From contig JAJYLL010000003.1 in the NCBI GenBank assembly GCA_021787735.1, positions 22,699 to 86,698 of the forward strand: a stretch of DNA of 64,000 nt, written 5' to 3'. The stretch comes from Acidobacteriota bacterium. Lineage in GTDB: Bacteria > Acidobacteriota > Terriglobia > UBA7540. The notes under the pieces are model-generated. The model was given only the letters and a program-made list of their open reading frames with translations, did not search any database and was not told the origin of the DNA. Positions 1-64,000 of the stretch are shown one piece after another. The position numbers and the translations under genes are program-made. The number at the start of each line of letters is the position of its first letter. The first letter of the stretch is position 1.

Positions 1-658
1 TAAAGACATACGGATAACCGTGACTTTCGTGCAGGTTTCCGTTTTTCCGTATGACGTATACCGACAACTCGCGGGCGCTGGGGACTGTTGCCACAAGATA
101 ATTGCCGTCCGGGCTGACCTTCAGGCTCGACATCGGCCCGTCGGCCGCTATCGGAGAATGATCCACAATCGTGAGCGCTCCCGTGGCATCAATGCTGTAT
201 ATGGTGATTTGCCCAAGCGTGCCTGCACTGCCCGCGTAAAGATACTTGCCGTCCGGCGTGGCCGCCAATGAAATGCCTGAGCCGGAGGCGGAGTCGTTAA
301 AAGCATTCGTCAGGAACGGCGAGCCGAGTACAGGCGTCAGAAATCCTGAGCCGGGATCAATAGCAAAAGCACTGACCGTGTTTGATCCGGAATTGGAAGC
401 GTAAAGAAAGTTGTTGACGATGATAATGCGTGTGGCCGAGTCCCAACATCCGCCGCTCCCTGCCCCGCCGGTCGCAAATGGAGACCCGGCAATTGGACCC
501 AGGCCACCCACGGCGTCGAACGAATAGGCAGAGATGGTGTTTCCAGTGTTCCCGCCCGCAAGGTCATTATTCGTGTAAAGATACTGTGCTGACAGCGCAA
601 TTGGAAAGAACGCCAGGAAAGCCGCTGTCCAGATGGAATGCTTCACGATTTTTTGCAT
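1..658 (-). CDS. exported beta-propeller fold lactonase-like protein; N-terminus present, C-terminus runs off the window
   Basis: Absent from the ORF track because it leaves the window. Hand translation of the minus strand from ATG 658 (purine-rich SD GGAGAGGGGAGAG just upstream) gives MQKIVKHSIWTAAFLAFFPIALSAQ, a signal peptide. It continues through repeated lactonase/YVTN-like blades (NTVSAFAIDP, ATPDGKYLYAG, VSPDGNYLVAT) with no stop down to position 2. Confidence 0.7.
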   Translation of the reverse strand, partial: MQKIVKHSIWTAAFLAFFPIALSAQYLYTNNDLAGGNTGNTISAYSFDAVGGLGPIAGSPFATGGAGSGGCWDSATRIIIVNNFLYASNSGSNTVSAFAIDPGSGFLTPVLGSPFLTNAFNDSASGSGISLAATPDGKYLYAGSAGTLGQITIYSIDATGALTIVDHSPIAADGPMSSLKVSPDGNYLVATVPSARELSVYVIRKNGNLHESHGYPYVF

Positions 659-1061
659 CAAACTCTCCCCTCTCCTTTTTCTCGCTTACGCTGCGAGTGC
701 CCGGACCCGTTTCCGAACCGGTCGATCTGCCCTGCAATCAGCAACCCACCAGCCCGGCAAGAAGTAACCCGGCTTGCCAAACAACGCCTTTGTAATCATT
801 GTGGCGCAATGAACATGGGCTATTGGAATTGCGCCAGCCACGGGAACCTTTCCGGCCCCGTGTTGCACTGTCTGCATCGGGGGACAGAAATTTCGCTGTA
901 TCCCATTCCTGTTGCGGCACTTCCTGCCGCACAACGGGAATAATACAAGATTCTAGTCGCCCATAGCACAGATGTCAATACGTTAGCTAGTTATTGGCTA
1001 GATATCCAATAAAGGAAGGGTTAGACTCGCCTCCGCCTGACAGGGCACACTCTTGCAGATC

Positions 1062-1409
1062 CTATTCCTTTGCCAGTTCCGGCTCGGCAGCAGGGCACAC
1101 GGAGTCCCTGATCCATTGCAGGTAGTTGGGCGATCCATCGATAATCGGCAGGCAGATAATCTCCGGCGTGTGGTAGGAATGGATCAGGGCAATTTCTGTC
1201 TTCACCTGCGGAAACAGCTCGCGGCGGGTCTTGATAAACAACAAGAATTCTTTGCTCTGCTGGACTTTGCCCTCCCAGCGATAAACTGACTGGATTGGCT
1301 GCGTAATATTCACGCAGGCGGCTAGTTTCTCCTCAATCAGCCGCCGGGCAATCTTGCGACACTCCCGCCGGCTTGAAGCCGTCACCATGATGACAACATT
1401 GTCTGTCAC
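1062..1409 (-). CDS. cutA: divalent-cation tolerance protein CutA
   Basis: C-terminal 115 aa of ORF 1062..1553 match the CutA1 pattern (VVIMVTASS..AACVNI..SVYRWEGKV...E.LL.IKT). GTG at 1409 is preceded by AAGGAGG, so the longer ORF-track start is unlikely. Confidence 0.85.
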   Translation of the reverse strand: MTDNVVIMVTASSRRECRKIARRLIEEKLAACVNITQPIQSVYRWEGKVQQSKEFLLFIKTRRELFPQVKTEIALIHSYHTPEIICLPIIDGSPNYLQWIRDSVCPAAEPELAKE

Positions 1410-1766
1410 GGGTCCTCCTTGCAAGGCGGCACGGGCACCAGAGAGGGCTTCTTCCGAGCGGCAAAGCAGGGGATGCAGCAGGTGAAAAGTTCCTGCCACC
1501 CTCAAATGCCCAACCCATCCGCCAAGTTGCCAGAGCTTACTTTGAAGATACACCCGGCGTCAGGCCATCGCCAGAAGTATCGGGATGGGAGCGAGGCGAT
1601 AATCTGGAGGCCATGCTTAGAGATTGGACATGTCTCATCAGGTAATAGTTTGCTTGCATTTGACCCGGGAAACAGTGGTATCCTAGCTCTTGTGTCGGCA
1701 ATGGCACCGCGGGCAGCGCCAGCCCGGCGGGGACATATGCCGGGTCACGGCCCTTGTTGAAGACTT

Positions 1767-2126
1767 ATGAAGCCGTTTAATTGGGATCCAGAATCGTTCA
1801 GGCGCACTGCCATTTTCGTAATGGCGCTTATCACCCTTTTCATTCTGGTGAGCGAGATTTTCGGTCCGAACGGCTACATGACTCTCCGGCGAGAGAAAAA
1901 GAAATACACCCACCTCAAGCAACAGATTCAAACGCTGTCAGAACAGAACCAGCAACTCGAGCAGAAAATCAACGCGCTGAAGACCAATCCTGAGGCAGTC
2001 GAAAAGCAGGCCCGCGACCAGCTTTACCTGGCCAAACCGGGTGAAATCATTTACATGCTGCCTGACCGGCCATCGGCACAGACTTCAGCCGCCTCACAGC
2101 CGACTTCACGCGCAAAGGGCCACTGA
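1767..2126 (+). CDS. ftsB: septum formation initiator FtsB/DivIC family cell-division protein
   Basis: One N-terminal TM helix (AIFVMALITLFILV), then a coiled coil (LKQQIQTLSEQNQQLEQKINALK) and the conserved EKQARDQLYLAKPGEI tail. Confidence 0.8.
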   Translation: MKPFNWDPESFRRTAIFVMALITLFILVSEIFGPNGYMTLRREKKKYTHLKQQIQTLSEQNQQLEQKINALKTNPEAVEKQARDQLYLAKPGEIIYMLPDRPSAQTSAASQPTSRAKGH

Positions 2127-2229
2127 CAACCCTAAACCAGCAGAATACAGGGGACTCTTGCATTGTGGGCCAGAGAGTGGTGTGCCGGTCCCGCATCGGG
2201 TCTTCCGGCACGCAGCCCGGAAATCCGCT

Positions 2230-3009
2230 TCAGCGGACCACGCCTTCCAGAGGGCTGGAAGCTGTGGCATAAAGCTTTTTCGGTATGCGCCCGGCCAGGT
2301 AAGCCTTGCGCCCTGCGGCGATAGCGTCCTTCATGGCCTCGGCCATCAGGACGGCATCCTGCGCTCCTGCAATTCCGGTGTTCATCAATACGCCATCGGC
2401 GCCCAACTCCATGGCGAGCGCCGCATCGGACGCAGTGCCGACGCCAGCATCCACAATCAGAGGAACCTCCGTAATCATTTCGCGCAGAATGCGCAGATTG
2501 GTAATGTTCTGTATGCCCATCCCGGAACCGATCGGAGCGCCCAACGGCATCACGGCTGCCGCTCCGGCATCAATCAGGCGCCGGGCGGTCACCAGGTCGT
2601 CGTTGGTGTAGGGCAGCACGACAAAGCCTTCCTTCGCCAGCGTCTCGGTGGCTTTCACCAGTTCAAAGTTGTCCGGGAAAAGCGTCTTCTGGTCGCCGAT
2701 AACTTCCAGCTTGATCCAGTTGGATAAACCCACCTCTCGCGCCAGGCGAGCAGTCCGCACGGCCTCATCGGCGCTATAGCAACCGGCGGTGTTGGGCAGA
2801 ATAAAGAATTTCTTCCGGTCGATGTAATCCAGCATCGACTCCTTGCTCTTGTCCGTCAGGTTCACGCGCCGCACGGCTACCGTTACGACCTCCGCGCCGG
2901 AAGCTTCATGCGCGCTCACCATCTCCTGGAAGGTCTTGTATTTTCCTGTTCCTACAAATAATCGCGAGCGGAATTCTCTGTCCGCAATCTTCAAAACATC
3001 ATTGTCCAT
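2230..3009 (-). CDS. thiG: thiazole synthase ThiG
   Basis: [39 protein letters not shown] are ThiG signatures. ATG 3009 has GGAGAA upstream; the track start at 3054 looks over-extended. Confidence 0.93.
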
Positions 3010-3150
3010 GGGTCCTGATTTCTCCTTCCCGACCATTCTAATACAAACGAGCACGGGCTAGCGGCGCGAATGGACAGGAATCACGGCGTGGCGCGATGCC
3101 ACTCGGCGTCGCACATTCCCCTCCCTGCATGCCCCAACGCTTGCCCGGCA

Positions 3151-5220
3151 TCAATAATGAAAACCGAGAAGGTTCCAGTACACAAAAAACCAGACGAAGG
3201 CCAGCCCTGCGGCAGCTATCAGGCCGTAATGCAGCCGGCCCCACACGGACCACATCCGCAATTTCCACGCCCGCACCGCAAACCAGACCACAAGAGCCGT
3301 CAATGCTGTTGTCACGATGGGAACCCACAGCAACACCTTGATTGCCGCCGGAACGCCATAAACAAAATCCCAGTCATCCATGCGCGTGAGCAGATGCAGC
3401 ATCTCGACAATGAAAAAGACGTTCAGCAATCCGAGCGCCGCCGCTGTCCATCGAGCCCGGCACCCTGCAGCGGCTTGCTCGGAAGGCCTCTTACGCAAAC
3501 GCCGGACCAACCAGCCGACGGGCCACAAAACACACCCCGATAGAAACACCAGCATCAGCGCCTTGACCAGCGCCACCTGGAACCGGGCCGTTCCATTCCA
3601 CTGAATTTTCTCGTAGCTGTCACGGTCCGTGAACAGACGCGCCACGTTTCCGTGTTTGTCGAAATCGAAGACAGCATGGCCCTGCCCGCCGCTTGACAGG
3701 AAATAATCTGGCGCAAGAGCAGTCCATCGCTCCGAGGGCATGAACTTGTGAGGGTAATGGAATTGGAGCGACCCATCGGGATTGGCTGTGATCCGGAACT
3801 GCCAGTAGAGCGTGATCAGCTTTTCAAACGTGCGCCGCGAATATGGATTGCTTCGATAGTTCCCCGTAAACTTCCGGAGTTCCGCCGCCGAAAGGCGCAG
3901 CGTCTCGTCCGGCTCAGGGTTATTCTCTTCCGGGTAAAAATGGTCGAAGAAAATCTGGATGAAGTCCTCTTCGAACCTGGACTCGTCGCGGTTGAAAACC
4001 AGAAAAAATCCCACGTGCTCTTTCCGCACCATCATCAGCAGGCTGGCAAAGCCGCGGATGTTTCCCCCGTGTCCAATCGCGCGGCTGCCGTTCACAGACC
4101 GCTCGTAGAAGCCAAACGTTCGGCCCGCCAGGCGCGGATCATCGGTAGATTGCCTAGTATGCAGCTCGCTCACGGATTTTTCACTCAGAATCCGCGCGCC
4201 GCCATATTGGCCACCATCCATCTGCGCGATCAGGAAGTGCGACATGTCCGCGGCCGTGGAATAAAGACCCGCCGCAGGACCGATATTGAAATAGTCAATC
4301 GGCTGCCGAACGTAACTCCCACGATGATATTCATAACCCGTTGCAAGGTGCGCGGGCAGGTCCCGCGTCAACCGGAAACCGCTGTCGAGCATGTCGAGCG
4401 GCTGCAGGATGTTCTTCTCAATGTACGCGTCGAAAGGCTCGCCGGAAATCTTCTGCACAAGATAACCCTCCAAAGAAACGCCAAAACTAGAATAGCTGTA
4501 GATTTTCCCCGGAGGCATCATGACCGGCGGCATCTGCCGTGCCAGAAACGCGCCAAGCGGAACAACGCGCGAGGGGCTGCGCGCCGCAATCCCGATAAGG
4601 CTGGCGTCCAGGCCAGCGGAATGCGTTAGAAGTTCGGCCAAGGTCACGGGCTGCGAGTAGGAATCATCCACCTTGAAGCACGTAAGGTACTGGTTGACGT
4701 TTGCGCGCAGGTCAAGCTTTCCCTGCTCGACAAGTTGAAGCACCGCCGCTGCCGTGAAAACTTTTGAGACCGAGCCCACGCTGAAAACCGTCTGCTCCGG
4801 AACCACCGGAACCTTCTTTGCAAGATCTGCGTAGCCGTATCCCTTGCTGAAAACGACCTTATCGTCTTTCACCAGCGCGAAAGCAGCGCCGGGAATATGC
4901 CAGCGAACCATTTCCCGCGCAAAGAAACTATCGAAGTAGTCTTCCAGCTCCGCCTGATTAGGAAATGCCCAACCGGCAGGACCTTCCGGGAGCTTCCTGG
5001 CCCTGGACGCGCGCCCGCTGCCGCTTGGTCCCGCGACTGCACCCAGCAACACGCCGCTGACCATGATAGGAAAAAACAGCGACAGCGAATGCACCGTTAA
5101 TTTCTTTGCTTCGTATGTCCGCCCCACGGTCTTCAATTCACCGCCCTCGAATTCATTCGCCCGTATAAGCGCAAGGTCACAAGCGGGAACCTCGCCCGCA
5201 AGCCAGGAATTGCCTCTCAA
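3151..5220 (-). CDS. beta-lactamase-family serine hydrolase with a C-terminal 4-TM membrane domain
   Basis: SxxK motif (FSVGSVSKVFTAAAV) in a class C/PBP-like domain. The C-terminal ~150 aa has four hydrophobic helices. The start is uncertain: the track uses TTG 5220, and GTG 5094 sits just before the signal-like segment SLSLFFPIMVSGVLLGAVAG. Confidence 0.85.
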   Translation of the reverse strand: MRGNSWLAGEVPACDLALIRANEFEGGELKTVGRTYEAKKLTVHSLSLFFPIMVSGVLLGAVAGPSGSGRASRARKLPEGPAGWAFPNQAELEDYFDSFFAREMVRWHIPGAAFALVKDDKVVFSKGYGYADLAKKVPVVPEQTVFSVGSVSKVFTAAAVLQLVEQGKLDLRANVNQYLTCFKVDDSYSQPVTLAELLTHSAGLDASLIGIAARSPSRVVPLGAFLARQMPPVMMPPGKIYSYSSFGVSLEGYLVQKISGEPFDAYIEKNILQPLDMLDSGFRLTRDLPAHLATGYEYHRGSYVRQPIDYFNIGPAAGLYSTAADMSHFLIAQMDGGQYGGARILSEKSVSELHTRQSTDDPRLAGRTFGFYERSVNGSRAIGHGGNIRGFASLLMMVRKEHVGFFLVFNRDESRFEEDFIQIFFDHFYPEENNPEPDETLRLSAAELRKFTGNYRSNPYSRRTFEKLITLYWQFRITANPDGSLQFHYPHKFMPSERWTALAPDYFLSSGGQGHAVFDFDKHGNVARLFTDRDSYEKIQWNGTARFQVALVKALMLVFLSGCVLWPVGWLVRRLRKRPSEQAAAGCRARWTAAALGLLNVFFIVEMLHLLTRMDDWDFVYGVPAAIKVLLWVPIVTTALTALVVWFAVRAWKLRMWSVWGRLHYGLIAAAGLAFVWFFVYWNLLGFHY

Positions 5221-5352
5221 GAAAGATCCTCGTGCAAAATGCGAAACGTAGCACTAATTATGGAGCGTAGCGGGGAATGTTACGGGCCGACGCCACGCGA
5301 ACGGTTCGGCTGGAATTCATGTCGTGGGCCCGGGGCATGATAATGGCTTGGA

Positions 5353-5520
5353 TTAGCGGGGCATGATGCGGTCTCGAAGTTGAGATATTGATTCCTCAAG
5401 CCGCCGGTGAATGTACGACTCGTAAAACTTGATTTTCTTGCGCTGCTGCCTCATGTAAACCGCGCCTATGATAATGCCACAGATCAGTCCGGCGAAGAAT
5501 ACGGCAATGGAGTTCAGCAT
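5353..5520 (-). CDS. hypothetical small single-TM protein (55 aa)
   Basis: Only the 3' third of ORF 5353..5835 looks protein-like (MLNSIAVFFAGLICGIIIGAVYMRQQRKKIKFYESY...). The SD is weak and no family was recognised. Confidence 0.3.
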   Translation of the reverse strand: MLNSIAVFFAGLICGIIIGAVYMRQQRKKIKFYESYIHRRLEESISQLRDRIMPR

Positions 5521-6122
5521 CTTTCCCGTCTCAGGAACAGACATTCCAGCAAGCGCCGGCTGAAGGAAGCAGATTGAAACCAGTATCGGTGAAAGGGTAC
5601 AGCGAACCCGCCGATTCCGAATGCCCCGCAGATCTTGGCTGAGCAACCGCATCTTCTGCCCAAAAAATCGCGCCGAACGGAAGGCAAACAAGTCCTCTTC
5701 CCCGGGTAGGCCCAGAGAGCAGTGCCCGGTCAAACGAGCTAACTGTCCGGCAGAAGGTAGAAAATTTACGTTTTTCGCCAATTCTCGACAAGATACAGGC
5801 AACGGAGTTGCCAATCCGGTAGAGGGTCCGGCCAAAATTCAAGTTCCTGAAAACACATGACATCGGGGGAAACCCCCAAGAACGATGTGGAAAAATATTG
5901 CACACATCGCGTAACTTCTTCATGATAAGGCAGGAAGTAAGCTTACTGCAATAGCCTCCAACCGGACCGACAGGAATCTGTCCCAACGGACAGGTAGAAT
6001 ATAGTCATGAGTCCTTCTTAAGAAGCGCGCACGTACGAAAATCTGTTGACGGAACCGTCAGGCACAGGCATTCTTGTGTTTTAGCCCCGGCAAGAAAGTG
6101 CCTGGGTGCACGGCCCCTGGGA

Positions 6123-6920
6123 ATGAGAAAAGGTATCTTTTTCAAGGTATTACTGGTTGGACTGATACTCGCAAGCGGGTTGCTTGCGGCCCCTATAAGA
6201 GGGGTAGAAACTCCCGCGCATCAAGTCCTCATCTTCGACTACCACCGGTTCAACACATATCGCGCCGACAGCATGACCGTCAGAGTGTCCGTCTTCCGGT
6301 TTCAACTCCGGTACATGGCTGTGCATGGCTACCACTTCATCCCTCTAGCCCGCTACGTGGCCTACAGGATGGGGAAAGCCCCTCCGCCACCGACCAGGTC
6401 CGTGGTGATCACCATGGACGACGGCAACGAATCGGTTTACAAGTGGGCGCTTCCACTCGTGGAAAAGTACCGGATTCCAGTCACATTGTTCATTTACCCG
6501 TCAGCCATTTCGAACGCGTCCTACGCGATGACATGGCAGCAGCTCCGCACTCTCAAGGCGACCGGCCTTTTTGACATTCAATCGCACACTTACTGGCACC
6601 CGAATTTTAAAAGAGAGCAGAGGCGCTTGACGGCGAGTCAATTTAACAAGTTTGTGGATGTTCAGTTCCGGCGTTCCAGGGAGACGTTAGACAAGAAGCT
6701 GGGTATCAGAGTAAACATGCTCGCCTGGCCGTTTGGGATATATAACAAGCAGCTCGAAAAGAAAGCCTACGAAGATGGATACACGGCGGCATTTGCCCTT
6801 GACGGAAGGCACGCCGGAGATGCTGACAACATTATGCAGATTTCACGCTATCTAGTCACCGATAAGGACAGCGGCCGCCTCTTTGAAGACATTCTCAAGG
6901 GCACACCTGCGCAGCGCTAG
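6123..6920 (+). CDS. polysaccharide deacetylase (NodB homology, CE4) family protein, exported
   Basis: Signal peptide MRKGIFFKVLLVGLILASGLLAAP. NodB motifs VVITMDDG, PVTLFIYP and SHTYWHP are present. Confidence 0.85.
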   Translation: MRKGIFFKVLLVGLILASGLLAAPIRGVETPAHQVLIFDYHRFNTYRADSMTVRVSVFRFQLRYMAVHGYHFIPLARYVAYRMGKAPPPPTRSVVITMDDGNESVYKWALPLVEKYRIPVTLFIYPSAISNASYAMTWQQLRTLKATGLFDIQSHTYWHPNFKREQRRLTASQFNKFVDVQFRRSRETLDKKLGIRVNMLAWPFGIYNKQLEKKAYEDGYTAAFALDGRHAGDADNIMQISRYLVTDKDSGRLFEDILKGTPAQR

Positions 6921-6977
6921 GGTTCAATCGGCAGCCGAGTTCTCCGTACAACATCAAGAACGAATTCCCCACTCTGT

Positions 6978-7559
6978 TCACGGCTTAGCGGCTGGGAATT
7001 CCACTTTGGGCAGCTGTTGCGCTGCCGGCGTCGCGGCGAAATAAGCGTCGTTCCGCTGGAAGCCCGCCCAGCCGGCAAAGATGTTGTTCGGAAATTGGCC
7101 GATATATGCGTTGTAGTCCTGGATGGCGTCATCGTAGCGGCGGCGCTCAACCGCAATTCGATTTTCCGTGCCCGCCAGTTCATCCTGCAATCTCAAGAAA
7201 CTTTCATTCGACCGCAACTGCGGATAGTTCTCCGTCAGCGCCAGAACCTTCACTAGCGCGCCGTCCAGTTCCTGGTTTGCGGCGATCTTATCTTTGGGAG
7301 TCTGGGCGTTCATCAGGTTGGCACGGGCGTTGGCCACGGCGGTGAACACCGTGACCTCCTGCGCCGCAACGCCCTTGACCGTTGCCACGAGGTTGGGGAT
7401 CAGGTCCGCGCGGCGTTCCAGCACCACGGACACCTGCGCCCAGTCCGACTTGATCGCCTCATTTTTCCTCACCATCGTGTTTCGCGCGCTGACGTAGGTA
7501 CCGCCGAAAATCAACACGACCAGCACAATCACAATCAACACCACCCAGCCCTTTTTCAT
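6978..7559 (-). CDS. lemA: LemA family protein
   Basis: N-terminal TM helix, then LemA pattern (ARNTMVRKNEAIKSDWAQV...RRADLIPNLV..VKG.A..E..VF..V..AR, ENYP.L.S...F..LQ.EL..TENRI...R..YN). ATG 7559 is preceded by GGAGGAG; the track's TTG 7571 is less likely. Confidence 0.9.
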   Translation of the reverse strand: MKKGWVVLIVIVLVVLIFGGTYVSARNTMVRKNEAIKSDWAQVSVVLERRADLIPNLVATVKGVAAQEVTVFTAVANARANLMNAQTPKDKIAANQELDGALVKVLALTENYPQLRSNESFLRLQDELAGTENRIAVERRRYDDAIQDYNAYIGQFPNNIFAGWAGFQRNDAYFAATPAAQQLPKVEFPAAKP

Positions 7560-7605
7560 CGTCTCCTCCAAAATGCTGGCAGATTGAAAATTGAAACCGA
7601 CGCAT

Positions 7606-8325
7606 TCAGTCCGCGTTCGCCAGTCTGTGGTCCACTTCGTCCGTCACCCGCTCTATCACTTCCAGGTATTCCCGAAGAGTTGACCGCGCGCTTATCTCGC
7701 GAGGCTTGCACTTTCCTTCCCGTAAATCAAGGACCGCGAAGAAAGATTCTGGCCGGGACCCCGCGAAACGGGCGACATCGGTAACAACTTCACGGCGCCC
7801 CGCCGGTGGATTTTCTCCCAATGCGATCAGCGCGTGGCGGAACAATGTGACAAACGTGGACACGGACGCGTCCATCAGGTGCAGCAGCACCTGGTCTTTT
7901 TGCGGTGCCAGCAGAATCGCCTGCCGCAGCTTCACCCAGTTGGTCCGCAGCTCGCGCTCAACCTGCAACCGGTGCAACTGCATGGGCACCGCCAGTTCCG
8001 CAAAGAAGTCCTCGCCGTAAATCATCTTGTGGTGGGTCTTCATGTCGAGCAGTTCGATAGCAAAAATGTCCGCCGAAGCCCGCAATTCGCCCAGCGTAAA
8101 AACCTGCGGTGCAGGAAACTTCTTCCGCTCCCACCACACCGCCGCTTCGTGCAATGCTTCAAGTTCCTCCGCCCCGGCCCGATCGAGAACGCACAGGATG
8201 TTCAGGTCCGAATGCCGCTCGTGATACTCTCCGCGTGCCGCTGAACCAAACAGGACAATCGCCTTGAGATTTGCACCCGCCGCAGCCAGTAATTTATCCT
8301 TCAGTTCCGCCAGCAATTTTTCCAT
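7606..8325 (-). CDS. nucleotidyltransferase-domain protein (pol-beta/MNT-like) with a helical C-terminal domain
   Basis: LFGSAARGEYHERHSDLNILCVLD matches hG[GS]x9-13Dh[DE]h, except that Asn replaces the second acidic residue. The remaining ~170 aa look helical. Confidence 0.75.
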   Translation of the reverse strand: MEKLLAELKDKLLAAAGANLKAIVLFGSAARGEYHERHSDLNILCVLDRAGAEELEALHEAAVWWERKKFPAPQVFTLGELRASADIFAIELLDMKTHHKMIYGEDFFAELAVPMQLHRLQVERELRTNWVKLRQAILLAPQKDQVLLHLMDASVSTFVTLFRHALIALGENPPAGRREVVTDVARFAGSRPESFFAVLDLREGKCKPREISARSTLREYLEVIERVTDEVDHRLANAD

Positions 8326-8340
8326 GTGTTCTGCTCCGCC

Positions 8341-9210
8341 CTACCAGTTTCCGCTTGCTCCGCCGCCGCCAAACGATCCTCCGCCAAATCCTCCGAACCC
8401 GCCGCCGCCGCCGAAGCCCCCGCCGCCCCACGAACCACCGCCCCAGCCACCACCCATCCCGCCCATGAACCAGGGACCGGCCCACCACCACACGCTGTGC
8501 CCGCGCCCATATCGGCTTCGCCCTCCAAAAAGGCGCACGATCAGCCCCATCATGGGGAAAAACAGCATGAACAGAAAAAACAATAAGGGAAACAGATTGG
8601 GCCCTTGCACCTGCGACGCTTCGCCTTCGCTCTCTGAAGGTATCTGCTTTCCCGACAGCGAACTGAGCGTGACACCTCGGTCTTTGGCAATCACAGCGGC
8701 CACGCGCTCGGTCATCAGCAGCACCGCCGCGCTGTAATTGCCCTCGCGCAGCAGCGGCAGTGCCTGGCGCCCGAAATCTCCCACAAGGCCGTCGGGCAGA
8801 ATCGGCTCCAGTCCGTACCCAACCTCAAAGCGATACTGATGCTCGTTGGGCGCAAGCAGGATCATCACGCCGCGGTCTTTCTGCTTCGGCCCAATGCCCC
8901 AGTGCGTCGCCAAGTCAATAGAAAAGTCATCAATGGGTTCCCCATTGAGCGATTTCACCGTCACAACGGCGATCTGCGCCTGCGCCTTCTGGTCCACTTC
9001 CGTGCAGATGGCGTTCAACTCCTGCTGCGTTTCGGGATTGATCACGCCGGCAAAGTCATTGACGTAACCTTGCGGCTGCAAATCCTGGGGTTTCTGAGCG
9101 CGTGCAGTCGCAGCAAGAAACACCGCCAGGCAAAGCGTGCCTAGCGCAGTTACCAGCCGCCTGCTCCAGTCATTGGCCTTTCGTGGTCCCATTTTCATTT
9201 TCGGTGGCAT
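8341..9210 (-). CDS. TPM (YgcG-like) domain protein with a TM helix and a Gly-rich tail
   Basis: Signal peptide, then TPM pattern (YVNDFAGVI....Q.LN......D.KA.AQIAVVTV.SL.G..I.DF...L...WGIG.K..D.GV.ILL). A TM segment follows, then the tail GGMGGGWGGGSWGGGGFGGGGGFGGFGGGSFGGGG. Confidence 0.85.
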   Translation of the reverse strand: MPPKMKMGPRKANDWSRRLVTALGTLCLAVFLAATARAQKPQDLQPQGYVNDFAGVINPETQQELNAICTEVDQKAQAQIAVVTVKSLNGEPIDDFSIDLATHWGIGPKQKDRGVMILLAPNEHQYRFEVGYGLEPILPDGLVGDFGRQALPLLREGNYSAAVLLMTERVAAVIAKDRGVTLSSLSGKQIPSESEGEASQVQGPNLFPLLFFLFMLFFPMMGLIVRLFGGRSRYGRGHSVWWWAGPWFMGGMGGGWGGGSWGGGGFGGGGGFGGFGGGSFGGGGASGNW

Positions 9211-9548
9211 TACTCTCAGATTGACTTACGCACGTTCGGGCAGGAAAGTTTCTCCGCCTTGCACGGACAACTGCTCACGGCTGAGTTCTGTGAGTCGTTA
9301 CCGCGCGCGCCGCAAGGAATTCAAGTTCCATTATGAACCCGCGCCATGCCCGCAGGATAGCACTATCGGCACTCCATGCCTGGTCGGTGCCTCCGGGGAG
9401 GGTTTGTCAACTTCGCCCCGGATTGAGCCAGATATCTACTCCGGGCGCTCCGGCGGTGGCGAGTTCTAACTCGTGCTGAAGATGAGTGAAAGTTAGCGTT
9501 CCCGGCCGGCAGGACGCGTAAAAGAAAATTTCTGCGGTCCGCAACCTA

Positions 9549-10226
9549 TCACCGGGCACGTTCCGGCACGGTTTTTAAAGCCGAAACCCAAAGCTTTTTT
9601 GCCGCCGATTCACCCAGGCTGATGGATCTCCTGCCCAGGCGCAGGCTCAAAGTGCCATCGTAATTGCGATGTGAAATGTGAATCTGAACTCCCGGCCGGA
9701 TTCCCAAATGGTCAAAGTATTCAAGCAATTTGCGGTCGCGCTCGTGCATACTCTCCACCCGAACAGATGATCCGGGTTCGGCTTCCCACAGTTGCCGGAG
9801 TCCCATCTTGCGGCGCTCGGCGGCGCTCTTGTTGATCTGGTTACCGTGCGGGCAGGCGCCGTCGCGTCCCAGTTTTTCGATCAGCTTCTTTTCCAGGTCT
9901 TCGGAAACCGAGTGCTCCAGACGCTCCGCCTCGTCGTGGATTTTGTACCACTCCATCCCCAGAATCTCATAAAGGAAGCGCTCTATCAGGTGGTGACGAA
10001 AGCGCAGCCGGTCGGAAATCCTGCGGCCCTCGGCGGTTAGCGTGATCCGGCCCTTGCGGTCCACGTGCGCCAACTTGTCTCGCCGCAGGCGCCGCAGGGC
10101 CAGCGCCACCGCCGGCGGAGTAACCTCCAGCCAGCGTGCGATGGTAGCCGCAATGGCGGCGCCCTCTTCCATCTCCGCCTCGGCGATAGCCTTCAGGTAA
10201 TCTTCTTTGGAGATCGTAAGCTTCAT
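9549..10226 (-). CDS. mntR: DtxR/MntR family metal-dependent transcriptional repressor with a FeoA/SH3-like C-terminal domain
   Basis: EDYLKAI, wHTH (IARWLEVTPPAVALALRRL), metal-site region RHHLIERFL....G..W...H.EAERLEH. Divergent from an Nramp transporter gene. Confidence 0.88.
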   Translation of the reverse strand: MKLTISKEDYLKAIAEAEMEEGAAIAATIARWLEVTPPAVALALRRLRRDKLAHVDRKGRITLTAEGRRISDRLRFRHHLIERFLYEILGMEWYKIHDEAERLEHSVSEDLEKKLIEKLGRDGACPHGNQINKSAAERRKMGLRQLWEAEPGSSVRVESMHERDRKLLEYFDHLGIRPGVQIHISHRNYDGTLSLRLGRRSISLGESAAKKLWVSALKTVPERAR

Positions 10227-10327
10227 GCCAAATTTTCGGCCTGGCTTTCAGGCGCATTCAGTCGGCCCGGCAGTCCGGCAACCTCCATCTTAGCCCCGTT
10301 TGCCGATTTTGATGCCGCAATTCCCGG

Positions 10328-10362
10328 TTGACATGCGGCTGGCCGTCGTATTAACTATAGTT
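10328..10362 (+). promoter_or_regulatory. candidate mntH promoter (TTGACA-N17-TTAACT) overlapped by the 10-bp palindrome AACTATAGTT
   Basis: TTGACA at 10328-10333; -10-like TTAACT at 10351-10356; perfect palindrome at 10353-10362; a second palindrome ATTCGAAT at 10365-10372. All lie in the mntR/mntH divergent spacer. Binding is not demonstrated. Confidence 0.35.
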
Positions 10363-10412
10363 TATTCGAATCGTGAATCTGCAGTAAATATTTGCCAAGA
10401 GCCGGCCCTCAT

Positions 10413-11864
10413 ATGAATCATCCGCAGGACAAGACTGAAGCCGCAGTAGGCGAATCCGTCCGCCCCGGCGAACCCGCCAGCGAAACGGGCATGCGGCCTT
10501 CCGGCCGGACCCGATCGCTTGAAGGACTGCACGGCACGGTGGACGTGCCGCCGCATGAGGCCGGTTTCTGGCGGCACTGGTGGGCCTTTGTCGGTCCCGC
10601 GATTCTGGTCAGCGTGGGTTACATGGACCCCGGCAACTGGGGCACGGACCTCGCGGCAGGAGCGGATTTCAAGTATGGCCTGCTGTGGGTGGTTGCTCTG
10701 GCCAGCCTGATGGCCATCTTTATGCAGGTGATCTCGGCCCGCCTGGGCGTGGTTACAGGAATGGACCTGGCGCAGTGCTGCCGCGATTGGTATCCGCGCT
10801 GGACCCGCGTGCCGAACTGGCTGTTCTGCGAACTCGCCATCGCCGCCTGCGATCTGGCGGAAGTGCTGGGCAGCGCAGTTGCGCTCAATCTCCTTTTCCG
10901 CATTCCGTTGCTCTGGGCTGTCATCATCACGGGCTGCGACGTCCTGATTCTGCTGGCCTTGCAGCGGTTCGGGATGCGGACCATTGAGGCGGTCGTCCTG
11001 TTGCTGGTGGCTACGATGGGGGTTTGCTATTTCGTTGAGATTTTTGTGCTGCCCCAGACGCGTCCCAGCTTTATGGAAATGGGAAGCGCACTCTTCCGGC
11101 CGGATTTCGGGCAAAGCGGAATGATTGTGCTGGCCATCGGCATTATCGGCGCGACTGTGATGCCTCACAATCTCTATCTGCATTCGGCGCTGGTCCAGAG
11201 CCGCAAGTTGCAGAAGGATGACCGCTCCATCCGCAGGGGGATTCATTTCAACACCATTGACGCTTCTGTGGCGCTGACCATCGCTTTCTTTTTGAACGCC
11301 GCCATCCTGGTGTTGGCGGCCATGGTCTTTTACGGCAAGACCAGCGTGACAGTGCCGGGCAGACCTCTGATCGAGTTCACTGCGGATACGGACTGGATCC
11401 GCGTCGCTTATCTGACGCTGGCCCCGCTGCTCGGAACGGCCCTGGCCAGCACACTATTCGCGGTGGCGTTGCTGGCCAGCGGACAGAGCAGCACCATCAC
11501 GGGTACGCTCGCCGGGCAGGTGGTGATGGAAGGATTTATGCATTGGCGGATCCGCCCCTGGCTGCGGCGGCTCATTACCCGTTCCCTGGCCATTATCCCG
11601 GCGATTTTGATCATCGGCATTCGCGGCAGCAGCAGCGTCACCGATCTGCTGGTCCTCAGCCAGGTGTTCCTGGCTTTGCAGCTTCCTTTCGCCATGTTTC
11701 CTCTGTTACACTTCACAAGTTCCCGCAAGCGCATGGGCAAGTGGCGGAACGGGTCGTTTCTGATCGCCGCAGGCTGGACCAGCGCGGTGGTCATCACCAT
11801 AATGGACCTTTACGGCTTGCCGGAGGCTTTTCGGAGCGCCTGGATGGTGATCGCCGGCCACTGA
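10413..11864 (+). CDS. mntH: Nramp family divalent metal (Mn2+/Fe2+) transporter MntH
   Basis: FWRHWWAFVGPAILVSVGYMDPGNWGTDLAAG, VMPHNLYLHSALVQSR and ~11 TM segments. ATG 10413 preferred; the track start TTG 10392 is possible. Confidence 0.92.
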   Translation: MNHPQDKTEAAVGESVRPGEPASETGMRPSGRTRSLEGLHGTVDVPPHEAGFWRHWWAFVGPAILVSVGYMDPGNWGTDLAAGADFKYGLLWVVALASLMAIFMQVISARLGVVTGMDLAQCCRDWYPRWTRVPNWLFCELAIAACDLAEVLGSAVALNLLFRIPLLWAVIITGCDVLILLALQRFGMRTIEAVVLLLVATMGVCYFVEIFVLPQTRPSFMEMGSALFRPDFGQSGMIVLAIGIIGATVMPHNLYLHSALVQSRKLQKDDRSIRRGIHFNTIDASVALTIAFFLNAAILVLAAMVFYGKTSVTVPGRPLIEFTADTDWIRVAYLTLAPLLGTALASTLFAVALLASGQSSTITGTLAGQVVMEGFMHWRIRPWLRRLITRSLAIIPAILIIGIRGSSSVTDLLVLSQVFLALQLPFAMFPLLHFTSSRKRMGKWRNGSFLIAAGWTSAVVITIMDLYGLPEAFRSAWMVIAGH

Positions 11865-11902
11865 CGCGCGCGGGAAATCAAGGGGCACGGCGGAAGAACC
11901 TT

Positions 11903-12319
11903 ATGTATAACAAGATCCTGGTGACGCTGGACACGACTCCCAGCGACCGGGCCATCATCGAGCACATCAAGGCCCTGGCGAAGATCATGCACAGCCGCGT
12001 GGCACTGCTGCACGTTGCTGACGGCTGGGCCGCGCGCATGTACGGTCCCGACGCCGTGAGCCCCGAGGTAAACGAAGACAGGGCTTATCTGGAAAAAATC
12101 CGGGCCGAGTTCGAGGCGGAGGGCATTCCTGTCGAAGCGGCGCTAGCTTACGGCGATCCGGCAAATGAAATTATCAAATGGGTACAGCAGGAGGGATGCG
12201 ACCTGGTAGCCATGAGCACCCACGGACACCGTTTCGTCAAGGACCTGTTCCTGGGAACAACCGCGCCCAAGGTGCAGCATCGCATCAGCGTTCCGGTGCT
12301 GCTGCTTCGCGCTAAATAG
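11903..12319 (+). CDS. universal stress protein (UspA family)
   Basis: MYNKILVTLDTTPSDRAIIEHI...LLHV......IIKWVQQEGCDLVAMSTHGH.....LGTTAPKVQHRISVPVLLLR. The ATG at 11903 lies inside the longer track ORF 11543..12319. Confidence 0.88.
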   Translation: MYNKILVTLDTTPSDRAIIEHIKALAKIMHSRVALLHVADGWAARMYGPDAVSPEVNEDRAYLEKIRAEFEAEGIPVEAALAYGDPANEIIKWVQQEGCDLVAMSTHGHRFVKDLFLGTTAPKVQHRISVPVLLLRAK

Positions 12320-12396
12320 CACCGGCCCTGCAGGCGCAGTATCGCCGTATGATCAAGACCGCATTGAAATAGATTCTTCTTCCCGACGCAGCACTC

Positions 12397-13503
12397 ATGT
12401 TAATTGACGGCTATGCAACTCTGGAAGGGACCACGCGCTACCGGCTGCGAAGCGCCGACCGCCTGCCTGCACATTTCCGCCAGTCCCGAGACCTCTGGAT
12501 AAGCTCCATCGGCCTCGGGACGTATCTCGGCGATCCCACCGAAGAGGTTGATAAGCGTTACACCGAAGCCGCCGTGTTTGCGGCCCGCACAGGCATCAAC
12601 GTCTTCGACACGGCCGTCAATTACCGCCACATGCACAGCGAGCGCGCCCTTGGGCGGGCAGTCTCGGAACTGATTTCATCCGGCATGGCCCGGCGCGATG
12701 AAATCATGCTCGCCACCAAAGGCGGATTCCTCAGCTACGACGGCGAAGCGCCCGCCGACCCTTCGGCCTATTTTCAGGAGAAGCTGATCCGGACGGGCCT
12801 GGTGCAGCCGGAAGAAATTGTGGCCGGGTGTCACACGCTGGCGCCGCGTTACCTGGAAAACCAGATTGACGTCAGTCGCGGCAATCTCGGCGCCCGGTCG
12901 ATCGACATCTATTACCTGCACAACCCTGAAACGCAGTTGCGCGAAGTTTCGCACGACGAATTCCTGCGGCGGTTGCGGGGAGCCATCGGGGTTCTGGAGC
13001 AGGCAGAGGCCGATGGCAAGATCAGATTGTACGGCGCGGCCACTTGGAACGGCTTTCGTGTGAAGTCGGATTCCAACGAAGCGATTTCGCTGGAAGAGAT
13101 TCTCAACGTGGCGCGAGAGGTGGGAGGGCAAGAGCACCATTTCGGAGCCATCCAGCTTCCTTTCAACATTGCCATGCCAGAGGCACTGGCCGCCAGCACG
13201 CAGATGTCGAATGGCCGACCGGTGCCGCTGCTGCATGTCGCGCGCGAGCACGGTCTGGCAGTGTTCTCAAGCGCCAGCCTGCTGCAGAGCCACCTTGCCC
13301 AAGGATTGCCGGCCGGCTTCCAACAGTGGCTCCCGGGCCTCGAAACAGACGCCCAGCGGGCCATTCAGTTCGTTCGCTCCACGCCGGGAATAACCTGCGC
13401 GCTGGTGGGCATGAGCAGCCAAAGGCACGTGGAAGAAAACATCGCCACAGCAACTCGTCCACCGCTGGCCCTCGCCGAATACCGCAGGATGTTTCAGAAA
13501 TAA
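12397..13503 (+). CDS. aldo/keto reductase family oxidoreductase
   Basis: GLGTY.G, INVFDTAVNYR...SE..LG, LATKGG and IDIYYLHNP are typical AKR motifs. Confidence 0.88.
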   Translation: MLIDGYATLEGTTRYRLRSADRLPAHFRQSRDLWISSIGLGTYLGDPTEEVDKRYTEAAVFAARTGINVFDTAVNYRHMHSERALGRAVSELISSGMARRDEIMLATKGGFLSYDGEAPADPSAYFQEKLIRTGLVQPEEIVAGCHTLAPRYLENQIDVSRGNLGARSIDIYYLHNPETQLREVSHDEFLRRLRGAIGVLEQAEADGKIRLYGAATWNGFRVKSDSNEAISLEEILNVAREVGGQEHHFGAIQLPFNIAMPEALAASTQMSNGRPVPLLHVAREHGLAVFSSASLLQSHLAQGLPAGFQQWLPGLETDAQRAIQFVRSTPGITCALVGMSSQRHVEENIATATRPPLALAEYRRMFQK

Positions 13504-13681
13504 TCACGCAGCGCCCCTACGCTGCAAATCAGCCTGCAAAGCGCGCGTCGCCGCCCAGCCTGCGATCAGAACTGCGCGGGACATATCTTCTATATTCATT
13601 TGATCCGCTTGACAGCCGATAACCTTTTAGTTAGGTTGCAATTTACCCTTATCTTTCACACCTATTGATCGCGAGGACGAT

Positions 13682-14506
13682 TTGGAGGCAAAACCAATCA
13701 TCACCATCACCACGGATTTTGGGGAAGATGACCACTTTGTAGGAGTCATGAAAGGGGTGATTTTAAACATCAATCCCGACGTCACAATCGTTGACATCAA
13801 CCACCAGGTGAAATCCTACGACATCTTCGACGGCGCCTACAGCCTGTCGCAGAGCTATCACGTTTTCCCGCCGGGAACCATTCACATGGTCGTGGTAGAT
13901 CCGGGGGTTGGCTCCGAGCGCCGGCCCATTATCGTGCAGTCAAAAAACTACAGGTTTGTGGCGCCTGACAATGGCGTGCTCTCCATGGTTTACGAGCGCG
14001 AGGAAAGCGTCGAGGTCCGCCATGTGACCGCTGACCATTTCTTCCGCAAGCCGGTCAGCAACACGTTCCACGGCCGCGATGTTTTTGCGCCGGTGGCCGC
14101 GTGGCTAAGCCGCGGCATGGAAGGGAAAAAATTCGGCGAAGTCATCACCGACTACGCCAGGTTCACGTCCGTCCGGCCCAAGTGGGAGGGCGTCACACTG
14201 CTCAAAGGTATTGCCATCAAGGTAGATAAGTTCGGGAATGTAATTACCAACATCGGCCCCGCCGACATTCCGCAGATCTTCGGCCAGGAACCGCAGGCGT
14301 TCCGCATCCGGATCAACGAGCATGAAATCACGCGGATTCATGAATCGTTTGCGGCGGGCGGACCGTCAGAACTCTTCGCCGTGGTCGGCAGCTCAGGGTT
14401 CATTGAAATCTGCACCAACCGCGGTTCCGCCGCCAGGGCGTTGAACGTGAACCGCGGAGCGGAGGTGGAACTGGAACTGCGTGGAACATCGAAGGAAGGC
14501 GCATGA
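13682..14506 (+). CDS. SAM hydroxide adenosyltransferase / SAM hydrolase (DUF62) family protein
   Basis: IITITTDFGEDDHFVGVMKGVI...P.V.IVDI.H.V, VVDPGVGSERR, APDNGVL, FHGRDVFAPVAA. TTG start at 13682 preceded by GAGGA. Confidence 0.85.
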   Translation: MEAKPIITITTDFGEDDHFVGVMKGVILNINPDVTIVDINHQVKSYDIFDGAYSLSQSYHVFPPGTIHMVVVDPGVGSERRPIIVQSKNYRFVAPDNGVLSMVYEREESVEVRHVTADHFFRKPVSNTFHGRDVFAPVAAWLSRGMEGKKFGEVITDYARFTSVRPKWEGVTLLKGIAIKVDKFGNVITNIGPADIPQIFGQEPQAFRIRINEHEITRIHESFAAGGPSELFAVVGSSGFIEICTNRGSAARALNVNRGAEVELELRGTSKEGA

Positions 14507-14521
14507 GAAATCCCCGAAAGC

Positions 14522-15898
14522 TTACGCCGAACTTCCCTTGGGCCGCACGGGTGCGACCTTGGGACGGGCGCCCCGGCTGCCCAGTTTTTCAATCTTCACT
14601 TTTGAAACGCGCAGGCCGTCCATGTCCACCACGGTATAGACCCGGCCTTCATACTCAAAACTCTCGCCGCCCTTGGGAATTTTGCCCAGGCAGTCGAGCA
14701 CAAAACCCGCCAGCGTTTCGTAGCCTTCGCCGCGCGGCAGCACGATGTCGTAATCGTCGGCCAGTTCGCGCAGGCTGAGCGCCGCATCCATTACCAGAAC
14801 GTCCTCGCCCAGCTTCTTGATCGCCGCTTCCTCGCGGTCGTACTCGTCCTGGATTTCGCCCACAATCTGTTCCAGCACATCTTCGATGGTCACCAGCCCC
14901 ACAAAGGTGCCGAACTCATCCACCACCAGCGCCAAATGCGCATGGCGCTTGCGCGCCTCGTCCAGCAGCTTGATCAGGGGCATGGTTTCCGGAATGATCA
15001 TCGGCGCGTGCAGCAGCGACATCAGGTCCATCGGCTGGTCGAGCGGAATATGATGGCTGAGGCGCTCAAACGCCACACCCAGCAGGTCGCGCGCGTAAAG
15101 GATCCCGATGATGTGGTCGGGCGAGCCTTCGTAGATGGGCACGCGCGAGTGCTGATCGCGGACGATGCTGTCGAGAAGGAAACGGAGGTCCTTGCTGAGA
15201 GGCAGCGAAGTAATCTGGTTGCGCGGCACCATGATCTCCCGCACCAGCACGCGGTGAAGATCAAAGATGCTGTGGATCATCTCCTCCTGCTCCGCGCCCA
15301 GCAGCCCTCGCTTGCGCACTCCAGTAACAATCAGCTCCACTTCCTCAAGGCTGTGCATCTCAACGTGGCCCGCCGACGCGGTAACGCCCACAATGCGGGT
15401 CACAGCCGTGGCTACGCGGTCCATCACCGCCACCGGCCCGCGCACCGCGCGCATATAGACGGCAAGCGGCCGCCCAAAGGACAACGCCACCCGCTCGGCG
15501 CGCTCATAGCCAATGTTTTTCGGTGCAAGCTCGCCCAGCACCATCAGCAGCCCCGTGATCAGCAGGAACGCCACCAAGGTGGCAAGCCCGTGCGCCAGCG
15601 GGCCCGCAAAATGTTCCACACGTCCTTCCAGCATCGCGCGGATGTCGGCCGCCAGCAAGGACTCGCCCAGCCAGCCGAGCAGCAGGCTCGCGGCCGTCAC
15701 GCCCAGTTGCAGTCCGGAGAAGAGACGGCTCGGATAGGCCAACAGTTTCTGCACCAGCGCCGCGCGCGAATTGCCCATTCGCACCAGTTGCTGCAACCGG
15801 CTGCGGCGCACGCTCAGCAGGGCGTACTCCGCCGCCACAAAGAAGGCGTTGGCCGCAATCAGGGCCAGGATCAACATCCCTTGCAAAAATAAGCTCAT
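14522..15898 (-). CDS. hemolysin/CNNM family transporter (DUF21 + CBS pair + CorC_HlyC)
   Basis: N-terminal 4-TM DUF21 (AEYALLSVRRSRL), a CBS pair (VREIMVPR..I, RVPIYEGS.D.IIGILYARDLL) and a CorC/HlyC C-terminal domain (GYETLAGFVLD.LG.IP..GE.FEYEG..YTVVDMDG.R). Confidence 0.9.
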   Translation of the reverse strand: MSLFLQGMLILALIAANAFFVAAEYALLSVRRSRLQQLVRMGNSRAALVQKLLAYPSRLFSGLQLGVTAASLLLGWLGESLLAADIRAMLEGRVEHFAGPLAHGLATLVAFLLITGLLMVLGELAPKNIGYERAERVALSFGRPLAVYMRAVRGPVAVMDRVATAVTRIVGVTASAGHVEMHSLEEVELIVTGVRKRGLLGAEQEEMIHSIFDLHRVLVREIMVPRNQITSLPLSKDLRFLLDSIVRDQHSRVPIYEGSPDHIIGILYARDLLGVAFERLSHHIPLDQPMDLMSLLHAPMIIPETMPLIKLLDEARKRHAHLALVVDEFGTFVGLVTIEDVLEQIVGEIQDEYDREEAAIKKLGEDVLVMDAALSLRELADDYDIVLPRGEGYETLAGFVLDCLGKIPKGGESFEYEGRVYTVVDMDGLRVSKVKIEKLGSRGARPKVAPVRPKGSSA

Positions 15899-16023
15899 GG
15901 CAGGTTCCCTGCTCTCGATTCTAGCCTGAAAAGTCGTCGCAATGAAAAGTCTCGTTCAAAATGCGTATCGAAGGCCCTGACTGGCCGTGCATCACATTCT
16001 GACGGGTCACGGGTTCTGCTAGA

Positions 16024-16899
16024 ATGGTTGGGATGCAAAACGACATTGTGGATGTTGTGGCAAACCGGCCGTTGACCGGGGGCCATTTTCTTCTGGATCT
16101 GCAGGCTCCGCGCCAGGCCCAGGCCACCCGGCCGGGGCAGTTCGCCATGGTGCGCCTGCTCGATCACTCGGACGTGCTGTTGCGCCGACCCATGAGCATT
16201 TTTGATGTCAAACCCCTCACGGCAGAGGGCCAGGCGGCCGCAAACGGAGCGCCTCTGGAAATCATTCAGCTTCTCTACAAAGTCGTCGGCCGCGGAACAC
16301 GCCTGATGTCCCTGCTGAAACCCGGCGACCAGGTGGAACTGTTGGCACCGCTGGGCCACGGCTTTTTTGAGGAAGAGTACCTGCCCGTCGCGCAGGCCGC
16401 GGATGAAGTTTTGCACGTGGCCGGTGGAATCGGCATTGCGGCATTGTTGCTCCCCGCGCGACAGATCGCCAGGGCCGGCATTCGCCAGCGGCTCTTTTTC
16501 GGCGGCCGCACCGCCGACGATCTGGTCGGCACGGAAGATTTTGAGACTTACGTTGGTGAAATGGTCCTGGCTACCGAAAACGGCTCAAAGGGACACCAGG
16601 GATTTGTGACCGCGCCTCTCGAAAAATATCTTGCCGGCCGCCCGAACGGGAAATTCCTGCTGATGGCATGCGGTCCCTGGGCGATGCTGCGCGCCACGGT
16701 TGATCTGGCCGCGCGCTACAACCAGCCGTGCCTGGTTTCGATGGAAAACCGCATGGGATGCGGGCTTGGCGTGTGTCTGGGATGTTCGATTCGAGTAGAA
16801 GGCACCGGTCACGCGGCTTACGAACGCGTCTGCACTGAAGGCCCGGTGTTCCGTGCCGAGCGCGTGAATTGGGAGCGGGGAGAAATTCCCAAGACATAA
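16024..16899 (+). CDS. pyrK: dihydroorotate dehydrogenase electron-transfer subunit PyrK
   Basis: FAD/NAD-binding fold (RPMSI, GPLG.GF, GGIGIA, CGP..M) plus a C-terminal 2Fe-2S Cys cluster [12 protein letters not shown]....C. Directly upstream of pyrD. Confidence 0.88.
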
Positions 16900-16903
16900 T
16901 CGA

Positions 16904-17917
16904 ATGACCAACCAATCCAATCCGCAACGGAGCCAGGGCATGCCACCCGAAGGCATTGACGAGCAGTTTTCTCCCCGCATCGAGATCGACGTGGCAGGGA
17001 TTCATTTTGAGAACCCCGTGCTGACCGCCAGCGGCACCTTCGGCTACGGCCAGGAATTCGCCCAACTGATTGACCTGAACCAGCTCGGCGGGATTTGTGT
17101 GAAAGGCATCTCCGCCGATCCGATGGAAGGCAACCCCTCGCCGCGTATCTACGAAACCGAAGCGGGAATGCTGAACGCCATCGGCCTGCAGAACGTGGGC
17201 GCCGAACGGTTTTTGACGGAAAAGCTTCCATTCCTCCGCACGCTGCGTACGCGCTGCATTGTGAATGTTTTCGGCTACTCGACCGAAGATTACGTCCGCG
17301 CCATTGAAATCCTCAACCAGGGCGAAGGCATCCACGGCTACGAGTTGAACATCAGTTGCCCCAACACGCGTGCCGGCGGCATGGTTTACGGAAACGATCC
17401 GCACCTGACCGCGGAAGTGGTTGCGGCCAGCAAGAAGGCCGCGCGCTATCCGCTGATCGTGAAGCTTTCGCCGAACGTCACCGACATCACCGAGCTTGCG
17501 CGCGCAGCCGAGGGCGCCGGGGCCGACGCGCTTTCGCTAGTGAACACCTTTGTCGGAATGGCCATCGACGTTGAAACCCGCACGCCGCGCATTTCAAACG
17601 TCACCGGAGGTTTGTCGGGCCCGGCTATCAAGCCTCTGGCGGTCCGCATGGTCCACCAGACGTACCGCTCGGTAAAAATTCCCATCATCGGAATCGGGGG
17701 CATCGCCAGCGCAGAAGACGCTCTGGAGTTTATTATCGCCGGCGCGCGCGCCATCCAGATCGGCACCGCCAACTTCTACGCTCCTGAAACCGCCTTGCAC
17801 GTCGCCGACGGCATTCGCGAATACTGCCGCCGCAAGCGAACGCACCTCAGCGACCTTGTCGGGACTTTGAAGCTCCCCAACGAAACGAGGGCATTCAAGG
17901 TTTCCCGCGAGGAGTAA
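16904..17917 (+). CDS. pyrD: dihydroorotate dehydrogenase, class 1B catalytic subunit
   Basis: [42 protein letters not shown] and IIGIGGI are class 1 DHOD signatures. Confidence 0.93.
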
Positions 17918-17924
17918 CTGCCCA

Positions 17925-18980
17925 ATGCGCGCCGCACTGCTCAATCTTCTTGCCTGCCCTCAGTGCTGCGCGGAACTTGATTTGTGCGCAACTTCAACGG
18001 CGGGTGATTGCATCCAGCAAGGCTTGTTTCGCTGCCGCAATTGCAGCGCGGAATACCCCATTCGCGACGGCATTCCGCGATTTGTCCCCGACGCCGCCTA
18101 TGCGCGGTCATTCAGTTTTGAGTGGCGTCAATGGCGGCGCACGCAATTCGATACCGACTCGTGCAAAGGTTCGCTCTCAACCTTCACCGCCTCAACAGGC
18201 CGCAGCCCGGCTGATTTCACAGGAAAGTTGGTGCTTGAAGCGGGATGCGGAGCCGGCCGCTACATGGACTTGCTGGCACGGGCAGGCGCGCAAGTCATAG
18301 GCATAGATATGAGCCAGGCCATCGAGGTCGCGCACGAAAATCTTGGTCATCTTCCCAACTGCCATTTCCTGCAGGGGAACCTGATGCGGCCGCCGCTTCG
18401 TGCCGGGGCGTTTGATTTTATATACAGCATCGGCGTCCTTCATCACACGCCAGACACCCATGCTGCTTTCAGCGGGTTGCTCCCGCTGCTTAAGCCGGGT
18501 GGCGAAATCGCCATCTGGGTTTATGCCCTCCGGCGGTTGTCCGACGCTTTTGATCGGTTTCCGGACCGGGTGAATGAGGTCCTGGCAGTCGATTCCAATT
18601 TCTCAATTCCACCCTCTCGCCAGCCGTCCGTTCGCCGGATGGCAAAGACGCTTGACTGGGTAATGGAGGCTTCCAACCGGATGCAGCGCGCCGTCACCAC
18701 GCGCCTTCCCACTCGCTGGCTTTACGCGCTCTGCCACATTGCTGTTCCGCTTTATTACCTGTATCGGTTGCCGATTTTCTACCCGCTGCGGCTGGTCACC
18801 AAGATCGCCATGCACCCCGACCCCGAGTGGCGGGTTCTCGACACGTTCGATTGGTACTCGCCTCGATACCAGTGGAAACATACCTTTGCAGAAGTCGAGA
18901 AATGGTTTCGCGATGCGGGGCTCACCCAGGTAGAAGTCTTGCCGCGCGTTGTCGCCGTGCGAGGTCAACAGCCGCATTAG
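17925..18980 (+). CDS. class I SAM-dependent methyltransferase with an N-terminal Trm112-like zinc ribbon
   Basis: LLACPQC...L......F.C..C...YPIRDGIPRF, then SAM motif I VLEAGCGAGRY and FDFIYSIGVLHH. Confidence 0.8.
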   Translation: MRAALLNLLACPQCCAELDLCATSTAGDCIQQGLFRCRNCSAEYPIRDGIPRFVPDAAYARSFSFEWRQWRRTQFDTDSCKGSLSTFTASTGRSPADFTGKLVLEAGCGAGRYMDLLARAGAQVIGIDMSQAIEVAHENLGHLPNCHFLQGNLMRPPLRAGAFDFIYSIGVLHHTPDTHAAFSGLLPLLKPGGEIAIWVYALRRLSDAFDRFPDRVNEVLAVDSNFSIPPSRQPSVRRMAKTLDWVMEASNRMQRAVTTRLPTRWLYALCHIAVPLYYLYRLPIFYPLRLVTKIAMHPDPEWRVLDTFDWYSPRYQWKHTFAEVEKWFRDAGLTQVEVLPRVVAVRGQQPH

Positions 18981-19041
18981 GGAAAGCGGTCAAAGCCCTC
19001 ATTAGGGCTACCGAAGCCGCTCCACAAATCTTGCAAGAAAT

Positions 19042-21114
19042 CTATTGATACGGCAGCGTTTCCAGCAGCTCCCTTTCCGGTCGTGAGGGACCGCCCGATT
19101 TCGATGTTTCAGAATAATAGAAAAAGGACTGCGCAGCACCCGCCGGCTCGCTTGTGACGGCGTACATCCTGGGCACTGGAATCTTCACGTCCTCAGCGGG
19201 CGGGCTGCCCCCAACAAGCGCAACCAGATATTCCGGCCCGGCCCAGGGCTTGGCAGATGTGGACTCAATTTCCCGCAGCCAGGCATCCAGGCCGGCCGCG
19301 ATGGGCTGGCCTTGGGGGGTTGAACTCAAATTGTCCAGTTCCCCGGGATCATTCGCCCGGTTATAAAGATACTGCTTGCCATGCGTTGTCAGGATGTAGT
19401 GCCACCGGGTGGTGATCAGGCTGATACCGGCCTCGCCCCCGTGAGAAAGGCTTTCACTGAGCTCCGACACCACAGCCGGAGCGGCCTTCTGTGGCGGCTC
19501 CGCCTGCCAATAGCGCGCCAGGCTGTAGGCGTGCATGGGGACGCGATTGCCCAGCGCCAGGTCGATGACGGTGGAAAACAATTTGCGGTTCGGCACCGGC
19601 GCTGTAATTCTTTTTCCTGCCGGGATGCCGGCCCCGTAGACGATCAGCGGCACGTGGATCTCTTCCCAATGCAGATCGTTGCCGTGCTGGTAAGCACCGT
19701 GCTCACCGAAAGCCTCACCGTGGTCGGCGGTTATCACAAAAATCGTGTTCTTCCCCCCGGGTGATGACTCGATTTTCCGCACCAGCCGGCCGATCTGTGC
19801 GTCAAGATAAGCGAGGCTATTGTCGTAGCCGTCGATAAGCGCCTGGCGGTCGGCGGCAGGCAGCGGCTGATTCGGACGGAACCCTCCCTCCGCGCCCCAG
19901 CGGCGCACAACGTTTTCCGGAAGCGTTCCGAACCGATGGTTGTAAGGAGCGGGCGGCAGGTAAGGGCTGTGCGCGTCAAAATAGTTGATGTAAACGTAGA
20001 ATGGCCCTGCCGGCTTGTGCTGCAGCCAATCGAGCACGGCGGCGTTCAGGTCTGCGGCGTCACGCCGGTAAAACGCATCGTAACGCACCACGCGCTGGTA
20101 AGCAGGCTGCACGACGACGCGGCCCACCAGGGTCCGCGACAGATTGTATGCCAGCGTCGTTCGGTCATCATCGTACTTACCAAAACCGCTTCCCAGCCCC
20201 CAGCCCGATTCGCCGTAGTAGTAGTTGGCATTGAATCCCGCGGTGGCGTAGCCGTAATGGCCCAGCACGCTTTCAATGGTTTTCCATCGCGGGTTAAGCG
20301 GCCGGAAGGCATTGGCTCCGCTCTGGTGCGGAAGCAGTCCGGTATAGATCGCCGAGAGCGACGGCAGCGTCCAGGGCGCCGCGGAAGCTGCGTTCTCAAA
20401 CAGCACGCCCTTTTCAGCCATGCGCGCAAGGTTGGGCGTTGTGTCCCGCCCGTACCCGTAGCCCGAAAGGTGATCGGCCCGCACGGTGTCCATGGTGATC
20501 AGAACAATGTTGGGCCGCTGCTCCAACGCGGCTCCATGGGCAAACACGCGCGCGACGCCCAAGCTTGGCGCCTCTGCGTAGAAAGCGACTCCCGCTGCCA
20601 GCAGGACAAATATCGCGGCGATCGCTTTGCCCAGCGCGCGGAGTGGCAGGCGGGCGGGCGCATCCCACCTGGCCCGGATCCATTTGCGTCCCAGGAAGGC
20701 AAGCACCAACGCCACGGCAAACACGACCGCAAACCGCTCCAGCGGAAACAGAACGTCCTTCAGGCGGCCGTAGACGCTGAAGTTGACCGCATGGGTGTGC
20801 ACAAAGTGTTTGGCCCATGCCACGTGCGCGCCGACGCAACCGGCCAGCACAGCCGCCAGGACCATTCCTCGCCGGGCAGTGGCATTCTTCCCCGCGCCAG
20901 CTATCAATCCCAGCACCGCACCAATCGCTCCAAACAAGAGCATGTCAACCAGCGGAGCCAGAAACCAGATGACGTACGTGGAATCGACAACCAGAAACTG
21001 CGAGACGGATGGAACAAAATAGAGCAGGCGCGCTTCCCACACGCCCACCGCAAGGCCTGTCAATGCACCCAGAATAAAAAAGCGGAAAAAGAGCAGCCTT
21101 CGCAAACGTGGCAA
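19042..21114 (-). CDS. membrane-anchored sulfatase-fold (alkaline phosphatase superfamily) protein; canonical CxPxR site absent
   Basis: About 190 aa of polytopic membrane segments, then NIVLITMDTVRADHLSGYGY and ITADHGE. The nucleophile position reads AAPWTLPSLSAIYTG, so Thr replaces Cys/Ser and there is no Arg. TTG start. Confidence 0.8.
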   Translation of the reverse strand: MPRLRRLLFFRFFILGALTGLAVGVWEARLLYFVPSVSQFLVVDSTYVIWFLAPLVDMLLFGAIGAVLGLIAGAGKNATARRGMVLAAVLAGCVGAHVAWAKHFVHTHAVNFSVYGRLKDVLFPLERFAVVFAVALVLAFLGRKWIRARWDAPARLPLRALGKAIAAIFVLLAAGVAFYAEAPSLGVARVFAHGAALEQRPNIVLITMDTVRADHLSGYGYGRDTTPNLARMAEKGVLFENAASAAPWTLPSLSAIYTGLLPHQSGANAFRPLNPRWKTIESVLGHYGYATAGFNANYYYGESGWGLGSGFGKYDDDRTTLAYNLSRTLVGRVVVQPAYQRVVRYDAFYRRDAADLNAAVLDWLQHKPAGPFYVYINYFDAHSPYLPPAPYNHRFGTLPENVVRRWGAEGGFRPNQPLPAADRQALIDGYDNSLAYLDAQIGRLVRKIESSPGGKNTIFVITADHGEAFGEHGAYQHGNDLHWEEIHVPLIVYGAGIPAGKRITAPVPNRKLFSTVIDLALGNRVPMHAYSLARYWQAEPPQKAAPAVVSELSESLSHGGEAGISLITTRWHYILTTHGKQYLYNRANDPGELDNLSSTPQGQPIAAGLDAWLREIESTSAKPWAGPEYLVALVGGSPPAEDVKIPVPRMYAVTSEPAGAAQSFFYYSETSKSGGPSRPERELLETLPYQ

Positions 21115-21269
21115 GCAAAACTCCCCCCCAACCTGATTGGATAAAACTGCTTAACCACGGTTAGACGCAAATCGGGGCCCCGTGCACACACATCTGAAGG
21201 CGATTTGACAGGGAATTTACAATGGGGCCGGTTATTAAAGCTGAGGGCTGAAGGCCGACGGGCAATCGC

Positions 21270-22082
21270 TTAGTTGAGGTCGCGTGAAAACATCAGCTTG
21301 AAGGTCAATTTGTCGGCCCCGCCCGTTACGCCAACGCCCACGCCCGCTTCGATGTCCACAATCTTGCTGTAGTGGTCCATCACCGCCCAGATCTCGTGGA
21401 ACTGATTGTTCGTGGCGTAAAAGCCGCGAAGAGGGCCGTCATCGGAGTACTCCTCGCCTGCGGCAGCCCATCGGTGATTGAAATTGTAGGCGATGCGCCC
21501 CGCAGGAACGAACTCCAAACCTCCAAGCCCGCCGGTGTAATCCGTATCAAAAATCGGATTGTAAATCAGGTCCCATTTGTGTAAGTGCACGCCCATAATT
21601 CCACGCACTTCAGAGGAGACGGTGTGCGACTCCCAATACGAGTAGTTGACACTAAACTCAAAGTTGATCCCGTAGAAGTACTTGTGCTGGTCCGCGTGCG
21701 GCCTCACGAACAGTTCGCGGATCTTAAAGCCGTCAATCGACCCGCCGCGGCCCTTCGAGTAGGCCGTAAATATGGGCAGATAGAGGCCCTGCTCGAACCA
21801 CGGCCTCACACCATAGGCCCATTCCACTCCGCCGTTAACCGAATTGTCGGGAATGATTCCTCCGGGGAAAGCAGGGTTCTTTCGCCCGATCGGCGTATAG
21901 TTGCTGTGCAACGTCACATTGTAAATCCCTTGTGGCGCAATCGAAGCGTCGTAGACCTGAATTTCGTCAGTCTGTGCCTGCAACGCAAGCGGCGCCACGA
22001 TCAACAGAACGGCAATCGCCGCGAACGCACGCGCGAACAGTTTGAAAAATTGTCTTTGCCGGTGCCCCATAAATGAATACAC
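21270..22082 (-). CDS. outer-membrane beta-barrel transporter-like protein (MetA-pathway/phenol-degradation-like family)
   Basis: Signal peptide ending ALQAQ, then TDEIQVYDASI. Alternating amphipathic strands and a terminal aromatic-rich pattern ending LMFSRDLN. The family call is by resemblance only. Confidence 0.6.
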   Translation of the reverse strand: MYSFMGHRQRQFFKLFARAFAAIAVLLIVAPLALQAQTDEIQVYDASIAPQGIYNVTLHSNYTPIGRKNPAFPGGIIPDNSVNGGVEWAYGVRPWFEQGLYLPIFTAYSKGRGGSIDGFKIRELFVRPHADQHKYFYGINFEFSVNYSYWESHTVSSEVRGIMGVHLHKWDLIYNPIFDTDYTGGLGGLEFVPAGRIAYNFNHRWAAAGEEYSDDGPLRGFYATNNQFHEIWAVMDHYSKIVDIEAGVGVGVTGGADKLTFKLMFSRDLN

Positions 22083-22207
22083 GAGTATATCCTATTTCGC
22101 ACGTTCACCTGAAATTTCGACGCGCTCGCAAGGCAAGACAGGATTTGCACTTTATTAAACTGGGCTGGCGCAGACCCCAATCATGGGGTCTGCGATTCTT
22201 GTGGCTG

Positions 22208-23926
22208 TTACTGTTCTTCCGCCCCAAAATACGGTGCGGGTTCGGGGATGGCGGCGCCGTCTTTGCGGGGAGACGACGCGCCATAATTGACACCGGTCAC
22301 GGAATTGTGCAGGACGGCCTGGCCACCGCCCATCGCAGAAGAGTAGGCGCCGCGCATGATGAGCACGTGCCCTTTCTGTTCCAGGCCCTGATAGATGAAC
22401 GGGGGGAAGCGGTCTTCGATCATAAAATCGCAGCCGCCCCAATCCAGCTTGGTAAATCGCGGAGCTTCCAGCGCCGCCTGGATGTTCATGCCGTAGTCCA
22501 CAATGTCCGACACAAACTGCGCGTGCGCCTGCGGCTGGTTGTATCCGCCCATGATGCCGAAGCCGATGTGGATGTCGCCCTTTTCCATGAAGGCGGGAAT
22601 GATGGTGTGGTAGGGGCGCTTGTGCGGCTCGAGTTCGTCGGGGTGCCCCGCCTGCAGCACGAACATGCCGCCGCGGTTCTGCAGCAGGATGCCGTAATTG
22701 TCGGTCACCACGCCGGAACCGAAGCCCGCCGAGAGGCTCTGGATCAGTGAGACGATATTGCCATCCTTGTCCACCACGGAAAGATAAATCGTGTCATTTG
22801 ATGCGTGTGGAGGGTTGCCCGGCGGCTGGTCGCAGTGCGTATGGTTCATGTCAATCAACGCAGCGCGCTGGGCGGCGTATTCCTTGGAGATCAGGCCCTC
22901 CGTCGGGATCTTGGAAAACTTGGGGTCGCCCACGTAGCGCCGCAGATCGGCATAAGCCAACCGCTGAGCCTCCATCTTGACGTGCAGCCCGTCCACGCTG
23001 AAGAATCCCCATTCCGGCAGCGGGTACCGCTCCATAATGTTCAGCATCTCCAGCGCCGCCAGGCCCTGCCCATTCGGCGGCAGCTCGTAGACTTTCCAGC
23101 CGCGATAGGTGGTTGAAATCGGATCGACCCATTGTGCCTGGTACTGGCTGAGGTCTGAGAGCGACATCACACCGCCCAACTCGTCAACGGACTTCACAAT
23201 ATCCTGCGCAATGGGGCCGCGGTAAAAGGCATCCTCGCCATCCTTGGCGATCAACTCCAGGGCGCGCGCGTATTCAGGGTTGGTAAAAACCTGTCCCACC
23301 TTCGGCGGCTGTCCGCCGGGCAGGTAAATGCGCCGCGCGTTGTCGTTCTTTTCCAGCAGCGACTGCCCGTGCCGCCAGTAAGCGTCAATAAACTCGGTGA
23401 CGGGATATCCATGCTGCGCGAAATAGATCGCCGGCTCAAAGAGTTCCGCCCACGGCAGGTGCCCGTACTTCGCGTACATCTTGGCCCAGCCGTCCACGCA
23501 GCCCGGCACCGTGATGCTGAAGACGCCGCTCTGCGGCATGTGCGTGTAGCCTTTTTGCTTCAGGAAATCGACCGTCAGCTTTTCCGGCGCCCAGCCGCTG
23601 GCGTTCATTCCGGCCAGCTTGCCGGTCTTGGCGTCATAGCGGATGGCGAACAGGTCGCCACCGATGCCGCTGTTCATCGGCTCAACCACGCCCATTGCCG
23701 CGTCAGCAGCAATCGCCGCGTCAACCGCCGAGCCGCCGCGCGCCAGGATCTGCGCGCCGGCCTGGGCAGCCAGCGTCTGGCTGGTGGCAACAATGCCCAG
23801 CTGCGTGATCGTCATCGATCGCGCCTGGCTGCGGTCCAGGTGGCTGGTGTAATTCTGTGCATAAGTTGGCATGGCGATTACGATTATCGCCATTAAAGTG
23901 AATTGAAGCAATGTCAGTTTTCGCAT
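22208..23926 (-). CDS. ggt: gamma-glutamyltransferase
   Basis: Signal peptide. GGSAVDAAIA, GIGGD.F, autoprocessing site NDTIYLSVVDKDGN, and GGYNQPQ. Confidence 0.93.
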   Translation of the reverse strand: MRKLTLLQFTLMAIIVIAMPTYAQNYTSHLDRSQARSMTITQLGIVATSQTLAAQAGAQILARGGSAVDAAIAADAAMGVVEPMNSGIGGDLFAIRYDAKTGKLAGMNASGWAPEKLTVDFLKQKGYTHMPQSGVFSITVPGCVDGWAKMYAKYGHLPWAELFEPAIYFAQHGYPVTEFIDAYWRHGQSLLEKNDNARRIYLPGGQPPKVGQVFTNPEYARALELIAKDGEDAFYRGPIAQDIVKSVDELGGVMSLSDLSQYQAQWVDPISTTYRGWKVYELPPNGQGLAALEMLNIMERYPLPEWGFFSVDGLHVKMEAQRLAYADLRRYVGDPKFSKIPTEGLISKEYAAQRAALIDMNHTHCDQPPGNPPHASNDTIYLSVVDKDGNIVSLIQSLSAGFGSGVVTDNYGILLQNRGGMFVLQAGHPDELEPHKRPYHTIIPAFMEKGDIHIGFGIMGGYNQPQAHAQFVSDIVDYGMNIQAALEAPRFTKLDWGGCDFMIEDRFPPFIYQGLEQKGHVLIMRGAYSSAMGGGQAVLHNSVTGVNYGASSPRKDGAAIPEPAPYFGAEEQ

Positions 23927-24025
23927 GATAGCCCCGTCAATCCGTGAGATTTAAGAAAATGGAAGAGTACCACTTTGAAGGATGAAGTGGGAAGGATGAA
24001 GTTCGAAAACACCTGTGACGAGTGG

Positions 24026-24060
24026 GAATTACGAATTACAAGTTACAAATTACGTACTAC
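24026..24060. repeat. five tandem heptads (GAATTAC GAATTAC AAGTTAC AAATTAC GTACTAC)
   Basis: Read directly in the AT-rich ggt/M23 divergent spacer. The same spacer has GAAGGATGAAGT twice (23977-23988, 23991-24002). Confidence 0.7.
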
Positions 24061-24241
24061 CTGTTCTGAATTTTACGTCATGGTCTATGAAGGCTGATCG
24101 TTTACATCTGAAGGCCGACTGCTAATGAAGTCCCGGAAGGGGGGGCGGAAGATTTTAGCCCATGGCGTGAGCCATGGGAAAAGGGCCCACCATCCCACGC
24201 CAAAGCCCCGAAGGGGCGAAAGAAAGTTTTCGTTCTGACGA

Positions 24242-25180
24242 GTGCAGGGTTCGACAGTAGCCAACCAACGCGTGTCGAAATACCGAGTCACGAACCCCAG
24301 CACCTACACCAACACCAGCGCGGATGGGACCTACATCTACACCTCCGTGACGGTTGACGGATATACGAGCGGGACGTGCCCGACTCAGCCCGCCTACCTT
24401 GCCAACGAATGCCACAGCACCACGCACACGCCCAAGCTGTACAATGTGATTGGGGGAACCGGTGGTTGGGTGACTGGAGGGGCCGCGTACTGGAGCAGCT
24501 ACCTTTCGGACACGAACAGCCAGCAGATCGCCGTGACGCCTGGCAACGAGTACACCTTCTCATGGGATTGCGAGGTAATATGTAGCTTCGTTGGCGGAGC
24601 GATCTACTCGCAGGGAGGAAGCGGCAACGAGTTCGCACAGACGCCGATCCAACACACTTACACCGTCAACCCACTTGGCTCGATTCCCTGCTGGATATCA
24701 AACTTCTTCGACTGGTTGCAGGGCGGTAAGCCGCATGAGGCGGAGGACGTTGACGAGAACGGATGCGGGAATGGCTGCATGCCGGAAAAGGGCACGGTCC
24801 TGCCATACGGAACTCCTGTGTATGCGATGGAGGCTGGAACGGTTGTTAACGAGCACTCCGACCGGGGGCCGGCATCCTCGCCTTACCCGCAATGTGTCGG
24901 AGCTCCGGGCAACGACGTCGTCATCAAGGGGTCGGACGGATACCTGACAATCTACTACCACGTGACTCCTTATCTCGCGATTGGAGCTCCCGTCCTCCAA
25001 GGGCAGGAGATAGGCGTGACGGACAATTCGGGCTGCCAATCGGCGGGCCACGTCCACATCCAGCGAGACGATCCAAATGGCAAGCCAGTGAATTTCGACA
25101 TTACTCAATGTATTGACGACCAACCGATATCTGGCTTTTCTGATGGCGTCATCGGTTGCGGCGACGCTGGAAGCCCATGA
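24242..25180 (+). CDS. M23 (LytM-type) metallopeptidase-domain protein; Cys-rich; no signal peptide; unrecognised N-terminal half
   Basis: C-terminal half fits M23: GTPVYAMEAGTVV....GNDVVIKGSDGYLTIYYHV.....G..V.QGQEIGVTDNSG.QSAGHVHIQ. Candidate HxxxD is HEAED at 24734-24748. GTG is the only start after an in-frame TGA at 24236. There are 12 Cys. Confidence 0.7.
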   Translation: MQGSTVANQRVSKYRVTNPSTYTNTSADGTYIYTSVTVDGYTSGTCPTQPAYLANECHSTTHTPKLYNVIGGTGGWVTGGAAYWSSYLSDTNSQQIAVTPGNEYTFSWDCEVICSFVGGAIYSQGGSGNEFAQTPIQHTYTVNPLGSIPCWISNFFDWLQGGKPHEAEDVDENGCGNGCMPEKGTVLPYGTPVYAMEAGTVVNEHSDRGPASSPYPQCVGAPGNDVVIKGSDGYLTIYYHVTPYLAIGAPVLQGQEIGVTDNSGCQSAGHVHIQRDDPNGKPVNFDITQCIDDQPISGFSDGVIGCGDAGSP

Positions 25181-26280
25181 GGCAGGACTTGAGCAGCGAC
25201 CAAACTCCTTGCAGCGACAAAGTTCCGGGTCGAGGTTTCTTCATCCGTGGGTGCATGTTTCTCGCGGTTGCTGTAGTGCTCGGGCTCGCGTCGGCCTGCT
25301 CTCCTGCCCGGAAGCCTAGCATTGTTGCCCTTTCACACCGGGTCTTCAGAGTGAGTTCTTCGGGTCGGATTCGCCCGTTTCCCTACACCTTTCCACGTGC
25401 ATCTGAGTCAAGCGTTCAGGGCTCGACGGAGCCCCTGCCCTCGCCTGATGGGCGCTGGATCGCATTCGGCGACCCAACCGGAGACTACGACGCCCACCTA
25501 CTCGACGTAACCACCCTCCGCCAGCACCGAATAACTTGGTTCGGCCGAGCGCCTCGTAAGGGCTATACGTACGCGGTAGTACAGATCGCCGGATGGTCGC
25601 CGGATAGCCGCCAACTTCTGCTCGCGGTGGTTCCCGGATACTTCATGCCATCTGAGCAGGGCGACCGGCACCCCCAGGCGTCGTACGGCACTTACATCTA
25701 CAACGTTGAGAACGGAACGATTCGCCGACTTCCGGTGCCTGCCGCCGGATTAGATCTTGTCGGTTGGGCGCCCGACGGGCGGATTTTCGCCAATGTCTTC
25801 GCCCGCCCTATTTGGCAGGACGGGCGCTTCATGGTTCTTGGCCCAAACGGTGACGACGGGAAGCAGGTCGGCGTGCCCCTGGTTCAACCGCGCTTGAGCC
25901 TCGATGGAAGGTGGCTAGTAGGCTTCGTCCGGGGCGCTGGTCCGGGTGCGGCCCGGATCGTCAAGGTCGACTCGGCGACGATGGCAACGACGCCGCTGGT
26001 AACGCTTGATTCGTGGCCATTAAACTCGTGCGCCACCCTTTCCCCCGACGACAGAATGGTCGCGTACAAGCTTGAGAAACCCCACAAGGGCCTCTATTAC
26101 AGCGCGAAAGAGGACCTTTTCGTGGGCGACCGGAAAATTTATGCGTGCGCCGGAAGGATCGACTATGTGTGGGTGGACAACCGGGAAATTGCCTTGACGT
26201 GCCAGAGCGAAGCGTTAGTGGTCGATTCGAGTAGTGGAAAGATTGTCAGCCTCCTCAAACCGAGCCACAATCCCAGGTAG
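25177..26280 (+). CDS. PD40/TolB-like beta-propeller protein, paralog 1 (signal-anchor or lipoprotein-like N-terminus)
   Basis: ATG 25177 overlaps the M23 stop as ATGA. Hydrophobic segment MFLAVAVVLGLASAC, then PD40-type repeats (LPSPDGRWIAFGD, WSPDSRQLLL, LSLDGRWLVG, LSPDDRMVAYK). Alternative starts at 25156 and 25255. Confidence 0.7.
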   Translation: MRQDLSSDQTPCSDKVPGRGFFIRGCMFLAVAVVLGLASACSPARKPSIVALSHRVFRVSSSGRIRPFPYTFPRASESSVQGSTEPLPSPDGRWIAFGDPTGDYDAHLLDVTTLRQHRITWFGRAPRKGYTYAVVQIAGWSPDSRQLLLAVVPGYFMPSEQGDRHPQASYGTYIYNVENGTIRRLPVPAAGLDLVGWAPDGRIFANVFARPIWQDGRFMVLGPNGDDGKQVGVPLVQPRLSLDGRWLVGFVRGAGPGAARIVKVDSATMATTPLVTLDSWPLNSCATLSPDDRMVAYKLEKPHKGLYYSAKEDLFVGDRKIYACAGRIDYVWVDNREIALTCQSEALVVDSSSGKIVSLLKPSHNPR

Positions 26281-26423
26281 CTCCCGCGGGTTCTATAAAA
26301 CGGGATGTCAAGTAAAAACCCTTCAGCCCCTTCCGGGGGATGAGAGTGCGGGGGTATTTTAGCCGGAGCGTCGGCCCTTGCTCCCTGGTGCGTCGCAGGT
26401 GCAGGGCAAGGGGGAATTCCCGC

Positions 26424-27476
26424 GTGGATAAGAAGCTCGCAGTCGGAACCCTGCTCGCGATCGGGTTGCTTCTGCCCGGACCGCCCAAGGCTGTGCCACA
26501 ACTTGTTGTTCTTGCGAGGCGGGTGTGGGAGGTTAGTCCCCGGGGTAGTATTGCCCCGTTTCCCCTCTTGTATCCCCCAGGCTACGACAGCGAAGTGCAA
26601 GGTGCGACCGTCCCCCTGCCTTCGCCGGACGGGCGGTGGATTGCCTTCGGCGACTTCGGTGACGACTATGATATACATCTGCTCGATGTTGGGTTGGACC
26701 GAGAACGGCGGATAACCAGGTTCGGCCGGCCGCCGGGAAGGGGGCATACATGGGTCGCTGCCCTGATCGACGGCTGGTCGGCCGATAGCCGGATGCTTCT
26801 TGTCTACGTAACTCACGGCGAAACAATCGCTGAGGAGGGCATGGGAGCCGTTCCCAAGGCCCCATACGGATTCTACGTCTACGATCCCGCGACCAGCACG
26901 ACGAAGCCGCTTACGTTGCCGAAGGAATTCGAGTTCATTGCTTGGCTTCGAGATGGGCGATTCGTTGGTGTCCTCCCTGGGCGACTTCCGCGCGACGACA
27001 AGCTGGTTATACTCCGACCAGGCGAGGCGCGGGAAACCCGTATCAGAGGGGTATTCAGTTCCAGCGCGCAGGTGAGTACCGACGGCAAATGGCTTGTGGG
27101 GCTACACACCGAGAATGGCCGGATACCCGGAAAAGGGACGGCGCAGATCGTCAAAGTCAACTTGGCAACTATGGCGGTTACGCCGCTGGTAAATCTGACT
27201 TCGTGGTCAGGAAACGAGCGGCCTGCCCTCTCACCTGACGACAAGCACGTCGCGTACAAACGCGAGAAGCAGAAGCATCCACTGTACTACACCCCGCAGG
27301 AGAGCCTCTTCGTGGACGGACGTCTAATCTATTCCTGTCCCGGACCGATTGATTTCAAGTGGGTGAATGACCGAATGATCGCCGTCGCCTGCCAAGAGTC
27401 GGTGCTGGTTCTCAACTCGGCCACCGGAAAGATCCTGAGCCGGCACCAGCTCACGCCTGGCGGCACAAGTCGTTGA
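26424..27476 (+). CDS. PD40/TolB-like beta-propeller protein, paralog 2
   Basis: Collinear with paralog 1 (VQGATVPLPSPDGRWIAFGD, IVKVNLATMAVTPLV, LSPDDKHVAYK). GTG 26424 preceded by AAGGGGGA, with signal-anchor LAVGTLLAIGLLL. The track start 26340 would add an Arg/Cys-rich, non-protein-like leader. Confidence 0.7.
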   Translation: MDKKLAVGTLLAIGLLLPGPPKAVPQLVVLARRVWEVSPRGSIAPFPLLYPPGYDSEVQGATVPLPSPDGRWIAFGDFGDDYDIHLLDVGLDRERRITRFGRPPGRGHTWVAALIDGWSADSRMLLVYVTHGETIAEEGMGAVPKAPYGFYVYDPATSTTKPLTLPKEFEFIAWLRDGRFVGVLPGRLPRDDKLVILRPGEARETRIRGVFSSSAQVSTDGKWLVGLHTENGRIPGKGTAQIVKVNLATMAVTPLVNLTSWSGNERPALSPDDKHVAYKREKQKHPLYYTPQESLFVDGRLIYSCPGPIDFKWVNDRMIAVACQESVLVLNSATGKILSRHQLTPGGTSR

Positions 27477-27692
27477 GGCGGGCGGCACGGGCTGGGCGGG
27501 TGACGCGTCGATTAAGGGCGCGGCGGAGCGCCCGCAGTGGGATTCCAGATTGAAGATTGCAGAATGCGAAAGCCCCGTGTGAGATCGCAGGGACCACATA
27601 TCTAGCCTCTAAACAATGCGCCCCCATTCTACATTGACCTGCCGCCAAATTGAAAGAGCAACCCGTCGCCCCTACCGCGCATCTGGGCGTAG

Positions 27693-28778
27693 GTGACTTC
27701 TTCTAAGCCGAACCAGAGCCTGACGCCTGTGGCGTTGCTCGCTGCCTGGGGCAGGGTGCTCAGTGGCAGAGTTCCGATGCTGTCGATCGAAATCACCAGG
27801 GAGTGCCCCCTAAGCTGCCCCGGATGTTACGCCTACGGAGACGCGCACCTGGGCGGCGGAATCACCCTGAGTGAATTGAGCGACCAACGGGGGGACGAAC
27901 TTGTGCAGGGCATTTTGGGGATTGTGCGCCGGCACAAGCCGCTTCACGTTTCTCTGGTGGGCGGGGAGCCGATGGTCCGGCATCGCGAGTTGAGCAGAAT
28001 TCTTCCGGTGCTCAGCGAGATGGGCGTGTTTACGCTGGTGGTGACGAGCGGCATTATTCCTATTCCCATGGAGTGGATGAAATTCCCCCGGCTCAGGGTT
28101 GCGGTTTCAGTGGACGGCCTGCCCGAACACCACGACATCCGGAGGAAACCGGCGACTTACGAGCGCATCCTGGAAAATGTGGAAGGCCGCGAGTTCAACG
28201 TTCACTGGGTGATCACGCGCCCGATGATCGAGCGCGACGGCTACCTGGAAGATTATGTGAAGTTCTGGAGCGCGCGTTCTGAAGTGAATCGCATCTGGGT
28301 AAGTGTTTTCACTCCACAGATGGGGGAACAAAGTCCTGAAGTTCTGACGGCGGCGGACCGCGCGGCCCTGGCCAGGCAATTGCCCGCTTTGGCGAAGCGT
28401 TACCCGAAACTTCTATTCACCCAAGGCCTGGCCCAGGCCGTTCTGCATCCACCGGAAAGTCCGCGTGATTGCGTTTTCGCAAAGATGTCGGCCAACTATT
28501 CAGCAGACCTTGAAACCCGTGTGGAACCTTGCGTTTTTGGCGGGACGCCCGATTGTTCCCAGTGCGGTTGCGCCATCAGCAGCGGCTTGCACTCAGTCAG
28601 GGCAATCAAAGTGGCCGGCCCGGTAAAGATCGACCACTTCATCACAGCTTCTGTAAATATCGGCCGCATGATGAGCCGGCTTCGGTCACGGGCGGCCCGA
28701 CCACCACGGTGGAACCCTGCCAACCGCCCTAATGACCGCAAGGCAGCATTGACAGGCGCTGCACATGTTGATTTTTGA
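27693..28778 (+). CDS. radical SAM protein, distantly HpnH-like architecture
   Basis: CxxxCxxC (ITRECPLSCPGCYAY), GGEPMVRH, VSVDGLPEHHD and a C-terminal Cys cluster CVFGGTPDCSQCGCAISSG. Layout parallels the adenosyl-hopene transferase family, but the sequence is clearly divergent. Confidence 0.85.
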   Translation: MTSSKPNQSLTPVALLAAWGRVLSGRVPMLSIEITRECPLSCPGCYAYGDAHLGGGITLSELSDQRGDELVQGILGIVRRHKPLHVSLVGGEPMVRHRELSRILPVLSEMGVFTLVVTSGIIPIPMEWMKFPRLRVAVSVDGLPEHHDIRRKPATYERILENVEGREFNVHWVITRPMIERDGYLEDYVKFWSARSEVNRIWVSVFTPQMGEQSPEVLTAADRAALARQLPALAKRYPKLLFTQGLAQAVLHPPESPRDCVFAKMSANYSADLETRVEPCVFGGTPDCSQCGCAISSGLHSVRAIKVAGPVKIDHFITASVNIGRMMSRLRSRAARPPRWNPANRPNDRKAALTGAAHVDF

Positions 28779-28846
28779 TGTCCTGCGATCGGCGAGGGAC
28801 AGCAATTCCCCGGTTCAATTTGCAGGCTGTGGCCCTCAGGAAGGAT

Positions 28847-29185
28847 CTAGCCCTGCTCCGCTTTGCAGTTAAGGCAAAGGCGCGTCCAGGGAACGGCAGT
28901 CAGGCGGGCTGCGGAGATAGGCTCTCCGCACACCTCGCAAGTGCCGTAGTTTCCCCGGGCGATTCGCGCCAGGGCGTCGTCGATGGCGCGCAGCAGTTTG
29001 CTATCGGTCTGGTGCAGGCGCACCTGGATGGCAGCCTCGCTGGCCGCGCTGGCTTGGTCTGCGGGATCCCCTTGCAGATGTCCGGCTGATGGCGCAAGTT
29101 CGTCCCTTCCCTTCCACGCGGTAGAGAGTTCCTCCCGCTTGGCCAGCAACAGTTCTTTGTACCGATCCAGTTCTTTTTGCTCCAC
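28847..29185 (-). CDS. DksA/TraR family C4-type zinc-finger protein
   Basis: Coiled-coil N-terminus, then GNYGTCEVCGEPISAARLTAVPWTRLCLNC. GTG start preceded by ACGGAG. Confidence 0.85.
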   Translation of the reverse strand: MEQKELDRYKELLLAKREELSTAWKGRDELAPSAGHLQGDPADQASAASEAAIQVRLHQTDSKLLRAIDDALARIARGNYGTCEVCGEPISAARLTAVPWTRLCLNCKAEQG

Positions 29186-29434
29186 TCCGTACCCTGCCTT
29201 TTCCTCAAGCTTGGGCTACCGTTCGGCGCCAAATCCGCAGCAGCCAAGATGTTGTTCCGGCATTGCCACGGACCGCGTAACGGTAGAGTCCCTGCATCCA
29301 GTATAATCGAGAATCCCTGTTTGGCGGAAGCAGCACCCGCTGCAAGCCGTGGGGATGTTTGAATGCTGTGATGGCTTTATCTGCCCATTTGACAATCTGC
29401 GCTCGCTGCCGGAAACCCTCGGGGGGGGGGAAAC

Positions 29435-29464
29435 AAAAAAACCGGGCGAACGCTCTTCGCCCGG
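29435..29464 (-). terminator. intrinsic terminator downstream of the Crp/Fnr gene
   Basis: Perfect 9-bp stem CCGGGCGAA/TTCGCCCGG (29442-29450 / 29456-29464) with a 5-nt loop. On the minus strand it is followed directly by 7 U (A-run 29435-29441). It lies 48 nt after the stop at 29512. Confidence 0.8.
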
Positions 29465-29511
29465 CATTCAATTCCTGAATTCTTCCAGCAACCGCACTTT
29501 GTGGCGTGCGA

Positions 29512-30348
29512 TCAGGGATATTTGACACCGATAGACCCGGAGCCGCGTGTCGTCACGTAAGCCCCGGCCACTTCGGAATCCTCCGGCACCCCTGAGGTCC
29601 ATGAAGAATGCATGTCATCCCCAGCCAATTTTTGCAGCGCGGCGAAGTTCTTCACCAGCAAAGACGTACCCTTAATGGCAATCCAGCGGCGGTTTTTGAA
29701 CTCCCCTAGGGCGCGGGTTATAGTTTCCCTCGAGGTCCCAATGAGCTGGCCGATCTCCTCATGGGTCAAGGTCAGAGTGGCGCGGATGCCGTCTTCGCGC
29801 TGCTCACCGGTTTCAACCCAATCCAACACGAACCGAGCCACTCGCTTGCGGGCGGAATCGCACAAACCCAGAGCCCGCAACTGCAGGCAGGCTTCCTGAT
29901 AACTTGCGCTCAACTGCTTGGCCGCTTCCAGCGCCGCCTGAGGATAACCATGCAGGAAGCGCAGGAAATCGTCGCGCCTCACAAAGCTGACCTGGCAGGG
30001 TTCAATTGTTTCCGCGGTGGCCTGGAAAAACGTGTGGGATACGGCCGCGTGCAGCCCCATGATTTCGCCTGGTCGCGCGATCCTAAGGATGATCACCTTG
30101 CCGCTGGCCGAACCCATTGAAATCTTCGCCCGACCCGACACCAGAACAAACACTCCATGCGACTCCTGGCCCTCAACAAATAATGTCGCCCCTGTGGGAT
30201 ACGTGGTTGTCACTTTGATCGAATCAAAGACCCCGACCATTTCCGGTGAAAACGTTCTAAGGAAATTCGAAGCAGAAAAATGCTCGCGCCAAGCATTGTT
30301 CGCTTGCCCTAGTCGCATCTTCTCCTCCTTCCTTATCCCTTTCGCCAT
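29512..30348 (-). CDS. Crp/Fnr family transcriptional regulator
   Basis: cNMP-binding-like beta-roll (LFVEGQESHGVFVLVSGRAKIS) and C-terminal HTH (LTHEEIGQLIGTSRETITRALGEF), plus a ~35 aa tail. Confidence 0.88.
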   Translation of the reverse strand: MAKGIRKEEKMRLGQANNAWREHFSASNFLRTFSPEMVGVFDSIKVTTTYPTGATLFVEGQESHGVFVLVSGRAKISMGSASGKVIILRIARPGEIMGLHAAVSHTFFQATAETIEPCQVSFVRRDDFLRFLHGYPQAALEAAKQLSASYQEACLQLRALGLCDSARKRVARFVLDWVETGEQREDGIRATLTLTHEEIGQLIGTSRETITRALGEFKNRRWIAIKGTSLLVKNFAALQKLAGDDMHSSWTSGVPEDSEVAGAYVTTRGSGSIGVKYP

Positions 30349-30963
30349 GTCCCAGGTTCTCTTCGCACGCCGGCGCTCCAGCTCACGCGGTGACCCGATG
30401 GATTAAGTGCCGGATTACTCCCACAAGGTCAGTCAAACCCCTCCCCCAGCCCTCTCCGGACAGAACTCGACGTCGGCCGGTCCGCTTCCGGCAAAGCTGC
30501 AATGTCTGTCTTGCTAAACTTCTATGCCCCTCATTGTGACACCGACTCCTTACCATAAAGATACCACGCAAGCAGCGTTCCTTTCATCTCTAAATCGCAT
30601 CCTGGGCCAAATCACTTGATTAGAACGAAAGGCGGGAAGAGTGACGGAGGACACATGATCGTATGGCGGCAAGGTGACGATATTCCGTCATGGCGGTGAT
30701 GCACGCCTCGCTGGCATGTCGTATAACTGGCAGCGAGGTCAAAAATGTTCAGATTCCGGACACGGCAGTCCGTTGGGAGGCCCCAATAAGCGCGTTTCGG
30801 CGGCGAAGGTAAGTGATCAGATTTCAACGCCACCATCAGCTTAAAGAGGAGCCAATATCATCCGGTTGAAAGGGGCCGGGTCTTTGAGGGCCTCATCGGC
30901 GGAGGCGCGGTGAGAACTCGATCCCAGACTCTGCAAAGACCCGAACCCCAAGCATCTACCCTG

Positions 30964-31680
30964 TCAAGCACCCGCAGGTGTGCTTTCGCGGGCTTCGGTG
31001 ATGCGCGGATAAACAACTCCGGCAATAATTCCGCCGATAATCGGCGCCAACCAGAAGAGCCAAAGCTGATGGATGGCCCAACCGCCGGCGAAGAGCGCGG
31101 GGCCTGTGCTCCGCGCCGGATTCACTGAAGTGTTCGTCACAGGAATGCTGACAAGATGAATGAGCGTCAGCCCCATGCCAATAGCCAGGCCGGCAAACCC
31201 GGACGCCGCCAGCTTGTCCGTAGCCCCCAGGATGATGACCACAAACATAAACGTCATCACGATTTCGCAGACGAGACACGCAGAAAGCGCATAGCCACCC
31301 GGCGAATGCGCTCCGTAACCGTTGGAGGCAAATCCATCGGCGAGGGTAAAAGAAGGCACTCCGGAAGCAATCTCGTAGAGCACTGCGCTGGCAATGATGG
31401 CTCCCACGACCTGCGCAACGATGTAGGGTATGACCTCACGCCAAGGGAAGCGCCCGCCCGTGGCCAGGCCGATGGTGACCGCAGGGTTGATATGGGCGCC
31501 CGAAATGTGTCCGATCGTGTAGCACATCGTGAGCTGTGCCAGGCCGAACGCAAGCGCGACTCCAGCAAAACCTATCCCCAATTTCGGGAATGCCGCCGCG
31601 AGGACCGCGGCACCGCAACCTCCCAGGACCAAACTGAACGTACCCAGGCATTCTGCACCTAACCGTTTCGTTAGCGGCAT
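30964..31680 (-). CDS. aqpZ: aquaporin Z
   Basis: Two NPA boxes ([23 protein letters not shown]) and six TM segments. Overall AqpZ-like sequence. Confidence 0.93.
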
Positions 31681-31879
31681 GGAAGTTTCTCCTCTCTTCG
31701 GATGACGAGCCCTTTGGATCAGATTGCACGCAAACTATACTCCCGCGTTATGCGGCAGTCAACGCGTGTAGTGCCGTGCTGAACGAGCCCCAAATTGTGC
31801 TAGGTACCGGCAACAAGTGTGGGATAATGGCTGCAGTTGCTTGGCGTTTTTGCGGGGATCTAAACTTGGGAGGTTCATC

Positions 31880-33589
31880 ATGAGGCGGAAACTGCGCTCT
31901 CTGTTAATCATCCTTGGGGCCCTGATCGTTGTGTTGCTCGTCTTGCCGTTTGTGATCCCGGTCAATCAGTTCCGGCCAGCCATTGAGAAAGAAGCCTCCA
32001 GCGCGCTCGGGCGCAAAGTCACGTTCGGCAATCTCAGTCTGTCCATTCTTACCGGCTCGCTTGGCGCCTCAAATCTTTCCATTGCCGACGACCCGAAGTT
32101 CAGCACGTCGCCTTTCCTTACTGCAAAATCTGTCAAGGTTGGCGTGGAACTCATGCCGCTTATTTTCTCCAAAGTTCTCAACATCACGGGCGTTACCATT
32201 GAGAATCCACAGGTCACGCTGCTTCGGAACAACGCGGGCGAGTGGAATTATTCTTCCCTTGCCGGATCCTCAGCCCAAGGCGGGCGGCAGGCGCCGGCAG
32301 GCGCCAAACCGTCAGGCACATCCGGTGCGCCGACCCAGGTCTCGATTCAAAAGCTTGAACTCAGCGACGGCACCATCATCATCGGCTCAACCGGTTCTCA
32401 GAAGCGCAACACGTACAGTCACGTCAACGTGACGGCCTCCAACGTTTCCATGACCTCCCGGTTTCCTGTTACCGTCTCTGCCGATCTCCCCGGCGGCGGC
32501 AATTTGAAGCTTGATGGTAACTTTGGGCCGCTCGACCGCACTGATGCCTCGCTCACTCCCTTCAACGCCAATCTCGATGTCAGTTCTCTTGACCTCGCTT
32601 CCACCGGTTTCCTCGATCCCTCTGCCGGGCTCGGCGGCCTGGTTGATCTCAACGCGGCGATGAGTTCGCAAAACGGTGCGGCCGAGACCAAAGGAACAGC
32701 CAAGCTTTCCAAAGCCCTGCTGGTTGCCGGCGGCTCGCCATCTACTGTGCCCGTCACGGTGAACTTCGACACAGAGTATGATCTGCGCAAGAGCGCGGGT
32801 GTCCTCAATCCCTCCACGGTAAAGATCGGCAGCGCTACCGCAGATCTCAACGGCACCTACCAGCCCGCAGGCAATAGCACCGTCGTCAACATCAAGCTGG
32901 TTGGCCAGAACATGCCTGCCCAGGACCTCCAATCGTTCCTTCCGGCGCTCGGCATCCATCTCCCTGACGGCGCCGCGCTGCAGTCCGGTAGGCTGAACGC
33001 AAACCTCAACCTCGTCGGTCCCACCAACAAGCTTGTCACTACCGGCAACGTGGGCCTGATGGGTGCGAAACTTGCAGGCTTCGATCTTGGGTCGAGAATG
33101 TCGGCCATTTCCGCGCTCGCCGGCATCAAGACGGGCAAGGACCTGCTGATTCAGCAGCTCACGAGCAACGTGCAGGTGGCCCCTGACGGTCTCAAGGCTG
33201 AAAACTTCCTCATGGTCGTTCCATCGCTGGGCAAGCTTGTGGGGGCAGGCACCATCGATGCCAAAAACAATCTCGATTTCAAAATGGCGGCAACCGTGTC
33301 GCAGACCGTGGCTGCGGTCGGCAGTCCTGTTGCGAGCGCCGTGGGGTTGCTGGGCAAGCTCACCGGCGGCGGGTGCAAAGGCAGCGTAACCGTCCCGTTC
33401 CTGGTTCAAGGCACTACTTCCAATCCGAAGTTCACACCTGACGTCGGGGGCATGGCCGCCAGCCTGCTCAAGTCTCAAATGGGTTGCACAGGAAGCACCA
33501 CATCCGGTACCACAACAAAGGGGCAGCAACCCCCTGCCAATCCTCTGCAGGGCATCATGGGGATCTTCGGCAAAAAGAAAAACCCTTGA
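31880..33589 (+). CDS. AsmA family protein
   Basis: ATG 31880 (GGGAGG upstream) gives MRRKLRSLLIILGALIVVLLVLPFVIPVNQFRPAIEKEASSALGRKVTFGNLSLSIL. That is the typical AsmA N-terminus, followed by a long beta-rich body. Confidence 0.8.
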   Translation: MRRKLRSLLIILGALIVVLLVLPFVIPVNQFRPAIEKEASSALGRKVTFGNLSLSILTGSLGASNLSIADDPKFSTSPFLTAKSVKVGVELMPLIFSKVLNITGVTIENPQVTLLRNNAGEWNYSSLAGSSAQGGRQAPAGAKPSGTSGAPTQVSIQKLELSDGTIIIGSTGSQKRNTYSHVNVTASNVSMTSRFPVTVSADLPGGGNLKLDGNFGPLDRTDASLTPFNANLDVSSLDLASTGFLDPSAGLGGLVDLNAAMSSQNGAAETKGTAKLSKALLVAGGSPSTVPVTVNFDTEYDLRKSAGVLNPSTVKIGSATADLNGTYQPAGNSTVVNIKLVGQNMPAQDLQSFLPALGIHLPDGAALQSGRLNANLNLVGPTNKLVTTGNVGLMGAKLAGFDLGSRMSAISALAGIKTGKDLLIQQLTSNVQVAPDGLKAENFLMVVPSLGKLVGAGTIDAKNNLDFKMAATVSQTVAAVGSPVASAVGLLGKLTGGGCKGSVTVPFLVQGTTSNPKFTPDVGGMAASLLKSQMGCTGSTTSGTTTKGQQPPANPLQGIMGIFGKKKNP

Positions 33590-33632
33590 TTGACGCCCGT
33601 CATGTTGGGGAACCGTAGGCTACAAAATGGGA

Positions 33633-36600
33633 CTAGTCCCCCGTGGTGTTCTTTTCAAACCTTCCGTACCGCAATGAAAGTGTGGGCAGCACCAGAAGGT
33701 TGAGGGTGGTTGAAGTGATCAGGCCTCCCAGGATGACGATGGCCATCGGTCCTTCGATCTCGCGGCCCGGGTCGCCGCTGCCGAGCGCCAAAGGCAATAA
33801 CCCTAACCCAGTGACGAGCGCCGTCATCAGGATGGGCGCCAGGCGTTCCGAACCGCCTCGAATCGCTGCTTCCAGCCCCCAGGTCATGCCTTCCTCTGAA
33901 ACAAGATGCTCGTAGTGCGAAATGAGCATGACGGAATTCCGGAGCGTTATTCCAAACAGCGTGACGAACCCGATCAAAGAGCCGAGTGAGAGTGAACGGC
34001 TGGTGAGAAAAGCGGCCAGGACTCCGCCCACCAGTGCGAATGGCAAATTGACGAGCACGAGCGTCAGGTTTCGCCAGTTCATCATCACGATGGAAAGCAA
34101 AGCGATGATCAAAAGGGCGGCCAGTATTGAATGAACGAGCAGTTCTTGTTGGGATTTGGCCTGCGCTTCCGCCGTGCCGGTGAATTGGAAGTATGTATTC
34201 CTAGGGAACTGCACCTTAGCGCGGATGGCGCGTTGGGCCTGGCTCACGAAGGACGCGGGGCTGCGGCCGGAGACATCCATCGTGATCGTTTGGACCCTGC
34301 GCGCGCCGTTGTGCAGGATGACGTAGCGCCCGGACGATTCATAAACGTTTGCGAGTTGGCCCAGGGTAACATAATTTCCCGCCGGGCTCATGAGAGGCAA
34401 GTCGGCAACCTGAACCGGATTTCGACGCTCCGCCGGGTCGAGCACTGCGATTACATTGAAGACTTCATTACTACGATAAACCTGGCCGACGGCGAGCCCG
34501 CCGTAAGCCGTTCGTACGGCATCGAGAACCGACATGGGATCAAACCCCCAGCGCGCTAGCACCCCGGGACGGAGATGAACAATCACTTGCGGCGTGCCGG
34601 GAGGCGACTGAATCCGAACGGCGCGCGCACCCGGAGTCGAGATGAGCACTCCTGCTACCTGTTGGGCCAATCGGTCGAGAACGGACAAGTGCGGGCCGTA
34701 AATATTGAGTACCACGGGTGCCGTATAGCCGGAGATGATCTCCTCCATCCTTTCCGCCAGGAACGTGTTGACCGTAAGGGTAAAACCCGGAAAGCTCTTC
34801 AGGACCTTTTGAATGCCCGCGAGCGCCGCTTGGTTCTGCTGGCCGTTAAGATTTGGCTTGAGGGCCACGTCAATCTCACTCTGGTAGGGACCGCGGGTGG
34901 AGGATAAGTGGGCGCGGCCGGCTTTCTGTCCCACTTCGGCAACGTAGGGTACCTTGCGGAGAGCCGCACTGACTTGCTTACCCACTATGAGCGAATCCTT
35001 AAGGGAACTGCCGGGCACGCCAATCATATGAACGATGTATTCGCCTTCGTGAAACGGGGGCAGAAAGGCCGAGCGAAACGAGGGCAGAACAAGGAGCCCC
35101 ACAACCGTCAAGACCGCGACGCCGCCGATCACTAAAGCGGGCACGCGCTCAACAAAGAGCAACACATGGCGATAACCGGCCTTGAGCAAGCGCACGAGCG
35201 GGGGTTCTTCCTTGGCAAGCGTTTTCTGCCCCAGGAAGATCGTGCAGAGAACGGGCGTCAGGGTCAGCGCAACAAGCAATGAAGCCAGCACCGCGAGGAT
35301 ATACGCGATGCCAAGAGGCCGGAAAAGCGCGCCTGGAATTCCGGTCATCATCAGGATCGGAAGAAAAACCAGCACCACGGTGAACGTTGCGTAGACCACC
35401 GCACTGCGTACTTCGAGTGAAGCATCAAAGATGACGCGGATCGGCGGCCGAGGATTCTCCGCGTGACGGTTAAGGCGAAGGCGACGAAGAGTATTCTCCA
35501 CGTCAATCACCGCGTCATCCACGACTTCGCCAATGGCAATGGCAAGGCCTCCGATGGTCATGGTATTGAGCGTGTAGCCCATGCGGTCCATCACCGTCAC
35601 TGCAGCTAGAAGCGAGAGCGGGATGGCCGTGCAGGAAATGGCCGCCGTCCGGAAATCGAAAAGGAAAAGAAAGATGACGATGACCACCAGGATGGCTCCG
35701 ATAGTGAGTGAAGAGCGGAGGTTGCCGAGGGCGGTCTGGATGAAACTGGCGGGCCGGAACAGATTCACGTCCAGATGAATGCCCTGGCGGTGCAGGGCCG
35801 GGCGAAGGCCGTTGAGCGCCTGGTCGATCCGTTTCGAAACGGCGAGCGTGTTGGCCCCGTACTGCTCATTTACCCGCATGATGATGCCCGGCTTTCCGTC
35901 CACCAACGCGCCCCCGATGGAGGGTTCCGGCGCTTCGACGACGTGGGCCACCTGGCCGAGGGTGACGTTAGCGCCGTTGTGATGGACGAGGACTATGCTT
36001 GCCAGGTCCTGCGCCGTGACGGACTGGCCCTGAGAACGAAGAACAAAGCGCTGATTCGCAGTTTCAATAAACCCGGCGCCGCGGATGCCGGTCGCTTGCC
36101 GTGCCGCCGCCAGCACGTCATTCAAGCTGAGGTCGTAATCAATGAGCCGCTGGGGAATGAACTGGATCTGATATTGCTTGATCTCGCCGCCCCAGATCGC
36201 CACATTTGCAACGCCACGCACGGCACGTAAGGTGGGCTTGACCAGCCAGTCGGCTGCTGTTCTCAATTCCATCGGCGACAGCGTTTTCGAGGTAAACCCC
36301 AACTCCATAACGTCACCCGTCGAGCTAATCAGCGGCGTCATAACCGGAGCGCTTACGCCGGTGGGCAGGCGTCCTTCAAGTGTCGCCAGTTGTTCAGACA
36401 CCACCTGCCGATCGAGGTAAATATTGCTGGCAGGGTTGAAAACCACCTGGATGCTGGACAGACCTTGAATGGATTGCGACATGAGCGAGTGAACACCCGT
36501 CACACCGTTAACCGCGAATTCGATCGGTTGAGTGACCAGCAGTTCGACCTGGCGCGGCGACAGACCGGGTGCCTCAGTCATGATAGAGACCACAGGCGGC

Positions 36601-36728
36601 GCGAACTCGGGAAACACATCGTACTTTGCATGGGACAGCGTGTAAACGCCATAACCCAGAAATGCGGCAGCAAGGGCAAGAATGATTCCTCTGCGGCGTA
36701 GAGCGGTTCGTACAATTGCGCTCAGCAT
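33633..36728 (-). CDS. efflux RND permease, CusA/CzcA (heavy-metal efflux) family
   Basis: 1031 aa, 12-TM RND layout with two large periplasmic loops. The TM4 region GGLAIAIGEVVDDAVIDVEN resembles HME-RND. Confidence 0.92.
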   Translation of the reverse strand: MLSAIVRTALRRRGIILALAAAFLGYGVYTLSHAKYDVFPEFAPPVVSIMTEAPGLSPRQVELLVTQPIEFAVNGVTGVHSLMSQSIQGLSSIQVVFNPASNIYLDRQVVSEQLATLEGRLPTGVSAPVMTPLISSTGDVMELGFTSKTLSPMELRTAADWLVKPTLRAVRGVANVAIWGGEIKQYQIQFIPQRLIDYDLSLNDVLAAARQATGIRGAGFIETANQRFVLRSQGQSVTAQDLASIVLVHHNGANVTLGQVAHVVEAPEPSIGGALVDGKPGIIMRVNEQYGANTLAVSKRIDQALNGLRPALHRQGIHLDVNLFRPASFIQTALGNLRSSLTIGAILVVIVIFLFLFDFRTAAISCTAIPLSLLAAVTVMDRMGYTLNTMTIGGLAIAIGEVVDDAVIDVENTLRRLRLNRHAENPRPPIRVIFDASLEVRSAVVYATFTVVLVFLPILMMTGIPGALFRPLGIAYILAVLASLLVALTLTPVLCTIFLGQKTLAKEEPPLVRLLKAGYRHVLLFVERVPALVIGGVAVLTVVGLLVLPSFRSAFLPPFHEGEYIVHMIGVPGSSLKDSLIVGKQVSAALRKVPYVAEVGQKAGRAHLSSTRGPYQSEIDVALKPNLNGQQNQAALAGIQKVLKSFPGFTLTVNTFLAERMEEIISGYTAPVVLNIYGPHLSVLDRLAQQVAGVLISTPGARAVRIQSPPGTPQVIVHLRPGVLARWGFDPMSVLDAVRTAYGGLAVGQVYRSNEVFNVIAVLDPAERRNPVQVADLPLMSPAGNYVTLGQLANVYESSGRYVILHNGARRVQTITMDVSGRSPASFVSQAQRAIRAKVQFPRNTYFQFTGTAEAQAKSQQELLVHSILAALLIIALLSIVMMNWRNLTLVLVNLPFALVGGVLAAFLTSRSLSLGSLIGFVTLFGITLRNSVMLISHYEHLVSEEGMTWGLEAAIRGGSERLAPILMTALVTGLGLLPLALGSGDPGREIEGPMAIVILGGLITSTTLNLLVLPTLSLRYGRFEKNTTGD

Positions 36729-36729
36729 A

Positions 36730-37812
36730 TCAGCCTTGGCCTCCTTCCTTGCCGTTGTCGCCCGAGGGCTGGGGCGTCGCGCTCAGTTCGAGGCCGAGAA
36801 GCTGCTCTGCGCCCTGAACAACAACCTTCTCGCCCGGCGTAAAACCTGTGGCGCAAAAGAAACCGCTGGCAACAAGCTGGCCGGTCTGCACAGCCCTGCG
36901 CGTGAATTCGCCGGATGCGGTCTCAACGTAAACCCACGGTTCGCCCCGCCACCAGACAACCGCCGAAGACGGAACGATTACACCTTTAAGGCGTGGCCCG
37001 TACGAGAGATGGGCGACAACATCGAGTCCCGGCGCCAGCATTCCCCGGGCAGGCGCCACATACAGGAAACTTGCGCCTTGAATGCGGGGATCGACTTGAG
37101 GGAAACGCGAAACCAATTTCGCCGTGACGTTCCGCTGGTTTGGAAGCTCGAGCGTTACCTCGCTCGGTACGCCCACAGGCCCATCCGGCGCCAGCGTCAC
37201 CTGGACCAGCACGTCCTCGCGGTCCAAGATGCGGTTGAGGGAAGGATGGTCATCGGCGACCCACTCGCCGATCTTATTCCCCCAGCTTTGCCGTATGGCC
37301 GCAGCCACCATATTCATGTTCTGCCGCGCCATCTGGACGTCGGTTTGATCGTTGTGGAACATCCCAGCGCCTGTCTCGAAGGCTTTCTGGGAAACATTTT
37401 GATTCTTCGTATAAAGAGATTTCAAGCGGTCGTATTCAGACTGCGAAACGGTCAGATTGTTCTCCGCCTTGTGCAGATTCGCCCGGGCTGAGGCATAGCT
37501 AGTCGTAAGATTTACGAGCCCCTGGACGTCGAGCACTACGCCGGGCGCAGTCGCTTCCTTCTCCTCGCGCGCTGCTTCGAGAGGGGCAGATCCGATGCCC
37601 AAGCGCGCCTGAACTTCGGGGCTGGGCTTGATGACTGTCTCTCCGTTCTCGGTCAGCACACTGAAAGGCGTCTTTGTGGCTGCTTCCTTTGCCGCACCTT
37701 CCCGCTGGGCTGGCGGATCCTTCCGTGACAAGGCGAACGTCCGAAACAGCACAATCGCCATCATCATGGCGAAGGCCACAGCAAAAATCGACCTGGTAGT
37801 GGAGTTCTTCAT
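36730..37812 (-). CDS. efflux RND periplasmic adaptor (MFP) subunit
   Basis: Signal-anchor, coiled-coil hairpin region and beta-barrel C-terminus. Stop is 1 nt before the RND start, and its start overlaps the OMF stop by 4 nt. Confidence 0.85.
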   Translation of the reverse strand: MKNSTTRSIFAVAFAMMMAIVLFRTFALSRKDPPAQREGAAKEAATKTPFSVLTENGETVIKPSPEVQARLGIGSAPLEAAREEKEATAPGVVLDVQGLVNLTTSYASARANLHKAENNLTVSQSEYDRLKSLYTKNQNVSQKAFETGAGMFHNDQTDVQMARQNMNMVAAAIRQSWGNKIGEWVADDHPSLNRILDREDVLVQVTLAPDGPVGVPSEVTLELPNQRNVTAKLVSRFPQVDPRIQGASFLYVAPARGMLAPGLDVVAHLSYGPRLKGVIVPSSAVVWWRGEPWVYVETASGEFTRRAVQTGQLVASGFFCATGFTPGEKVVVQGAEQLLGLELSATPQPSGDNGKEGGQG

Positions 37813-39215
37813 TGCGCCTCCTTTTGAGGTGTCTTCGAATTCGGAATAGCTCGCGGAGCGGCTTCGCCCGGCGCGAGTGGACGTTGGACAGCATCCTCAA
37901 GCTGGCCCAACGCCTGTTGAGCCTGGCCCATGGACTGAAGCGCCACGCCCGCTGCCGCAATTCCTTGCAACTCGACTCCGTTGAGCGCAAGCCAGTCCGT
38001 TTCCCCGACGGTGACCGACTGCTTTGAGAGCGGCAGGAGGATGCGGCGGATCTGGTGCGCGGACTTTCGGGCATCCTGCCACTCACCGATAGCGGATTGG
38101 TACCGAGCGAGCGCCGCCTGGCTTTGGGCGATGGCATTGGCCTGCAGTTGCATAAGGCGTGCCGCGGCCAGCTTGCGCGCAGCCTCGGCCTGCGCAATCG
38201 GTCCTTGATTGCGGTTGAAAACGGGTAAAACAATCCCGAGGCCCGTGATGAAGTAGTTGTTGCCCTCTTCATATGCGTAGCCTGGACCAAGCTGGATGTT
38301 TGGATGCTGGCGGGCGATTTCCAGTTGAAGGGCAGCTTGGGCAGCCGTGTATTCGGCAAGAGCCTGGCGAACGTCAAGGCGGTTCAGAACGGCCTCGCGC
38401 TGGATCTTCTGGGGTGAAAGCGATGCGGCGGTCGGCAGGTCGTTAAATTCAGGCCAACTCAACCGGATTCCATCAATGGCGCTCTGCGGCACCCCGATCG
38501 CGGCGGCCAGTGCGGCGCGGTCCTGCAAGATGAGTCCGTCCGCAGTTCGCCCCGCCAGGCGCGCGTCTAGAAGACTCGTCTCGGCAGCAGCCACTGTGGG
38601 GCGTGAGGTGTCGCCTGCAACCAAGCGCACTCGCAGGCCCCGAACTTGCTGGTCCCACAATCGCTCATCGGCGTGGGTGAGTTGGGCCTGTTCCTGGTCA
38701 AACAAATATTTGACCAGCGCCGAACGAACGCCACTCCGTACTTTCCATGCCGTGGCGGCAATATTGAAGCGCGCCGCCTGGCTCAGCGCCGTAGCTTGCT
38801 TGATCTTGTACCCGCGACGCCCGGCGGTCTGAATGGGGATGTTGAAATTGAAATCCAGCACCCAGGGGCTGGGAATGCCCGGCCGCAGGCTAATCGTGGG
38901 ATTTGGCCGCTCACCGGCCGTGATGATCGCTGCCTGTGCCGCCTCTGCCTGGGCGCGCGCCACTTGCATCTGAGGATTAAAGTAGTAAGCAGCAAGTGTG
39001 AGGTCTTTCAGATTCCATGCCTGTGGAGGCCAGGTGCCAATCTTGTGTCCGAGATTTTCCTGCATGAATTGCCGCAAGCCGGTGTCATTCAACGTGCGGC
39101 GCTCCAAACGTTCCGCCGTCGCCGCCGGCATGATGGGTTTGGGGTGATAGTGAACGGCGGGCGCGCAAGCCGTAAGCGCTATCACGGCAGCTAGAGCAAG
39201 GGCGAACTGCTTCAT
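37809..39215 (-). CDS. TolC-family outer membrane efflux protein (CzcC-like)
   Basis: Lipoprotein-type signal (ALTACAP). Duplicated alpha-helical/beta-barrel repeat typical of OMF. AAGGAG precedes ATG 39215. Confidence 0.88.
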   Translation of the reverse strand: MKQFALALAAVIALTACAPAVHYHPKPIMPAATAERLERRTLNDTGLRQFMQENLGHKIGTWPPQAWNLKDLTLAAYYFNPQMQVARAQAEAAQAAIITAGERPNPTISLRPGIPSPWVLDFNFNIPIQTAGRRGYKIKQATALSQAARFNIAATAWKVRSGVRSALVKYLFDQEQAQLTHADERLWDQQVRGLRVRLVAGDTSRPTVAAAETSLLDARLAGRTADGLILQDRAALAAAIGVPQSAIDGIRLSWPEFNDLPTAASLSPQKIQREAVLNRLDVRQALAEYTAAQAALQLEIARQHPNIQLGPGYAYEEGNNYFITGLGIVLPVFNRNQGPIAQAEAARKLAAARLMQLQANAIAQSQAALARYQSAIGEWQDARKSAHQIRRILLPLSKQSVTVGETDWLALNGVELQGIAAAGVALQSMGQAQQALGQLEDAVQRPLAPGEAAPRAIPNSKTPQKEAQ

Positions 39216-39367
39216 AAGCCACGCTCCTTTCGCGTTGTTTGTGTGGAACCTTCGGCACGTAGCCGCGTTTTTCCAGGCCGCAAGCCGGGATCATTCAGTG
39301 CCGGATCGTTGACGCCGCACAGATACACTGCGGCGCGTGAAAGTGCCGGTGGGTTATGTGTGAGGGC

Positions 39368-39691
39368 CTAAATGCGAAGCGGGACAGGCGGGCCATGGCT
39401 TGCTTGCGAAGGGACACAGAAACAAGGCGCGGGAACCAACGGGGACAGGCAGGTAATAAAACCAAGAGCCGTGTGCGAAAATGCCCGGAAACGGTCACGC
39501 AGGTTGCGGCTCTGCCACAATGCCACGGCGAAGCCGGCAACCATCATGACGGTGATCCCACTGGCGGCCCGATCCATGTCGGACATCGTCTGGCGCGGCG
39601 AGTCCCAGAAGTCCACCACGGGGTCAACAGGACCCCAAATGTACCAGGCCAACCACAGCAGGACTAATATGCGCAGAATACGCCGTTTCAT
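39368..39691 (-). CDS. hypothetical 2-TM membrane protein heading the RND operon
   Basis: MKRRILRILVLLWLAWYIWGPV... and ...GITVMMVAGFAVALW helices. A sigma70-like promoter lies just upstream. No family recognised. Confidence 0.45.
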   Translation of the reverse strand: MKRRILRILVLLWLAWYIWGPVDPVVDFWDSPRQTMSDMDRAASGITVMMVAGFAVALWQSRNLRDRFRAFSHTALGFITCLSPLVPAPCFCVPSQASHGPPVPLRI

Positions 39692-39711
39692 TAGGATGCC
39701 CCTGAATAGTC

Positions 39712-39740
39712 ATCATACAACTGTTAGGCAGCCAAAGCAA
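39712..39740 (-). promoter_or_regulatory. candidate sigma70 promoter TTGCTT-N17-TATGAT
   Basis: On the minus strand, TTGCTT is at 39740-39735 and TATGAT at 39717-39712, about 20 nt upstream of ATG 39691. Confidence 0.4.
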
Positions 39741-39971
39741 AGAGGAGGCAGGCGGGTTGCAAGCGATGGGTTTACTTGCGGAGCCTCTCATAATAGGCTA
39801 CATTCTGCGCCGTTTGCGCCCTGAATGGGACGCATGGGATTTTCAGCTTTCAAAATTGCAATTTTGCAAGTTATTGATTTAATGGCACTTGGAAAATTTT
39901 AATGCTTGGAAAATAGTAGCCGGCAAAAAAGTTGTCCTATTCATGAACAGCCAGCAAAAATTGCACTCTGA

Positions 39972-41069
39972 TCAGAAAGTCACAAATCGCACGCATGCCG
40001 GCGAGTTGACGATCGCCGTCTCGCCCGTCGCAGTCAGTCTGCCCGTCTTCCGGTCAATAGCGAACATCGCCACGGCATTCGACTCCTGGTTGGCCACAAG
40101 AAGGTAGCGGCCTGTTGGATCGATGGCAAAGTGGCGCGGCCAGTGGCCGCCGGTCGGCACCTGCTCAATAGGCGTCAGCGTTCCCTTCTTCGGGTCGGCC
40201 GCAAACACCGAGATGCTGTCATGCCCGCGGTTCGATCCGTAGACGAATTTCCCGTTCGGACTCACCACTACTTCGGCGCAGTCACTTTGCTTGCGATAAC
40301 TTTTCGGCAGCGTCGAAATGGTCTGCAGCTTTCGCAGAGTTCCGCGGGCCGCGTCGTAGGCGAACGTTGTGATATTCGACTTCATTTCTCCGATGACGTA
40401 AACAAACCGGCCGTTCTTCGCAAACTTGATGTGCCGTGGACCGGACCCCGCATTGACCGTTGCATAGGCAGGATTGTTGGGAACAAGCGTGCCGGTCTTT
40501 TCGTCAAAGCGATAGACGAACACCTTGTCGAGTCCAAGGTCCGCCGCAATGGCGTAGCGGTTGTCTGGCGACACGTTGATAGAGTGCGCGTGCGGGCCTT
40601 CCTGCCGCGCCGGATTCACACCCGAGCCGGCATACTGATCGATCGCGGTCACCTTGCCGAGCCGGCCGTCTTTGCGCACCGCAATCACCTGCACGCTACC
40701 GCTGCCGTAGTTGGCCACCATTGCGTAACGGCCCATCTTGTCGAGCGCCACGTAGCAGGGGATCGTGCCTCCGGACGCGACCTCATTGAGAAACCGAAGT
40801 TTCCCTGTCCGCCGATTAATAGCAAACGCTTTGACCGCGCCGCCCTTTCTACCCTCATGTCGCGTGACCTCCTTGGTCGCATAAAGGAACCGCCCGTCGC
40901 AGCTGACCGTGACGTATGTTGGATTGATAGCTTCCGTTGCAAGTCCCAGCGACGCCAGCCGGCCTGCAGCGGCGTCAAATCGAAATGCGTGAATGCCTTT
41001 CCCCTTGGCCTTGTTGTAAGACCCGACGTAAACGAGAAACTCGTTCTTGCTTCTGGTGTGCACGGCCAT
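39972..41069 (-). CDS. lactonase, 7-bladed beta-propeller (6-phosphogluconolactonase-like) family
   Basis: VYVGSY...GI..F.FD...G.L, YVT.S.DGRFLYA, VALDKMGRYAMVANYGSGSV, SPDNRYAIAADLG.DKV.VY.FD, GPRH..F..NG.FVYV. ATG 41069 preceded by GAGG. No signal peptide. Confidence 0.85.
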   Translation of the reverse strand: MAVHTRSKNEFLVYVGSYNKAKGKGIHAFRFDAAAGRLASLGLATEAINPTYVTVSCDGRFLYATKEVTRHEGRKGGAVKAFAINRRTGKLRFLNEVASGGTIPCYVALDKMGRYAMVANYGSGSVQVIAVRKDGRLGKVTAIDQYAGSGVNPARQEGPHAHSINVSPDNRYAIAADLGLDKVFVYRFDEKTGTLVPNNPAYATVNAGSGPRHIKFAKNGRFVYVIGEMKSNITTFAYDAARGTLRKLQTISTLPKSYRKQSDCAEVVVSPNGKFVYGSNRGHDSISVFAADPKKGTLTPIEQVPTGGHWPRHFAIDPTGRYLLVANQESNAVAMFAIDRKTGRLTATGETAIVNSPACVRFVTF

Positions 41070-41248
41070 TTGAACCTCGCGCAAAAGAAGATGTCGGCGC
41101 TCTTACTGCAAACCTTCGCAGAGCAGACGTCAGCGCTATTTATAAATGATGAGGGAGCCTGCGTGCAACCGCTTGGCCGCAACTGCGTTCGCAACCCGCG
41201 GGAAATGTGGGAAGCCCTGAGCAGTTATTACAGAAACGGATGGATTCG

Positions 41249-41887
41249 TCAGGCGGATGTCTTGGTCCCGCCGACTCCCAGCCGGGCAAGCACTGGTTCC
41301 GGGCAGCCGTTCCACTTGTCCTGCGGCTCGTTGCCGACATAAGGCAGGTCGCGAATCCCCGCCTGGCTGGTGAAGAAACCGCTGACGACAAGGTCGCGAA
41401 GCGTGTTGAAGAAGGCGACGGCGCTAGCGTCCTCAGGCGCAGCTTTCTTTGGGTAGGCAATGCGGTCAAGGATCTGCTTGTGCCGCGCGGCAGAGCAATC
41501 GGCAAAGTCGCAATTGAAAGACCGGTTGCTCTCCATGTCGAGCCACGTGAGCCCGCCGCAAATCTGGTCGAGGAGGGTTCCCCGCTTCAGGTCCAGCCAG
41601 TCGTCGATAAACTCCGGAACGCGGGCCTGCGTTGCGCTGCCTGAACGACCGTCAGCGGGAATGATCAGGTCCGAAAGAATGCGTAGCGTTTTCCACTCGT
41701 GAGGATTCAGGGTCTTGGGATGTTCGGGCACGCGGCCCTGCGCCGCGGTCTGTTGCGGAGCCGCGTCTGCTACCTGCGACGCGAATGGCGCAACCGATAC
41801 CAGCGCCGCCGCCGGCATGCCCGTCATCAGTTTCAAAATGTCACGACGTTCAAAACGAACACCGTTGGATATTTTCTTCCGGTTCAT
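41249..41887 (-). CDS. gluconate 2-dehydrogenase subunit 3 family protein (Tat signal)
   Basis: Twin-arginine leader FERRDILKLMTGMPAAALV. Conserved L..L.D.IIP.D......A....V.EFID. GAGGAGGAGAG precedes the ATG. Confidence 0.85.
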   Translation of the reverse strand: MNRKKISNGVRFERRDILKLMTGMPAAALVSVAPFASQVADAAPQQTAAQGRVPEHPKTLNPHEWKTLRILSDLIIPADGRSGSATQARVPEFIDDWLDLKRGTLLDQICGGLTWLDMESNRSFNCDFADCSAARHKQILDRIAYPKKAAPEDASAVAFFNTLRDLVVSGFFTSQAGIRDLPYVGNEPQDKWNGCPEPVLARLGVGGTKTSA

Positions 41888-41917
41888 CTCTCCTCCTCAG
41901 GCAGCTGCCAACTCGGC

Positions 41918-43624
41918 TTACACATTCCCTTTCTTCACCTGGTCCGCGATGTAATCCGACGTTCTCCACGCAAGTGCCATGATGGTCAGCGTGGGATTCT
42001 TGTCCGCCAGACCGACGAACGGTGCGCCGTCAGCAACAAAGAGGTTTTTGCAATCCCACGCCTGACAGCGCGAATTGAGGACTGATGTCTTTGCGTCGTC
42101 GCCCATGCGCGCGCCGCCGACTTCATGAATGCCCTGCCCGCCCGCTGAAATTCCCCACTGCCGTTCCGGCCCTGCGGATTCGAACACCTTACCTCCTGCG
42201 GCCTTTACGATCTCCTGGAAGGTTTCCTGCATGTGGCGCGCCATCAGGATTTCATCCTGCCCCCACTTGAAGTGGAACTTCAGAACCGGAATGCCCCACT
42301 GGTCCACAACGTTGTTGTCGATTTCGCAGTAGCTGTCTTTATTGGGAATCATCTCGCCGCGGCCGTGCAGGCTGACGAAGGCGCCGTACAGCTTGCGGCA
42401 ATCCTGCTTCAGTTTTTCTCCGTACCCGCCGCCCACCAGTTGCTCCGTGCCGCTCAGGATGCCCGGCATCGGCATTCCGCGCCGCCCTCCGCCAAACTCA
42501 ATGTGGTAGCCGCGAGAGAAAGGCAACTCATTCCTCTTCTGTTCTTGAAGGTTCCACCACGGCATGTAGAGATGCATTCCTCCCACACCGTCTTCGTTAT
42601 GCGCAGGCAGGTCCATCATTTTTGGCACAAACCCGCTGACGTCGCTCATCACGGTGTCCATCAGGTATCTGCCCACCAGACCGCTCGAGTTCGCCAAGCC
42701 ATTCGGCGAGCTGCTGCTGCGCGAGTTCAGCAGCAGGCGGGCCGTCTCGCAGGAGCTTGCCGCAAGGACGATCACTTTCCCCTTCACCTGAACTTCCTTG
42801 CGCGTCGTCTTGTCGATGTAGGAAACGCCGGTGGCGCGTCCGTCCGGCCCGGTCAGCACTTCACGAACCATGGCATTGGTCCGAATCTCCAGATTCCCCG
42901 TCATCTGCGCCGGCGTGATCATAACAACGGGCGACGAATAGTTTGAACCCAGCCGGCAGCAGCGCCCGCATTGTCCAACGTAGTGGCACTCGGGTCGCCC
43001 ATTAAGCGGCTTGGTCAGAATCGCCAGGCGTGATGGGATGCAGGGAATATTCAGTTTCCGGCACGCCTGCTGGACCAGCAGTTCGTAACACCTTGGCGCA
43101 GGTGGGGGAAGAAACTTGCCGTCTGGGAGATTTTCGATTCCTTCCGCCGATCCAAAGACTCCGATCAGTTCTTCGGTCTTGTCATAGTAAGGGGCCAATT
43201 CTTCGTAAGTGATCGGCCAGTCGAAACCCTTGCCATCGCGGCTGTGCGGCTTAAAATCGTAGGGGCCGTTGCGAAGTGAGATACGGCCCCAGGAATTGGT
43301 CCGGCCTCCCAGCATCCGTGACCGGAACCACATCCAGTCAGTCCCCGGGGCACTCAGGTAAGGCTCTCCGGCAACCTGCCAGCCGCCCACGGCCGCCAGA
43401 AAGTAATCCTGGGGGTCCGTATAATTTCCACCGCCGTGGTAGGGAGCGTTGTATTCCCATTCCAGCCACTTGGAATCCCTGGCCGCATCGTACCAGCCGC
43501 CGGCTTCCAGCATCAGACACTTTGCGCCGGCTTTCGTCAGGTTGTAGGCCACCGTCCCGCCACCCGCACCCGAGCCCACGATGATCACGTCATACGGATT
43601 GGCGGTTGAAATGGTTTGCGGCAT
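41918..43624 (-). CDS. GMC family FAD-dependent oxidoreductase
   Basis: YDVIIVGSGAGGG Rossmann motif right after ATG 43624 (GGAGAA upstream). GMC C-terminal pattern HEVGGARMG....SV.N......D..NLFV.DG. The track start 43702 is over-extended. Confidence 0.9.
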   Translation of the reverse strand: MPQTISTANPYDVIIVGSGAGGGTVAYNLTKAGAKCLMLEAGGWYDAARDSKWLEWEYNAPYHGGGNYTDPQDYFLAAVGGWQVAGEPYLSAPGTDWMWFRSRMLGGRTNSWGRISLRNGPYDFKPHSRDGKGFDWPITYEELAPYYDKTEELIGVFGSAEGIENLPDGKFLPPPAPRCYELLVQQACRKLNIPCIPSRLAILTKPLNGRPECHYVGQCGRCCRLGSNYSSPVVMITPAQMTGNLEIRTNAMVREVLTGPDGRATGVSYIDKTTRKEVQVKGKVIVLAASSCETARLLLNSRSSSSPNGLANSSGLVGRYLMDTVMSDVSGFVPKMMDLPAHNEDGVGGMHLYMPWWNLQEQKRNELPFSRGYHIEFGGGRRGMPMPGILSGTEQLVGGGYGEKLKQDCRKLYGAFVSLHGRGEMIPNKDSYCEIDNNVVDQWGIPVLKFHFKWGQDEILMARHMQETFQEIVKAAGGKVFESAGPERQWGISAGGQGIHEVGGARMGDDAKTSVLNSRCQAWDCKNLFVADGAPFVGLADKNPTLTIMALAWRTSDYIADQVKKGNV

Positions 43625-43705
43625 CGTTTTCTCCTGAAAATCAGATCGTTTCCCCGCTGCCGTGGCGCGCAACACGCTGTCGCCCACCGCGCAAGCCGGC
43701 ATTAA

Positions 43706-44926
43706 TTACTGGAGGTGAACCAGGCAAGCCTCGGCGCGGTTGTCTCCCTGGCTGTCAAACGAAATCGTTCCGGAAACCCCCGCAAAATTCCTGGTGGCCG
43801 AGACGTGATCGCGTACTCGGGCGCGGTTGGGTCCGGCATCACGCACGGCCTGTGCCACCAACCAAACGGCGTCGTAAGCCTCAAAGGCAACGGGACTCGG
43901 CCGCGCCCCAGTGGCCGCCTGGAAGCGGCGTGCAAAACTTTCACGGGAAGGCGTAGCATCCAATGCGGATGCCACCGTGTAAATGCCTACGCCCGAGGCA
44001 TCCTTTATGCCCGCCGTATTCAGGCGGTGAAATTCGAGTCCGGAACCCTTCTGCGCCGTCTCCTGTGATAGATAGATGGGCGCGTGGATTCCGACCGAGT
44101 GAAGGGCTTCCAGAAGTTTTCGGCCAATGTCGGCCTCTGTCCAAAACACGAATGCCTGAGGCGGTTGCTTCTTGATAAGCTTAAGCAGGGAGCCGGCGTC
44201 CGGCTGCAAAGGATTAATCATTACGGACGCCGGGGCCGGAGCGCCCAACTCTCGTGCGGCCTGGACAAATTCCTGTTCGCCTATGCGCCCATCATGGTCG
44301 CGTTCGGTAACCAGCACGACGTGCTGGAACCCGCGCGTGCGGTAGATATCACGGGCAATCAGGCGAGCCTGCTGAGTGTCGCTCGGGCCCAGGCGAAAAA
44401 TCCAAGGCAGATTGATCTGGGTCGTTGTCGGATCAGAGGAGAGCGTCAGGGTGGGAACACCGATCTTGTTGCCGATCTGCTCGCTCAGGTGCGCCGCCAC
44501 TCCATCAGCGCCGGTTACAATTGCAACGACTTTTTGCTGAATGACAAGGTGAATGATCTCGTCGTCGAGGATCCCCCAGGGGGGGACGCTCTCATCAGCG
44601 ATATCGAGAGAAAGATGAAGACCTCCTGGCAATGGCTCTCTCTGCGCATCAGCAAGCGCCATTTTCGCCGCCTGGACAATGGCCTCCCCATCGGCCTGCT
44701 GCGGACCGTGCATGGGCGCGAGAAGGCCGATGCGGATGGTCGGCCCTGCAAGATTGAAGGCGGCTTCTCTCCCCGGCCCCGCATACGTCACGCCGCTTGA
44801 CGCTATGGAGGCGTAGGGAACCTTGGGCGGACTCTGCTGCGCAAGGAGAAGTGTGGCGCCGACAAACAACGCGGTGGCGATTGTGCACCCCAGACACTTC
44901 CTCAAACTGTCGAACGATTCTCGCAT
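43706..44926 (-). CDS. periplasmic ABC-type substrate-binding protein (LivJ/K-like, Peripla_BP_6)
   Basis: Signal peptide, then IRIGLLAPM.G......G..I..A...A..D. The two-lobe type I PBP pattern is clear. Start is ATG 44926 or 44974. Confidence 0.85.
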   Translation of the reverse strand: MRESFDSLRKCLGCTIATALFVGATLLLAQQSPPKVPYASIASSGVTYAGPGREAAFNLAGPTIRIGLLAPMHGPQQADGEAIVQAAKMALADAQREPLPGGLHLSLDIADESVPPWGILDDEIIHLVIQQKVVAIVTGADGVAAHLSEQIGNKIGVPTLTLSSDPTTTQINLPWIFRLGPSDTQQARLIARDIYRTRGFQHVVLVTERDHDGRIGEQEFVQAARELGAPAPASVMINPLQPDAGSLLKLIKKQPPQAFVFWTEADIGRKLLEALHSVGIHAPIYLSQETAQKGSGLEFHRLNTAGIKDASGVGIYTVASALDATPSRESFARRFQAATGARPSPVAFEAYDAVWLVAQAVRDAGPNRARVRDHVSATRNFAGVSGTISFDSQGDNRAEACLVHLQ

Positions 44927-44981
44927 ATGGACTTCAAAAAGGGCCGTCAGACAACCAGGGGAAGCCTGATCCATCCTCTCC

Positions 44982-46406
44982 TTAGCGCATGGCGTTTAAC
45001 GGGTCGCCGTTTTTCCAATCCGTCCGCTGCTCAGGCCAGTAGACAAAGTGTCCGTCTCTGACCTCGGCAAAAGTCATCGGCGCAATGTTGTTCAATGTGT
45101 AGTCGAAAAACGCGGTTCCGCTCACGCCCTGGTATCGCTTCATTTCATAGTCGCGCAAGGCATCCATGATAAGGGCACGGTTCAGCCCGGCTTTGCGAAT
45201 CGCCGCGATGAGCATATTGGTGCCGTCGTACGCATAAGCAGCGTACGCGTCAGGCTCTTCGTGATAGCGATCAAGATATTGGCGCCGGAACGCGAGCCAT
45301 TCCGGGTTATTCCGATCAGGATTGATAGCGGAAAGCGCGAACAGACCGTTTGCAGCCGAACCAGCAATCTTAATGACTGAAGGATAAGCTATTCTGCTGC
45401 TTCCAAAAACCGGCTGGTTCATTCCCATCGCGCGCATCTGCTTCAGGATTAACGCTGCATCGGGTGCGTTGCCCCATAGAACCAAACCATCAATTCCGAA
45501 TCCCTTAAGCGTTCGCAACTGCTCTGAAAAATCCTTTGCTCCTCGTATATACTTCACCGCCACAACGGGCTGGTGTCCCAAGCGGCGAGCGCTGTTGAAG
45601 AATTCCTCGAACCCCATACGACCGTAGTGGCTGTTTTCGCGTAATAAGCCGACACGATGGAGCTTACGCTGGTTAAAAACATAATCGGCAAGAGCGTAAC
45701 CTTGCTGGCGATCGTCAGGGTAATTGTGGATCAGCCATGGAATGCGGGTTTCGGTAACGGTCGGGTCGGTCGTGGCTGTGTCGATGATGGGGACTTGGAG
45801 TTTCAAGGTAACGCGTAGCGCGATGTGGGTCGAGGCTGAATTAATCCCACCAACCATCGCCCAAACGTGCTGCTTGTAATACATATCCACGATGGCCATC
45901 GAAGCATTTCCCCAAAGTGGCGCATCATCGTAAACCTTCAAAGAGAATGGTTTTCCTTTGTAACCCCCTTGGGCGTTCGCGTTGTCAATGGCCAATTCAG
46001 TGCCGTGTAACATGTGAATTCCGTAAAGTGAATTGGGATTCCCTTCGGCGAGCAGGCTGGAAGGTGCGGTGGGCGGCGCGTTCCATGAGCCCCCATAAAC
46101 CTTGTAGGGAGTGGGGGCTTGGTCTAGCGGGCCCAAAAAGCCGATGTTGATCGTCTTCAGTGTGTTCAAGGCGGGCTCGGGAATGCTTCGTGCCGCGCCG
46201 TCATATTCCAGAGTGCTGGGGTCAAGATACCAGTTGTAGTAAGGCTTGCGAAACCGTCCGTAAGGCACCGCCGAAGGCGGCATGTTGGCATAACGCATCT
46301 TTTCCTGCGGTTTCTCCTGCGCAGGCGCCGAGGAAGGCGCCTGTGACCATACGGGCGTTGCCATCAGGCAGAATAGAACCACGACAAGTGTTCTGATCTT
46401 CATCAC
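44982..46406 (-). CDS. periplasmic ABC-type substrate-binding protein (LivJ/K-like, Peripla_BP_6), second copy
   Basis: Clear signal peptide MMKIRTLVVVLFCLMATPVWSQA. INIGFLGPL, then a type I PBP fold pattern. Confidence 0.85.
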   Translation of the reverse strand: MMKIRTLVVVLFCLMATPVWSQAPSSAPAQEKPQEKMRYANMPPSAVPYGRFRKPYYNWYLDPSTLEYDGAARSIPEPALNTLKTINIGFLGPLDQAPTPYKVYGGSWNAPPTAPSSLLAEGNPNSLYGIHMLHGTELAIDNANAQGGYKGKPFSLKVYDDAPLWGNASMAIVDMYYKQHVWAMVGGINSASTHIALRVTLKLQVPIIDTATTDPTVTETRIPWLIHNYPDDRQQGYALADYVFNQRKLHRVGLLRENSHYGRMGFEEFFNSARRLGHQPVVAVKYIRGAKDFSEQLRTLKGFGIDGLVLWGNAPDAALILKQMRAMGMNQPVFGSSRIAYPSVIKIAGSAANGLFALSAINPDRNNPEWLAFRRQYLDRYHEEPDAYAAYAYDGTNMLIAAIRKAGLNRALIMDALRDYEMKRYQGVSGTAFFDYTLNNIAPMTFAEVRDGHFVYWPEQRTDWKNGDPLNAMR

Positions 46407-46455
46407 TACCAGCCTCCCGCCGCTTGAAACTGAAAGCTGCTGCCGTCACGATTCC

Positions 46456-47343
46456 CTACGCAACGTGCGCTTTCTCCAGTTTGCTTTCCACGCGCCCGCA
46501 GGCATACCGGACGATTCTGCCCAGCGTTGTGGGATCAATTGCCTGTAATGCGTCACACCGGGGCAGCCCGGATGTGAAGTCCGCCACTTCGATGATCAGT
46601 CCCTGGCTGCCAAACTCGATGGCCGCCCGACTGGCGGGCTCGACCATCGCAGCTACACCCGTGGCGTGGCTTGGGTCCACGATCACCGGCAGAAAAGTAT
46701 GCGCCCTCACTGCGGGGATGACATTCAGGTCCAGCACGTAACGTGAGTATTCGCCGCTTGCGAAGGCCTTGATGCCGCGCTCGCACAGGACGATATCCAG
46801 GTTGCCCTGCTCGGCAATATATTCCGCCGCACCCAGCCACTCCACCAGGCTGGCGGCCATTCCTCTCTTCAGCAGGATGGGTTTGCCCGCGCGACCGGCT
46901 TCAGCCAGCAGCGAGTAGTTCTGCATGTTGCGCGAACCAATCTGGATCATGTCCGCGTATTCCGCAACCTGTTCCACTAGGCGAGTGTCCATCACTTCGG
47001 TCACCACCGGCAGGCCAGTTTCTTCACGCGCCTTGCTCAAGATGCGGAGGCCACCCTTGCCTGTACCCTGAAAATCGTGCGGAGACGTGCGAGGCTTGTA
47101 TGCTCCTCCACGTAACATGTCCGCGCCGGCCCGCTGGACCGCCCGGGCCACGCTGAGCGTTTGTTCCTCGTTTTCTACGGCGCAGGGACCGCCAATCACC
47201 ACCGGCCGGTCGCCGCCGAAACGCACACCGCGCACCTCAACCACCCGGGTGTCCGTCTCGCCATATTCCGGGTGACTTGCGCGGCACAAGAACGGACAGA
47301 TGCGCGGCAGATCAGAAAGGCTGACTTGTCCCGCAACCTTCAT
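46456..47343 (-). CDS. aroF: 3-deoxy-7-phosphoheptulonate (DAHP) synthase, type I-beta
   Basis: VIGGPCAVENEEQ, RGGAYKPRTSP..FQG, IGSRNMQN and VDPSH are DAHPS/KDO8PS-family motifs. Confidence 0.88.
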   Translation of the reverse strand: MKVAGQVSLSDLPRICPFLCRASHPEYGETDTRVVEVRGVRFGGDRPVVIGGPCAVENEEQTLSVARAVQRAGADMLRGGAYKPRTSPHDFQGTGKGGLRILSKAREETGLPVVTEVMDTRLVEQVAEYADMIQIGSRNMQNYSLLAEAGRAGKPILLKRGMAASLVEWLGAAEYIAEQGNLDIVLCERGIKAFASGEYSRYVLDLNVIPAVRAHTFLPVIVDPSHATGVAAMVEPASRAAIEFGSQGLIIEVADFTSGLPRCDALQAIDPTTLGRIVRYACGRVESKLEKAHVA

Positions 47344-47472
47344 GATTGCCCTCCTTTACCCGACTTGACACAATCAACAGGAACGGCTCGCGGAAAAGTA
47401 TCCGTCGGGCAGGCCCTTGCGGCGTTTCAAGTTCGCGGCGCCACAAAGGGCGCACGGCGCGAGTCCCTGCAG

Positions 47473-47985
47473 CTAACCCTTTTGTTCGGAGCCACGGTCG
47501 CTTTCAAAAATGACCATGGCTTCCATTTCAATCAGCAGGTCCGGCCGGCACAAGATGGCTTGAATTCCTGTGGACGCCGGAAGAGGATCCAATCCCTGCT
47601 GGTTGAAAAACTCCGTGCGAACTTCGTTGAAGGCGGCGTAATCCCGTTCGATGTCGCGAAGATAGCAAGTCGTTCGCACCACATCTTTCCAGGTTGCGCC
47701 CTCAGCCTCCAGCAAAGCAGTAATATTCTGGTAAGTCCTCCAGGTCTGCGCCCTGAAATCCCCCTCGTGAATGCTACGGCCGTATTCATCTACGCTGGCC
47801 GTCCCGGAAATCAACAGGATGGTCATACCCTTGATGTCCAGCCGCATGCCGCGCGAGAAGGACGATGGGCGGCCGTAACAGTAGGCTTCGTTAAGTACCT
47901 GGGGGGCACTGATGGCTTTCTTGGAGACTGGTTTGTGTTTTTGTTTTGCCGTGACGGCGTCAGTGCCTGTTTGAAGCTGACTCAT
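47473..47985 (-). CDS. RidA/YjgF/UK114 family protein
   Basis: ILLISGTASVD..G.......F..Q....Y.NI.ALLEAEGATWKDVV.TT.YL.D...Y..FNEVR..FF......PA.T. ATG 47985 preceded by AGGAGG. Overlaps the upstream gene by 26 nt. Confidence 0.85.
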   Translation of the reverse strand: MSQLQTGTDAVTAKQKHKPVSKKAISAPQVLNEAYCYGRPSSFSRGMRLDIKGMTILLISGTASVDEYGRSIHEGDFRAQTWRTYQNITALLEAEGATWKDVVRTTCYLRDIERDYAAFNEVRTEFFNQQGLDPLPASTGIQAILCRPDLLIEMEAMVIFESDRGSEQKG

Positions 47986-49120
47986 TGTTTTTTTCCTCCT
48001 TGTCGGACTGGCGAATGCCATGGCTCAAACCGCCAGCCGTAGCAACCCAGATGTCCTTTCCTTGAAATGCCATGTTGAGTATGTAGTTATGCACAATCGA
48101 GGTGGGTGATTCAATCGTGCGCTTGGAGCCATCCGGACGCGTGATGATGATCTCGCCACGCCCGAGTTTCACCGGCCTCGCGGTATCTAGAGCGCGCCAA
48201 TTTGCGGGACGATAGGTTACCCAGGTATTCGTTTTGAAATCGAGCTCACTCAGGCCTTTTTGCGTGCACGCCCAAACTTCGTTGCCACGCGTTTGGACTG
48301 CATTGATAAAATTGGAAGCCAGCCCGCTGTCTTTAGTAAGGTAGTTGTGCCAGTTGCGGCCGTCGTATCCGCTGAGGCCGAAATAGGTGCCCGCCCAGAA
48401 CATTTTGGTGGCCGGGTTATAGGCTATGCTGCTGACGATTATGTGGATCAATCCCTCGTTGCGGTAAAGCACGATCTCCATGGAACCGTCAGGGTCCGTG
48501 TACGGTCGCCAATAATGATGTTCAATGTCATAAACCACGACGCCGCCGCCCCACAGTGCCAAATACACCTTCTTCGGGCCGACGGCGACACCATACCCCC
48601 AAGGCTCTAAAAAAGGGGAATTCTGGTTGTTGAAAATCGTCCAGTTGCCCGTGTCGGTGTTCAGGCGGCTGAAACCCCCAGCCGTGGCGGCCCAAACGTA
48701 TTTCCCCTGGATTGCTACGGCATAAACCAAGTCGTTCGCAAGACCACTCGTCAGGTTAGTGTAGTTCTTGAACTGGCCGCCGGAGTAACGGCTGAGTCCG
48801 CCGAAGGTTCCCACCCAGACATCTCCGGTCTGGTGATCCACGGCAATGGCCATCACCGCCTGGCCCGGAAGGCCGTCGGCGGTGGTAAAAACCCTCCTTA
48901 CCCGGCCGTCCTCGATCAACACGAGACCGTGCGTGGTTCCCGCCCAGATGCGGTTGCCGTCAACGGCAACGGAAAAGACTTCGCCCTCCGGGAAGCCGTT
49001 GGCAGTTGTGTAATTCACCCATTTCGTGTAAAGCGGAGGGGTTTGGGCCTCAGCGACACCTATCGCCACCACGAGCAAGCCGGCGGTCAATAAGAAGGAT
49101 GCGCACAAAAGTCTTTTCAT
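47960..49120 (-). CDS. exported two-component-regulator-propeller (Reg_prop) repeat protein, stand-alone
   Basis: Sec signal MKRLLCASFLLTAGLLVVAIGVAEA. Repeated motifs of the form ...V.A.A.D...IWVGT..GLS.... Confidence 0.75.
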   Translation of the reverse strand: MKRLLCASFLLTAGLLVVAIGVAEAQTPPLYTKWVNYTTANGFPEGEVFSVAVDGNRIWAGTTHGLVLIEDGRVRRVFTTADGLPGQAVMAIAVDHQTGDVWVGTFGGLSRYSGGQFKNYTNLTSGLANDLVYAVAIQGKYVWAATAGGFSRLNTDTGNWTIFNNQNSPFLEPWGYGVAVGPKKVYLALWGGGVVVYDIEHHYWRPYTDPDGSMEIVLYRNEGLIHIIVSSIAYNPATKMFWAGTYFGLSGYDGRNWHNYLTKDSGLASNFINAVQTRGNEVWACTQKGLSELDFKTNTWVTYRPANWRALDTARPVKLGRGEIIITRPDGSKRTIESPTSIVHNYILNMAFQGKDIWVATAGGLSHGIRQSDKEEKNNESASNRH

Positions 49121-49127
49121 GTTTCCC

Positions 49128-51095
49128 TCATAAGGTTTTCAAAAACTCAATCAAGTCGTTCAACTGGATCTTACTCATGTCAGAGGTGATACCGTGTTTA
49201 TCGTTAGGATTGAATTTGGTCCAGATCCCTTCCAGCGTCAGCGCTTTGCCGTCATGGAGATACGGCGGCCTCATCCAGACGCCTTGGAGTTGAGGCACAT
49301 CGAAATCCTTTATGGTGTCGTACTTTGTTGAGTTCCCAACATCCATCCGCACCCTCGAAGTGTAGTGCGTTAGCGGAGCGTGGCAGTAGTAGCAACGATC
49401 GTACTCCGGTATGATGGTCCCATTGTTGGTTGTTGTCCGGAAGAAAATCTCCCGGCCGCGTTCCTGCGCCGCCGTCAGATGACCATCCGCCGCAAGGTGC
49501 GGGTTGGGCGGCAGTTTGAGCGAGTCAATGTAAGACACCAGATCTTTCACCTGCTCATGACTGAAACCTTGCGACCTGAAAACATACATGGCCGTCCGCG
49601 GACCGTCTTGCGTTTCGAGGTTCGGATTCATTCCATTCCACTTGAAAGGCGAGGTCCCGGAAATATCGAGCAGCGTCCGATTCTCCACAACGTCGCGGCC
49701 CAACTCCGGAGTTTCCATACTCCACGCCAGGCCATCCTCAAACCCTTCGTGGGGATGACAACTGGCACATGCCAATTGTCCCTGGTAGCAAAACCTTGCG
49801 TCGAAAAACAACTGTTGGCCGCGCCGCAGCGCTGTAATCTCTTTTGGACCGCCTAAGTCAATAGTTGATGAAACCTTCAAGTGCTGCAGGTCAACCACGC
49901 TGACGGTATCGTCGGTGCGGTTTGCAACATAGGCAAAACGGCTGTCCGGTGAAACCACAACGCAGGTCGGGTTGCGTCCAACGTCCAGCCTCTTCTCAAC
50001 AAACTGTTGGGCGGAATCCATACGGTGCGCAAGATCCTCCGCGCCATCTGACAGCGCCCCCTTCAACAGTTGGTTGAGTTTCGCAATGTTGATAATGGAA
50101 ACAACGTTTGCTCCGGACGACGTCACCAGGGCCAGCCGTCCATCCGGCGTTGAAGCAGAACCAAACCCATCCGCATAGTAATGGTCAATGTCATCCAGCA
50201 ATACTTCTCTTACCTGCGGCGACTGAACGCCCGAATGTTCCGGTCTGATGATTGCCAATCCATTGGTCACGTACCATCCCTGCTGGATCTGGACCAGCGG
50301 AACCAGGTTGTGGGGCTGCTGGAACGGAATCAGCAGGTATCCGCCCTCCTGTGCCGGCAGTTGCGCGATATACCGAAGCTGAATGGCACCGGGAATCAAG
50401 ATGCGGTCGGTTACAATTTGCTTCGCGGTGTTCACCACGGTCAACTGCGCGACAGGAGGCTCATCAGGTGGCGCCAGATGCGCAAGAAGATTTGAAACAT
50501 ATACCCATTTCCCATCGCGGGAAAGGGCAACATATTCGGGAAAATGTCCAGCATCAAGCCGCTTGATTTCTTTCCCTGTCGAAAGATCAATCACGGAGAT
50601 GTTGTCGCCCAGCGTATTCGCCGTGTATAAAAACTTTCCCGCCCGGTCCGTGGTGATACCCACCGGGTCCCAGCCGGTTTTGAGGTTCCGAAGGACCCGA
50701 AGTGAATCAGCATCGATTTCGCTGACCGTATTATCCCACTCATTTGTAACGTAAAGAGTCTTTCCGTCCGGGGAAAGCGCAATCCCCTCAGGTCTGGTGC
50801 CTACCTGAACGCTCCCAATCACGCTTCGAGAGCGCGTATCAACAACCAGCACCGCGTCGCTGGCTTCACAAACCACGTATAGCCGCTTGCCATCGGGCGA
50901 AAGCTTCAAGGCAATGGGATCCAGATAACGGGGGGTGGCACCATCAAGGCCCACGGGACTCTGGGGCGAAGCATCCGTAAGCGAGCGTTGCAATCCCAAC
51001 CCACAAATAATCGCCAGAATAACGATCGCCGCTCTCAAAAGGGATGTCCACATCCAGTTTGTCCAACTTCTTGTTTGCTCTGAGTGCATGCTCAT
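49128..51095 (-). CDS. YVTN-type beta-propeller fused to a di-heme cytochrome c peroxidase/MauG-like domain
   Basis: N-terminal TM anchor. Blades of the form LSPDGK.LYV.NE.DNTVS.ID. C-terminal GQQLFFDARF...LACASCHP (CASCH 49755-49769) and RCYYCHAP (49380-49394), then FDVPQL.GVW.RPPYLHDG. ATGA overlap with the upstream gene. Confidence 0.85.
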   Translation of the reverse strand: MSMHSEQTRSWTNWMWTSLLRAAIVILAIICGLGLQRSLTDASPQSPVGLDGATPRYLDPIALKLSPDGKRLYVVCEASDAVLVVDTRSRSVIGSVQVGTRPEGIALSPDGKTLYVTNEWDNTVSEIDADSLRVLRNLKTGWDPVGITTDRAGKFLYTANTLGDNISVIDLSTGKEIKRLDAGHFPEYVALSRDGKWVYVSNLLAHLAPPDEPPVAQLTVVNTAKQIVTDRILIPGAIQLRYIAQLPAQEGGYLLIPFQQPHNLVPLVQIQQGWYVTNGLAIIRPEHSGVQSPQVREVLLDDIDHYYADGFGSASTPDGRLALVTSSGANVVSIINIAKLNQLLKGALSDGAEDLAHRMDSAQQFVEKRLDVGRNPTCVVVSPDSRFAYVANRTDDTVSVVDLQHLKVSSTIDLGGPKEITALRRGQQLFFDARFCYQGQLACASCHPHEGFEDGLAWSMETPELGRDVVENRTLLDISGTSPFKWNGMNPNLETQDGPRTAMYVFRSQGFSHEQVKDLVSYIDSLKLPPNPHLAADGHLTAAQERGREIFFRTTTNNGTIIPEYDRCYYCHAPLTHYTSRVRMDVGNSTKYDTIKDFDVPQLQGVWMRPPYLHDGKALTLEGIWTKFNPNDKHGITSDMSKIQLNDLIEFLKTL

Positions 51096-52801
51096 TTCCC
51101 GTTGCTCTTCAAGGCGACCGGAGACGGACTTTCCGGCTCTTTGACCGTCAGGATCTGATCAGCCTTGATGTGTTCGAGCGTCTGGACAGTTCCGCTAGGC
51201 CATCGAATGATCAACTTCTCCACCTCGGTGTTTTGTCCCAGTCCAAAGTGAGGTCTGGGATCACTTTGCGAAAGGTAGCCGGTTTCAGAGACGGCCTGGA
51301 CGTATTGGTGCAAATCGCCGGCCACGGCTTCAAGACTGGCGCCGAAACCGTCTCGATTGCTCCGCGTCCCCACCAGTTTCACGGTCAGCCAATGGTTGCG
51401 TTTTCCAGCAGGTGGTGTGTTGTGAAGCAGAATCCCCTTGCCGCCCAGAGTCGTAATGAACGCATCAATATATCCGTCATTGTCATAATCGCTAAAACAT
51501 GCGCCGCGACTGACGTGCCGTTGTTCAAAAAAGCTTCCAGCTTGAGTTGATACGTCTGTAAAGGTCCTGTTGCCGTTGTTGCGCAACAGGCTGCTTTCCA
51601 TCGGGATGAGCCAAGTGAGTCCGCCGTTGACAATAAAAATATCTTTCCAGCCGTCGTTATCGAAGTCGAAGAATCCATCTCCCCATGCAACGTATTGGCC
51701 TGACACGCTGCCGATACCAGCGTCGTCCGTCATGTCCAGGAAAAAGCCTCCCGCCTTACCGGGATTGTGGAACAAACGATGGAAATCCGCGTCGGAAACA
51801 AACAGGTCCTGCCAGCCATCATTGTCGTAGTCGCCGAAAACCGGTCCCATGGAGGTCGTTGCCTCGCCGTTCTGTCCATAGGCAACGTTGACTTCTACGG
51901 CGACATTCGTAAAAGTGCCGTTGCGGTTGTTGTGATAGAGGAAACTTGGCATAGTGTCATTGGCAACATAGATGTCAGGCCAGCCATCGTTGTCGTAGTC
52001 GCCTACGGTAATTCCCATCGCCCTGCCGGCCTGGAGACCAATCCCCGATTCCTTTGAAACGTCTGTGAAGGTTCCGTTGCCGTTGTTATGAAACAGGCGG
52101 TTGAATTCGGGTTCGTAGTTCAACGGGCCGGGATAGTGCTTGGCGCCGTAAAACTGCCGGTAGCTGGGAACAAATTTCAGATAATTGCCGACAAAGAGAT
52201 CCAGCTTCCCATCGCGGTCGTAATCCAGAAAGGCCGTCCCAACACCGAAAAAGGGATTTTCCACTCCGGCGTCCGCCGTAACATCGGTGAACGTCCCATC
52301 TCCATTGTTATGATATAGAATGGCAACGTTATATCCGGTGACGTAAATATCCTGATAACCATCGTTATCAAAGTCGCCGACTGTAACGCCGGTTCCCATC
52401 CCTTTTCCCGGCACGCCGGCCTGTGCCGTAACGTCCGTGAAAGTGCCGTCGCCGTTGTTGCGATAAAGATGGTTCGTCGCGTCCATACCATCCGGAGCGG
52501 AGTGGTCAGTAAGACCCTCGACATAGCGGCCGTTGACAACATAAAGGTCGAGGAGGCCATCGTTGTTGTAATCGAACCAGGCGCAGCCTGAGCCAGTTCC
52601 TTCAAGGATGGAACTCAACTCCTTCTCCCCAAACGAGTGCGTGAAGTTGATGCCGGATTTCGCAGTGATATCTTCATATTGAGGAAGCGCGAGTGCAGTC
52701 CTATGCTGCGGAGCAACGCTCGCTCCCAGAAGCCTGCGAGCCGCCCATAGAGGTCCGCCAGCGGCAGCCAGCGTCAACAATTTTCGTCGAGAAATCCTCA
52801 T
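51092..52801 (-). CDS. CRTAC1 family protein (FG-GAP/VCBS repeats + ASPIC/UnbV C-terminal domain), Tat-like leader
   Basis: SRRKLLTLAAAG leader. Repeated DYDNDG..D..V.N motifs. C-terminal RSNRDGFGA......G......V.....YLSQSDPRPHFGLG.....E.L.IRWPSG. Confidence 0.88.
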   Translation of the reverse strand: MRISRRKLLTLAAAGGPLWAARRLLGASVAPQHRTALALPQYEDITAKSGINFTHSFGEKELSSILEGTGSGCAWFDYNNDGLLDLYVVNGRYVEGLTDHSAPDGMDATNHLYRNNGDGTFTDVTAQAGVPGKGMGTGVTVGDFDNDGYQDIYVTGYNVAILYHNNGDGTFTDVTADAGVENPFFGVGTAFLDYDRDGKLDLFVGNYLKFVPSYRQFYGAKHYPGPLNYEPEFNRLFHNNGNGTFTDVSKESGIGLQAGRAMGITVGDYDNDGWPDIYVANDTMPSFLYHNNRNGTFTNVAVEVNVAYGQNGEATTSMGPVFGDYDNDGWQDLFVSDADFHRLFHNPGKAGGFFLDMTDDAGIGSVSGQYVAWGDGFFDFDNDGWKDIFIVNGGLTWLIPMESSLLRNNGNRTFTDVSTQAGSFFEQRHVSRGACFSDYDNDGYIDAFITTLGGKGILLHNTPPAGKRNHWLTVKLVGTRSNRDGFGASLEAVAGDLHQYVQAVSETGYLSQSDPRPHFGLGQNTEVEKLIIRWPSGTVQTLEHIKADQILTVKEPESPSPVALKSNGK

Positions 52802-52808
52802 GTGTTCC

Positions 52809-54263
52809 TCATTGTTTTGCTGATTGCTGATTCGAAGGCACGCCGACGGGAGTCGGCGTGTCAGAACGTTTCAGTGCCAGCGGCCAGTGGTCTGTCGGCG
52901 CCAAGGCCTTGCTTTCATGGCAGCCCAGGCAGGGAACATCTTCACCAGTTCGCGCCCAGATCCAGCTTTTCTGCGCATGGATCACAGATCCTTTGGTGCT
53001 CAGCAATTCGAACCGGATAGGGTAGTCGGCAGGTACCTTGATGTAAAAAGAGCCGTCGCTTTCCACCGGAGCGTCACCAAGAATTCGTTCAGTGTGGTGG
53101 TCCGGCTGGAGTGCAATCACTCGCACCTGCGCAATGTGGCCCGCCAGACGTCCGCGGGGCGCATCGGCCGACAAATAAGAGTTCAGGCAAACAATCCGTC
53201 CGTAGTCACGATCGGGGTGGAGAATGGTCCAGTAATAGAGCGGAGCAGGACGTGGCTCCAACGGCACAGCGTCAATGCTCGAGAATTTGGGATTGCGGTA
53301 GACCGTTTTCTCGACGGTTTTGGTCGCAAAATTGAACACGTAAAGGCCAAATGTCCCCGCCGGGCCGGCATCTGACTTGGACACGATCAACCGGTCTCCA
53401 TCCAGCGGCTGCGCTGAGGCATAGACGGAGCCGCCAGCCGTGAGCACGGAATTGTGCAGGGCTCCGGGCCGGATCCATGCAAGCTGCCCACCCATCGCCC
53501 GGGCCTCAGGGGCCGCCCTCTTTACAAACAAAACGGTTCCGTCGCTCAATTCCACCGCTGCACTACGCACAGCGTTCGGCCTGCTGTTCCACCTGAACGG
53601 GGTGAGGCCCGAACCGTCCGGCTGCAGCGTATAAAACATGCGAGATCCACTACCCTGGCTACCAGGTACGAGCGTTGTCTTGGCCGAGACAAGAATGCGT
53701 CCGCTGCCCAGAACCGTTTCCACCTCGTAATCGCCCGGGCCAAATGTGATGGCATGAGCACCGGAGCCGTCCTCTTGTGAGACATAGACAGCTGAATTCT
53801 GTTGGCTTCCTTTTCCCGCAACCATCGTAAATACAATCTGGCTTTGCGGCAGGTAAGCAGGCTGACCGCAATCCGCCGGGCAGTGCGTAAGCTGCCGCTG
53901 GCCGGAACCGTCAGCGTTCATTTCCCAGATTTGCCATCTCGAGCCGCGAGTCTTTTGTCCAGCAAACAGGACGTGGGAGGCATCAAATGAGACTCGTGGG
54001 TCGGCCGCGGCAAAAAATCCGGGAGTCAGATCAGAAGCAGAAGAGGAGGGACTTCCCAGCGCAAGACGCGCCAGGCGGCTTCCCTGAGGGAAACGCTCCG
54101 CCAGTCCGGTTGATGAGACCGTAGGGGCCTCAACAAAGATGATCGGAGGAAGAGGACCTTTGGCTGCCGGCTGAGATTCGGTCAAGGTGGTTTTCGGCGT
54201 GCCAACAACCAGCCCCAGGCAGATAAGTACGACAATAAGGTTAAGAGTTCGGAAAAATCTCAT
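52809..54263 (-). CDS. HzsA-related protein (PD40-like propeller + hydrazine-synthase-alpha-middle-domain-like region with one CxxCH)
   Basis: Signal-anchor MRFFRTLNLIVVLICLGLVVG. Propeller-like body. C-terminal DGSFYIKVPADYPIRFELLSTKGSVIHAQKSWIWARTGEDVPCLGCHES (CLGCH 52917-52931) resembles, from memory, the PAD.P..FQLLD......M.SW...RPGE...C.GCHE pattern of HzsA-related proteins. The track start 54326 is possible. Confidence 0.7.
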   Translation of the reverse strand: MRFFRTLNLIVVLICLGLVVGTPKTTLTESQPAAKGPLPPIIFVEAPTVSSTGLAERFPQGSRLARLALGSPSSSASDLTPGFFAAADPRVSFDASHVLFAGQKTRGSRWQIWEMNADGSGQRQLTHCPADCGQPAYLPQSQIVFTMVAGKGSQQNSAVYVSQEDGSGAHAITFGPGDYEVETVLGSGRILVSAKTTLVPGSQGSGSRMFYTLQPDGSGLTPFRWNSRPNAVRSAAVELSDGTVLFVKRAAPEARAMGGQLAWIRPGALHNSVLTAGGSVYASAQPLDGDRLIVSKSDAGPAGTFGLYVFNFATKTVEKTVYRNPKFSSIDAVPLEPRPAPLYYWTILHPDRDYGRIVCLNSYLSADAPRGRLAGHIAQVRVIALQPDHHTERILGDAPVESDGSFYIKVPADYPIRFELLSTKGSVIHAQKSWIWARTGEDVPCLGCHESKALAPTDHWPLALKRSDTPTPVGVPSNQQSAKQ

Positions 54264-54460
54264 CAAGCCAATATCCGTTCTGAAAACACCACAGCGGCAG
54301 CTGGCGCCGGACGTGTACTTCCACACCCAGCACCCTTATTAAGTTGAACGACAGGTAAAGTACCGCGATGATCTTTCCTTACTCAGACCCAATGACGCCG
54401 ACGAACGGTTATCATTAGGCAAGAGGGTTGGTTCGTCGATGACATCCGGCAGATTTCCAC

Positions 54461-54474
54461 ATGACAAATGTCAA
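54461..54474 (-). promoter_or_regulatory. Crp/Fnr-type box candidate TTGAC-ATTT-GTCAT
   Basis: Contains the TGA-N6-TCA core of the FNR/CRP consensus (TTGAT-N4-ATCAA). Lies between the Crp/Fnr gene stop (54549) and the HzsA-related gene start. No convincing -10 found at class II spacing. Confidence 0.3.
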
Positions 54475-54548
54475 ACGCCAGCCTCCTAATTGTTTTATGT
54501 ATAAGGAATAGTGGCTTTATCCGAGGCAGGTTGCTATCGTTGAAGGCA

Positions 54549-55325
54549 TCAGCGACGTGCTGTCGCCTCCAGAGCGCGCAGATCCTGGATGACAAGGTGG
54601 CGGCCACGCTTTTCGATCAGCCCTTCCTGCCGCAGCGAATGCCAGGTTCGGCTTACAGTTTCCGGAGACAATTCCAGGATTTCTGCAATTTCCTGGCTCG
54701 TAAGAGGCAGGACTAGAGAACAGGAACTCGCGGGGCCCGTTTCGCCAGCTGAAACAAGCGACAGGACAAAGGTGGCCACGCGCATACGGGCGTCCTTAAA
54801 GCTCATATTGGTCACCTGGGCCCTGACCTCGGCGACCTCGCTCACGAGCAAGCGAATCATATCTAGGGAAATGTCGGGGTTTGAGCGCAGAAAAGCAAAG
54901 AGCTGATCGCGCGGTACCGAGCAGATTTCCGAGTCTTCCAGGACGACAGCGGTCAGGGGATACCTTTCTTCGTTTAAAGCCTCCAAGCCGAAGAGATCAC
55001 CAGGAAACAAGATACGCGTGATGCGTTCCTTGCCGTTCTCGAGCGACTTGACCAGCTTGACCAGGCCCGCATTTAAGCCAAAAATATGCCGCGCGGCCCC
55101 GCCTTCAAAAAACAGAATCTGGTTTCTGTGGAATTGCGAGGGGCAAAATATACAGGAAAAATTCTTTACCTGTTCGTCCGAAAGGCTGCGGAAAAGCATA
55201 CTGGAGAGGATATGGCAATTAGGACAACTTGTTTTCAAGATTTCCTCCCGGCTTCGCTTTGGAATCGCTCTGCCATCGACCGGGAAAGCCTTCGGTTGCC
55301 GCTCAGCCTCCCAAGTCGTAAGCAT
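54549..55325 (-). CDS. Crp/Fnr family transcriptional regulator with two N-terminal CxxC pairs
   Basis: Beta-roll (ILFFEGGAARHIFGLNAGLVKL) and HTH (LTSQEIAEILELSPETVSRTWHSL). Cys pairs CPNC and CIFC plus one more Cys. Start uncertain: ATG 55325 versus 55199, and the latter would remove the first pair. Confidence 0.85.
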   Translation of the reverse strand: MLTTWEAERQPKAFPVDGRAIPKRSREEILKTSCPNCHILSSMLFRSLSDEQVKNFSCIFCPSQFHRNQILFFEGGAARHIFGLNAGLVKLVKSLENGKERITRILFPGDLFGLEALNEERYPLTAVVLEDSEICSVPRDQLFAFLRSNPDISLDMIRLLVSEVAEVRAQVTNMSFKDARMRVATFVLSLVSAGETGPASSCSLVLPLTSQEIAEILELSPETVSRTWHSLRQEGLIEKRGRHLVIQDLRALEATARR

Positions 55326-55468
55326 CCCCCTGCCGCAGCAGGCCGGTTCACTAATCTCACAGTATTCTATCAGAAATCAGCCGGCGAACCCGGCTTCCGA
55401 ATTTTCTATTCAGGATGCTCGGAAACGATGCAACTCAAAATCTTACAGAGGTTTGGGTCTCCAACGGC

Positions 55469-55498
55469 TTGACTTGGCCGGAAGCGGCAGGTTATCGT
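55469..55498 (+). promoter_or_regulatory. candidate rpmH promoter TTGACT-N17/18-TTATCG/TATCGT
   Basis: TTGACT at 55469-55474 and a -10-like element at 55492-55498, about 45 nt upstream of the rpmH start. Confidence 0.4.
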
Positions 55499-55543
55499 AA
55501 GTGTTTGGACTTTGGAATTCGAACTTAACAGGGAGTCGGAGCT

Positions 55544-55678
55544 TTGAAGAGGACTTACCAACCCAATCGGCGTCGGCGTGCCAAGACACATGGATTCCGC
55601 GTTCGTATGCGAACCCCTGGAGGGCGCCAGACGTTAAAGCGGCGCCGCCAGAAGGGTCGTCATCGCCTGACTCCGTGA
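55544..55678 (+). CDS. rpmH: 50S ribosomal protein L34
   Basis: Hand translation: (TTG)[44 protein letters not shown], preceded by GGGAG/GGAG. Too short for the ORF track. Confidence 0.93.
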
Positions 55679-56055
55679 ATCCCGATTCGGCTGCTTTCCC
55701 CAAGCGATATCGGCTGCTCCGTCGATTGGATTTTCAAGAGGTTTACAAGCAGGGGCAGCGCCGAAGTGCCTCGTTATGCACCGTGTTTTATCGACCGAAC
55801 GGTCTCGCCGAGACGCGCCTGGGCATTACGGTGCCGAAACGCCTCGGCACAGCTGTGCTGCGGAATCGCATCAAGCGGCGGATCAGGGAGGTTTTTCGCC
55901 TTCACCGGCGGGAACTGCCGGGCGGCTGGGACATTGTGCTGAACCCTCGTCCGGGAGTTGCCACAGTCGCCTATCGCGTTCTGGAACGGGAACTTCTGCG
56001 CCTTTTTCCCGGCGAGTCGCCGGCCGCGCCGTCCGGGGGGTGGCGTACGCGCTGA
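55675..56055 (+). CDS. rnpA: ribonuclease P protein component
   Basis: GTG 55675 overlaps the rpmH stop (GTGA). [20 protein letters not shown]...[17 protein letters not shown] is the RnpA pattern. Confidence 0.88.
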
Positions 56056-56261
56056 GATTGCTGCTGCTGGGGTCAATCCGTTTCTACCAGATTTGTCTTT
56101 CGCCCATCATCCCCTCGTCGTGCCGCTTTTATCCCTCGTGCTCGGCTTATGCCTATGAAGCGGTGGAGAAATGGGGCGCATGGGAAGGGAGCCGGCTTAC
56201 AATTCACCGGCTCTTGCGATGCCGGCCCTGGGGTGGTCACGGGTACGACCCGGTTCCGTAG
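56040..56261 (+). CDS. yidD: membrane protein insertion efficiency factor YidD
   Basis: IRFYQICLSPIIPSSCRFYPSCSAYAYEAVEKWG...G..L...RLLRC.PW..GGYDPVP. GTG 56040 overlaps the rnpA end by 16 nt. Confidence 0.88.
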   Translation: MAYALRLLLLGSIRFYQICLSPIIPSSCRFYPSCSAYAYEAVEKWGAWEGSRLTIHRLLRCRPWGGHGYDPVP

Positions 56262-56310
56262 CAATCCAGCGGGCCGAGGACAAGAAAGTTAAGCAGAAAG
56301 CCTTTCACTA

Positions 56311-58011
56311 ATGGACAACGAAAAAAGGTTCTTCATAGCTATCGCCCTGTCATTTATCCTGTTCATGATATGGTGGGTCATGTTTCTCAAGAACCTGCCC
56401 CCCACACCGAATTCGTCTGAGGCAACGCAGTCTGCCGCTCAGCAGGCCACCGGACAGCAAGGCTCCGCAAAGGCGGAAGCTCCTAAGCTTCCGGTGCCGC
56501 CGCAGATTCCCGTTGTAGAGGGTCAGCAGGCCCACGACATTACAGTCGAAAATGATCTTTACAAGATCACTTTTTCCACCCAGGGGGGGGTGGTTAAGAG
56601 TTGGATTCTGAAGAAGTATGAGGATGCCAGCGGCAAACCCCTCGACGTTGTGAATCCCGCCGCCTGCAAGCAACTTGGATATCCGATGAGCCTGCGGACC
56701 ACGGACGATTCGCTCAACCAGAAAGTGAACCAGGCGCTTTACGCAGCGCAACCGGTCGAGACTACGCTGCAAGCCCCTGCAACACTGGAACTTACTTACA
56801 GCGACGGACACGTGCAAGTCCAGAAGAAGTTCACCTTCGGGTCGGACTATATGATGCACGTCGACGTCAGCGTGGCGCAGGACCAGCACTACGTTCCCGT
56901 CAGGGTGGCATGGGTAGGAGGGTTCGGCGACCATTCCCTTCCCCAACTGGAGGAATTCGGTCAGAGCAAGGTGGCCTACGGAATCAACGACAAGCTTGAA
57001 ACCACTGATCTTCCCAAAATCAAGAACGAGCTGACCCAGTCCGGCCCGCTGGATTTTGCCGGGCTTGAAGACCGGTACTTTGCCGGTATCTTCTTCCCTG
57101 AATCTTCGGACCAGGTCTTTGGCGCCGGGTACACACAATGGAAGCCTGCCAATTGGAAAGAAAAAGAGCTGCCCGGTGCCGGATATGCGGAAATGGGGAG
57201 CTCTATGGCGCAGCCGGTAAAATTCAATCTTTTTGTCGCCCCTAAATCCATGGATGTCCTGGATTCAACGCATCCATCTCTGAGTGGACTTGTGGATTTC
57301 GGCTGGTTCAGTTTCATTGCCAAACCGCTGTTTCTTGCGTTGCGCTACATCTATGAGCACTGGGTGCACAATTACGGCTGGGCCATTGTGATTCTGACCA
57401 TCATTCTGAACATGGCCCTGTTCCCCCTGAAACTCAAGAGCATTCGCTCCGCACAGGAAATGCAGCGCATCGCGCCGCTGGTGAAGAGCATCCAGGATCG
57501 CTACAAGCAGTACAAGTTCAACGACCCGCGCAAGGCTCGAATGAACCAGGAAGTGATGAAGCTTTATCAGGACCATGGGATCAACCCGCTTGGGGGATGT
57601 CTGCCCATGCTGCCCCAGTTGCCCATCCTTTATGGGTTCTACGAATCGTTGGAAACGCCTTTTGCATTCCGTCACGCGCCCTGGATCTGGTGGATTAAAG
57701 ACTTGTCTATGCCCGATCCTTCCCGTATCATGGGTCTGCCGATTCCCATCCTGCCCGTAATTATGATGGTAAGCATGTTCTTCATGCAGAAGATGACGCC
57801 GATGATGACGGCCGATCCGAATCAGAAGCGCATGATGATGATTATGCCTTTGGTGTTCGGCATCATGTTCTTCCACCTGGCTAGCGGCCTGGTTCTCTAC
57901 TTCCTGGCGGCGAATCTGGTCGGCATTGTCCAACAGCTCATCATCAACCGCTTTATCACGCCGAAACAGCCGCCGCTGGTGCCACCGAAGGACGTCGAGG
58001 CAAAAGCATAG
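56311..58011 (+). CDS. yidC: membrane protein insertase YidC
   Basis: N-terminal TM, large periplasmic domain, then the conserved core WGWAIVILTIILNMALFPL, MQRIAPLVKSIQDRYK, GINPLGGCLPMLPQLPILYGFY. Confidence 0.93.
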   Translation: MDNEKRFFIAIALSFILFMIWWVMFLKNLPPTPNSSEATQSAAQQATGQQGSAKAEAPKLPVPPQIPVVEGQQAHDITVENDLYKITFSTQGGVVKSWILKKYEDASGKPLDVVNPAACKQLGYPMSLRTTDDSLNQKVNQALYAAQPVETTLQAPATLELTYSDGHVQVQKKFTFGSDYMMHVDVSVAQDQHYVPVRVAWVGGFGDHSLPQLEEFGQSKVAYGINDKLETTDLPKIKNELTQSGPLDFAGLEDRYFAGIFFPESSDQVFGAGYTQWKPANWKEKELPGAGYAEMGSSMAQPVKFNLFVAPKSMDVLDSTHPSLSGLVDFGWFSFIAKPLFLALRYIYEHWVHNYGWAIVILTIILNMALFPLKLKSIRSAQEMQRIAPLVKSIQDRYKQYKFNDPRKARMNQEVMKLYQDHGINPLGGCLPMLPQLPILYGFYESLETPFAFRHAPWIWWIKDLSMPDPSRIMGLPIPILPVIMMVSMFFMQKMTPMMTADPNQKRMMMIMPLVFGIMFFHLASGLVLYFLAANLVGIVQQLIINRFITPKQPPLVPPKDVEAKA

Positions 58012-58023
58012 AGAGGTGAGATT

Positions 58024-58539
58024 ATGACCACACAACTTTCACCTGAGCAGGCCGAGAGCAACTATCTGGCCAGGATCGGGTCTCTCGTCGGGGAGATCAT
58101 TCACTACGGCGGTTTCGACCTCAAATCAACGGTTAGAAAGTCCAATGCCACTGGCGAAGGTCCCGATGCGGCTGAGATCGTGGTGAATTTTGAAGGGCCG
58201 GACTCCGACCTGTTGTTGGAAAAAAACGCCGCCCTTCTGGACGCGCTCGAATATGTCGTCCTGAAGGCCGTGCGCGTCGATGACGAGTTGAACGGCAGAT
58301 TCAGTTTTGACTGCGACGGCTGGCGGCAAGTCCGCGCTGAAGAACTGAAACTTACCGCGCTGATGGCCGCGAAGCAGGCTATCGAAACCGGAAGCCCGTT
58401 TCACCTGACTCCCATGAACTCACGCGAACGACGCATTGTTCATCTGGCACTCAAAGAAGAAACCGCAGTCAGGACGATGAGTGAAGGTTCGGGGCCCTCC
58501 CGTAAAGTTGTCATTTACCCCACGACATCCCCCTCCTGA
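58024..58539 (+). CDS. jag: Jag/KhpB-like RNA-binding protein (KH + R3H domains)
   Basis: Position after yidC. The R3H region LTPMNSRERRIVHLALKEE is present. No Jag_N domain. Confidence 0.85.
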   Translation: MTTQLSPEQAESNYLARIGSLVGEIIHYGGFDLKSTVRKSNATGEGPDAAEIVVNFEGPDSDLLLEKNAALLDALEYVVLKAVRVDDELNGRFSFDCDGWRQVRAEELKLTALMAAKQAIETGSPFHLTPMNSRERRIVHLALKEETAVRTMSEGSGPSRKVVIYPTTSPS

Positions 58540-58559
58540 AAACCCCCGCAGGTTTCTCC

Positions 58560-59954
58560 ATGATGAAAGAGGACACCATCGTGGCCATAGCAACGCCACC
58601 GGGCCGCGGCGGCATTGGGGTGGTTCGCCTTTCAGGCAGGGATGCAATCGAGATAGCTTCGCAACTGATCCGGCCTGCAAAGGCGCCACCGGAAGTGCAA
58701 CGCTCAGCGCTGGGAAAATTCATGGACCCCCATACCGGGAAGGTTCTGGATGAGGTCCTGGTCACAATTTTCCGCCATCCGCATTCTTACACGTGCGAGG
58801 ACGTTGTCGAGATTTCCTGTCACGGTTCGCCGGTGATCCTGCGGTATCTGGTGGAATGCTGTCTTGAGTGCGGTGCTCGCGCGGCAGAGCCTGGCGAGTT
58901 TGCCATGCGCGCTTTCCTCAACGGCCGCATTGACCTGACCCAGGCCGAAGCCATCCGTGACCTGATTGAATCGCAGACTCTCTACCAGGCAAGGGTTGCC
59001 GCCACACAACTTGCAGGCTCGCTTTCCGCGCGGCTGAAACCGCACAAGCAGGCCTTACTGGACCTGATTGCCCGGCTTGAAGCAGGTATCGATTTTGCTG
59101 ACGACGATGTTGATGTAATGGACTGGGAGGACCTGCTGGCTCAACTCGATGTGATAAGGGCTGACATCGAAACAATGGTTGCAGGCTACGCCTACGGCAG
59201 GATTGTTCGTGACGGTCTCCGACTGTCTGTGGTGGGCCGCCCGAACGTTGGCAAATCCAGTCTCTTTAACCGCCTGCTGAATATGGACCGCGCCATCGTC
59301 ACCGAAATACCCGGAACAACAAGAGACCTGGTAACCGAGAGCGCGTCGATCGGCGGAATTCCCGTTCATCTTGTGGATACGGCAGGCATCCGCGTCACGA
59401 CAGATGCGGTGGAAAGAATCGGAGTGGAACGTACTCATCAGGCCATGGCGGATTCTGACCTGCGACTGCTTGTGGTGGACACATCGCAGGACTGGACCGA
59501 GGACGATCAGGAACTGCTGCGCAAAACGCGCAGCATGGGATCCCTCCTGGTTTGTGCCAACAAAGCCGATTTGCCCGAACGAACCAGCAAGGCCGCAATC
59601 GAGCGGGCGATTCTCGGCGAGAACGGCGAAGCGCCTGCCCAAGTCGTCGTAACTTCCGCCTTGACCGGACAAGGGATCGAGGAACTTCGCGACAGGATTA
59701 TGGAGGTAGCCGGCGCCGTAAACAGCTCCGGACAGGAAGGCGAACTGGTAACTAACTTACGACACCAGCAACTGCTGAAAGAATCTCTCGCAGCCCTTGA
59801 CCGATGCCGTGAGGCCACGAAACAGCGGGTGCATCACGAGATGCTGCTTATTGATCTTTACGATGCGCTGCGGCCGCTCGACACGATAACCGGCGCTACC
59901 GACGTTGAAGACATACTGGGTATCATCTTCTCCCGCTTCTGCATTGGGAAATAA
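58560..59954 (+). CDS. mnmE: tRNA uridine-5-carboxymethylaminomethyl modification GTPase MnmE
   Basis: DTIVAIATPPGRGGIGVVRLSG, G-domain GRPNVGKSSL.N, DTAG, NKAD and C-terminal FCIGK. Confidence 0.95.
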   Translation: MMKEDTIVAIATPPGRGGIGVVRLSGRDAIEIASQLIRPAKAPPEVQRSALGKFMDPHTGKVLDEVLVTIFRHPHSYTCEDVVEISCHGSPVILRYLVECCLECGARAAEPGEFAMRAFLNGRIDLTQAEAIRDLIESQTLYQARVAATQLAGSLSARLKPHKQALLDLIARLEAGIDFADDDVDVMDWEDLLAQLDVIRADIETMVAGYAYGRIVRDGLRLSVVGRPNVGKSSLFNRLLNMDRAIVTEIPGTTRDLVTESASIGGIPVHLVDTAGIRVTTDAVERIGVERTHQAMADSDLRLLVVDTSQDWTEDDQELLRKTRSMGSLLVCANKADLPERTSKAAIERAILGENGEAPAQVVVTSALTGQGIEELRDRIMEVAGAVNSSGQEGELVTNLRHQQLLKESLAALDRCREATKQRVHHEMLLIDLYDALRPLDTITGATDVEDILGIIFSRFCIGK

Positions 59955-59985
59955 CGAGCCAAGCAACAAAAAAACAGTCCTCTTC

Positions 59986-61611
59986 TCATCCGAAACTGCG
60001 GCGCAAGCGGGAAACAAGAGGGACGGACTTCAGGTAACCGTTGAGTTCACGAATGCGGAGGACTTTTGCCGATAAACCCGTAAGCACAAGGCCAACAGGC
60101 GCGGCCACAATCAGAACGACAAAAGCCCCCAGCGTATTTTGCCAAGTTGTCATGCCTTCGAGCCACTGGACAACCCCAAAGGCTCCCGCAGCTCCGATAA
60201 ACGAGGCCACAACCACTCTCAGAAAGAATCCCACCATCTCCACTGTCGCCTTATTCCCGGTGGATCGATAAAGCGAGACAAAAAGAACAATGGCATAGGC
60301 AGAGATGCCAACTGAGCTTGCCAGTGCGAGTCCCCTGAACTGCAGATGCCTGACCAGCACCCAGTAAACGGGCAAATTCAGGAAAGTTACGGCGGTGCCG
60401 ATCAGTGCCGGCCGAAGTGTGTTGTGCCCGGCATAAAACCCCCGCGCCAGAATACTCTGCGCGCCCCAGGCAAACATGCTCAGTGAGAATAAAGCCAGGG
60501 CGGCGGCCGTGGCATTCATGTCAGGGCCGCGAAGCCTGGTGTGAGAAAAAACAAAATAAACCAGAGGGCGGCTCATGGCTATGGTGAGCGCGGAGATCGG
60601 TACGATCATCAGGAGCAGGCCCTTCAGGGTTGTGTTGAGCGTGCGGTTGAGTTCGTCGTACTTTCTTTGCGCATAAAGCTGGGCTAGAAATGGAAATGAA
60701 GCTACGCCCACAGCCTGCCCCATTACACCCAGCGGAACCCGCATCAGGAACTTGGCATAACTCAGCCAGGTGATCGAAGCAGGAACCAGGTACGAACCAA
60801 ACCAGCGGATAATCCAGTCATCAGAATAAACTACTGACAACGCCAGCATGAGGGGAATCGCCAGCTTGATGAACATTCGGAAGCCCGGGTGCCGCACACT
60901 GAGGTTTGGCGTAAATCGGGCCCCGACTCGCCGCGCGCCGTAAATCTGGAGGAGAAAATTCCCGACAAAAGCTCCCGAGAGGACTCCGACCGAAAATCCA
61001 GTGATTCCGATACTCGAAGCCAGCAGAAAACCACCCAAGATGATTCCGAAGTTGTAGATGATCGGAGCAAGAGAGGGAATGACAAAGCGCCCCTTAGCAT
61101 ACTGGACCGCGCTCAAAATACTGCCCAGATAAAAGAAAATCTGAGCCGGCATCATCAGCCGGGTCAGGAACACGGTGTGCGCTTTTTCCGCCGGGTTGAA
61201 CCCAGGCGCAATCAAGCGTAGAAGCACGGGCGCAAAGAACTCTCCTATGATCACCAGGCCAATCAGAAGCAAGACCATCGCGGTGATCACGGTAGAAAAA
61301 ACCCGCCAGCCCTCTTCTTCGTTTTCCTCCGCAAGATACTTGGCAAAAACAGGAATGAAAGTGATGCTGAGGGAAGCCCCGGCCACCAGATAGTTGACAA
61401 AGTCTGGAAGCGTAAAGGCGGTGTAATACGCGTCGGTAACCGCGCTTGAGCCAAACTGGTGGGCTACGGACCATTCGCGCAGAAAGCCGAGCAAGCGGCT
61501 TGCCAGAATGCTGGCCATCACGATTCCCGCAGAAGCCGCAATACGCTGGTTTACTGAGCGCGACGCCGCACTGGATACCGTGCCGGAATTGGGTCCATTT
61601 TGATCAGCCAT
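59986..61611 (-). CDS. murJ: lipid II flippase MurJ
   Basis: SRLLGFLRE...A..FG.S...DAY..AF..P, about 14 TM segments, MOP/MVF family layout. Confidence 0.92.
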   Translation of the reverse strand: MADQNGPNSGTVSSAASRSVNQRIAASAGIVMASILASRLLGFLREWSVAHQFGSSAVTDAYYTAFTLPDFVNYLVAGASLSITFIPVFAKYLAEENEEEGWRVFSTVITAMVLLLIGLVIIGEFFAPVLLRLIAPGFNPAEKAHTVFLTRLMMPAQIFFYLGSILSAVQYAKGRFVIPSLAPIIYNFGIILGGFLLASSIGITGFSVGVLSGAFVGNFLLQIYGARRVGARFTPNLSVRHPGFRMFIKLAIPLMLALSVVYSDDWIIRWFGSYLVPASITWLSYAKFLMRVPLGVMGQAVGVASFPFLAQLYAQRKYDELNRTLNTTLKGLLLMIVPISALTIAMSRPLVYFVFSHTRLRGPDMNATAAALALFSLSMFAWGAQSILARGFYAGHNTLRPALIGTAVTFLNLPVYWVLVRHLQFRGLALASSVGISAYAIVLFVSLYRSTGNKATVEMVGFFLRVVVASFIGAAGAFGVVQWLEGMTTWQNTLGAFVVLIVAAPVGLVLTGLSAKVLRIRELNGYLKSVPLVSRLRRSFG

Positions 61612-61681
61612 AGATTGTCAATGCCCAAGTAATACTTAAAAGGGGTACTTCGAAGATTCTAGCGGTGTTGCACCAAGACGG

Positions 61682-62053
61682 CTAGATGGAAGGCAGTGGG
61701 AAGCGATCCCGGCAGATATGGCACCGTCCCATTGGAGGTCTACGAAGAAAACGCTCAAGCCATCGACGCCTCGTTCTCTTGATATCAGAGCTGCCGCAAC
61801 GGGGACACCGCAGAGTAGCGCTTCTATTAGCACCGGAAGCGGGTCTGCTCAACATAAATCCTGCGACCGGCACATGTTTGTCAGGAATTGGAACTGGCGC
61901 ATCAGTGTCCTCGTCAAGGCGCAAAAGACGATGCCGGCGACACCGGGAACAAATGCGCAGGCGATAGCCACATTTTCGGACAAGCGAATACATAAAACCG
62001 TGATGTACGTGCTCAGTCTTCGTTGCGCCACATATCTTGCACGGAATAGCCAT
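61682..62053 (-). CDS. hypothetical protein with two CxxC...CxxC zinc-ribbon-like modules
   Basis: CKICG...CSRCR and CPRCGSSD...CHICR arrangement, Arg-rich. No family recognised. Coding status rests on ORF length and Cys spacing only. Confidence 0.4.
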   Translation of the reverse strand: MAIPCKICGATKTEHVHHGFMYSLVRKCGYRLRICSRCRRHRLLRLDEDTDAPVPIPDKHVPVAGFMLSRPASGANRSATLRCPRCGSSDIKRTRRRWLERFLRRPPMGRCHICRDRFPLPSI

Positions 62054-62147
62054 AAGGAAAGTTTGACAGATTAGCAGATAACCCGTTGTACTTCAATAGG
62101 TCCGAGCCGTCCGCGGGGCACAGCCTTCGCATTTGCACGAACGTCGC

Positions 62148-63509
62148 TCACTGGGCCTTCATGTGTTTGTCGGCAAAATCTAGAAACTGGTCCCAGTCGT
62201 ATGCTGTAACGTCGTGCGGTCCGCACCGGAGATGAAAGCCGATCGTCGTCATAACCGGATGGCCGGTTCTGTGCATCCGCACGGCTCCCAGGCCGTCCGT
62301 GCCCAACAGCCGATAAACGGGGGACGCAGCCTTCGCCGCGAGGAACATTCCCCGAGGGTCAGCCCAGAGGTCTCCTGCTGCTGTCGCAATATAAACCGGC
62401 CGTGGTGCGATGAGGACGAGCAGTTCGGGATGGTCAACAGGCAGAGCGTTGACATCGTCATTGTATTCCCTGAAGTTGCGGCAGAACCACCATGGAAAGC
62501 TCGTGTTGATGGACAAGACCGACTCACCAAACCATCGGCGGCTGAACGCAGCGCCGCCTTCTCCGGAGTCGTTTGAAATTACCATGGCAAACCGGGTGTC
62601 CCGGGCGCCTGCCCAGATCGCCGTTTTGCCCAGCCGCGAATGCCCCATCACGACCGCTCGGTGCGCGTCCACGTCTTTGTCCGTCTCCAGATAATCCATG
62701 GCGCGACTCAACCCCCAGGCCCAGGCGCCGATAGCACCCCATTCATCAGGTGCCGGTTCCGTCTGGCCGGGTCGCAAATAAAGGGCGCGCACGCTGTCTC
62801 GGATGCCACCGGCATAATCCGGCTCGATATCTCCGTAATAGGCAGTGGCGAGCCCGTGAGCTCGCGCAAGGATCCTCTGCAATTGCCACCGGCAGGCATT
62901 GACGCCTCGTGATTCATCTGTTGCGCGATGATTGACCACGCCCCAGCCGTCAGCTACCCATCCCGGGTTGATGGTAATCCCCGGGTGCGCGGCGACAGTC
63001 TGGTTGCCACCAAAATTCAGTCCAAGAAACATGGGTACAGGACCCGGCGAATTTTCCGGCAGATAAACCAGGAGCCGCATCTGGGGCCCATCCTTCTTGC
63101 CGAAGAAATTTATCAGGACTTCTTTTCTGATTGCCTTGCCTTTCAGGGCATTTTCATCCACTGAGACTTCCTGGAAGGTCATTCCCTTGGGGTGTCCTGG
63201 ACTGTGACCGTACTCATCTGTTTCGAATAACCTCAGCAGTTCCGGCCGGCGCTTTTCCATCCACATTTTCGCACTTGTCACACTTTGGCCGTTCGCCATC
63301 ACCAAGGGATTCGGAAAGGTGTATGCAGGCACTCTCCACTCTTCATAATTCGTGCCCTGTTGCTGTGCCAGTGCAACCTTGGCCCCCATTAACAGGAAAA
63401 GGGCTGCGATTGCCGCGGTTGCCAAACGAAAGAATCTCTTCGCGCGTTCTGTCCTCCACAGATGCAACACAGGTGGCTCAATAAGCCGACACAATGGCGT
63501 ACTCTTCAT
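62148..63509 (-). CDS. alpha/beta hydrolase, CE15 glucuronoyl-esterase-like, exported
   Basis: Signal-anchor, then MGHSRLGKTAIWAGARDTRFAMVISNDSGEGGAA around the nucleophile Ser. From memory this is as in bacterial CE15 enzymes (fungal GCSRxGK equivalent). Confidence 0.65.
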   Translation of the reverse strand: MKSTPLCRLIEPPVLHLWRTERAKRFFRLATAAIAALFLLMGAKVALAQQQGTNYEEWRVPAYTFPNPLVMANGQSVTSAKMWMEKRRPELLRLFETDEYGHSPGHPKGMTFQEVSVDENALKGKAIRKEVLINFFGKKDGPQMRLLVYLPENSPGPVPMFLGLNFGGNQTVAAHPGITINPGWVADGWGVVNHRATDESRGVNACRWQLQRILARAHGLATAYYGDIEPDYAGGIRDSVRALYLRPGQTEPAPDEWGAIGAWAWGLSRAMDYLETDKDVDAHRAVVMGHSRLGKTAIWAGARDTRFAMVISNDSGEGGAAFSRRWFGESVLSINTSFPWWFCRNFREYNDDVNALPVDHPELLVLIAPRPVYIATAAGDLWADPRGMFLAAKAASPVYRLLGTDGLGAVRMHRTGHPVMTTIGFHLRCGPHDVTAYDWDQFLDFADKHMKAQ

Positions 63510-63709
63510 TGTGATGCCTCCGCGATAAGTTCAACTCTTTCCTGCTTTCAACCAGGTCTTCCCTTTTACATGCAGGTGGAAGCAAGCGCTACGCGCACCA
63601 CACCTTAACGCAAGAACCGATCATCGATTCGCACAAATCGACAGCCCTGCGTCGGGTAAAATTGCAGCAGGGATCATGGCGCCGCCGGTTGGCGCAACCG
63701 CCGTTGCTA

Positions 63710-64000
63710 TTAGCGGGTCGGTCCGGTACCAACAATTCCCTGCCCTTCCCGGACCGTAATGAACTGGTTGGCACTGATGTTTGAAAGACGGTCCACGTGA
63801 CCAGTCGGCCAGCTGATCTCCAAAGATTCAACCTTGTCGCTATTCCCCAACCCAAAGTGTTGCCTCAAGTCGCTTTGAGAAATGTAACTGGACGCGCTTA
63901 AGATTTCCCGGATTTGTTGTTGGCCGCCAGACGTGATCGTAATCCGGGCGCCAATGGCAGAGCGGTTTGAACTGGTTCCAATTGCCTTCAATATCAACCA
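63710..64000 (-). CDS. CRTAC1/ASPIC-UnbV family protein, C-terminal end only (rest lies beyond the window)
   Basis: NRSAIGARITITSGG..Q.REI...SSYISQSDLRQHFGLG..D.VESLEISWPTG parallels the C-terminus of the 51092..52801 product. The reading frame is open to position 64000. Confidence 0.8.
   Translation of the reverse strand, partial: WLILKAIGTSSNRSAIGARITITSGGQQQIREILSASSYISQSDLRQHFGLGNSDKVESLEISWPTGHVDRLSNISANQFITVREGQGIVGTGPTR

Follow-up and report, generated by a model that had tools for sequence, protein, structure and literature searches.

A peptidase gene overlapping the first of two propeller genes

Does a peptidoglycan hydrolase gene that runs into two β-propeller genes encode an effector with its protective proteins, a factor of envelope growth, or merely a chance neighbour? 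This is the question raised by positions 24242-27476 of the 64,000-nucleotide stretch of DNA analysed here (the window). The first gene of this plus-strand block (24242-25180) is an open reading frame of 312 aa whose product matches the Pfam Peptidase_M23 model (PF01551) over residues 188-284 (E = 8e-13, 48.8 bits, gathering score 28.7). Alignment with homologues delimits an all-β N-domain at residues ~15-134 (24284-24643), carried in one polypeptide with the catalytic domain at residues ~135-312 (24644-25177; alignments A3 and A4). The HxxxD motif (H165, codon at 24734; D169, 24746), the middle catalytic histidine H240 (24959) and the HxH motif (H270, 25049; H272, 25055) are all intact, and the corresponding columns are invariant in the family alignment (A2). 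The earlier note on this DNA had left room for a catalytically dead domain; the motifs give no sign of this. The AlphaFold2 model of the protein has a pLDDT of 78, with most of the C-terminal M23 domain at 84-98, and Foldseek matched it to ShyA, LytM, lysostaphin, EnpA and DipM. A profile search of the PDB returned ShyA (5e-11) and zoocin A (1e-9), ShyA being the closest solved relative both by sequence and by fold. Judged from sequence and model, the protein is a member of peptidase family M23 with a predicted peptidoglycan endopeptidase activity.

The ATGA overlap reported earlier was read directly in the sequence at 25177-25180 (AAGCCCATGAGGCAG): the M23 stop TGA occupies 25178-25180 and the ATG of the first propeller gene, paralog a, begins at 25177, the same start as in the gene call of the source contig. 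Paralog a (25177-26280, plus strand, 367 aa) and paralog b (26424-27476, plus strand, 350 aa, with a probable GTG start) both exceed the Pfam PD40 gathering score of 20.9, with 31.6 and 27 bits, respectively. They had been described as two collinear paralogs of about 350-370 aa issued from an old duplication, which agrees with their 46% identity over 337 aa (BLASTP, E = 2e-90) and with the shared identical stretches that we found again. The extent given for paralog b held at its end, 27476, and not at its start: 26340 is the start of the longest open reading frame, while 26424 is favoured by the source-contig gene call and by the homologue alignment (A1). The hydrophobic N-termini of both paralogs were also confirmed (12-residue hydrophobicity of 2.5-2.9). 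In paralog a the N-terminus carries a lipobox-like LASAC, suggesting a probable lipoprotein; in paralog b it is signal-peptide-like and devoid of a lipobox cysteine. Hydrophobic N-termini occur in 64 of the 69 full-length members of the propeller family, which is therefore considered extracytoplasmic. The AlphaFold2 model of paralog a is an all-β propeller (mean pLDDT 80, pTM 0.77) in which the signal helix gives way at once to β-strands. Paralog a is the more diverged of the two in the family tree; in the identity matrix paralog b is 54% identical to P0028, the propeller that directly follows the M23 gene of locus L071, and 44% identical to paralog a.

A rare cassette family of soil Terriglobia

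The block belongs, in rearranged form, to a family of gene cassettes that is rare, not yet described and found in Terriglobia (Acidobacteriota) from soil. The M23 family comprises 24 proteins among 5.8 billion, all of them on soil Acidobacteriota-type contigs. In the commonest cassette, the gene of UP, a secreted helical protein of 140-226 aa, shares 4 nt with the start of an enzyme gene encoding a signal peptide, a β-sandwich N-domain and the M23 domain. Directly downstream comes the gene of DN, a secreted protein of 200-235 aa that is unrelated to the propeller family (hhalign probability 0.1%). UP, the N-domain and DN are three domains without a Pfam model. UP was found at every locus where an intact N-domain gene start is visible (10 loci) and precedes N-domain proteins irrespective of the type of their C-terminus. 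Domains have been shuffled within the family: the window N-domain is 62-75% identical to N-domains attached to other, cysteine-rich C-termini and shares 40-50% identity with the N-domains of other M23 proteins. The M23 domain with DN occurs behind a signal peptide alone (L094), as part of a protein of 826 aa (L090) and after N-terminal regions of other kinds. At L013, three paralogs in tandem come after an N-domain protein of the non-M23 type. M23 genes truncated at their 5' end lie beside full-length downstream genes in the window and at L097, L074/75/91/93, L076/77, L087/100 and L003, i.e. in at least five lineages and for several structures on independent contigs; misassembly of metagenome contigs may account for some of the truncations and frameshifts.

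Loss of the export signal

Signal peptides are present on M23 homologues in about 10 lineages. The window protein lacks one, a point that had been missed: its 12-residue hydrophobicity peaks at 0.44 among segments that begin within residues 1-50, compared with the values given above for the two propeller paralogs on the same measure. A stop codon lies in frame directly 5' of the open reading frame, and similarity to the homologues begins at about residue 15-17, their signal peptide being missing there. The 315-nt spacer that separates the gene from ggt, on the minus strand, covers 23927-24241 and occupies the position of the UP gene and of the signal-peptide codons in homologues. None of its frames encodes a signal-peptide-like stretch, tblastn with UP proteins gave no match in it, and neither UP nor DN has a relative in the whole 64-kb window. 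As read from these alignments, the window M23 gene has lost both its signal peptide and the upstream UP gene. Because of the lost signal peptide, the protein as encoded would not get to the periplasm, where the paralogs are located, and it is probably not exported. We infer that this copy is non-functional. The reading frame is open over 312 codons and its motifs are intact; the gene is therefore perhaps no dead remnant.

TolB-like propellers and a possible role in envelope remodelling

The best PDB matches of the paralog a model were TolB propellers (E ~3e-10, TM ~0.48), which are also the best PDB-sequence matches of the paralogs. TolB is likewise a periplasmic β-propeller made of PD40 repeats, and the earlier note had likened the block to the pairing of TolB-type propellers and M23 factors in envelope constriction. 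That likeness was not supported by model scores, domain content or gene context. Against the TolB equivalog model TIGR02800 (cut-off 343.15), paralog b scored 24.8 bits and paralog a gave no match; Pfam found PD40 only in the paralogs and not the N-terminal α/β domain of TolB; and the neighbourhood contains ggt, the M23 gene and a radical SAM gene, with no tol-pal genes. The paralogs were therefore rejected as TolB orthologues.

Lipoprotein adaptors control endopeptidases in NlpI-Prc-MepS and LbcA-CtpA-MepM. By analogy, the propeller (lipo)proteins could serve in the periplasm to scaffold or regulate an endopeptidase of the cell's own, acting in growth or division. Such a remodelling module would agree with the nearest solved M23 relative being a growth endopeptidase, ShyA, with the TolB propellers as best structural matches, with the lipoprotein-like paralog a and with the tight coupling of the genes. 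We nevertheless find it unlikely: the enzyme family has very few and scattered members, its domain swapping, alternative partners and frequent truncation are atypical of housekeeping genes, the paralogs depart from TolB in the three respects listed above, and the window enzyme lacks an export signal. ShyA, Csd3 and latent LytM resemble the window protein in having an N-terminal domain before the catalytic M23 domain, and they are kept latent by this occluding N-terminal domain or by a pro-region (PMC9662197). The N-domain described here, however, has no detectable sequence relation to their N-termini and is also found on non-M23 proteins, and ShyA, Csd3 and LytM are encoded by conserved housekeeping or cell-shape genes, unlike the cassette family.

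Recurrent linkage of M23 and propeller genes

An M23 gene followed, in an operon-like layout, by a gene of the same propeller family was found in two further independent lineages, L071 and L097/L099, making three with the window. At L071, GAGGAG stands just 5' of the propeller ATG, 12 nt past the M23 stop; at L097/L099, AGGGAGG precedes an ATG located 52 nt past the stop. In both lineages the M23 and propeller proteins are only 40-54% identical to those of the window. By comparison, relatives of M23, UP or DN were found at 0 of 53 control loci surrounding generic PD40 genes (673 kb). The co-occurrence in other genomes that had been put forward as a check is thus seen at L071 and L097/L099, but it is in the minority: DN is the downstream partner in about 17 lineages versus three for the propeller, and three close propeller relatives (L067, L068 and L070) have no adjacent M23 gene. 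The propeller family is also much larger than the M23 family: at E ≤ 1e-30 it has at least 76 clusters, which these linkage counts do not cover. In a rough neighbour-joining tree, the propeller-followed M23 domains do not fall into a single clade. The L099 M23 protein shares about 76% identity with P0005, which is linked to DN; the partner can thus switch with little change of the enzyme. Strict one-to-one co-evolution of M23 and propeller does not appear to be supported by the tree and by this identity.

These patterns bear on whether the two kinds of genes are functionally coupled at all. The M23 gene could be a decaying pseudogene and the propellers independent periplasmic proteins, directed to another ligand or another effector. 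Their adjacency would then result from island dynamics and from deletions in variable islands shared with hydrolase cassettes. This would account for an M23 gene deprived of its signal peptide and UP gene, for the frameshifted M23 genes of L097 and L099 (that of L097 being 5'-truncated as well), for propeller relatives without M23, for the polyphyly of the propeller-followed M23 lineages and for the difference in family size. We consider such an absence of coupling improbable, because the same order, orientation and tight spacing are found in three independent lineages, with good ribosome-binding sites in two of them, and family M23 genes are lacking near the generic PD40 loci. Moreover, at none of the DN-linked loci does a propeller gene lie farther downstream, from where a deletion could have moved it beside M23, and the L067 propeller bears an M23-type C-terminal tail, indicating a past M23 neighbour at this locus.

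The propeller gene occupies the position of DN directly after the enzyme gene, and its product might be an alternative to DN that is not an inhibitor: a lipoprotein helper aiding release, folding or activation of the endopeptidase at the outer membrane. The lipoprotein signal and the use of β-propellers as generic platforms for binding proteins or peptides would suit this role. We hold it to be very unlikely, as an intact and duplicated helper is unexpected beside enzyme genes without an export signal, and as a review of M23 enzymes, which lists pro-peptides, occluding domains and FemABX-type immunity as means of control, includes no helper of this type (PMC9662197).

A possible effector/immunity-like module

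The reading that appears to fit the comparative evidence better than its rivals, and to which we give slightly less than an even chance, is that the block is a polymorphic-effector/immunity-like module, represented here by the remnant of a non-exported effector and two retained inhibitor-like propellers. At the core of the cassette family stands a Sec-exported, catalytically intact M23 enzyme, a predicted peptidoglycan endopeptidase, accompanied by DN or, in three lineages including the window, by a periplasmic PD40/TolB-like propeller of ~350 aa replacing it. DN or the propeller would attach to the M23 domain in the periplasm and neutralise it, following an immunity or inhibitor logic. This would shield the cell's peptidoglycan from its own enzyme during export or from the same enzyme set free by related cells. 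The enzyme of the window, without signal peptide and UP partner, would probably not be exported, and the two diverged propeller genes would survive as orphan protective genes, each with its own specificity. Physical binding, inhibition and antagonistic use of the enzyme are what we infer in this scheme.

Effector/immunity logic had already been suggested in the earlier note. The recurrent M23-propeller linkage and the polymorphic behaviour of the cassettes strengthen the suggestion, whereas the role of DN as usual partner and the missing signal peptide call for corrections to it. Further hydrolase pairs nearby also speak for it: L097 continues with a secreted protein combining Big_2 and Peptidase_M15_3, then a HEAT_2 protein, and L067 encodes a secreted protein, then a HEAT_2 protein and the propeller. 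The candidate immunity genes lie directly downstream on the same strand and their products are secreted, i.e. they reside in the compartment where the effector would act. Variable C-termini on a shared N-domain and orphan 5'-truncated modules are present, as in effector/immunity families; the export signal expected of an effector is absent from the window M23 protein. There is also no known route for a Sec-exported enzyme into the periplasm of a rival, which counts against the effector reading.

Three known systems offer a comparison. In Pseudomonas aeruginosa, as here, the gene of a peptidoglycan hydrolase, Tse1, is followed in the same operon by that of a periplasmic all-β propeller-like protein, Tsi1, the immunity protein that blocks the active site of this type VI amidase (PMC3391265). 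Tse1, however, is an NlpC/P60-type amidase delivered by type VI secretion, whereas the present enzyme is an M23 metallopeptidase whose homologues have Sec signal peptides. The annotated genes within ~10 kb on either side of the M23 gene include no type VI genes. Tsi1 is a small partial propeller of three sheets, structurally closest to peptidase-type (DPP-IV) propellers (PMC3391265), in contrast to the full PD40 propeller of ~350 aa encoded here, for which inhibition is a proposal. Polymorphic toxin systems share with the cassettes constant N-terminal parts and variable C-terminal domains, a C-terminal domain that moves together with the gene behind it, truncated toxin genes next to complete downstream ones, tandem downstream paralogs and HEAT-repeat neighbours, HEAT repeats being a described immunity class (Zhang et al. 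2012, PMC3482391). They differ in that the proteins described here are short (~300 aa), with a signal peptide only and neither RHS or filamentous repeats nor dedicated secretion domains, and in that the toxin domain would be a peptidoglycan endopeptidase. Lysostaphin with Lif and zoocin A with Zif provide examples of a secreted M23 endopeptidase that serves as a bacteriolysin against competitors and whose gene is linked to one for self-protection (PMC9662197), and the catalytic domain of zoocin A is among the best sequence matches of the window M23 protein. But Lif and Zif are cytoplasmic FemABX-like proteins that alter the cross-bridge and not periplasmic binders, and their producers are Gram-positive.

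It is conceivable, if rather doubtful, that Terriglobia possess peptidoglycan-hydrolase effectors of a class not described before, short, polymorphic and Sec-dependent, with a dedicated upstream partner, UP, and two unrelated families of periplasmic inhibitors. Such effectors would pair the N-domain or other leaders with M23 or other C-termini, and the window would represent an orphan-immunity end state with a duplicated propeller. The PD40 lipoprotein would then be the first complete β-propeller immunity protein, adding this fold to the immunity repertoire, as well as the first protein to inhibit an M23 enzyme in the periplasm. Inhibition by propellers or DN would define a new class of protein inhibitors for an enzyme family that attracts attention for antibacterial lysins. 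Without inhibition of M23 by the propellers, the block would come down to an ordinary decaying hydrolase gene beside two periplasmic propellers. Acidobacteria are abundant in soil and little is known of their competition or of the control of their wall hydrolases; the cassette family offers a compact test case for effector/immunity modularity without a dedicated secretion machine.

Composition and spacers

The GC and GC3 contents of the three block genes (0.67-0.70) match those of the neighbouring genes, so that nothing in the composition sets the block apart as foreign or points to recent transfer; the argument for accessory DNA that had been drawn from it was not upheld. The upstream spacer, which had been called AT-rich and repeat-rich, is indeed low in GC (48%, and 0.41 in its first 174 nt, 23927-24100, versus 58% for the window), but its direct repeats are short, of 14-15 nt only. 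It has no second copy elsewhere in the 64-kb window, nor has the spacer between the paralogs (26281-26423, 143 nt, GC 0.62), in which tblastn with M23 queries (E ≤ 1e-4) detected no M23 remnant. The upstream spacer carries on its minus strand, at 24129-24178, a match to the Acido-Lenti-1 RNA motif (Rfam RF01687; 38.4 bits, gathering score 37).

Organization of the M23-propeller block

The M23 gene (24242-25180, forward strand) is followed by propeller paralogs a (25177-26280) and b (26424-27476) on the same strand, its stop codon overlapping the start codon of paralog a in an ATGA. The block lies between ggt (22208-23926, reverse strand) and a radical SAM gene (27693-28778, forward strand), with a spacer of 315 nt (23927-24241) ahead of the M23 gene and one of 143 nt (26281-26423) between the paralogs. 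The M23 domain, the ATGA overlap and the two related PD40 paralogs had been described in the earlier note, and all were borne out by ORFs, alignment, Pfam and modelling. Recent horizontal transfer was rejected on the composition argument, because the GC3 of the block is that of the neighbouring genes. Blastn detected no second copy of any of the three spacers in the window, ruling them out as a repeated mobile element, and the upstream spacer matched nothing in a plasmid collection. This spacer, which occupies the place of the 5' end that the M23 cassette has lost, contains an Acido-Lenti-1 RNA motif (RF01687; 24129-24178, reverse strand; 38.4 bits for a gathering score of 37), the sole Rfam match in the 64-kb window. 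The motif was found at none of 18 related loci and was thus discarded as part of the cassette. A 270-aa secreted protein encoded at 21270-22082 (reverse strand), between a sulfatase-domain gene and ggt, had no Pfam or NCBIfam match.

The M23 enzyme has a complete catalytic set and lacks a signal peptide

Model and profile searches firmly assigned the C-terminal half of the protein to the M23 fold, with ShyA, zoocin A, LytM and lysostaphin as the nearest matches, and the catalytic set is complete (H165 and D169 in HxxxD, H240, H270 and H272 in HxH): the window enzyme is a true M23 member. Residues ~15-134 form an all-beta N-domain with no Pfam model. The protein carries no signal peptide, its peak 12-residue hydrophobicity being 0.44 (windows starting in the first 50 residues) versus 2.5-2.9 for the paralogs. 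Full-length homologues retrieved by protein search all begin with a typical signal peptide, except P0005, the M23 protein of locus L003, which has none; homologue similarity to the window protein starts only at residue ~15-17. The window gene has thus had its 5' end replaced. A TGA stop precedes the GTG start, separated from it by a single codon, and no hydrophobic stretch was found in any frame of the upstream spacer, which ruled out a frameshifted signal peptide or a remnant of UP, the secreted protein encoded upstream of N-domain genes at related loci. Judged from its sequence, the window enzyme is probably not exported. Its ORF remains open, with motifs intact. That it is a pseudogene without functional coupling to the propellers we consider unlikely.

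The propellers derive from an old duplication

Paralogs a and b share 46% identity across 337 residues (E=2e-90), both exceed the Pfam PD40 threshold, and both contain the identical stretches quoted in the earlier note. At the DNA level just one 130-nt stretch is still 72% identical, and the duplication is therefore old, as had been proposed. Modelled with AlphaFold2 (pLDDT 80, pTM 0.77), paralog a shows an N-terminal helix followed by an all-beta propeller, for which the top solved-structure matches were TolB and S9-peptidase propellers (TM ~0.5, 15-17% identity). The likeness to TolB is one of fold alone, and none of the TolB membership tests assigned the paralogs to that protein. That the propeller is a regulator or scaffold of an endogenous endopeptidase seems to us improbable. 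Paralog a starts with a lipobox-like LASAC and paralog b with a signal-like segment without Cys. A hydrophobic N-terminus is present in 64 of the 69 full-length members of the propeller family, which comprised 12 proteins in a first search and 76 clusters at E<=1e-30 in an exhaustive profile search, nearly all of ~340-370 aa. In the propeller tree, rough like our other trees, paralog b clusters with P0028, the propeller of the L071/L072 lineage, and paralog a appears as the faster-evolving copy.

UP accompanies the N-domain and DN the M23 domain

The M23 family is very rare: a search of 5.8 billion proteins returned 24 members. Scanning metagenomes with a subfamily-specific pattern yielded 64 loci, including 31 clear M23-family loci (L073-L103). 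The window itself matches contig DAHWUB010000003.1 of the metagenome-assembled genome GCA_027331525.1, and named relatives of its proteins are labelled Terriglobales or Acidobacteriota, the cluster look-up giving only 'Terriglobales bacterium' and 'Acidobacteriota bacterium'. Genomic contexts and tblastn mapping revealed a cassette in the order UP, enzyme gene, DN. UP (140-226 aa) is secreted and mostly helical, has no Pfam model, and is encoded by a gene that overlaps the enzyme gene start by 4 nt; DN (200-235 aa) is likewise secreted, contains conserved cysteines and has no relative in Pfam, NCBIfam or PDB. UP was found in 10 loci with a visible intact N-domain gene start, among them L012 and L013, where the N-domain protein has a non-M23 C-terminus. 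DN lies downstream in ~17 distinct M23 lineages; the partner of the N-domain is therefore UP, and that of the M23 domain is DN. Neither UP nor DN is encoded anywhere in the 64-kb window. The idea that DN is a shortened propeller was ruled out by profile-profile comparison.

Domain shuffling is evident in the family. The window N-domain is 62-75% identical to N-domains carried on cysteine-rich non-M23 C-termini, but shares only 40-50% identity with the N-domains of other M23 proteins. What precedes a DN-linked M23 domain varies: it is no more than a signal peptide at L094 and a different long N-terminal region at L082 and L088, and at L090 the domain is part of an 826-aa protein. The downstream genes vary with the C-terminal domain and can be present in tandem, as are the two propellers of the window and the three genes following P0011 at L013 (8001-11059). 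There, UP precedes P0011, in which the N-domain is joined to a different 290-aa C-terminal region, and the three tandem paralogs (100, 185 and 173 aa) are ~60% identical, secreted and without a firm Pfam hit. An N-domain profile search for further C-terminal partners returned just 8 extra proteins, mostly fragments. P0021, an N-domain protein of 175 aa encoded outside the window, starts within that domain and ends in a cysteine-rich region; the pattern of its sources (NCBI, Logan and ENA; 83-kb contig) resembles that of the window proteins, and it may represent a second, likewise truncated N-domain gene in the same organism or community.

The M23-propeller pairing is real yet a minority arrangement

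A search for M23 and propeller genes together elsewhere, in contexts covering a minority of the propeller family, found the pairing in two further lineages. At L071/L072, P0028 (54% identical to paralog b, 40% to paralog a) begins 12 nt past the stop of a same-family M23 gene, with GAGGAG ahead, and this M23 protein is 50% identical to that of the window. In the taxon to which contigs L097 and L099 both belong, a propeller homologue begins 52 nt past the M23 stop, with AGGGAGG ahead. The cluster representative P0046 opens with the M23 tail read in the +1 frame, confirming the junction for that lineage. As a control, a species-representative genome scan with the propeller alignment gave, among the matches listed, only generic PD40 proteins (25-37% identity over ~120 aa), and the 53 loci around these genes (673 kb) contained no M23-family, UP or DN gene. 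Three close propeller relatives (L067, L068/69 and L070) have no M23 neighbour, and DN-linked loci showed no propeller further 3' from which a deletion could have created the pairing. The propeller-linked M23 domains did not form a single clade in neighbour-joining, a rough tree in which branches are long; the enzyme of L099 shares ~76% identity with P0005, which is linked to DN.

Enzyme genes are recurrently truncated beside full-length downstream genes

Enzyme genes that lack a signal peptide or start inside the N-domain or M23 domain, next to a full-length downstream gene, were observed in the window and at L097, L074/75/91/93, L076/77, L087/100 and L003, while ~10 lineages keep an intact signal peptide. 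Several of these structures occur on independent contigs; some frameshifts lie at slightly shifted positions between near-identical metagenome contigs and may be sequencing or assembly errors. At L076 (position 3589) and L077 (2910), the M23 start lies inside the N-domain, ~80 nt past the end of an 883-aa Ser/Thr kinase gene, and the DN gene shares 99% identity with its counterpart at L004, where UP and the signal peptide are retained; the truncation looks recent and internal to a single lineage. At L003 (7642-8942), the UP gene is N-terminally shortened, the C-terminal end of UP continues in frame into the M23 ORF and P0005 has no hydrophobic signal core. The cassette looks degraded or fused there, although its DN gene is intact.

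A possible effector-immunity system

The earlier note had suggested an effector/immunity-like logic. Signs of it are the shuffled domains, the varying and tandemly multiplied downstream genes, the truncated enzyme genes and the further hydrolase/repeat-protein pairs at propeller loci. In its architecture the block does resemble effector-immunity pairs and polymorphic toxin cassettes, but the window effector differs in lacking their defining export signal. From the observed anatomy, linkage and truncation pattern we infer a model in which the enzyme would be used antagonistically, with the secreted protein encoded downstream of it (DN or propeller) binding its M23 domain in the periplasm and thereby neutralising it. 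The role of UP would lie with the N-domain, perhaps in chaperoning or delivery. In the window genome, where the enzyme is probably unexported, the two propeller copies would remain as orphan genes with a protective role. We hold this proposal as a whole tentatively, at somewhat less than an even chance. A precedent is Tsi1, a partial beta-propeller resembling that of DPP-IV, which blocks the peptidoglycan amidase Tse1 in the periplasm (PMC3391265). For secreted M23 lysins, known self-protection relies on FemABX-type enzymes, and known latency on pro-regions or occluding domains (PMC9662197). Our searches of Pfam, NCBIfam, PDB and a set of papers turned up no account of a periplasmic protein that inhibits M23, nor of UP, DN or the N-domain. 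A propeller acting instead as an export or activation helper appears very unlikely.

Directly 3' of the L097 propeller (1844-4212) are genes for a secreted Big_2 and Peptidase_M15_3 protein (455 aa) and then a HEAT_2 protein (343 aa), a second candidate hydrolase/immunity pair of the same small island; HEAT repeats are a described immunity class (PMC3482391). L067 shows the order secreted protein, HEAT_2 protein, propeller. This propeller-family protein (P0030; L067, 1345-2496) ends with TPSTKLSDGLVDDSVPDDL, clearly the acidic tail (DGLVDDxVP) found at the C-terminus of M23-family proteins, exemplified by TPTSKFSDDLVADDDPDVP in P0017. The tail is degenerate in the window enzyme (SGFSDGVIGCGDAGSP) and disordered in the M23 model; its presence in P0030 could reflect an earlier fusion of the two genes or a C-terminal signal able to move between proteins.

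Follow-up and report, generated by a model that had tools for sequence, protein, structure and literature searches.

The question raised by this locus is whether a minus-strand gene cluster of a soil Acidobacteriota genome, in which a preliminary description had recognized the fold types of hydrazine synthase (HZS), encodes such an enzyme and, if not, what it does. The window, i.e., the whole 64-kb stretch of DNA analyzed, was searched for domains and heme motifs and compared with related loci.

Organization and conservation of the cluster

The ORF list confirmed that five minus-strand genes (A to E) are tightly packed behind a gene for a Cys-bearing Crp/Fnr regulator (Table 1). As originally described, the coordinates gave 7-nt gaps at 52802–52808 (A/B) and 49121–49127 (C/D), a 4-nt overlap at 51092–51095 (B/C) and, given a gene E start at 47985, a 26-nt overlap at 47960–47985 (D/E). 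The ATG form of gene A corresponds to database protein P0271 (484 aa), and the 47473–47985 form of gene E corresponds to P0404 (170 aa). All of the earlier domain assignments held in Pfam and NCBIfam searches, and the leaders agreed with a periplasmic location of the products of A to D, with hydrophobic anchors in A and C, a Tat motif (SRRKLL) in B, and a Sec leader in D. A CxxCH survey bore out the absence of HAO/HDH-type multihemes: no further multi-heme protein was found in the 64-kb window, whose only real CxxCH genes, and only c-type cytochromes, were A (one motif) and C (two motifs). On the other hand, a five-gene unit ending at the RidA gene was too short. These genes are linked, but the comparison of related loci placed the conserved unit at 41249–54326 (~13 kb), which continues past RidA with a DAHP synthase, two LivJ-like binding proteins, a GMC/3Fe-4S flavoprotein, and a Tat small subunit (F to J).

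Table 1. Features of the cluster and its upstream region
Feature	Position	Strand	Product or description	Source
Regulator	54549–55325	minus	Crp/Fnr-family regulator	ORF list; Pfam cNMP_binding and HTH_Crp_2
Box	54461–54474	minus	FNR/FixK-type box TTGACATTTGTCAT, 211 nt upstream of the gene A ATG	predicted
Gene A	52809–54263 (ATG start) or 52809–54326 (GTG start)	minus	HzsA-related protein: N-terminal membrane anchor, TolB-like propeller, HZS_alpha middle domain, single CLGCH	ORF list
Gene B	51092–52801	minus	CRTAC1-family protein (FG-GAP/VCBS propeller and ASPIC/UnbV), Tat leader	ORF list
Gene C	49128–51095	minus	HzsB-like 7-bladed YVTN propeller and HzsC-like di-heme domain, N-terminal anchor	ORF list
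Gene D	47960–49120	minus	Reg_prop-type beta-propeller, Sec leader	ORF list; Pfam Reg_prop
Gene E	47473–47985 or 47473–48021	minus	Rid-family protein, conserved N-terminal extension	ORF list; Pfam Ribonuc_L-PSP, 71 bits
Gene F	46456–47343	minus	Cytoplasmic type I-beta DAHP synthase	NCBIfam NF006421, 353.8 bits (cut-off, 335)
Gene G	44982–46406	minus	LivJ-like periplasmic binding protein (Peripla_BP_6), Sec leader	Pfam, 172 bits
Gene H	43706–44974	minus	Second, more diverged Peripla_BP_6 binding protein	Pfam, 129 bits
Gene I	41918–43702	minus	GMC flavoprotein dehydrogenase, BcGDH/fructose-dehydrogenase type	
Gene J	41249–41887	minus	Tat-signal small subunit (Gluconate_2-dh3)	Pfam PF13618, 90 bits

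The predicted conservation of this linkage proved real. About 30 loci of Acidobacteriota share this gene order, and Bacteroidota have a rearranged version of it; the arrangement thus goes far beyond chance. In about 28 Acidobacteriota loci, the cluster is followed by I and J, and three genomes (L012, L021, and L023) carry minimal operons consisting solely of A, C, I, and J. However, two-heme forms of C occur without a nearby GMC gene (L030 and L044), and the GMC gene was absent from the Bacteroidota clusters compared; the dehydrogenase is therefore an add-on and not a universal partner. In other lineages, the same scaffold is combined with eight extra c554-type hemes, one N-terminal heme, or four C-terminal hemes.

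Relationship of genes A and C to hydrazine synthase

The HZS_alpha domain was detected in the 52809–54263 product of gene A (Pfam, 68 bits; cut-off, 26.6), the top NCBIfam match of which was hydrazine_alpha (111 bits; cut-off, 800). The phmmer alignment with 5c2v_A of anammox HzsABC (PDB 5C2V, Kuenenia stuttgartiensis; E = 1.6e-23) stopped at the CxxCH motif. Foldseek analysis of the AF2 model of gene A (pLDDT, 79.8) gave 5c2v_A/D as the best match (E = 4e-25; TMq, 0.69), followed by TolB (E = 1e-10). Since only 35 residues follow its sole CxxCH (residue 466 in the 505-aa ORF that starts at GTG), the protein lacks the alpha-II heme domain; the tail is free of Tyr and holds no candidate for a Tyr591-type ligand. 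NCBI already labels such proteins "HzsA-related protein".

Gene C matched the YVTN/Lactonase propeller and CCP_MauG (43 bits; cut-off, 25.6) models of Pfam, and its top NCBIfam match was the hydrazine_BC fusion model (203 bits; cut-off, 1250). It aligned with the full length of 5c2v_B (phmmer E = 1.3e-35; Foldseek E = 2.6e-30, TMt, 0.85) and with 5c2v_C (phmmer E = 3.8e-22). Its heme motifs are CASCH at 443 and CYYCH at 568, and C443, C446, H447, W486, R500, R507, C568, C571, H572, and H634 were invariant; the structure model of this di-heme domain is of low confidence. The pocket residues Arg500 and Arg507 align with 'gRdpgfvfRs' of HzsC, and His634 aligns with its second-heme ligand position ('dmHG'), features common to HzsC and not to CCP. 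With ligation read from alignments only, the second heme appears to be bis-His and HzsC-like, whereas it is His/Tyr in MauG and His/Met in CCP. The similarity of gene C to HzsC amounted to 87 bits versus about 30 bits for CCP. Gene C shares with di-heme CCP and MauG/MbnH the two c-hemes in a CCP_MauG domain, the inter-heme Trp, and the PY(L/F)HDG motif; unlike in these proteins, the domain is fused to a 7-bladed propeller. In addition, Ser replaces the catalytic Glu of CCP. Alignment to HzsC revealed no equivalent of gamma-Cys165, and hence no Cys165 heme cross-link, and a Trp (W486) at the position of His144.

The analogy with HZS had been described as one of fold type only. The likeness of fold is real, but this wording understated the relationship, which extends to sequence: HzsA, HzsB, and HzsC are the nearest solved structures (E = 1e-23, 1e-35, and 4e-22), and Foldseek placed the HZS subunits first by many orders of magnitude. 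Judged from these comparisons, A and C are truly homologous to HZS subunits, A being of the same stock as HzsA and C an HzsB-like/HzsC-like fusion, as in the beta-gamma fusion of Scalindua HZS. Both are predicted from their leaders to be membrane-anchored on the periplasmic side, a location of the same type as that of HzsABC. Homology to all three subunits and co-location as in anammox operons would suit a genuine hydrazine synthase, or another N-N bond-forming enzyme, outside anammox bacteria. However, the cluster is predicted not to be a hydrazine synthase and not to make hydrazine, because the alpha-II heme domain, the Tyr591-type ligand (and with it a Tyr591/Zn-type alpha-I site), gamma-Cys165, and gamma-His144 are missing. 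The NCBIfam equivalog scores far below their cut-offs, the window devoid of HAO/HDH-type multihemes, and the occurrence of the cluster in the cultured flavobacterium Lutimonas vermicola also render such an enzyme very improbable. The cluster further differs from anammox HzsABC in that alpha precedes beta-gamma with a CRTAC1 gene between them, in its extra accessory genes, and in its non-anammox genome context.

The cluster is a member of the "clade II" family of HZS homologues, published as comprising alpha, CRTAC1, fused beta-gamma, and two binding proteins (PMC12758564, Hagglund et al., Genome Biol Evol, Dec 2025); the existence of this cluster type is therefore not new. It agrees with clade II in the order alpha, CRTAC1/FG-GAP, and fused beta-gamma, in the short alpha, which lacks the alpha-II heme as well as ~100 C-terminal residues, in a beta-gamma with no more than two heme motifs, in the Trp at gamma-His144 and the absence of gamma-Cys165, and in the two substrate-binding-protein genes downstream. 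PMC12758564 arrived at the same conclusion against HZS for these clades, and hzs-like genes have also been treated in PMC10732223.

Accessory genes, dehydrogenase pair, and regulator

Gene B matched FG-GAP_3 (five copies, 184 bits) and UnbV_ASPIC (74 bits) of Pfam, and its sole PDB relative was human cartilage acidic protein 1 (9etn_A, E = 1e-22). Gene D follows C in three forms of the cluster (Acidobacteriota, Bacteroidota, and multi-heme), and its best PDB match was 4a2l_A (E = 9e-24), a periplasmic sensor propeller from a hybrid two-component system of Bacteroides. As for the RidA assignment, Rid-family membership of gene E stood, but alignment to PH0854 showed that its catalytic Arg is replaced by Ser (an invariant 'PAS' instead of 'PAR'), and inspection of its leader revealed no signal peptide or export signal. 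Gene E therefore gives weak support to periplasmic imine or reactive-nitrogen chemistry. Its motifs NEAYxYxxPSSFSR and LPASTGIQA are kept from Acidobacteriota to Bacteroidota, its best 120 homologues are 77–100% identical, and it weakly matches FkbO/Hyg5 chorismatase models (27.6 bits; threshold, 325).

NF006421, matched by gene F above the cut-off, represents 3-deoxy-7-phosphoheptulonate synthase, and an assignment as KdsA was rejected. Gene F is a variable member, found in 17 related loci, within a Cyclobacteriaceae cluster (L031), and adjoining a distant cluster (L044). Gene G has a conserved N-terminal extension of ~100 aa and matched 4gnr_A in the PDB (E = 7e-28). Compared with LivJ (2liv), Y18, S79, A100, T102, and Y150 are retained and Y202 and E226 are replaced by N and S; presumably, G retains the carboxylate-binding half of the LivJ site and loses the residues holding the alpha-amino group. 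Gene H had weak PDB matches, including Rhodopseudomonas palustris binding proteins (4ey3 and 4evq). G and H are paired in 26 loci, and no transporter genes were found near them.

Gene I matched 6a2u_B (E = 5e-49) and 7w2j_A (E = 2e-44). Its C239, C245, and C249, invariant in 30 orthologues, align with C212, C218, and C222 of BcGDH, which bind the 3Fe-4S cluster that hands electrons to the cytochrome subunit (PMC6719666). Gene I has no signal peptide, and gene J, which directly follows it in 28 loci and whose twin-arginine motif (RRDILK) is kept in 29 sequences, is its Tat hitch-hiker partner. The pair thus resembles the FAD-dependent dehydrogenase complexes of Burkholderia cepacia (glucose dehydrogenase, BcGDH) and Gluconobacter (fructose dehydrogenase); however, the cluster contains no tri-heme cytochrome c subunit gene, a Ser aligns with His105 of BcGDH (the covalent FAD link), the large subunit precedes the small one, and the pair is embedded in an HZS-homologue cluster.

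The regulator scored 90 bits against the NCBIfam Fnr subfamily, under the cut-off of 228, and its C34, C37, C58, and C135 were invariant in 12 orthologues. Its CPNCH motif is part of this cysteine set and does not enter the heme count. In 11 related loci, the regulator gene is found upstream of A, and in 10 of these the interval contains the box TTGACnnnnGTCAT or a sequence with at most one mismatch to TTGA-N6-TCAA. In loci without the regulator gene, the box upstream of A is essentially missing. The E. coli periplasmic peroxidase YhjA is also FNR-controlled (PMC10301912).

Proposed function of the cluster

We propose, at a probability of roughly 0.4, that the cluster encodes a low-oxygen-induced periplasmic reductase fed by a dehydrogenase. 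As judged from gene adjacency, the flavin/iron-sulfur dehydrogenase I/J probably feeds electrons to the HZS-like proteins. Because I/J lacks the usual tri-heme subunit and neither the cluster nor the window holds c-type cytochromes besides A and C, the A/C heme-propeller complex would serve as both the cytochrome partner and the terminal reductase of a periplasmic FAD/3Fe-4S dehydrogenase. Electrons from an oxidized sugar- or alcohol-type substrate would pass from FAD via 3Fe-4S, the bis-His second heme of C, and the conserved Trp to the first heme of C, where a small oxidant would be reduced, peroxide being the most CCP-like and NO or hydroxylamine the most HZS-like candidate. The single canonical heme of A may handle the product or a second step, and the CRTAC1-like, Reg_prop, and LivJ-like proteins may be conserved subunits with an accessory, scaffolding, or ligand-delivering role. 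The operon of this lineage would be turned on by the four-Cys FNR-type sensor when oxygen is scarce, since the regulator has four invariant Cys residues and the box co-occurs with its gene. The differing extra-heme modules of relatives fit a core that needs outside electrons, as HZS itself does. On the other hand, the Ser at the CCP Glu position does not favor classic peroxidase chemistry, and the absence of gamma-Cys165 does not favor HZS-type NO reduction. N-oxide, hydroxylamine, and peroxide, suggested as substrates in the preliminary description, are candidates that the present data do not strongly favor. The reductase proposal leaves B, D, G, H, the highly conserved Rid-like protein, and the recurrent DAHP synthase without a real role. 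Elsewhere, pairs of GMC and small subunit may commonly occur with no cytochrome gene, which would weaken the argument from the missing cytochrome.

The di-heme domain of C could instead work oxidatively, using H2O2 or O2 on an organic substrate (e.g., an aromatic or other carboxylate) from the two binding proteins, or, like MauG and MbnH, generating a protein-derived cofactor in a neighbor (A, B, or D); the GMC enzyme would then act on the same substrate or in the same pathway and not be the electron donor. The invariant W486, typical of CCP/MauG where HzsC has His, and weak NCBIfam matches to MauG and MbnH point this way, as do the retained carboxylate-binding half of G and the weak resemblance of H to the R. 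palustris proteins. The recurrence of DAHP synthase by the cluster in three lineages and the chorismatase-like matches of the Rid-like protein hint at aromatic metabolism; however, the latter are far under threshold. Moreover, the apparent bis-His second heme is like that of HzsC, no protein bearing a known cofactor motif emerged as a candidate substrate, and the variable extra-heme modules better fit electron input than peroxide-driven oxidation, so that we regard an oxidative system as rather unlikely. A mainly non-catalytic envelope complex, in which the propellers, hemes, and binding proteins would form a scaffold or sense ligands or redox state beside an unrelated GMC pair, would suit the similarity of D to sensor propellers, binding proteins without transporter genes, and four beta-propeller products, which are typical interaction modules. 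Such a complex seems improbable: no kinase, transducer, or output domain was present in the roughly 40 loci examined, C retains a catalytic-type di-heme domain with invariant pocket residues, the minimal A-C-I-J operons hold no putative sensing parts, and the proximity of I and J is too regular to be accidental.

PMC12758564 puts forward no function for clade II, and a term search of its main text found no mention of the GMC/3Fe-4S pair, Reg_prop propeller, Rid-like protein, DAHP synthase, FNR-type regulator and box, or minimal alpha/beta-gamma/GMC/small-subunit operons. The present analysis thus adds to this family the larger unit at 41249–54326, ending in a GMC 3Fe-4S flavoprotein and Tat subunit without a cytochrome subunit, as well as the minimal operons, the regulator-linked box, and a "RidA" devoid of its catalytic Arg and export signal.

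A hydrazine synthase-homologue cluster without the hydrazine synthase catalytic signature

Six co-directional ORFs on the minus strand comprise a Crp/Fnr regulator gene and the five packed genes A (HzsA-related), B (CRTAC1-like), C (an HzsB-like propeller fused to an HzsC-like di-heme domain), D (Reg_prop) and E (Rid-like, "RidA"). Their positions in the ORF list are those claimed in the preliminary description, and the ORF coordinates also give the two gaps of 7 nt and the overlaps of 4 and 26 nt reported there. All of its domain names were upheld by Pfam and NCBIfam. A hydrophobicity and motif check bore out the export leaders of the first four products (anchors in A and C, a Tat motif in B and a Sec leader in D) and found none in E. 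Within the 64-kb window, CxxCH motifs in real genes are confined to A, with one, and C, with two. No HAO/HDH-type octahemes were found across the 64 kb, as the earlier reading of the window had it, nor any other anammox or N-cycle genes, and the other genes are ordinary housekeeping or transport genes. A search for promoters and terminators between 39.5 and 55.6 kb returned sites no more numerous than in shuffled sequence.

The nearest relatives are MAGs labelled Terriglobia or Acidobacteriota. Together with an Acido-Lenti-1 small RNA (Rfam, 38.4 bits; gathering score 37), they indicate that the window comes from an uncultured acidobacterium. Not far downstream of the cluster lies a CusA/CzcA-type RND efflux operon. 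Two adjoining PD40-repeat propeller genes followed by a radical SAM gene are, as far as can be told, unrelated to the cluster.

Coordinates of the cluster genes and of other features in the window and in related genome loci (L numbers)
Feature	Location	Coordinates	Strand	Remark
Acido-Lenti-1 small RNA	window	24129-24178	-	
PD40 propeller genes, then radical SAM gene	window	25156-27476; 27693-28778	+	
Second Crp/Fnr-family regulator gene	window	29512-30348	-	cNMP_binding + HTH_Crp_2
RND efflux operon	window	33633-39215	-	permease, adaptor, TolC-like outer-membrane factor; beyond lactonase gene
Lactonase gene	window	39972-41084	-	
Gene F (DAHP synthase)	window	46456-47343	-	
Gene E	window	47473-47985	-	equals database protein P0404
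Gene D	window	47960-49120	-	ORF list
Gene C	window	49128-51095	-	ORF list
Gene B	window	51092-52801	-	ORF list
Gene A	window	52809-54263	-	from ATG (equals database protein P0271); GTG at 54326 also open
Box	window	54461-54474		
Crp/Fnr regulator gene	window	54549-55325	-	ORF list
yidC	window	56311-58011	+	
mnmE	window	58560-59954	+	
DAHP synthase gene	L031	5021-5719		
DAHP synthase gene	L044	5613-6629		
Extra CRTAC1-like gene	L001	19185-20726		
Extra CRTAC1-like gene	L002	1460-5170		
Extra CRTAC1-like gene	L038	9567-13280		
Extra CRTAC1-like genes	L033	2985-6317; 16228-19791; 19784-21436		
B, I and H, each split into two ORFs	L002; L025; L035	8225-9941; 16757-18431; 7149-8283		

The analogy with anammox hydrazine synthase (HZS; HzsA, HzsB and HzsC are its alpha, beta and gamma subunits) had initially been limited to fold type, whereas sequence homology was found for both A and C. 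Against all PDB sequences, A matched HzsA only (5c2v_A, E = 1.6e-23), in an alignment that extends from the propeller as far as the heme alpha-I CxxCH and stops at HzsA chain residue 561 of 782. The N-terminal propeller and heme-binding middle domain of the alpha subunit were also recognized in A by Pfam HZS_alpha (68 bits). C contains an HzsB-type 7-bladed propeller; it matched HzsB over the full length (5c2v_B, chain residues 15-347, E = 1.3e-35), and two blocks of it aligned with HzsC (E = 3.8e-22). In NCBIfam, A scored best with hydrazine_alpha and C with the model for the hydrazine beta-gamma fusion. AF2 models of both proteins were built from 30-31 homologues and searched with Foldseek. 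The A model retrieved 5c2v_A/D (E = 4e-25, TMq 0.69) and the C model 5c2v_B (E = 2.6e-30, TMt 0.85), and the runners-up, TolB and generic YVTN/WD40 propellers, were 10-15 orders of magnitude weaker. In the C model the propeller is confident and the di-heme domain has a pLDDT below 50. These results indicate that A and C are related to HZS by true homology, beyond a shared fold.

A lone Cys of A (C380 of the 505-aa ORF, C359 of P0271; 'GRIVCLNSY') and the residues D424, Y428, W455, R459 and E462 near its heme motif are invariant from Acidobacteriota to Bacteroidota. C380 could be a heme ligand or part of a metal site.

C also carries two CxxCH motifs in a CCP_MauG domain, which scored 43 bits in Pfam (cut-off 25.6), and W486 of C aligns with the inter-heme Trp of the CCP motif 'WDGR'. 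In this family, the sixth ligand of the electron-transfer heme is Met (CCP) or Tyr (MauG), and a catalytic Glu lies near the peroxidatic heme. In the alignment of C, however, the Met position is apparently not Met, and the position of the catalytic Glu aligns with Ser. An invariant His634 matches the HzsC 'dmHG' position and suggests a bis-His second heme, and two invariant Arg residues (R500 and R507) correspond to those of HzsC 'gRdpgfvfRs'; CCPs have neither the His nor the Arg pair.

The HZS residue list and its numbering were taken from PMC12758564 and checked on PDB-chain alignments, with an offset of 39 for gamma and 27 for alpha (Cys102-His106, for instance, is the gamma CxxCH, residues 63-67 of the chain). 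A has a single CxxCH and ends 35 residues later; it therefore lacks the bis-His heme alpha-II domain. In HZS, heme alpha-I has Tyr591 as a ligand while His587 is diverted to a Zn site, and gamma heme I receives a third covalent bond from Cys165, with His144 between both hemes. No Tyr occurs anywhere in A after CLGCH. In C, the HzsC 'vCgr' position that would hold Cys165 aligns with a gap, with no Cys nearby, and the position of His144 is the invariant W486, as in CCP and MauG. Homologues of clades I-III all have a two-residue gap at Ser590/Tyr591, alpha is short in clades II and III, Cys165 is restricted to clade I and Trp occupies the His144 position (PMC12758564). Moreover, the scores fell below the NCBIfam equivalog cut-offs for hydrazine_alpha (111 vs 800), hydrazine_BC (203 vs 1250), hydrazine_beta (159 vs 560) and hydrazine_gamma (99 vs 625). 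Judged by these residues and scores, the A/C cluster is not a hydrazine synthase.

An extended conserved gene set

The window proteins were mapped onto 34 loci fetched with C as the probe, two long contigs and several distant representatives. About 28 Acidobacteriota loci share the order A, B, C, D, (E), (F), G, H, I, J, where F is a DAHP synthase, G and H are binding proteins, I is a GMC flavoprotein and J a small subunit of the Gluconate_2-dh3 family that bears a Tat motif. The linkage proposed for checking in related genomes is thus kept; in the window the unit does not end at the RidA gene as first described, but runs on to 41249, with gaps downstream of E of 129, 49, 7, 3 and 30 nt (ORF coordinates).

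In Phycisphaerae, hzsA-like genes had been described beside fused hzsBC-like genes, and a wider HZS-like family was suggested (PMC10732223, 2023). Co-located alpha and beta-gamma homologues have since been sorted into clades I-IV (PMC12758564, December 2025), of which clades I and II have the order alpha, CRTAC1, beta-gamma and two binding-protein genes downstream. The present cluster has the features of clade II: alpha (A) lies upstream of the fused beta-gamma (C) with a CRTAC1/FG-GAP gene (B) in between, alpha is short and without alpha-II, beta-gamma has exactly two heme motifs, and two conserved substrate-binding-protein genes (G and H, Peripla_BP_6) follow. The cluster is therefore a further member of a described, functionally uncharacterized type; the NCBI name "HzsA-related protein" is already on some such proteins. 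The terms GMC, gluconate, RidA and Acidobacteri- are absent from the main text of PMC12758564, and its discussion proposes no function. The interpretation in the preliminary description stood in part: its boundaries, its meaning of "RidA" and its novelty needed correction.

Compact operons of A, C, I and J alone were found in L012, L021 and L023. In Bacteroidota, including the cultured Lutimonas vermicola IMCC1616, the order is B, A, C, D, E, G, G'; these clusters have further CRTAC1-like genes, no GMC gene and one extra N-terminal CxxCH in C. In a multi-heme form (L038), a 10-heme C is accompanied by CRTAC1, Reg_prop and two binding proteins, and among 35 diverse full-length representatives C has 2, 3, 4, 6 or 10 heme motifs. 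From the Acidobacteriota, Bacteroidota and multi-heme loci compared, the conserved core is A, C, CRTAC1, Reg_prop and two binding proteins; a Rid-like protein is frequently present as well, and the electron-transfer modules joined to this core differ by lineage. A rule that a two-heme C always lies beside a GMC donor and an extra-heme C never does was upheld only partly, since L030 and L044 have a two-heme C but no GMC gene beside it; several other look-ups fell on contigs too short to decide.

Extra CRTAC1-like (FG-GAP + ASPIC) genes, some of them TPR-fused, flank the cluster in many genomes of both phyla, so that the tie of such proteins to the system exceeds gene B. A literature search gave no functional lead on bacterial ASPIC/UnbV/FG-GAP proteins. 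The split B, I and H genes of three loci are probably frameshift assembly errors and not real pseudogenes.

In BcGDH/fructose dehydrogenase-type enzymes, a 3Fe-4S cluster passes electrons to a tri-heme cytochrome subunit. No gene for a tri-heme cytochrome c subunit was found in the window or the related loci, where A and C are the only CxxCH proteins. The remaining parts resemble these enzymes: C239, C245 and C249 of I, invariant in 30 orthologues, correspond to C212, C218 and C222 of BcGDH, which bind the 3Fe-4S cluster (PMC6719666), and J corresponds to the Tat hitch-hiker small subunit (PF13618, 90 bits; conserved RR motif). Downstream of J lies a gene for a 7-bladed lactonase (6-phosphogluconolactonase type) without a signal peptide, found after J elsewhere only in four close relatives (L003, L004, L008 and L035). 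It could hydrolyze a lactone product of the GMC enzyme, or be a mere neighbour.

E, a Rid-family member whose N-terminal extension is conserved, shows stronger conservation than any other protein of the set (77-95% identity among top homologues). It scored 56.7 against TIGR00004 (cut-off 106). The catalytic Arg of RidA (Arg105 in E. coli), which imine hydrolysis requires, is absent, 'PAR' of PH0854 being replaced by 'PAS', and all 19 orthologues compared, drawn from two phyla, have this Ser. The co-translated RidA had been called compatible with reactive nitrogen intermediates; with this replacement and no export signal, E does not by itself point to such chemistry in the periplasm. An assignment of E as a chorismatase was rejected, as the matches were far below threshold and no chorismatase was among its PDB relatives, and F is not KdsA, as NCBIfam identifies it as a DAHP synthase with a score that exceeds the cut-off. 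Three separate lineages have a DAHP synthase gene in or beside the cluster: Acidobacteriota (17 loci), Cyclobacteriaceae (one MAG, L031) and a distant two-heme form (L044). The enzyme is cytoplasmic and catalyzes the initial step in the biosynthesis of aromatics; why a periplasmic heme system should retain it is not obvious.

Pairing of the Crp/Fnr regulator with a box upstream of A

FNR-type oxygen sensors have Cys residues that can hold a 4Fe-4S cluster, and a TTGA-N6-TCAA target site. The regulator has four Cys residues (C34, C37, C58 and C135), all invariant. Two are N-terminal in a CxxC, one lies further on, and C135 occupies what we take from the alignment to be the position of Cys122 of E. 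coli FNR; the spacing is unlike that of E. coli FNR. A TTGA-N6-TCAA-type box, TTGACATTTGTCAT (also written TTGACnnnnGTCAT), lies 211 nt upstream of A as a candidate target. A box of that form is present in 10 of the 11 loci with the regulator gene and essentially absent from loci without it. This covariation supports direct control by the regulator, which would apply to this sub-lineage only.

Another Crp/Fnr-family regulator gene is located 25 kb away. The divergent yidC and mnmE genes lie just upstream of the regulator gene, and the yidC neighbourhood is also kept in L003, L011 and L026; the cluster thus adjoins a conserved housekeeping block in this lineage.

Proposed function and significance

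A and C may serve as the cytochrome partner and terminal reductase of the I/J dehydrogenase, in which case electrons would pass from FAD through the 3Fe-4S cluster, the second heme, the Trp and the first heme to a small oxidant. Peroxide would be a plausible oxidant in view of the CCP-like Trp and of an FNR control like that of E. coli YhjA (PMC10301912); NO or hydroxylamine would be plausible from the HzsC-like pocket residues. The coupling of A/C to I/J is read solely from gene adjacency, and the two-heme forms without GMC speak against it. A weak point of the terminal-reductase model is that it offers no role for B, D, G, H, E or F.

Some of these partners hint at the main rival, in which a MauG/peroxidase-like system would oxidize an organic acid or a partner protein. 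G and H are LivJ-like binding proteins, and G keeps Y18, S79, A100, T102 and Y150 of LivJ, presumably the carboxylate half of its site, while Y202 and E226 are lost. H weakly resembles the R. palustris binding proteins 4ey3/4evq, and the recurrence of DAHP synthase in three lineages is a further hint at an oxidative system. The full terminal-reductase reading, in which A/C is a periplasmic enzyme of a new kind, hard-wired through 3Fe-4S to a sugar/alcohol dehydrogenase and performs hydroxylamine/NO-type (or peroxide) chemistry in common aerobic/microaerobic soil Acidobacteria, is unlikely as it stands (probability about 0.15).

To our knowledge, hydrazine synthase was long believed to be without relatives, and the HZS-homologue clusters are the sole handle on its evolution. 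C has more than 4,000 database proteins at E <= 1e-10, some of them through generic YVTN propeller repeats alone, and A has about 650 matches. The large size of the family and its high conservation in soil Acidobacteriota suggest that the function of the cluster is probably ecologically relevant. The FAD/3Fe-4S dehydrogenase, the four-gene minimal operons and the FNR-type control provide a testable electron-transfer hypothesis, and the related Bacteroidota form has a cultured carrier in L. vermicola IMCC1616. If the full terminal-reductase reading is true, A/C would be a living relative of the enzyme ancestral to hydrazine synthase and would represent an unrecognized route of reactive-nitrogen turnover in soil, and the CRTAC1, Reg_prop, LivJ-like and Rid-like partners would form a multi-propeller machine without a characterized counterpart. 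The family is widespread and strongly conserved, and it bears on the origin of hydrazine synthase.
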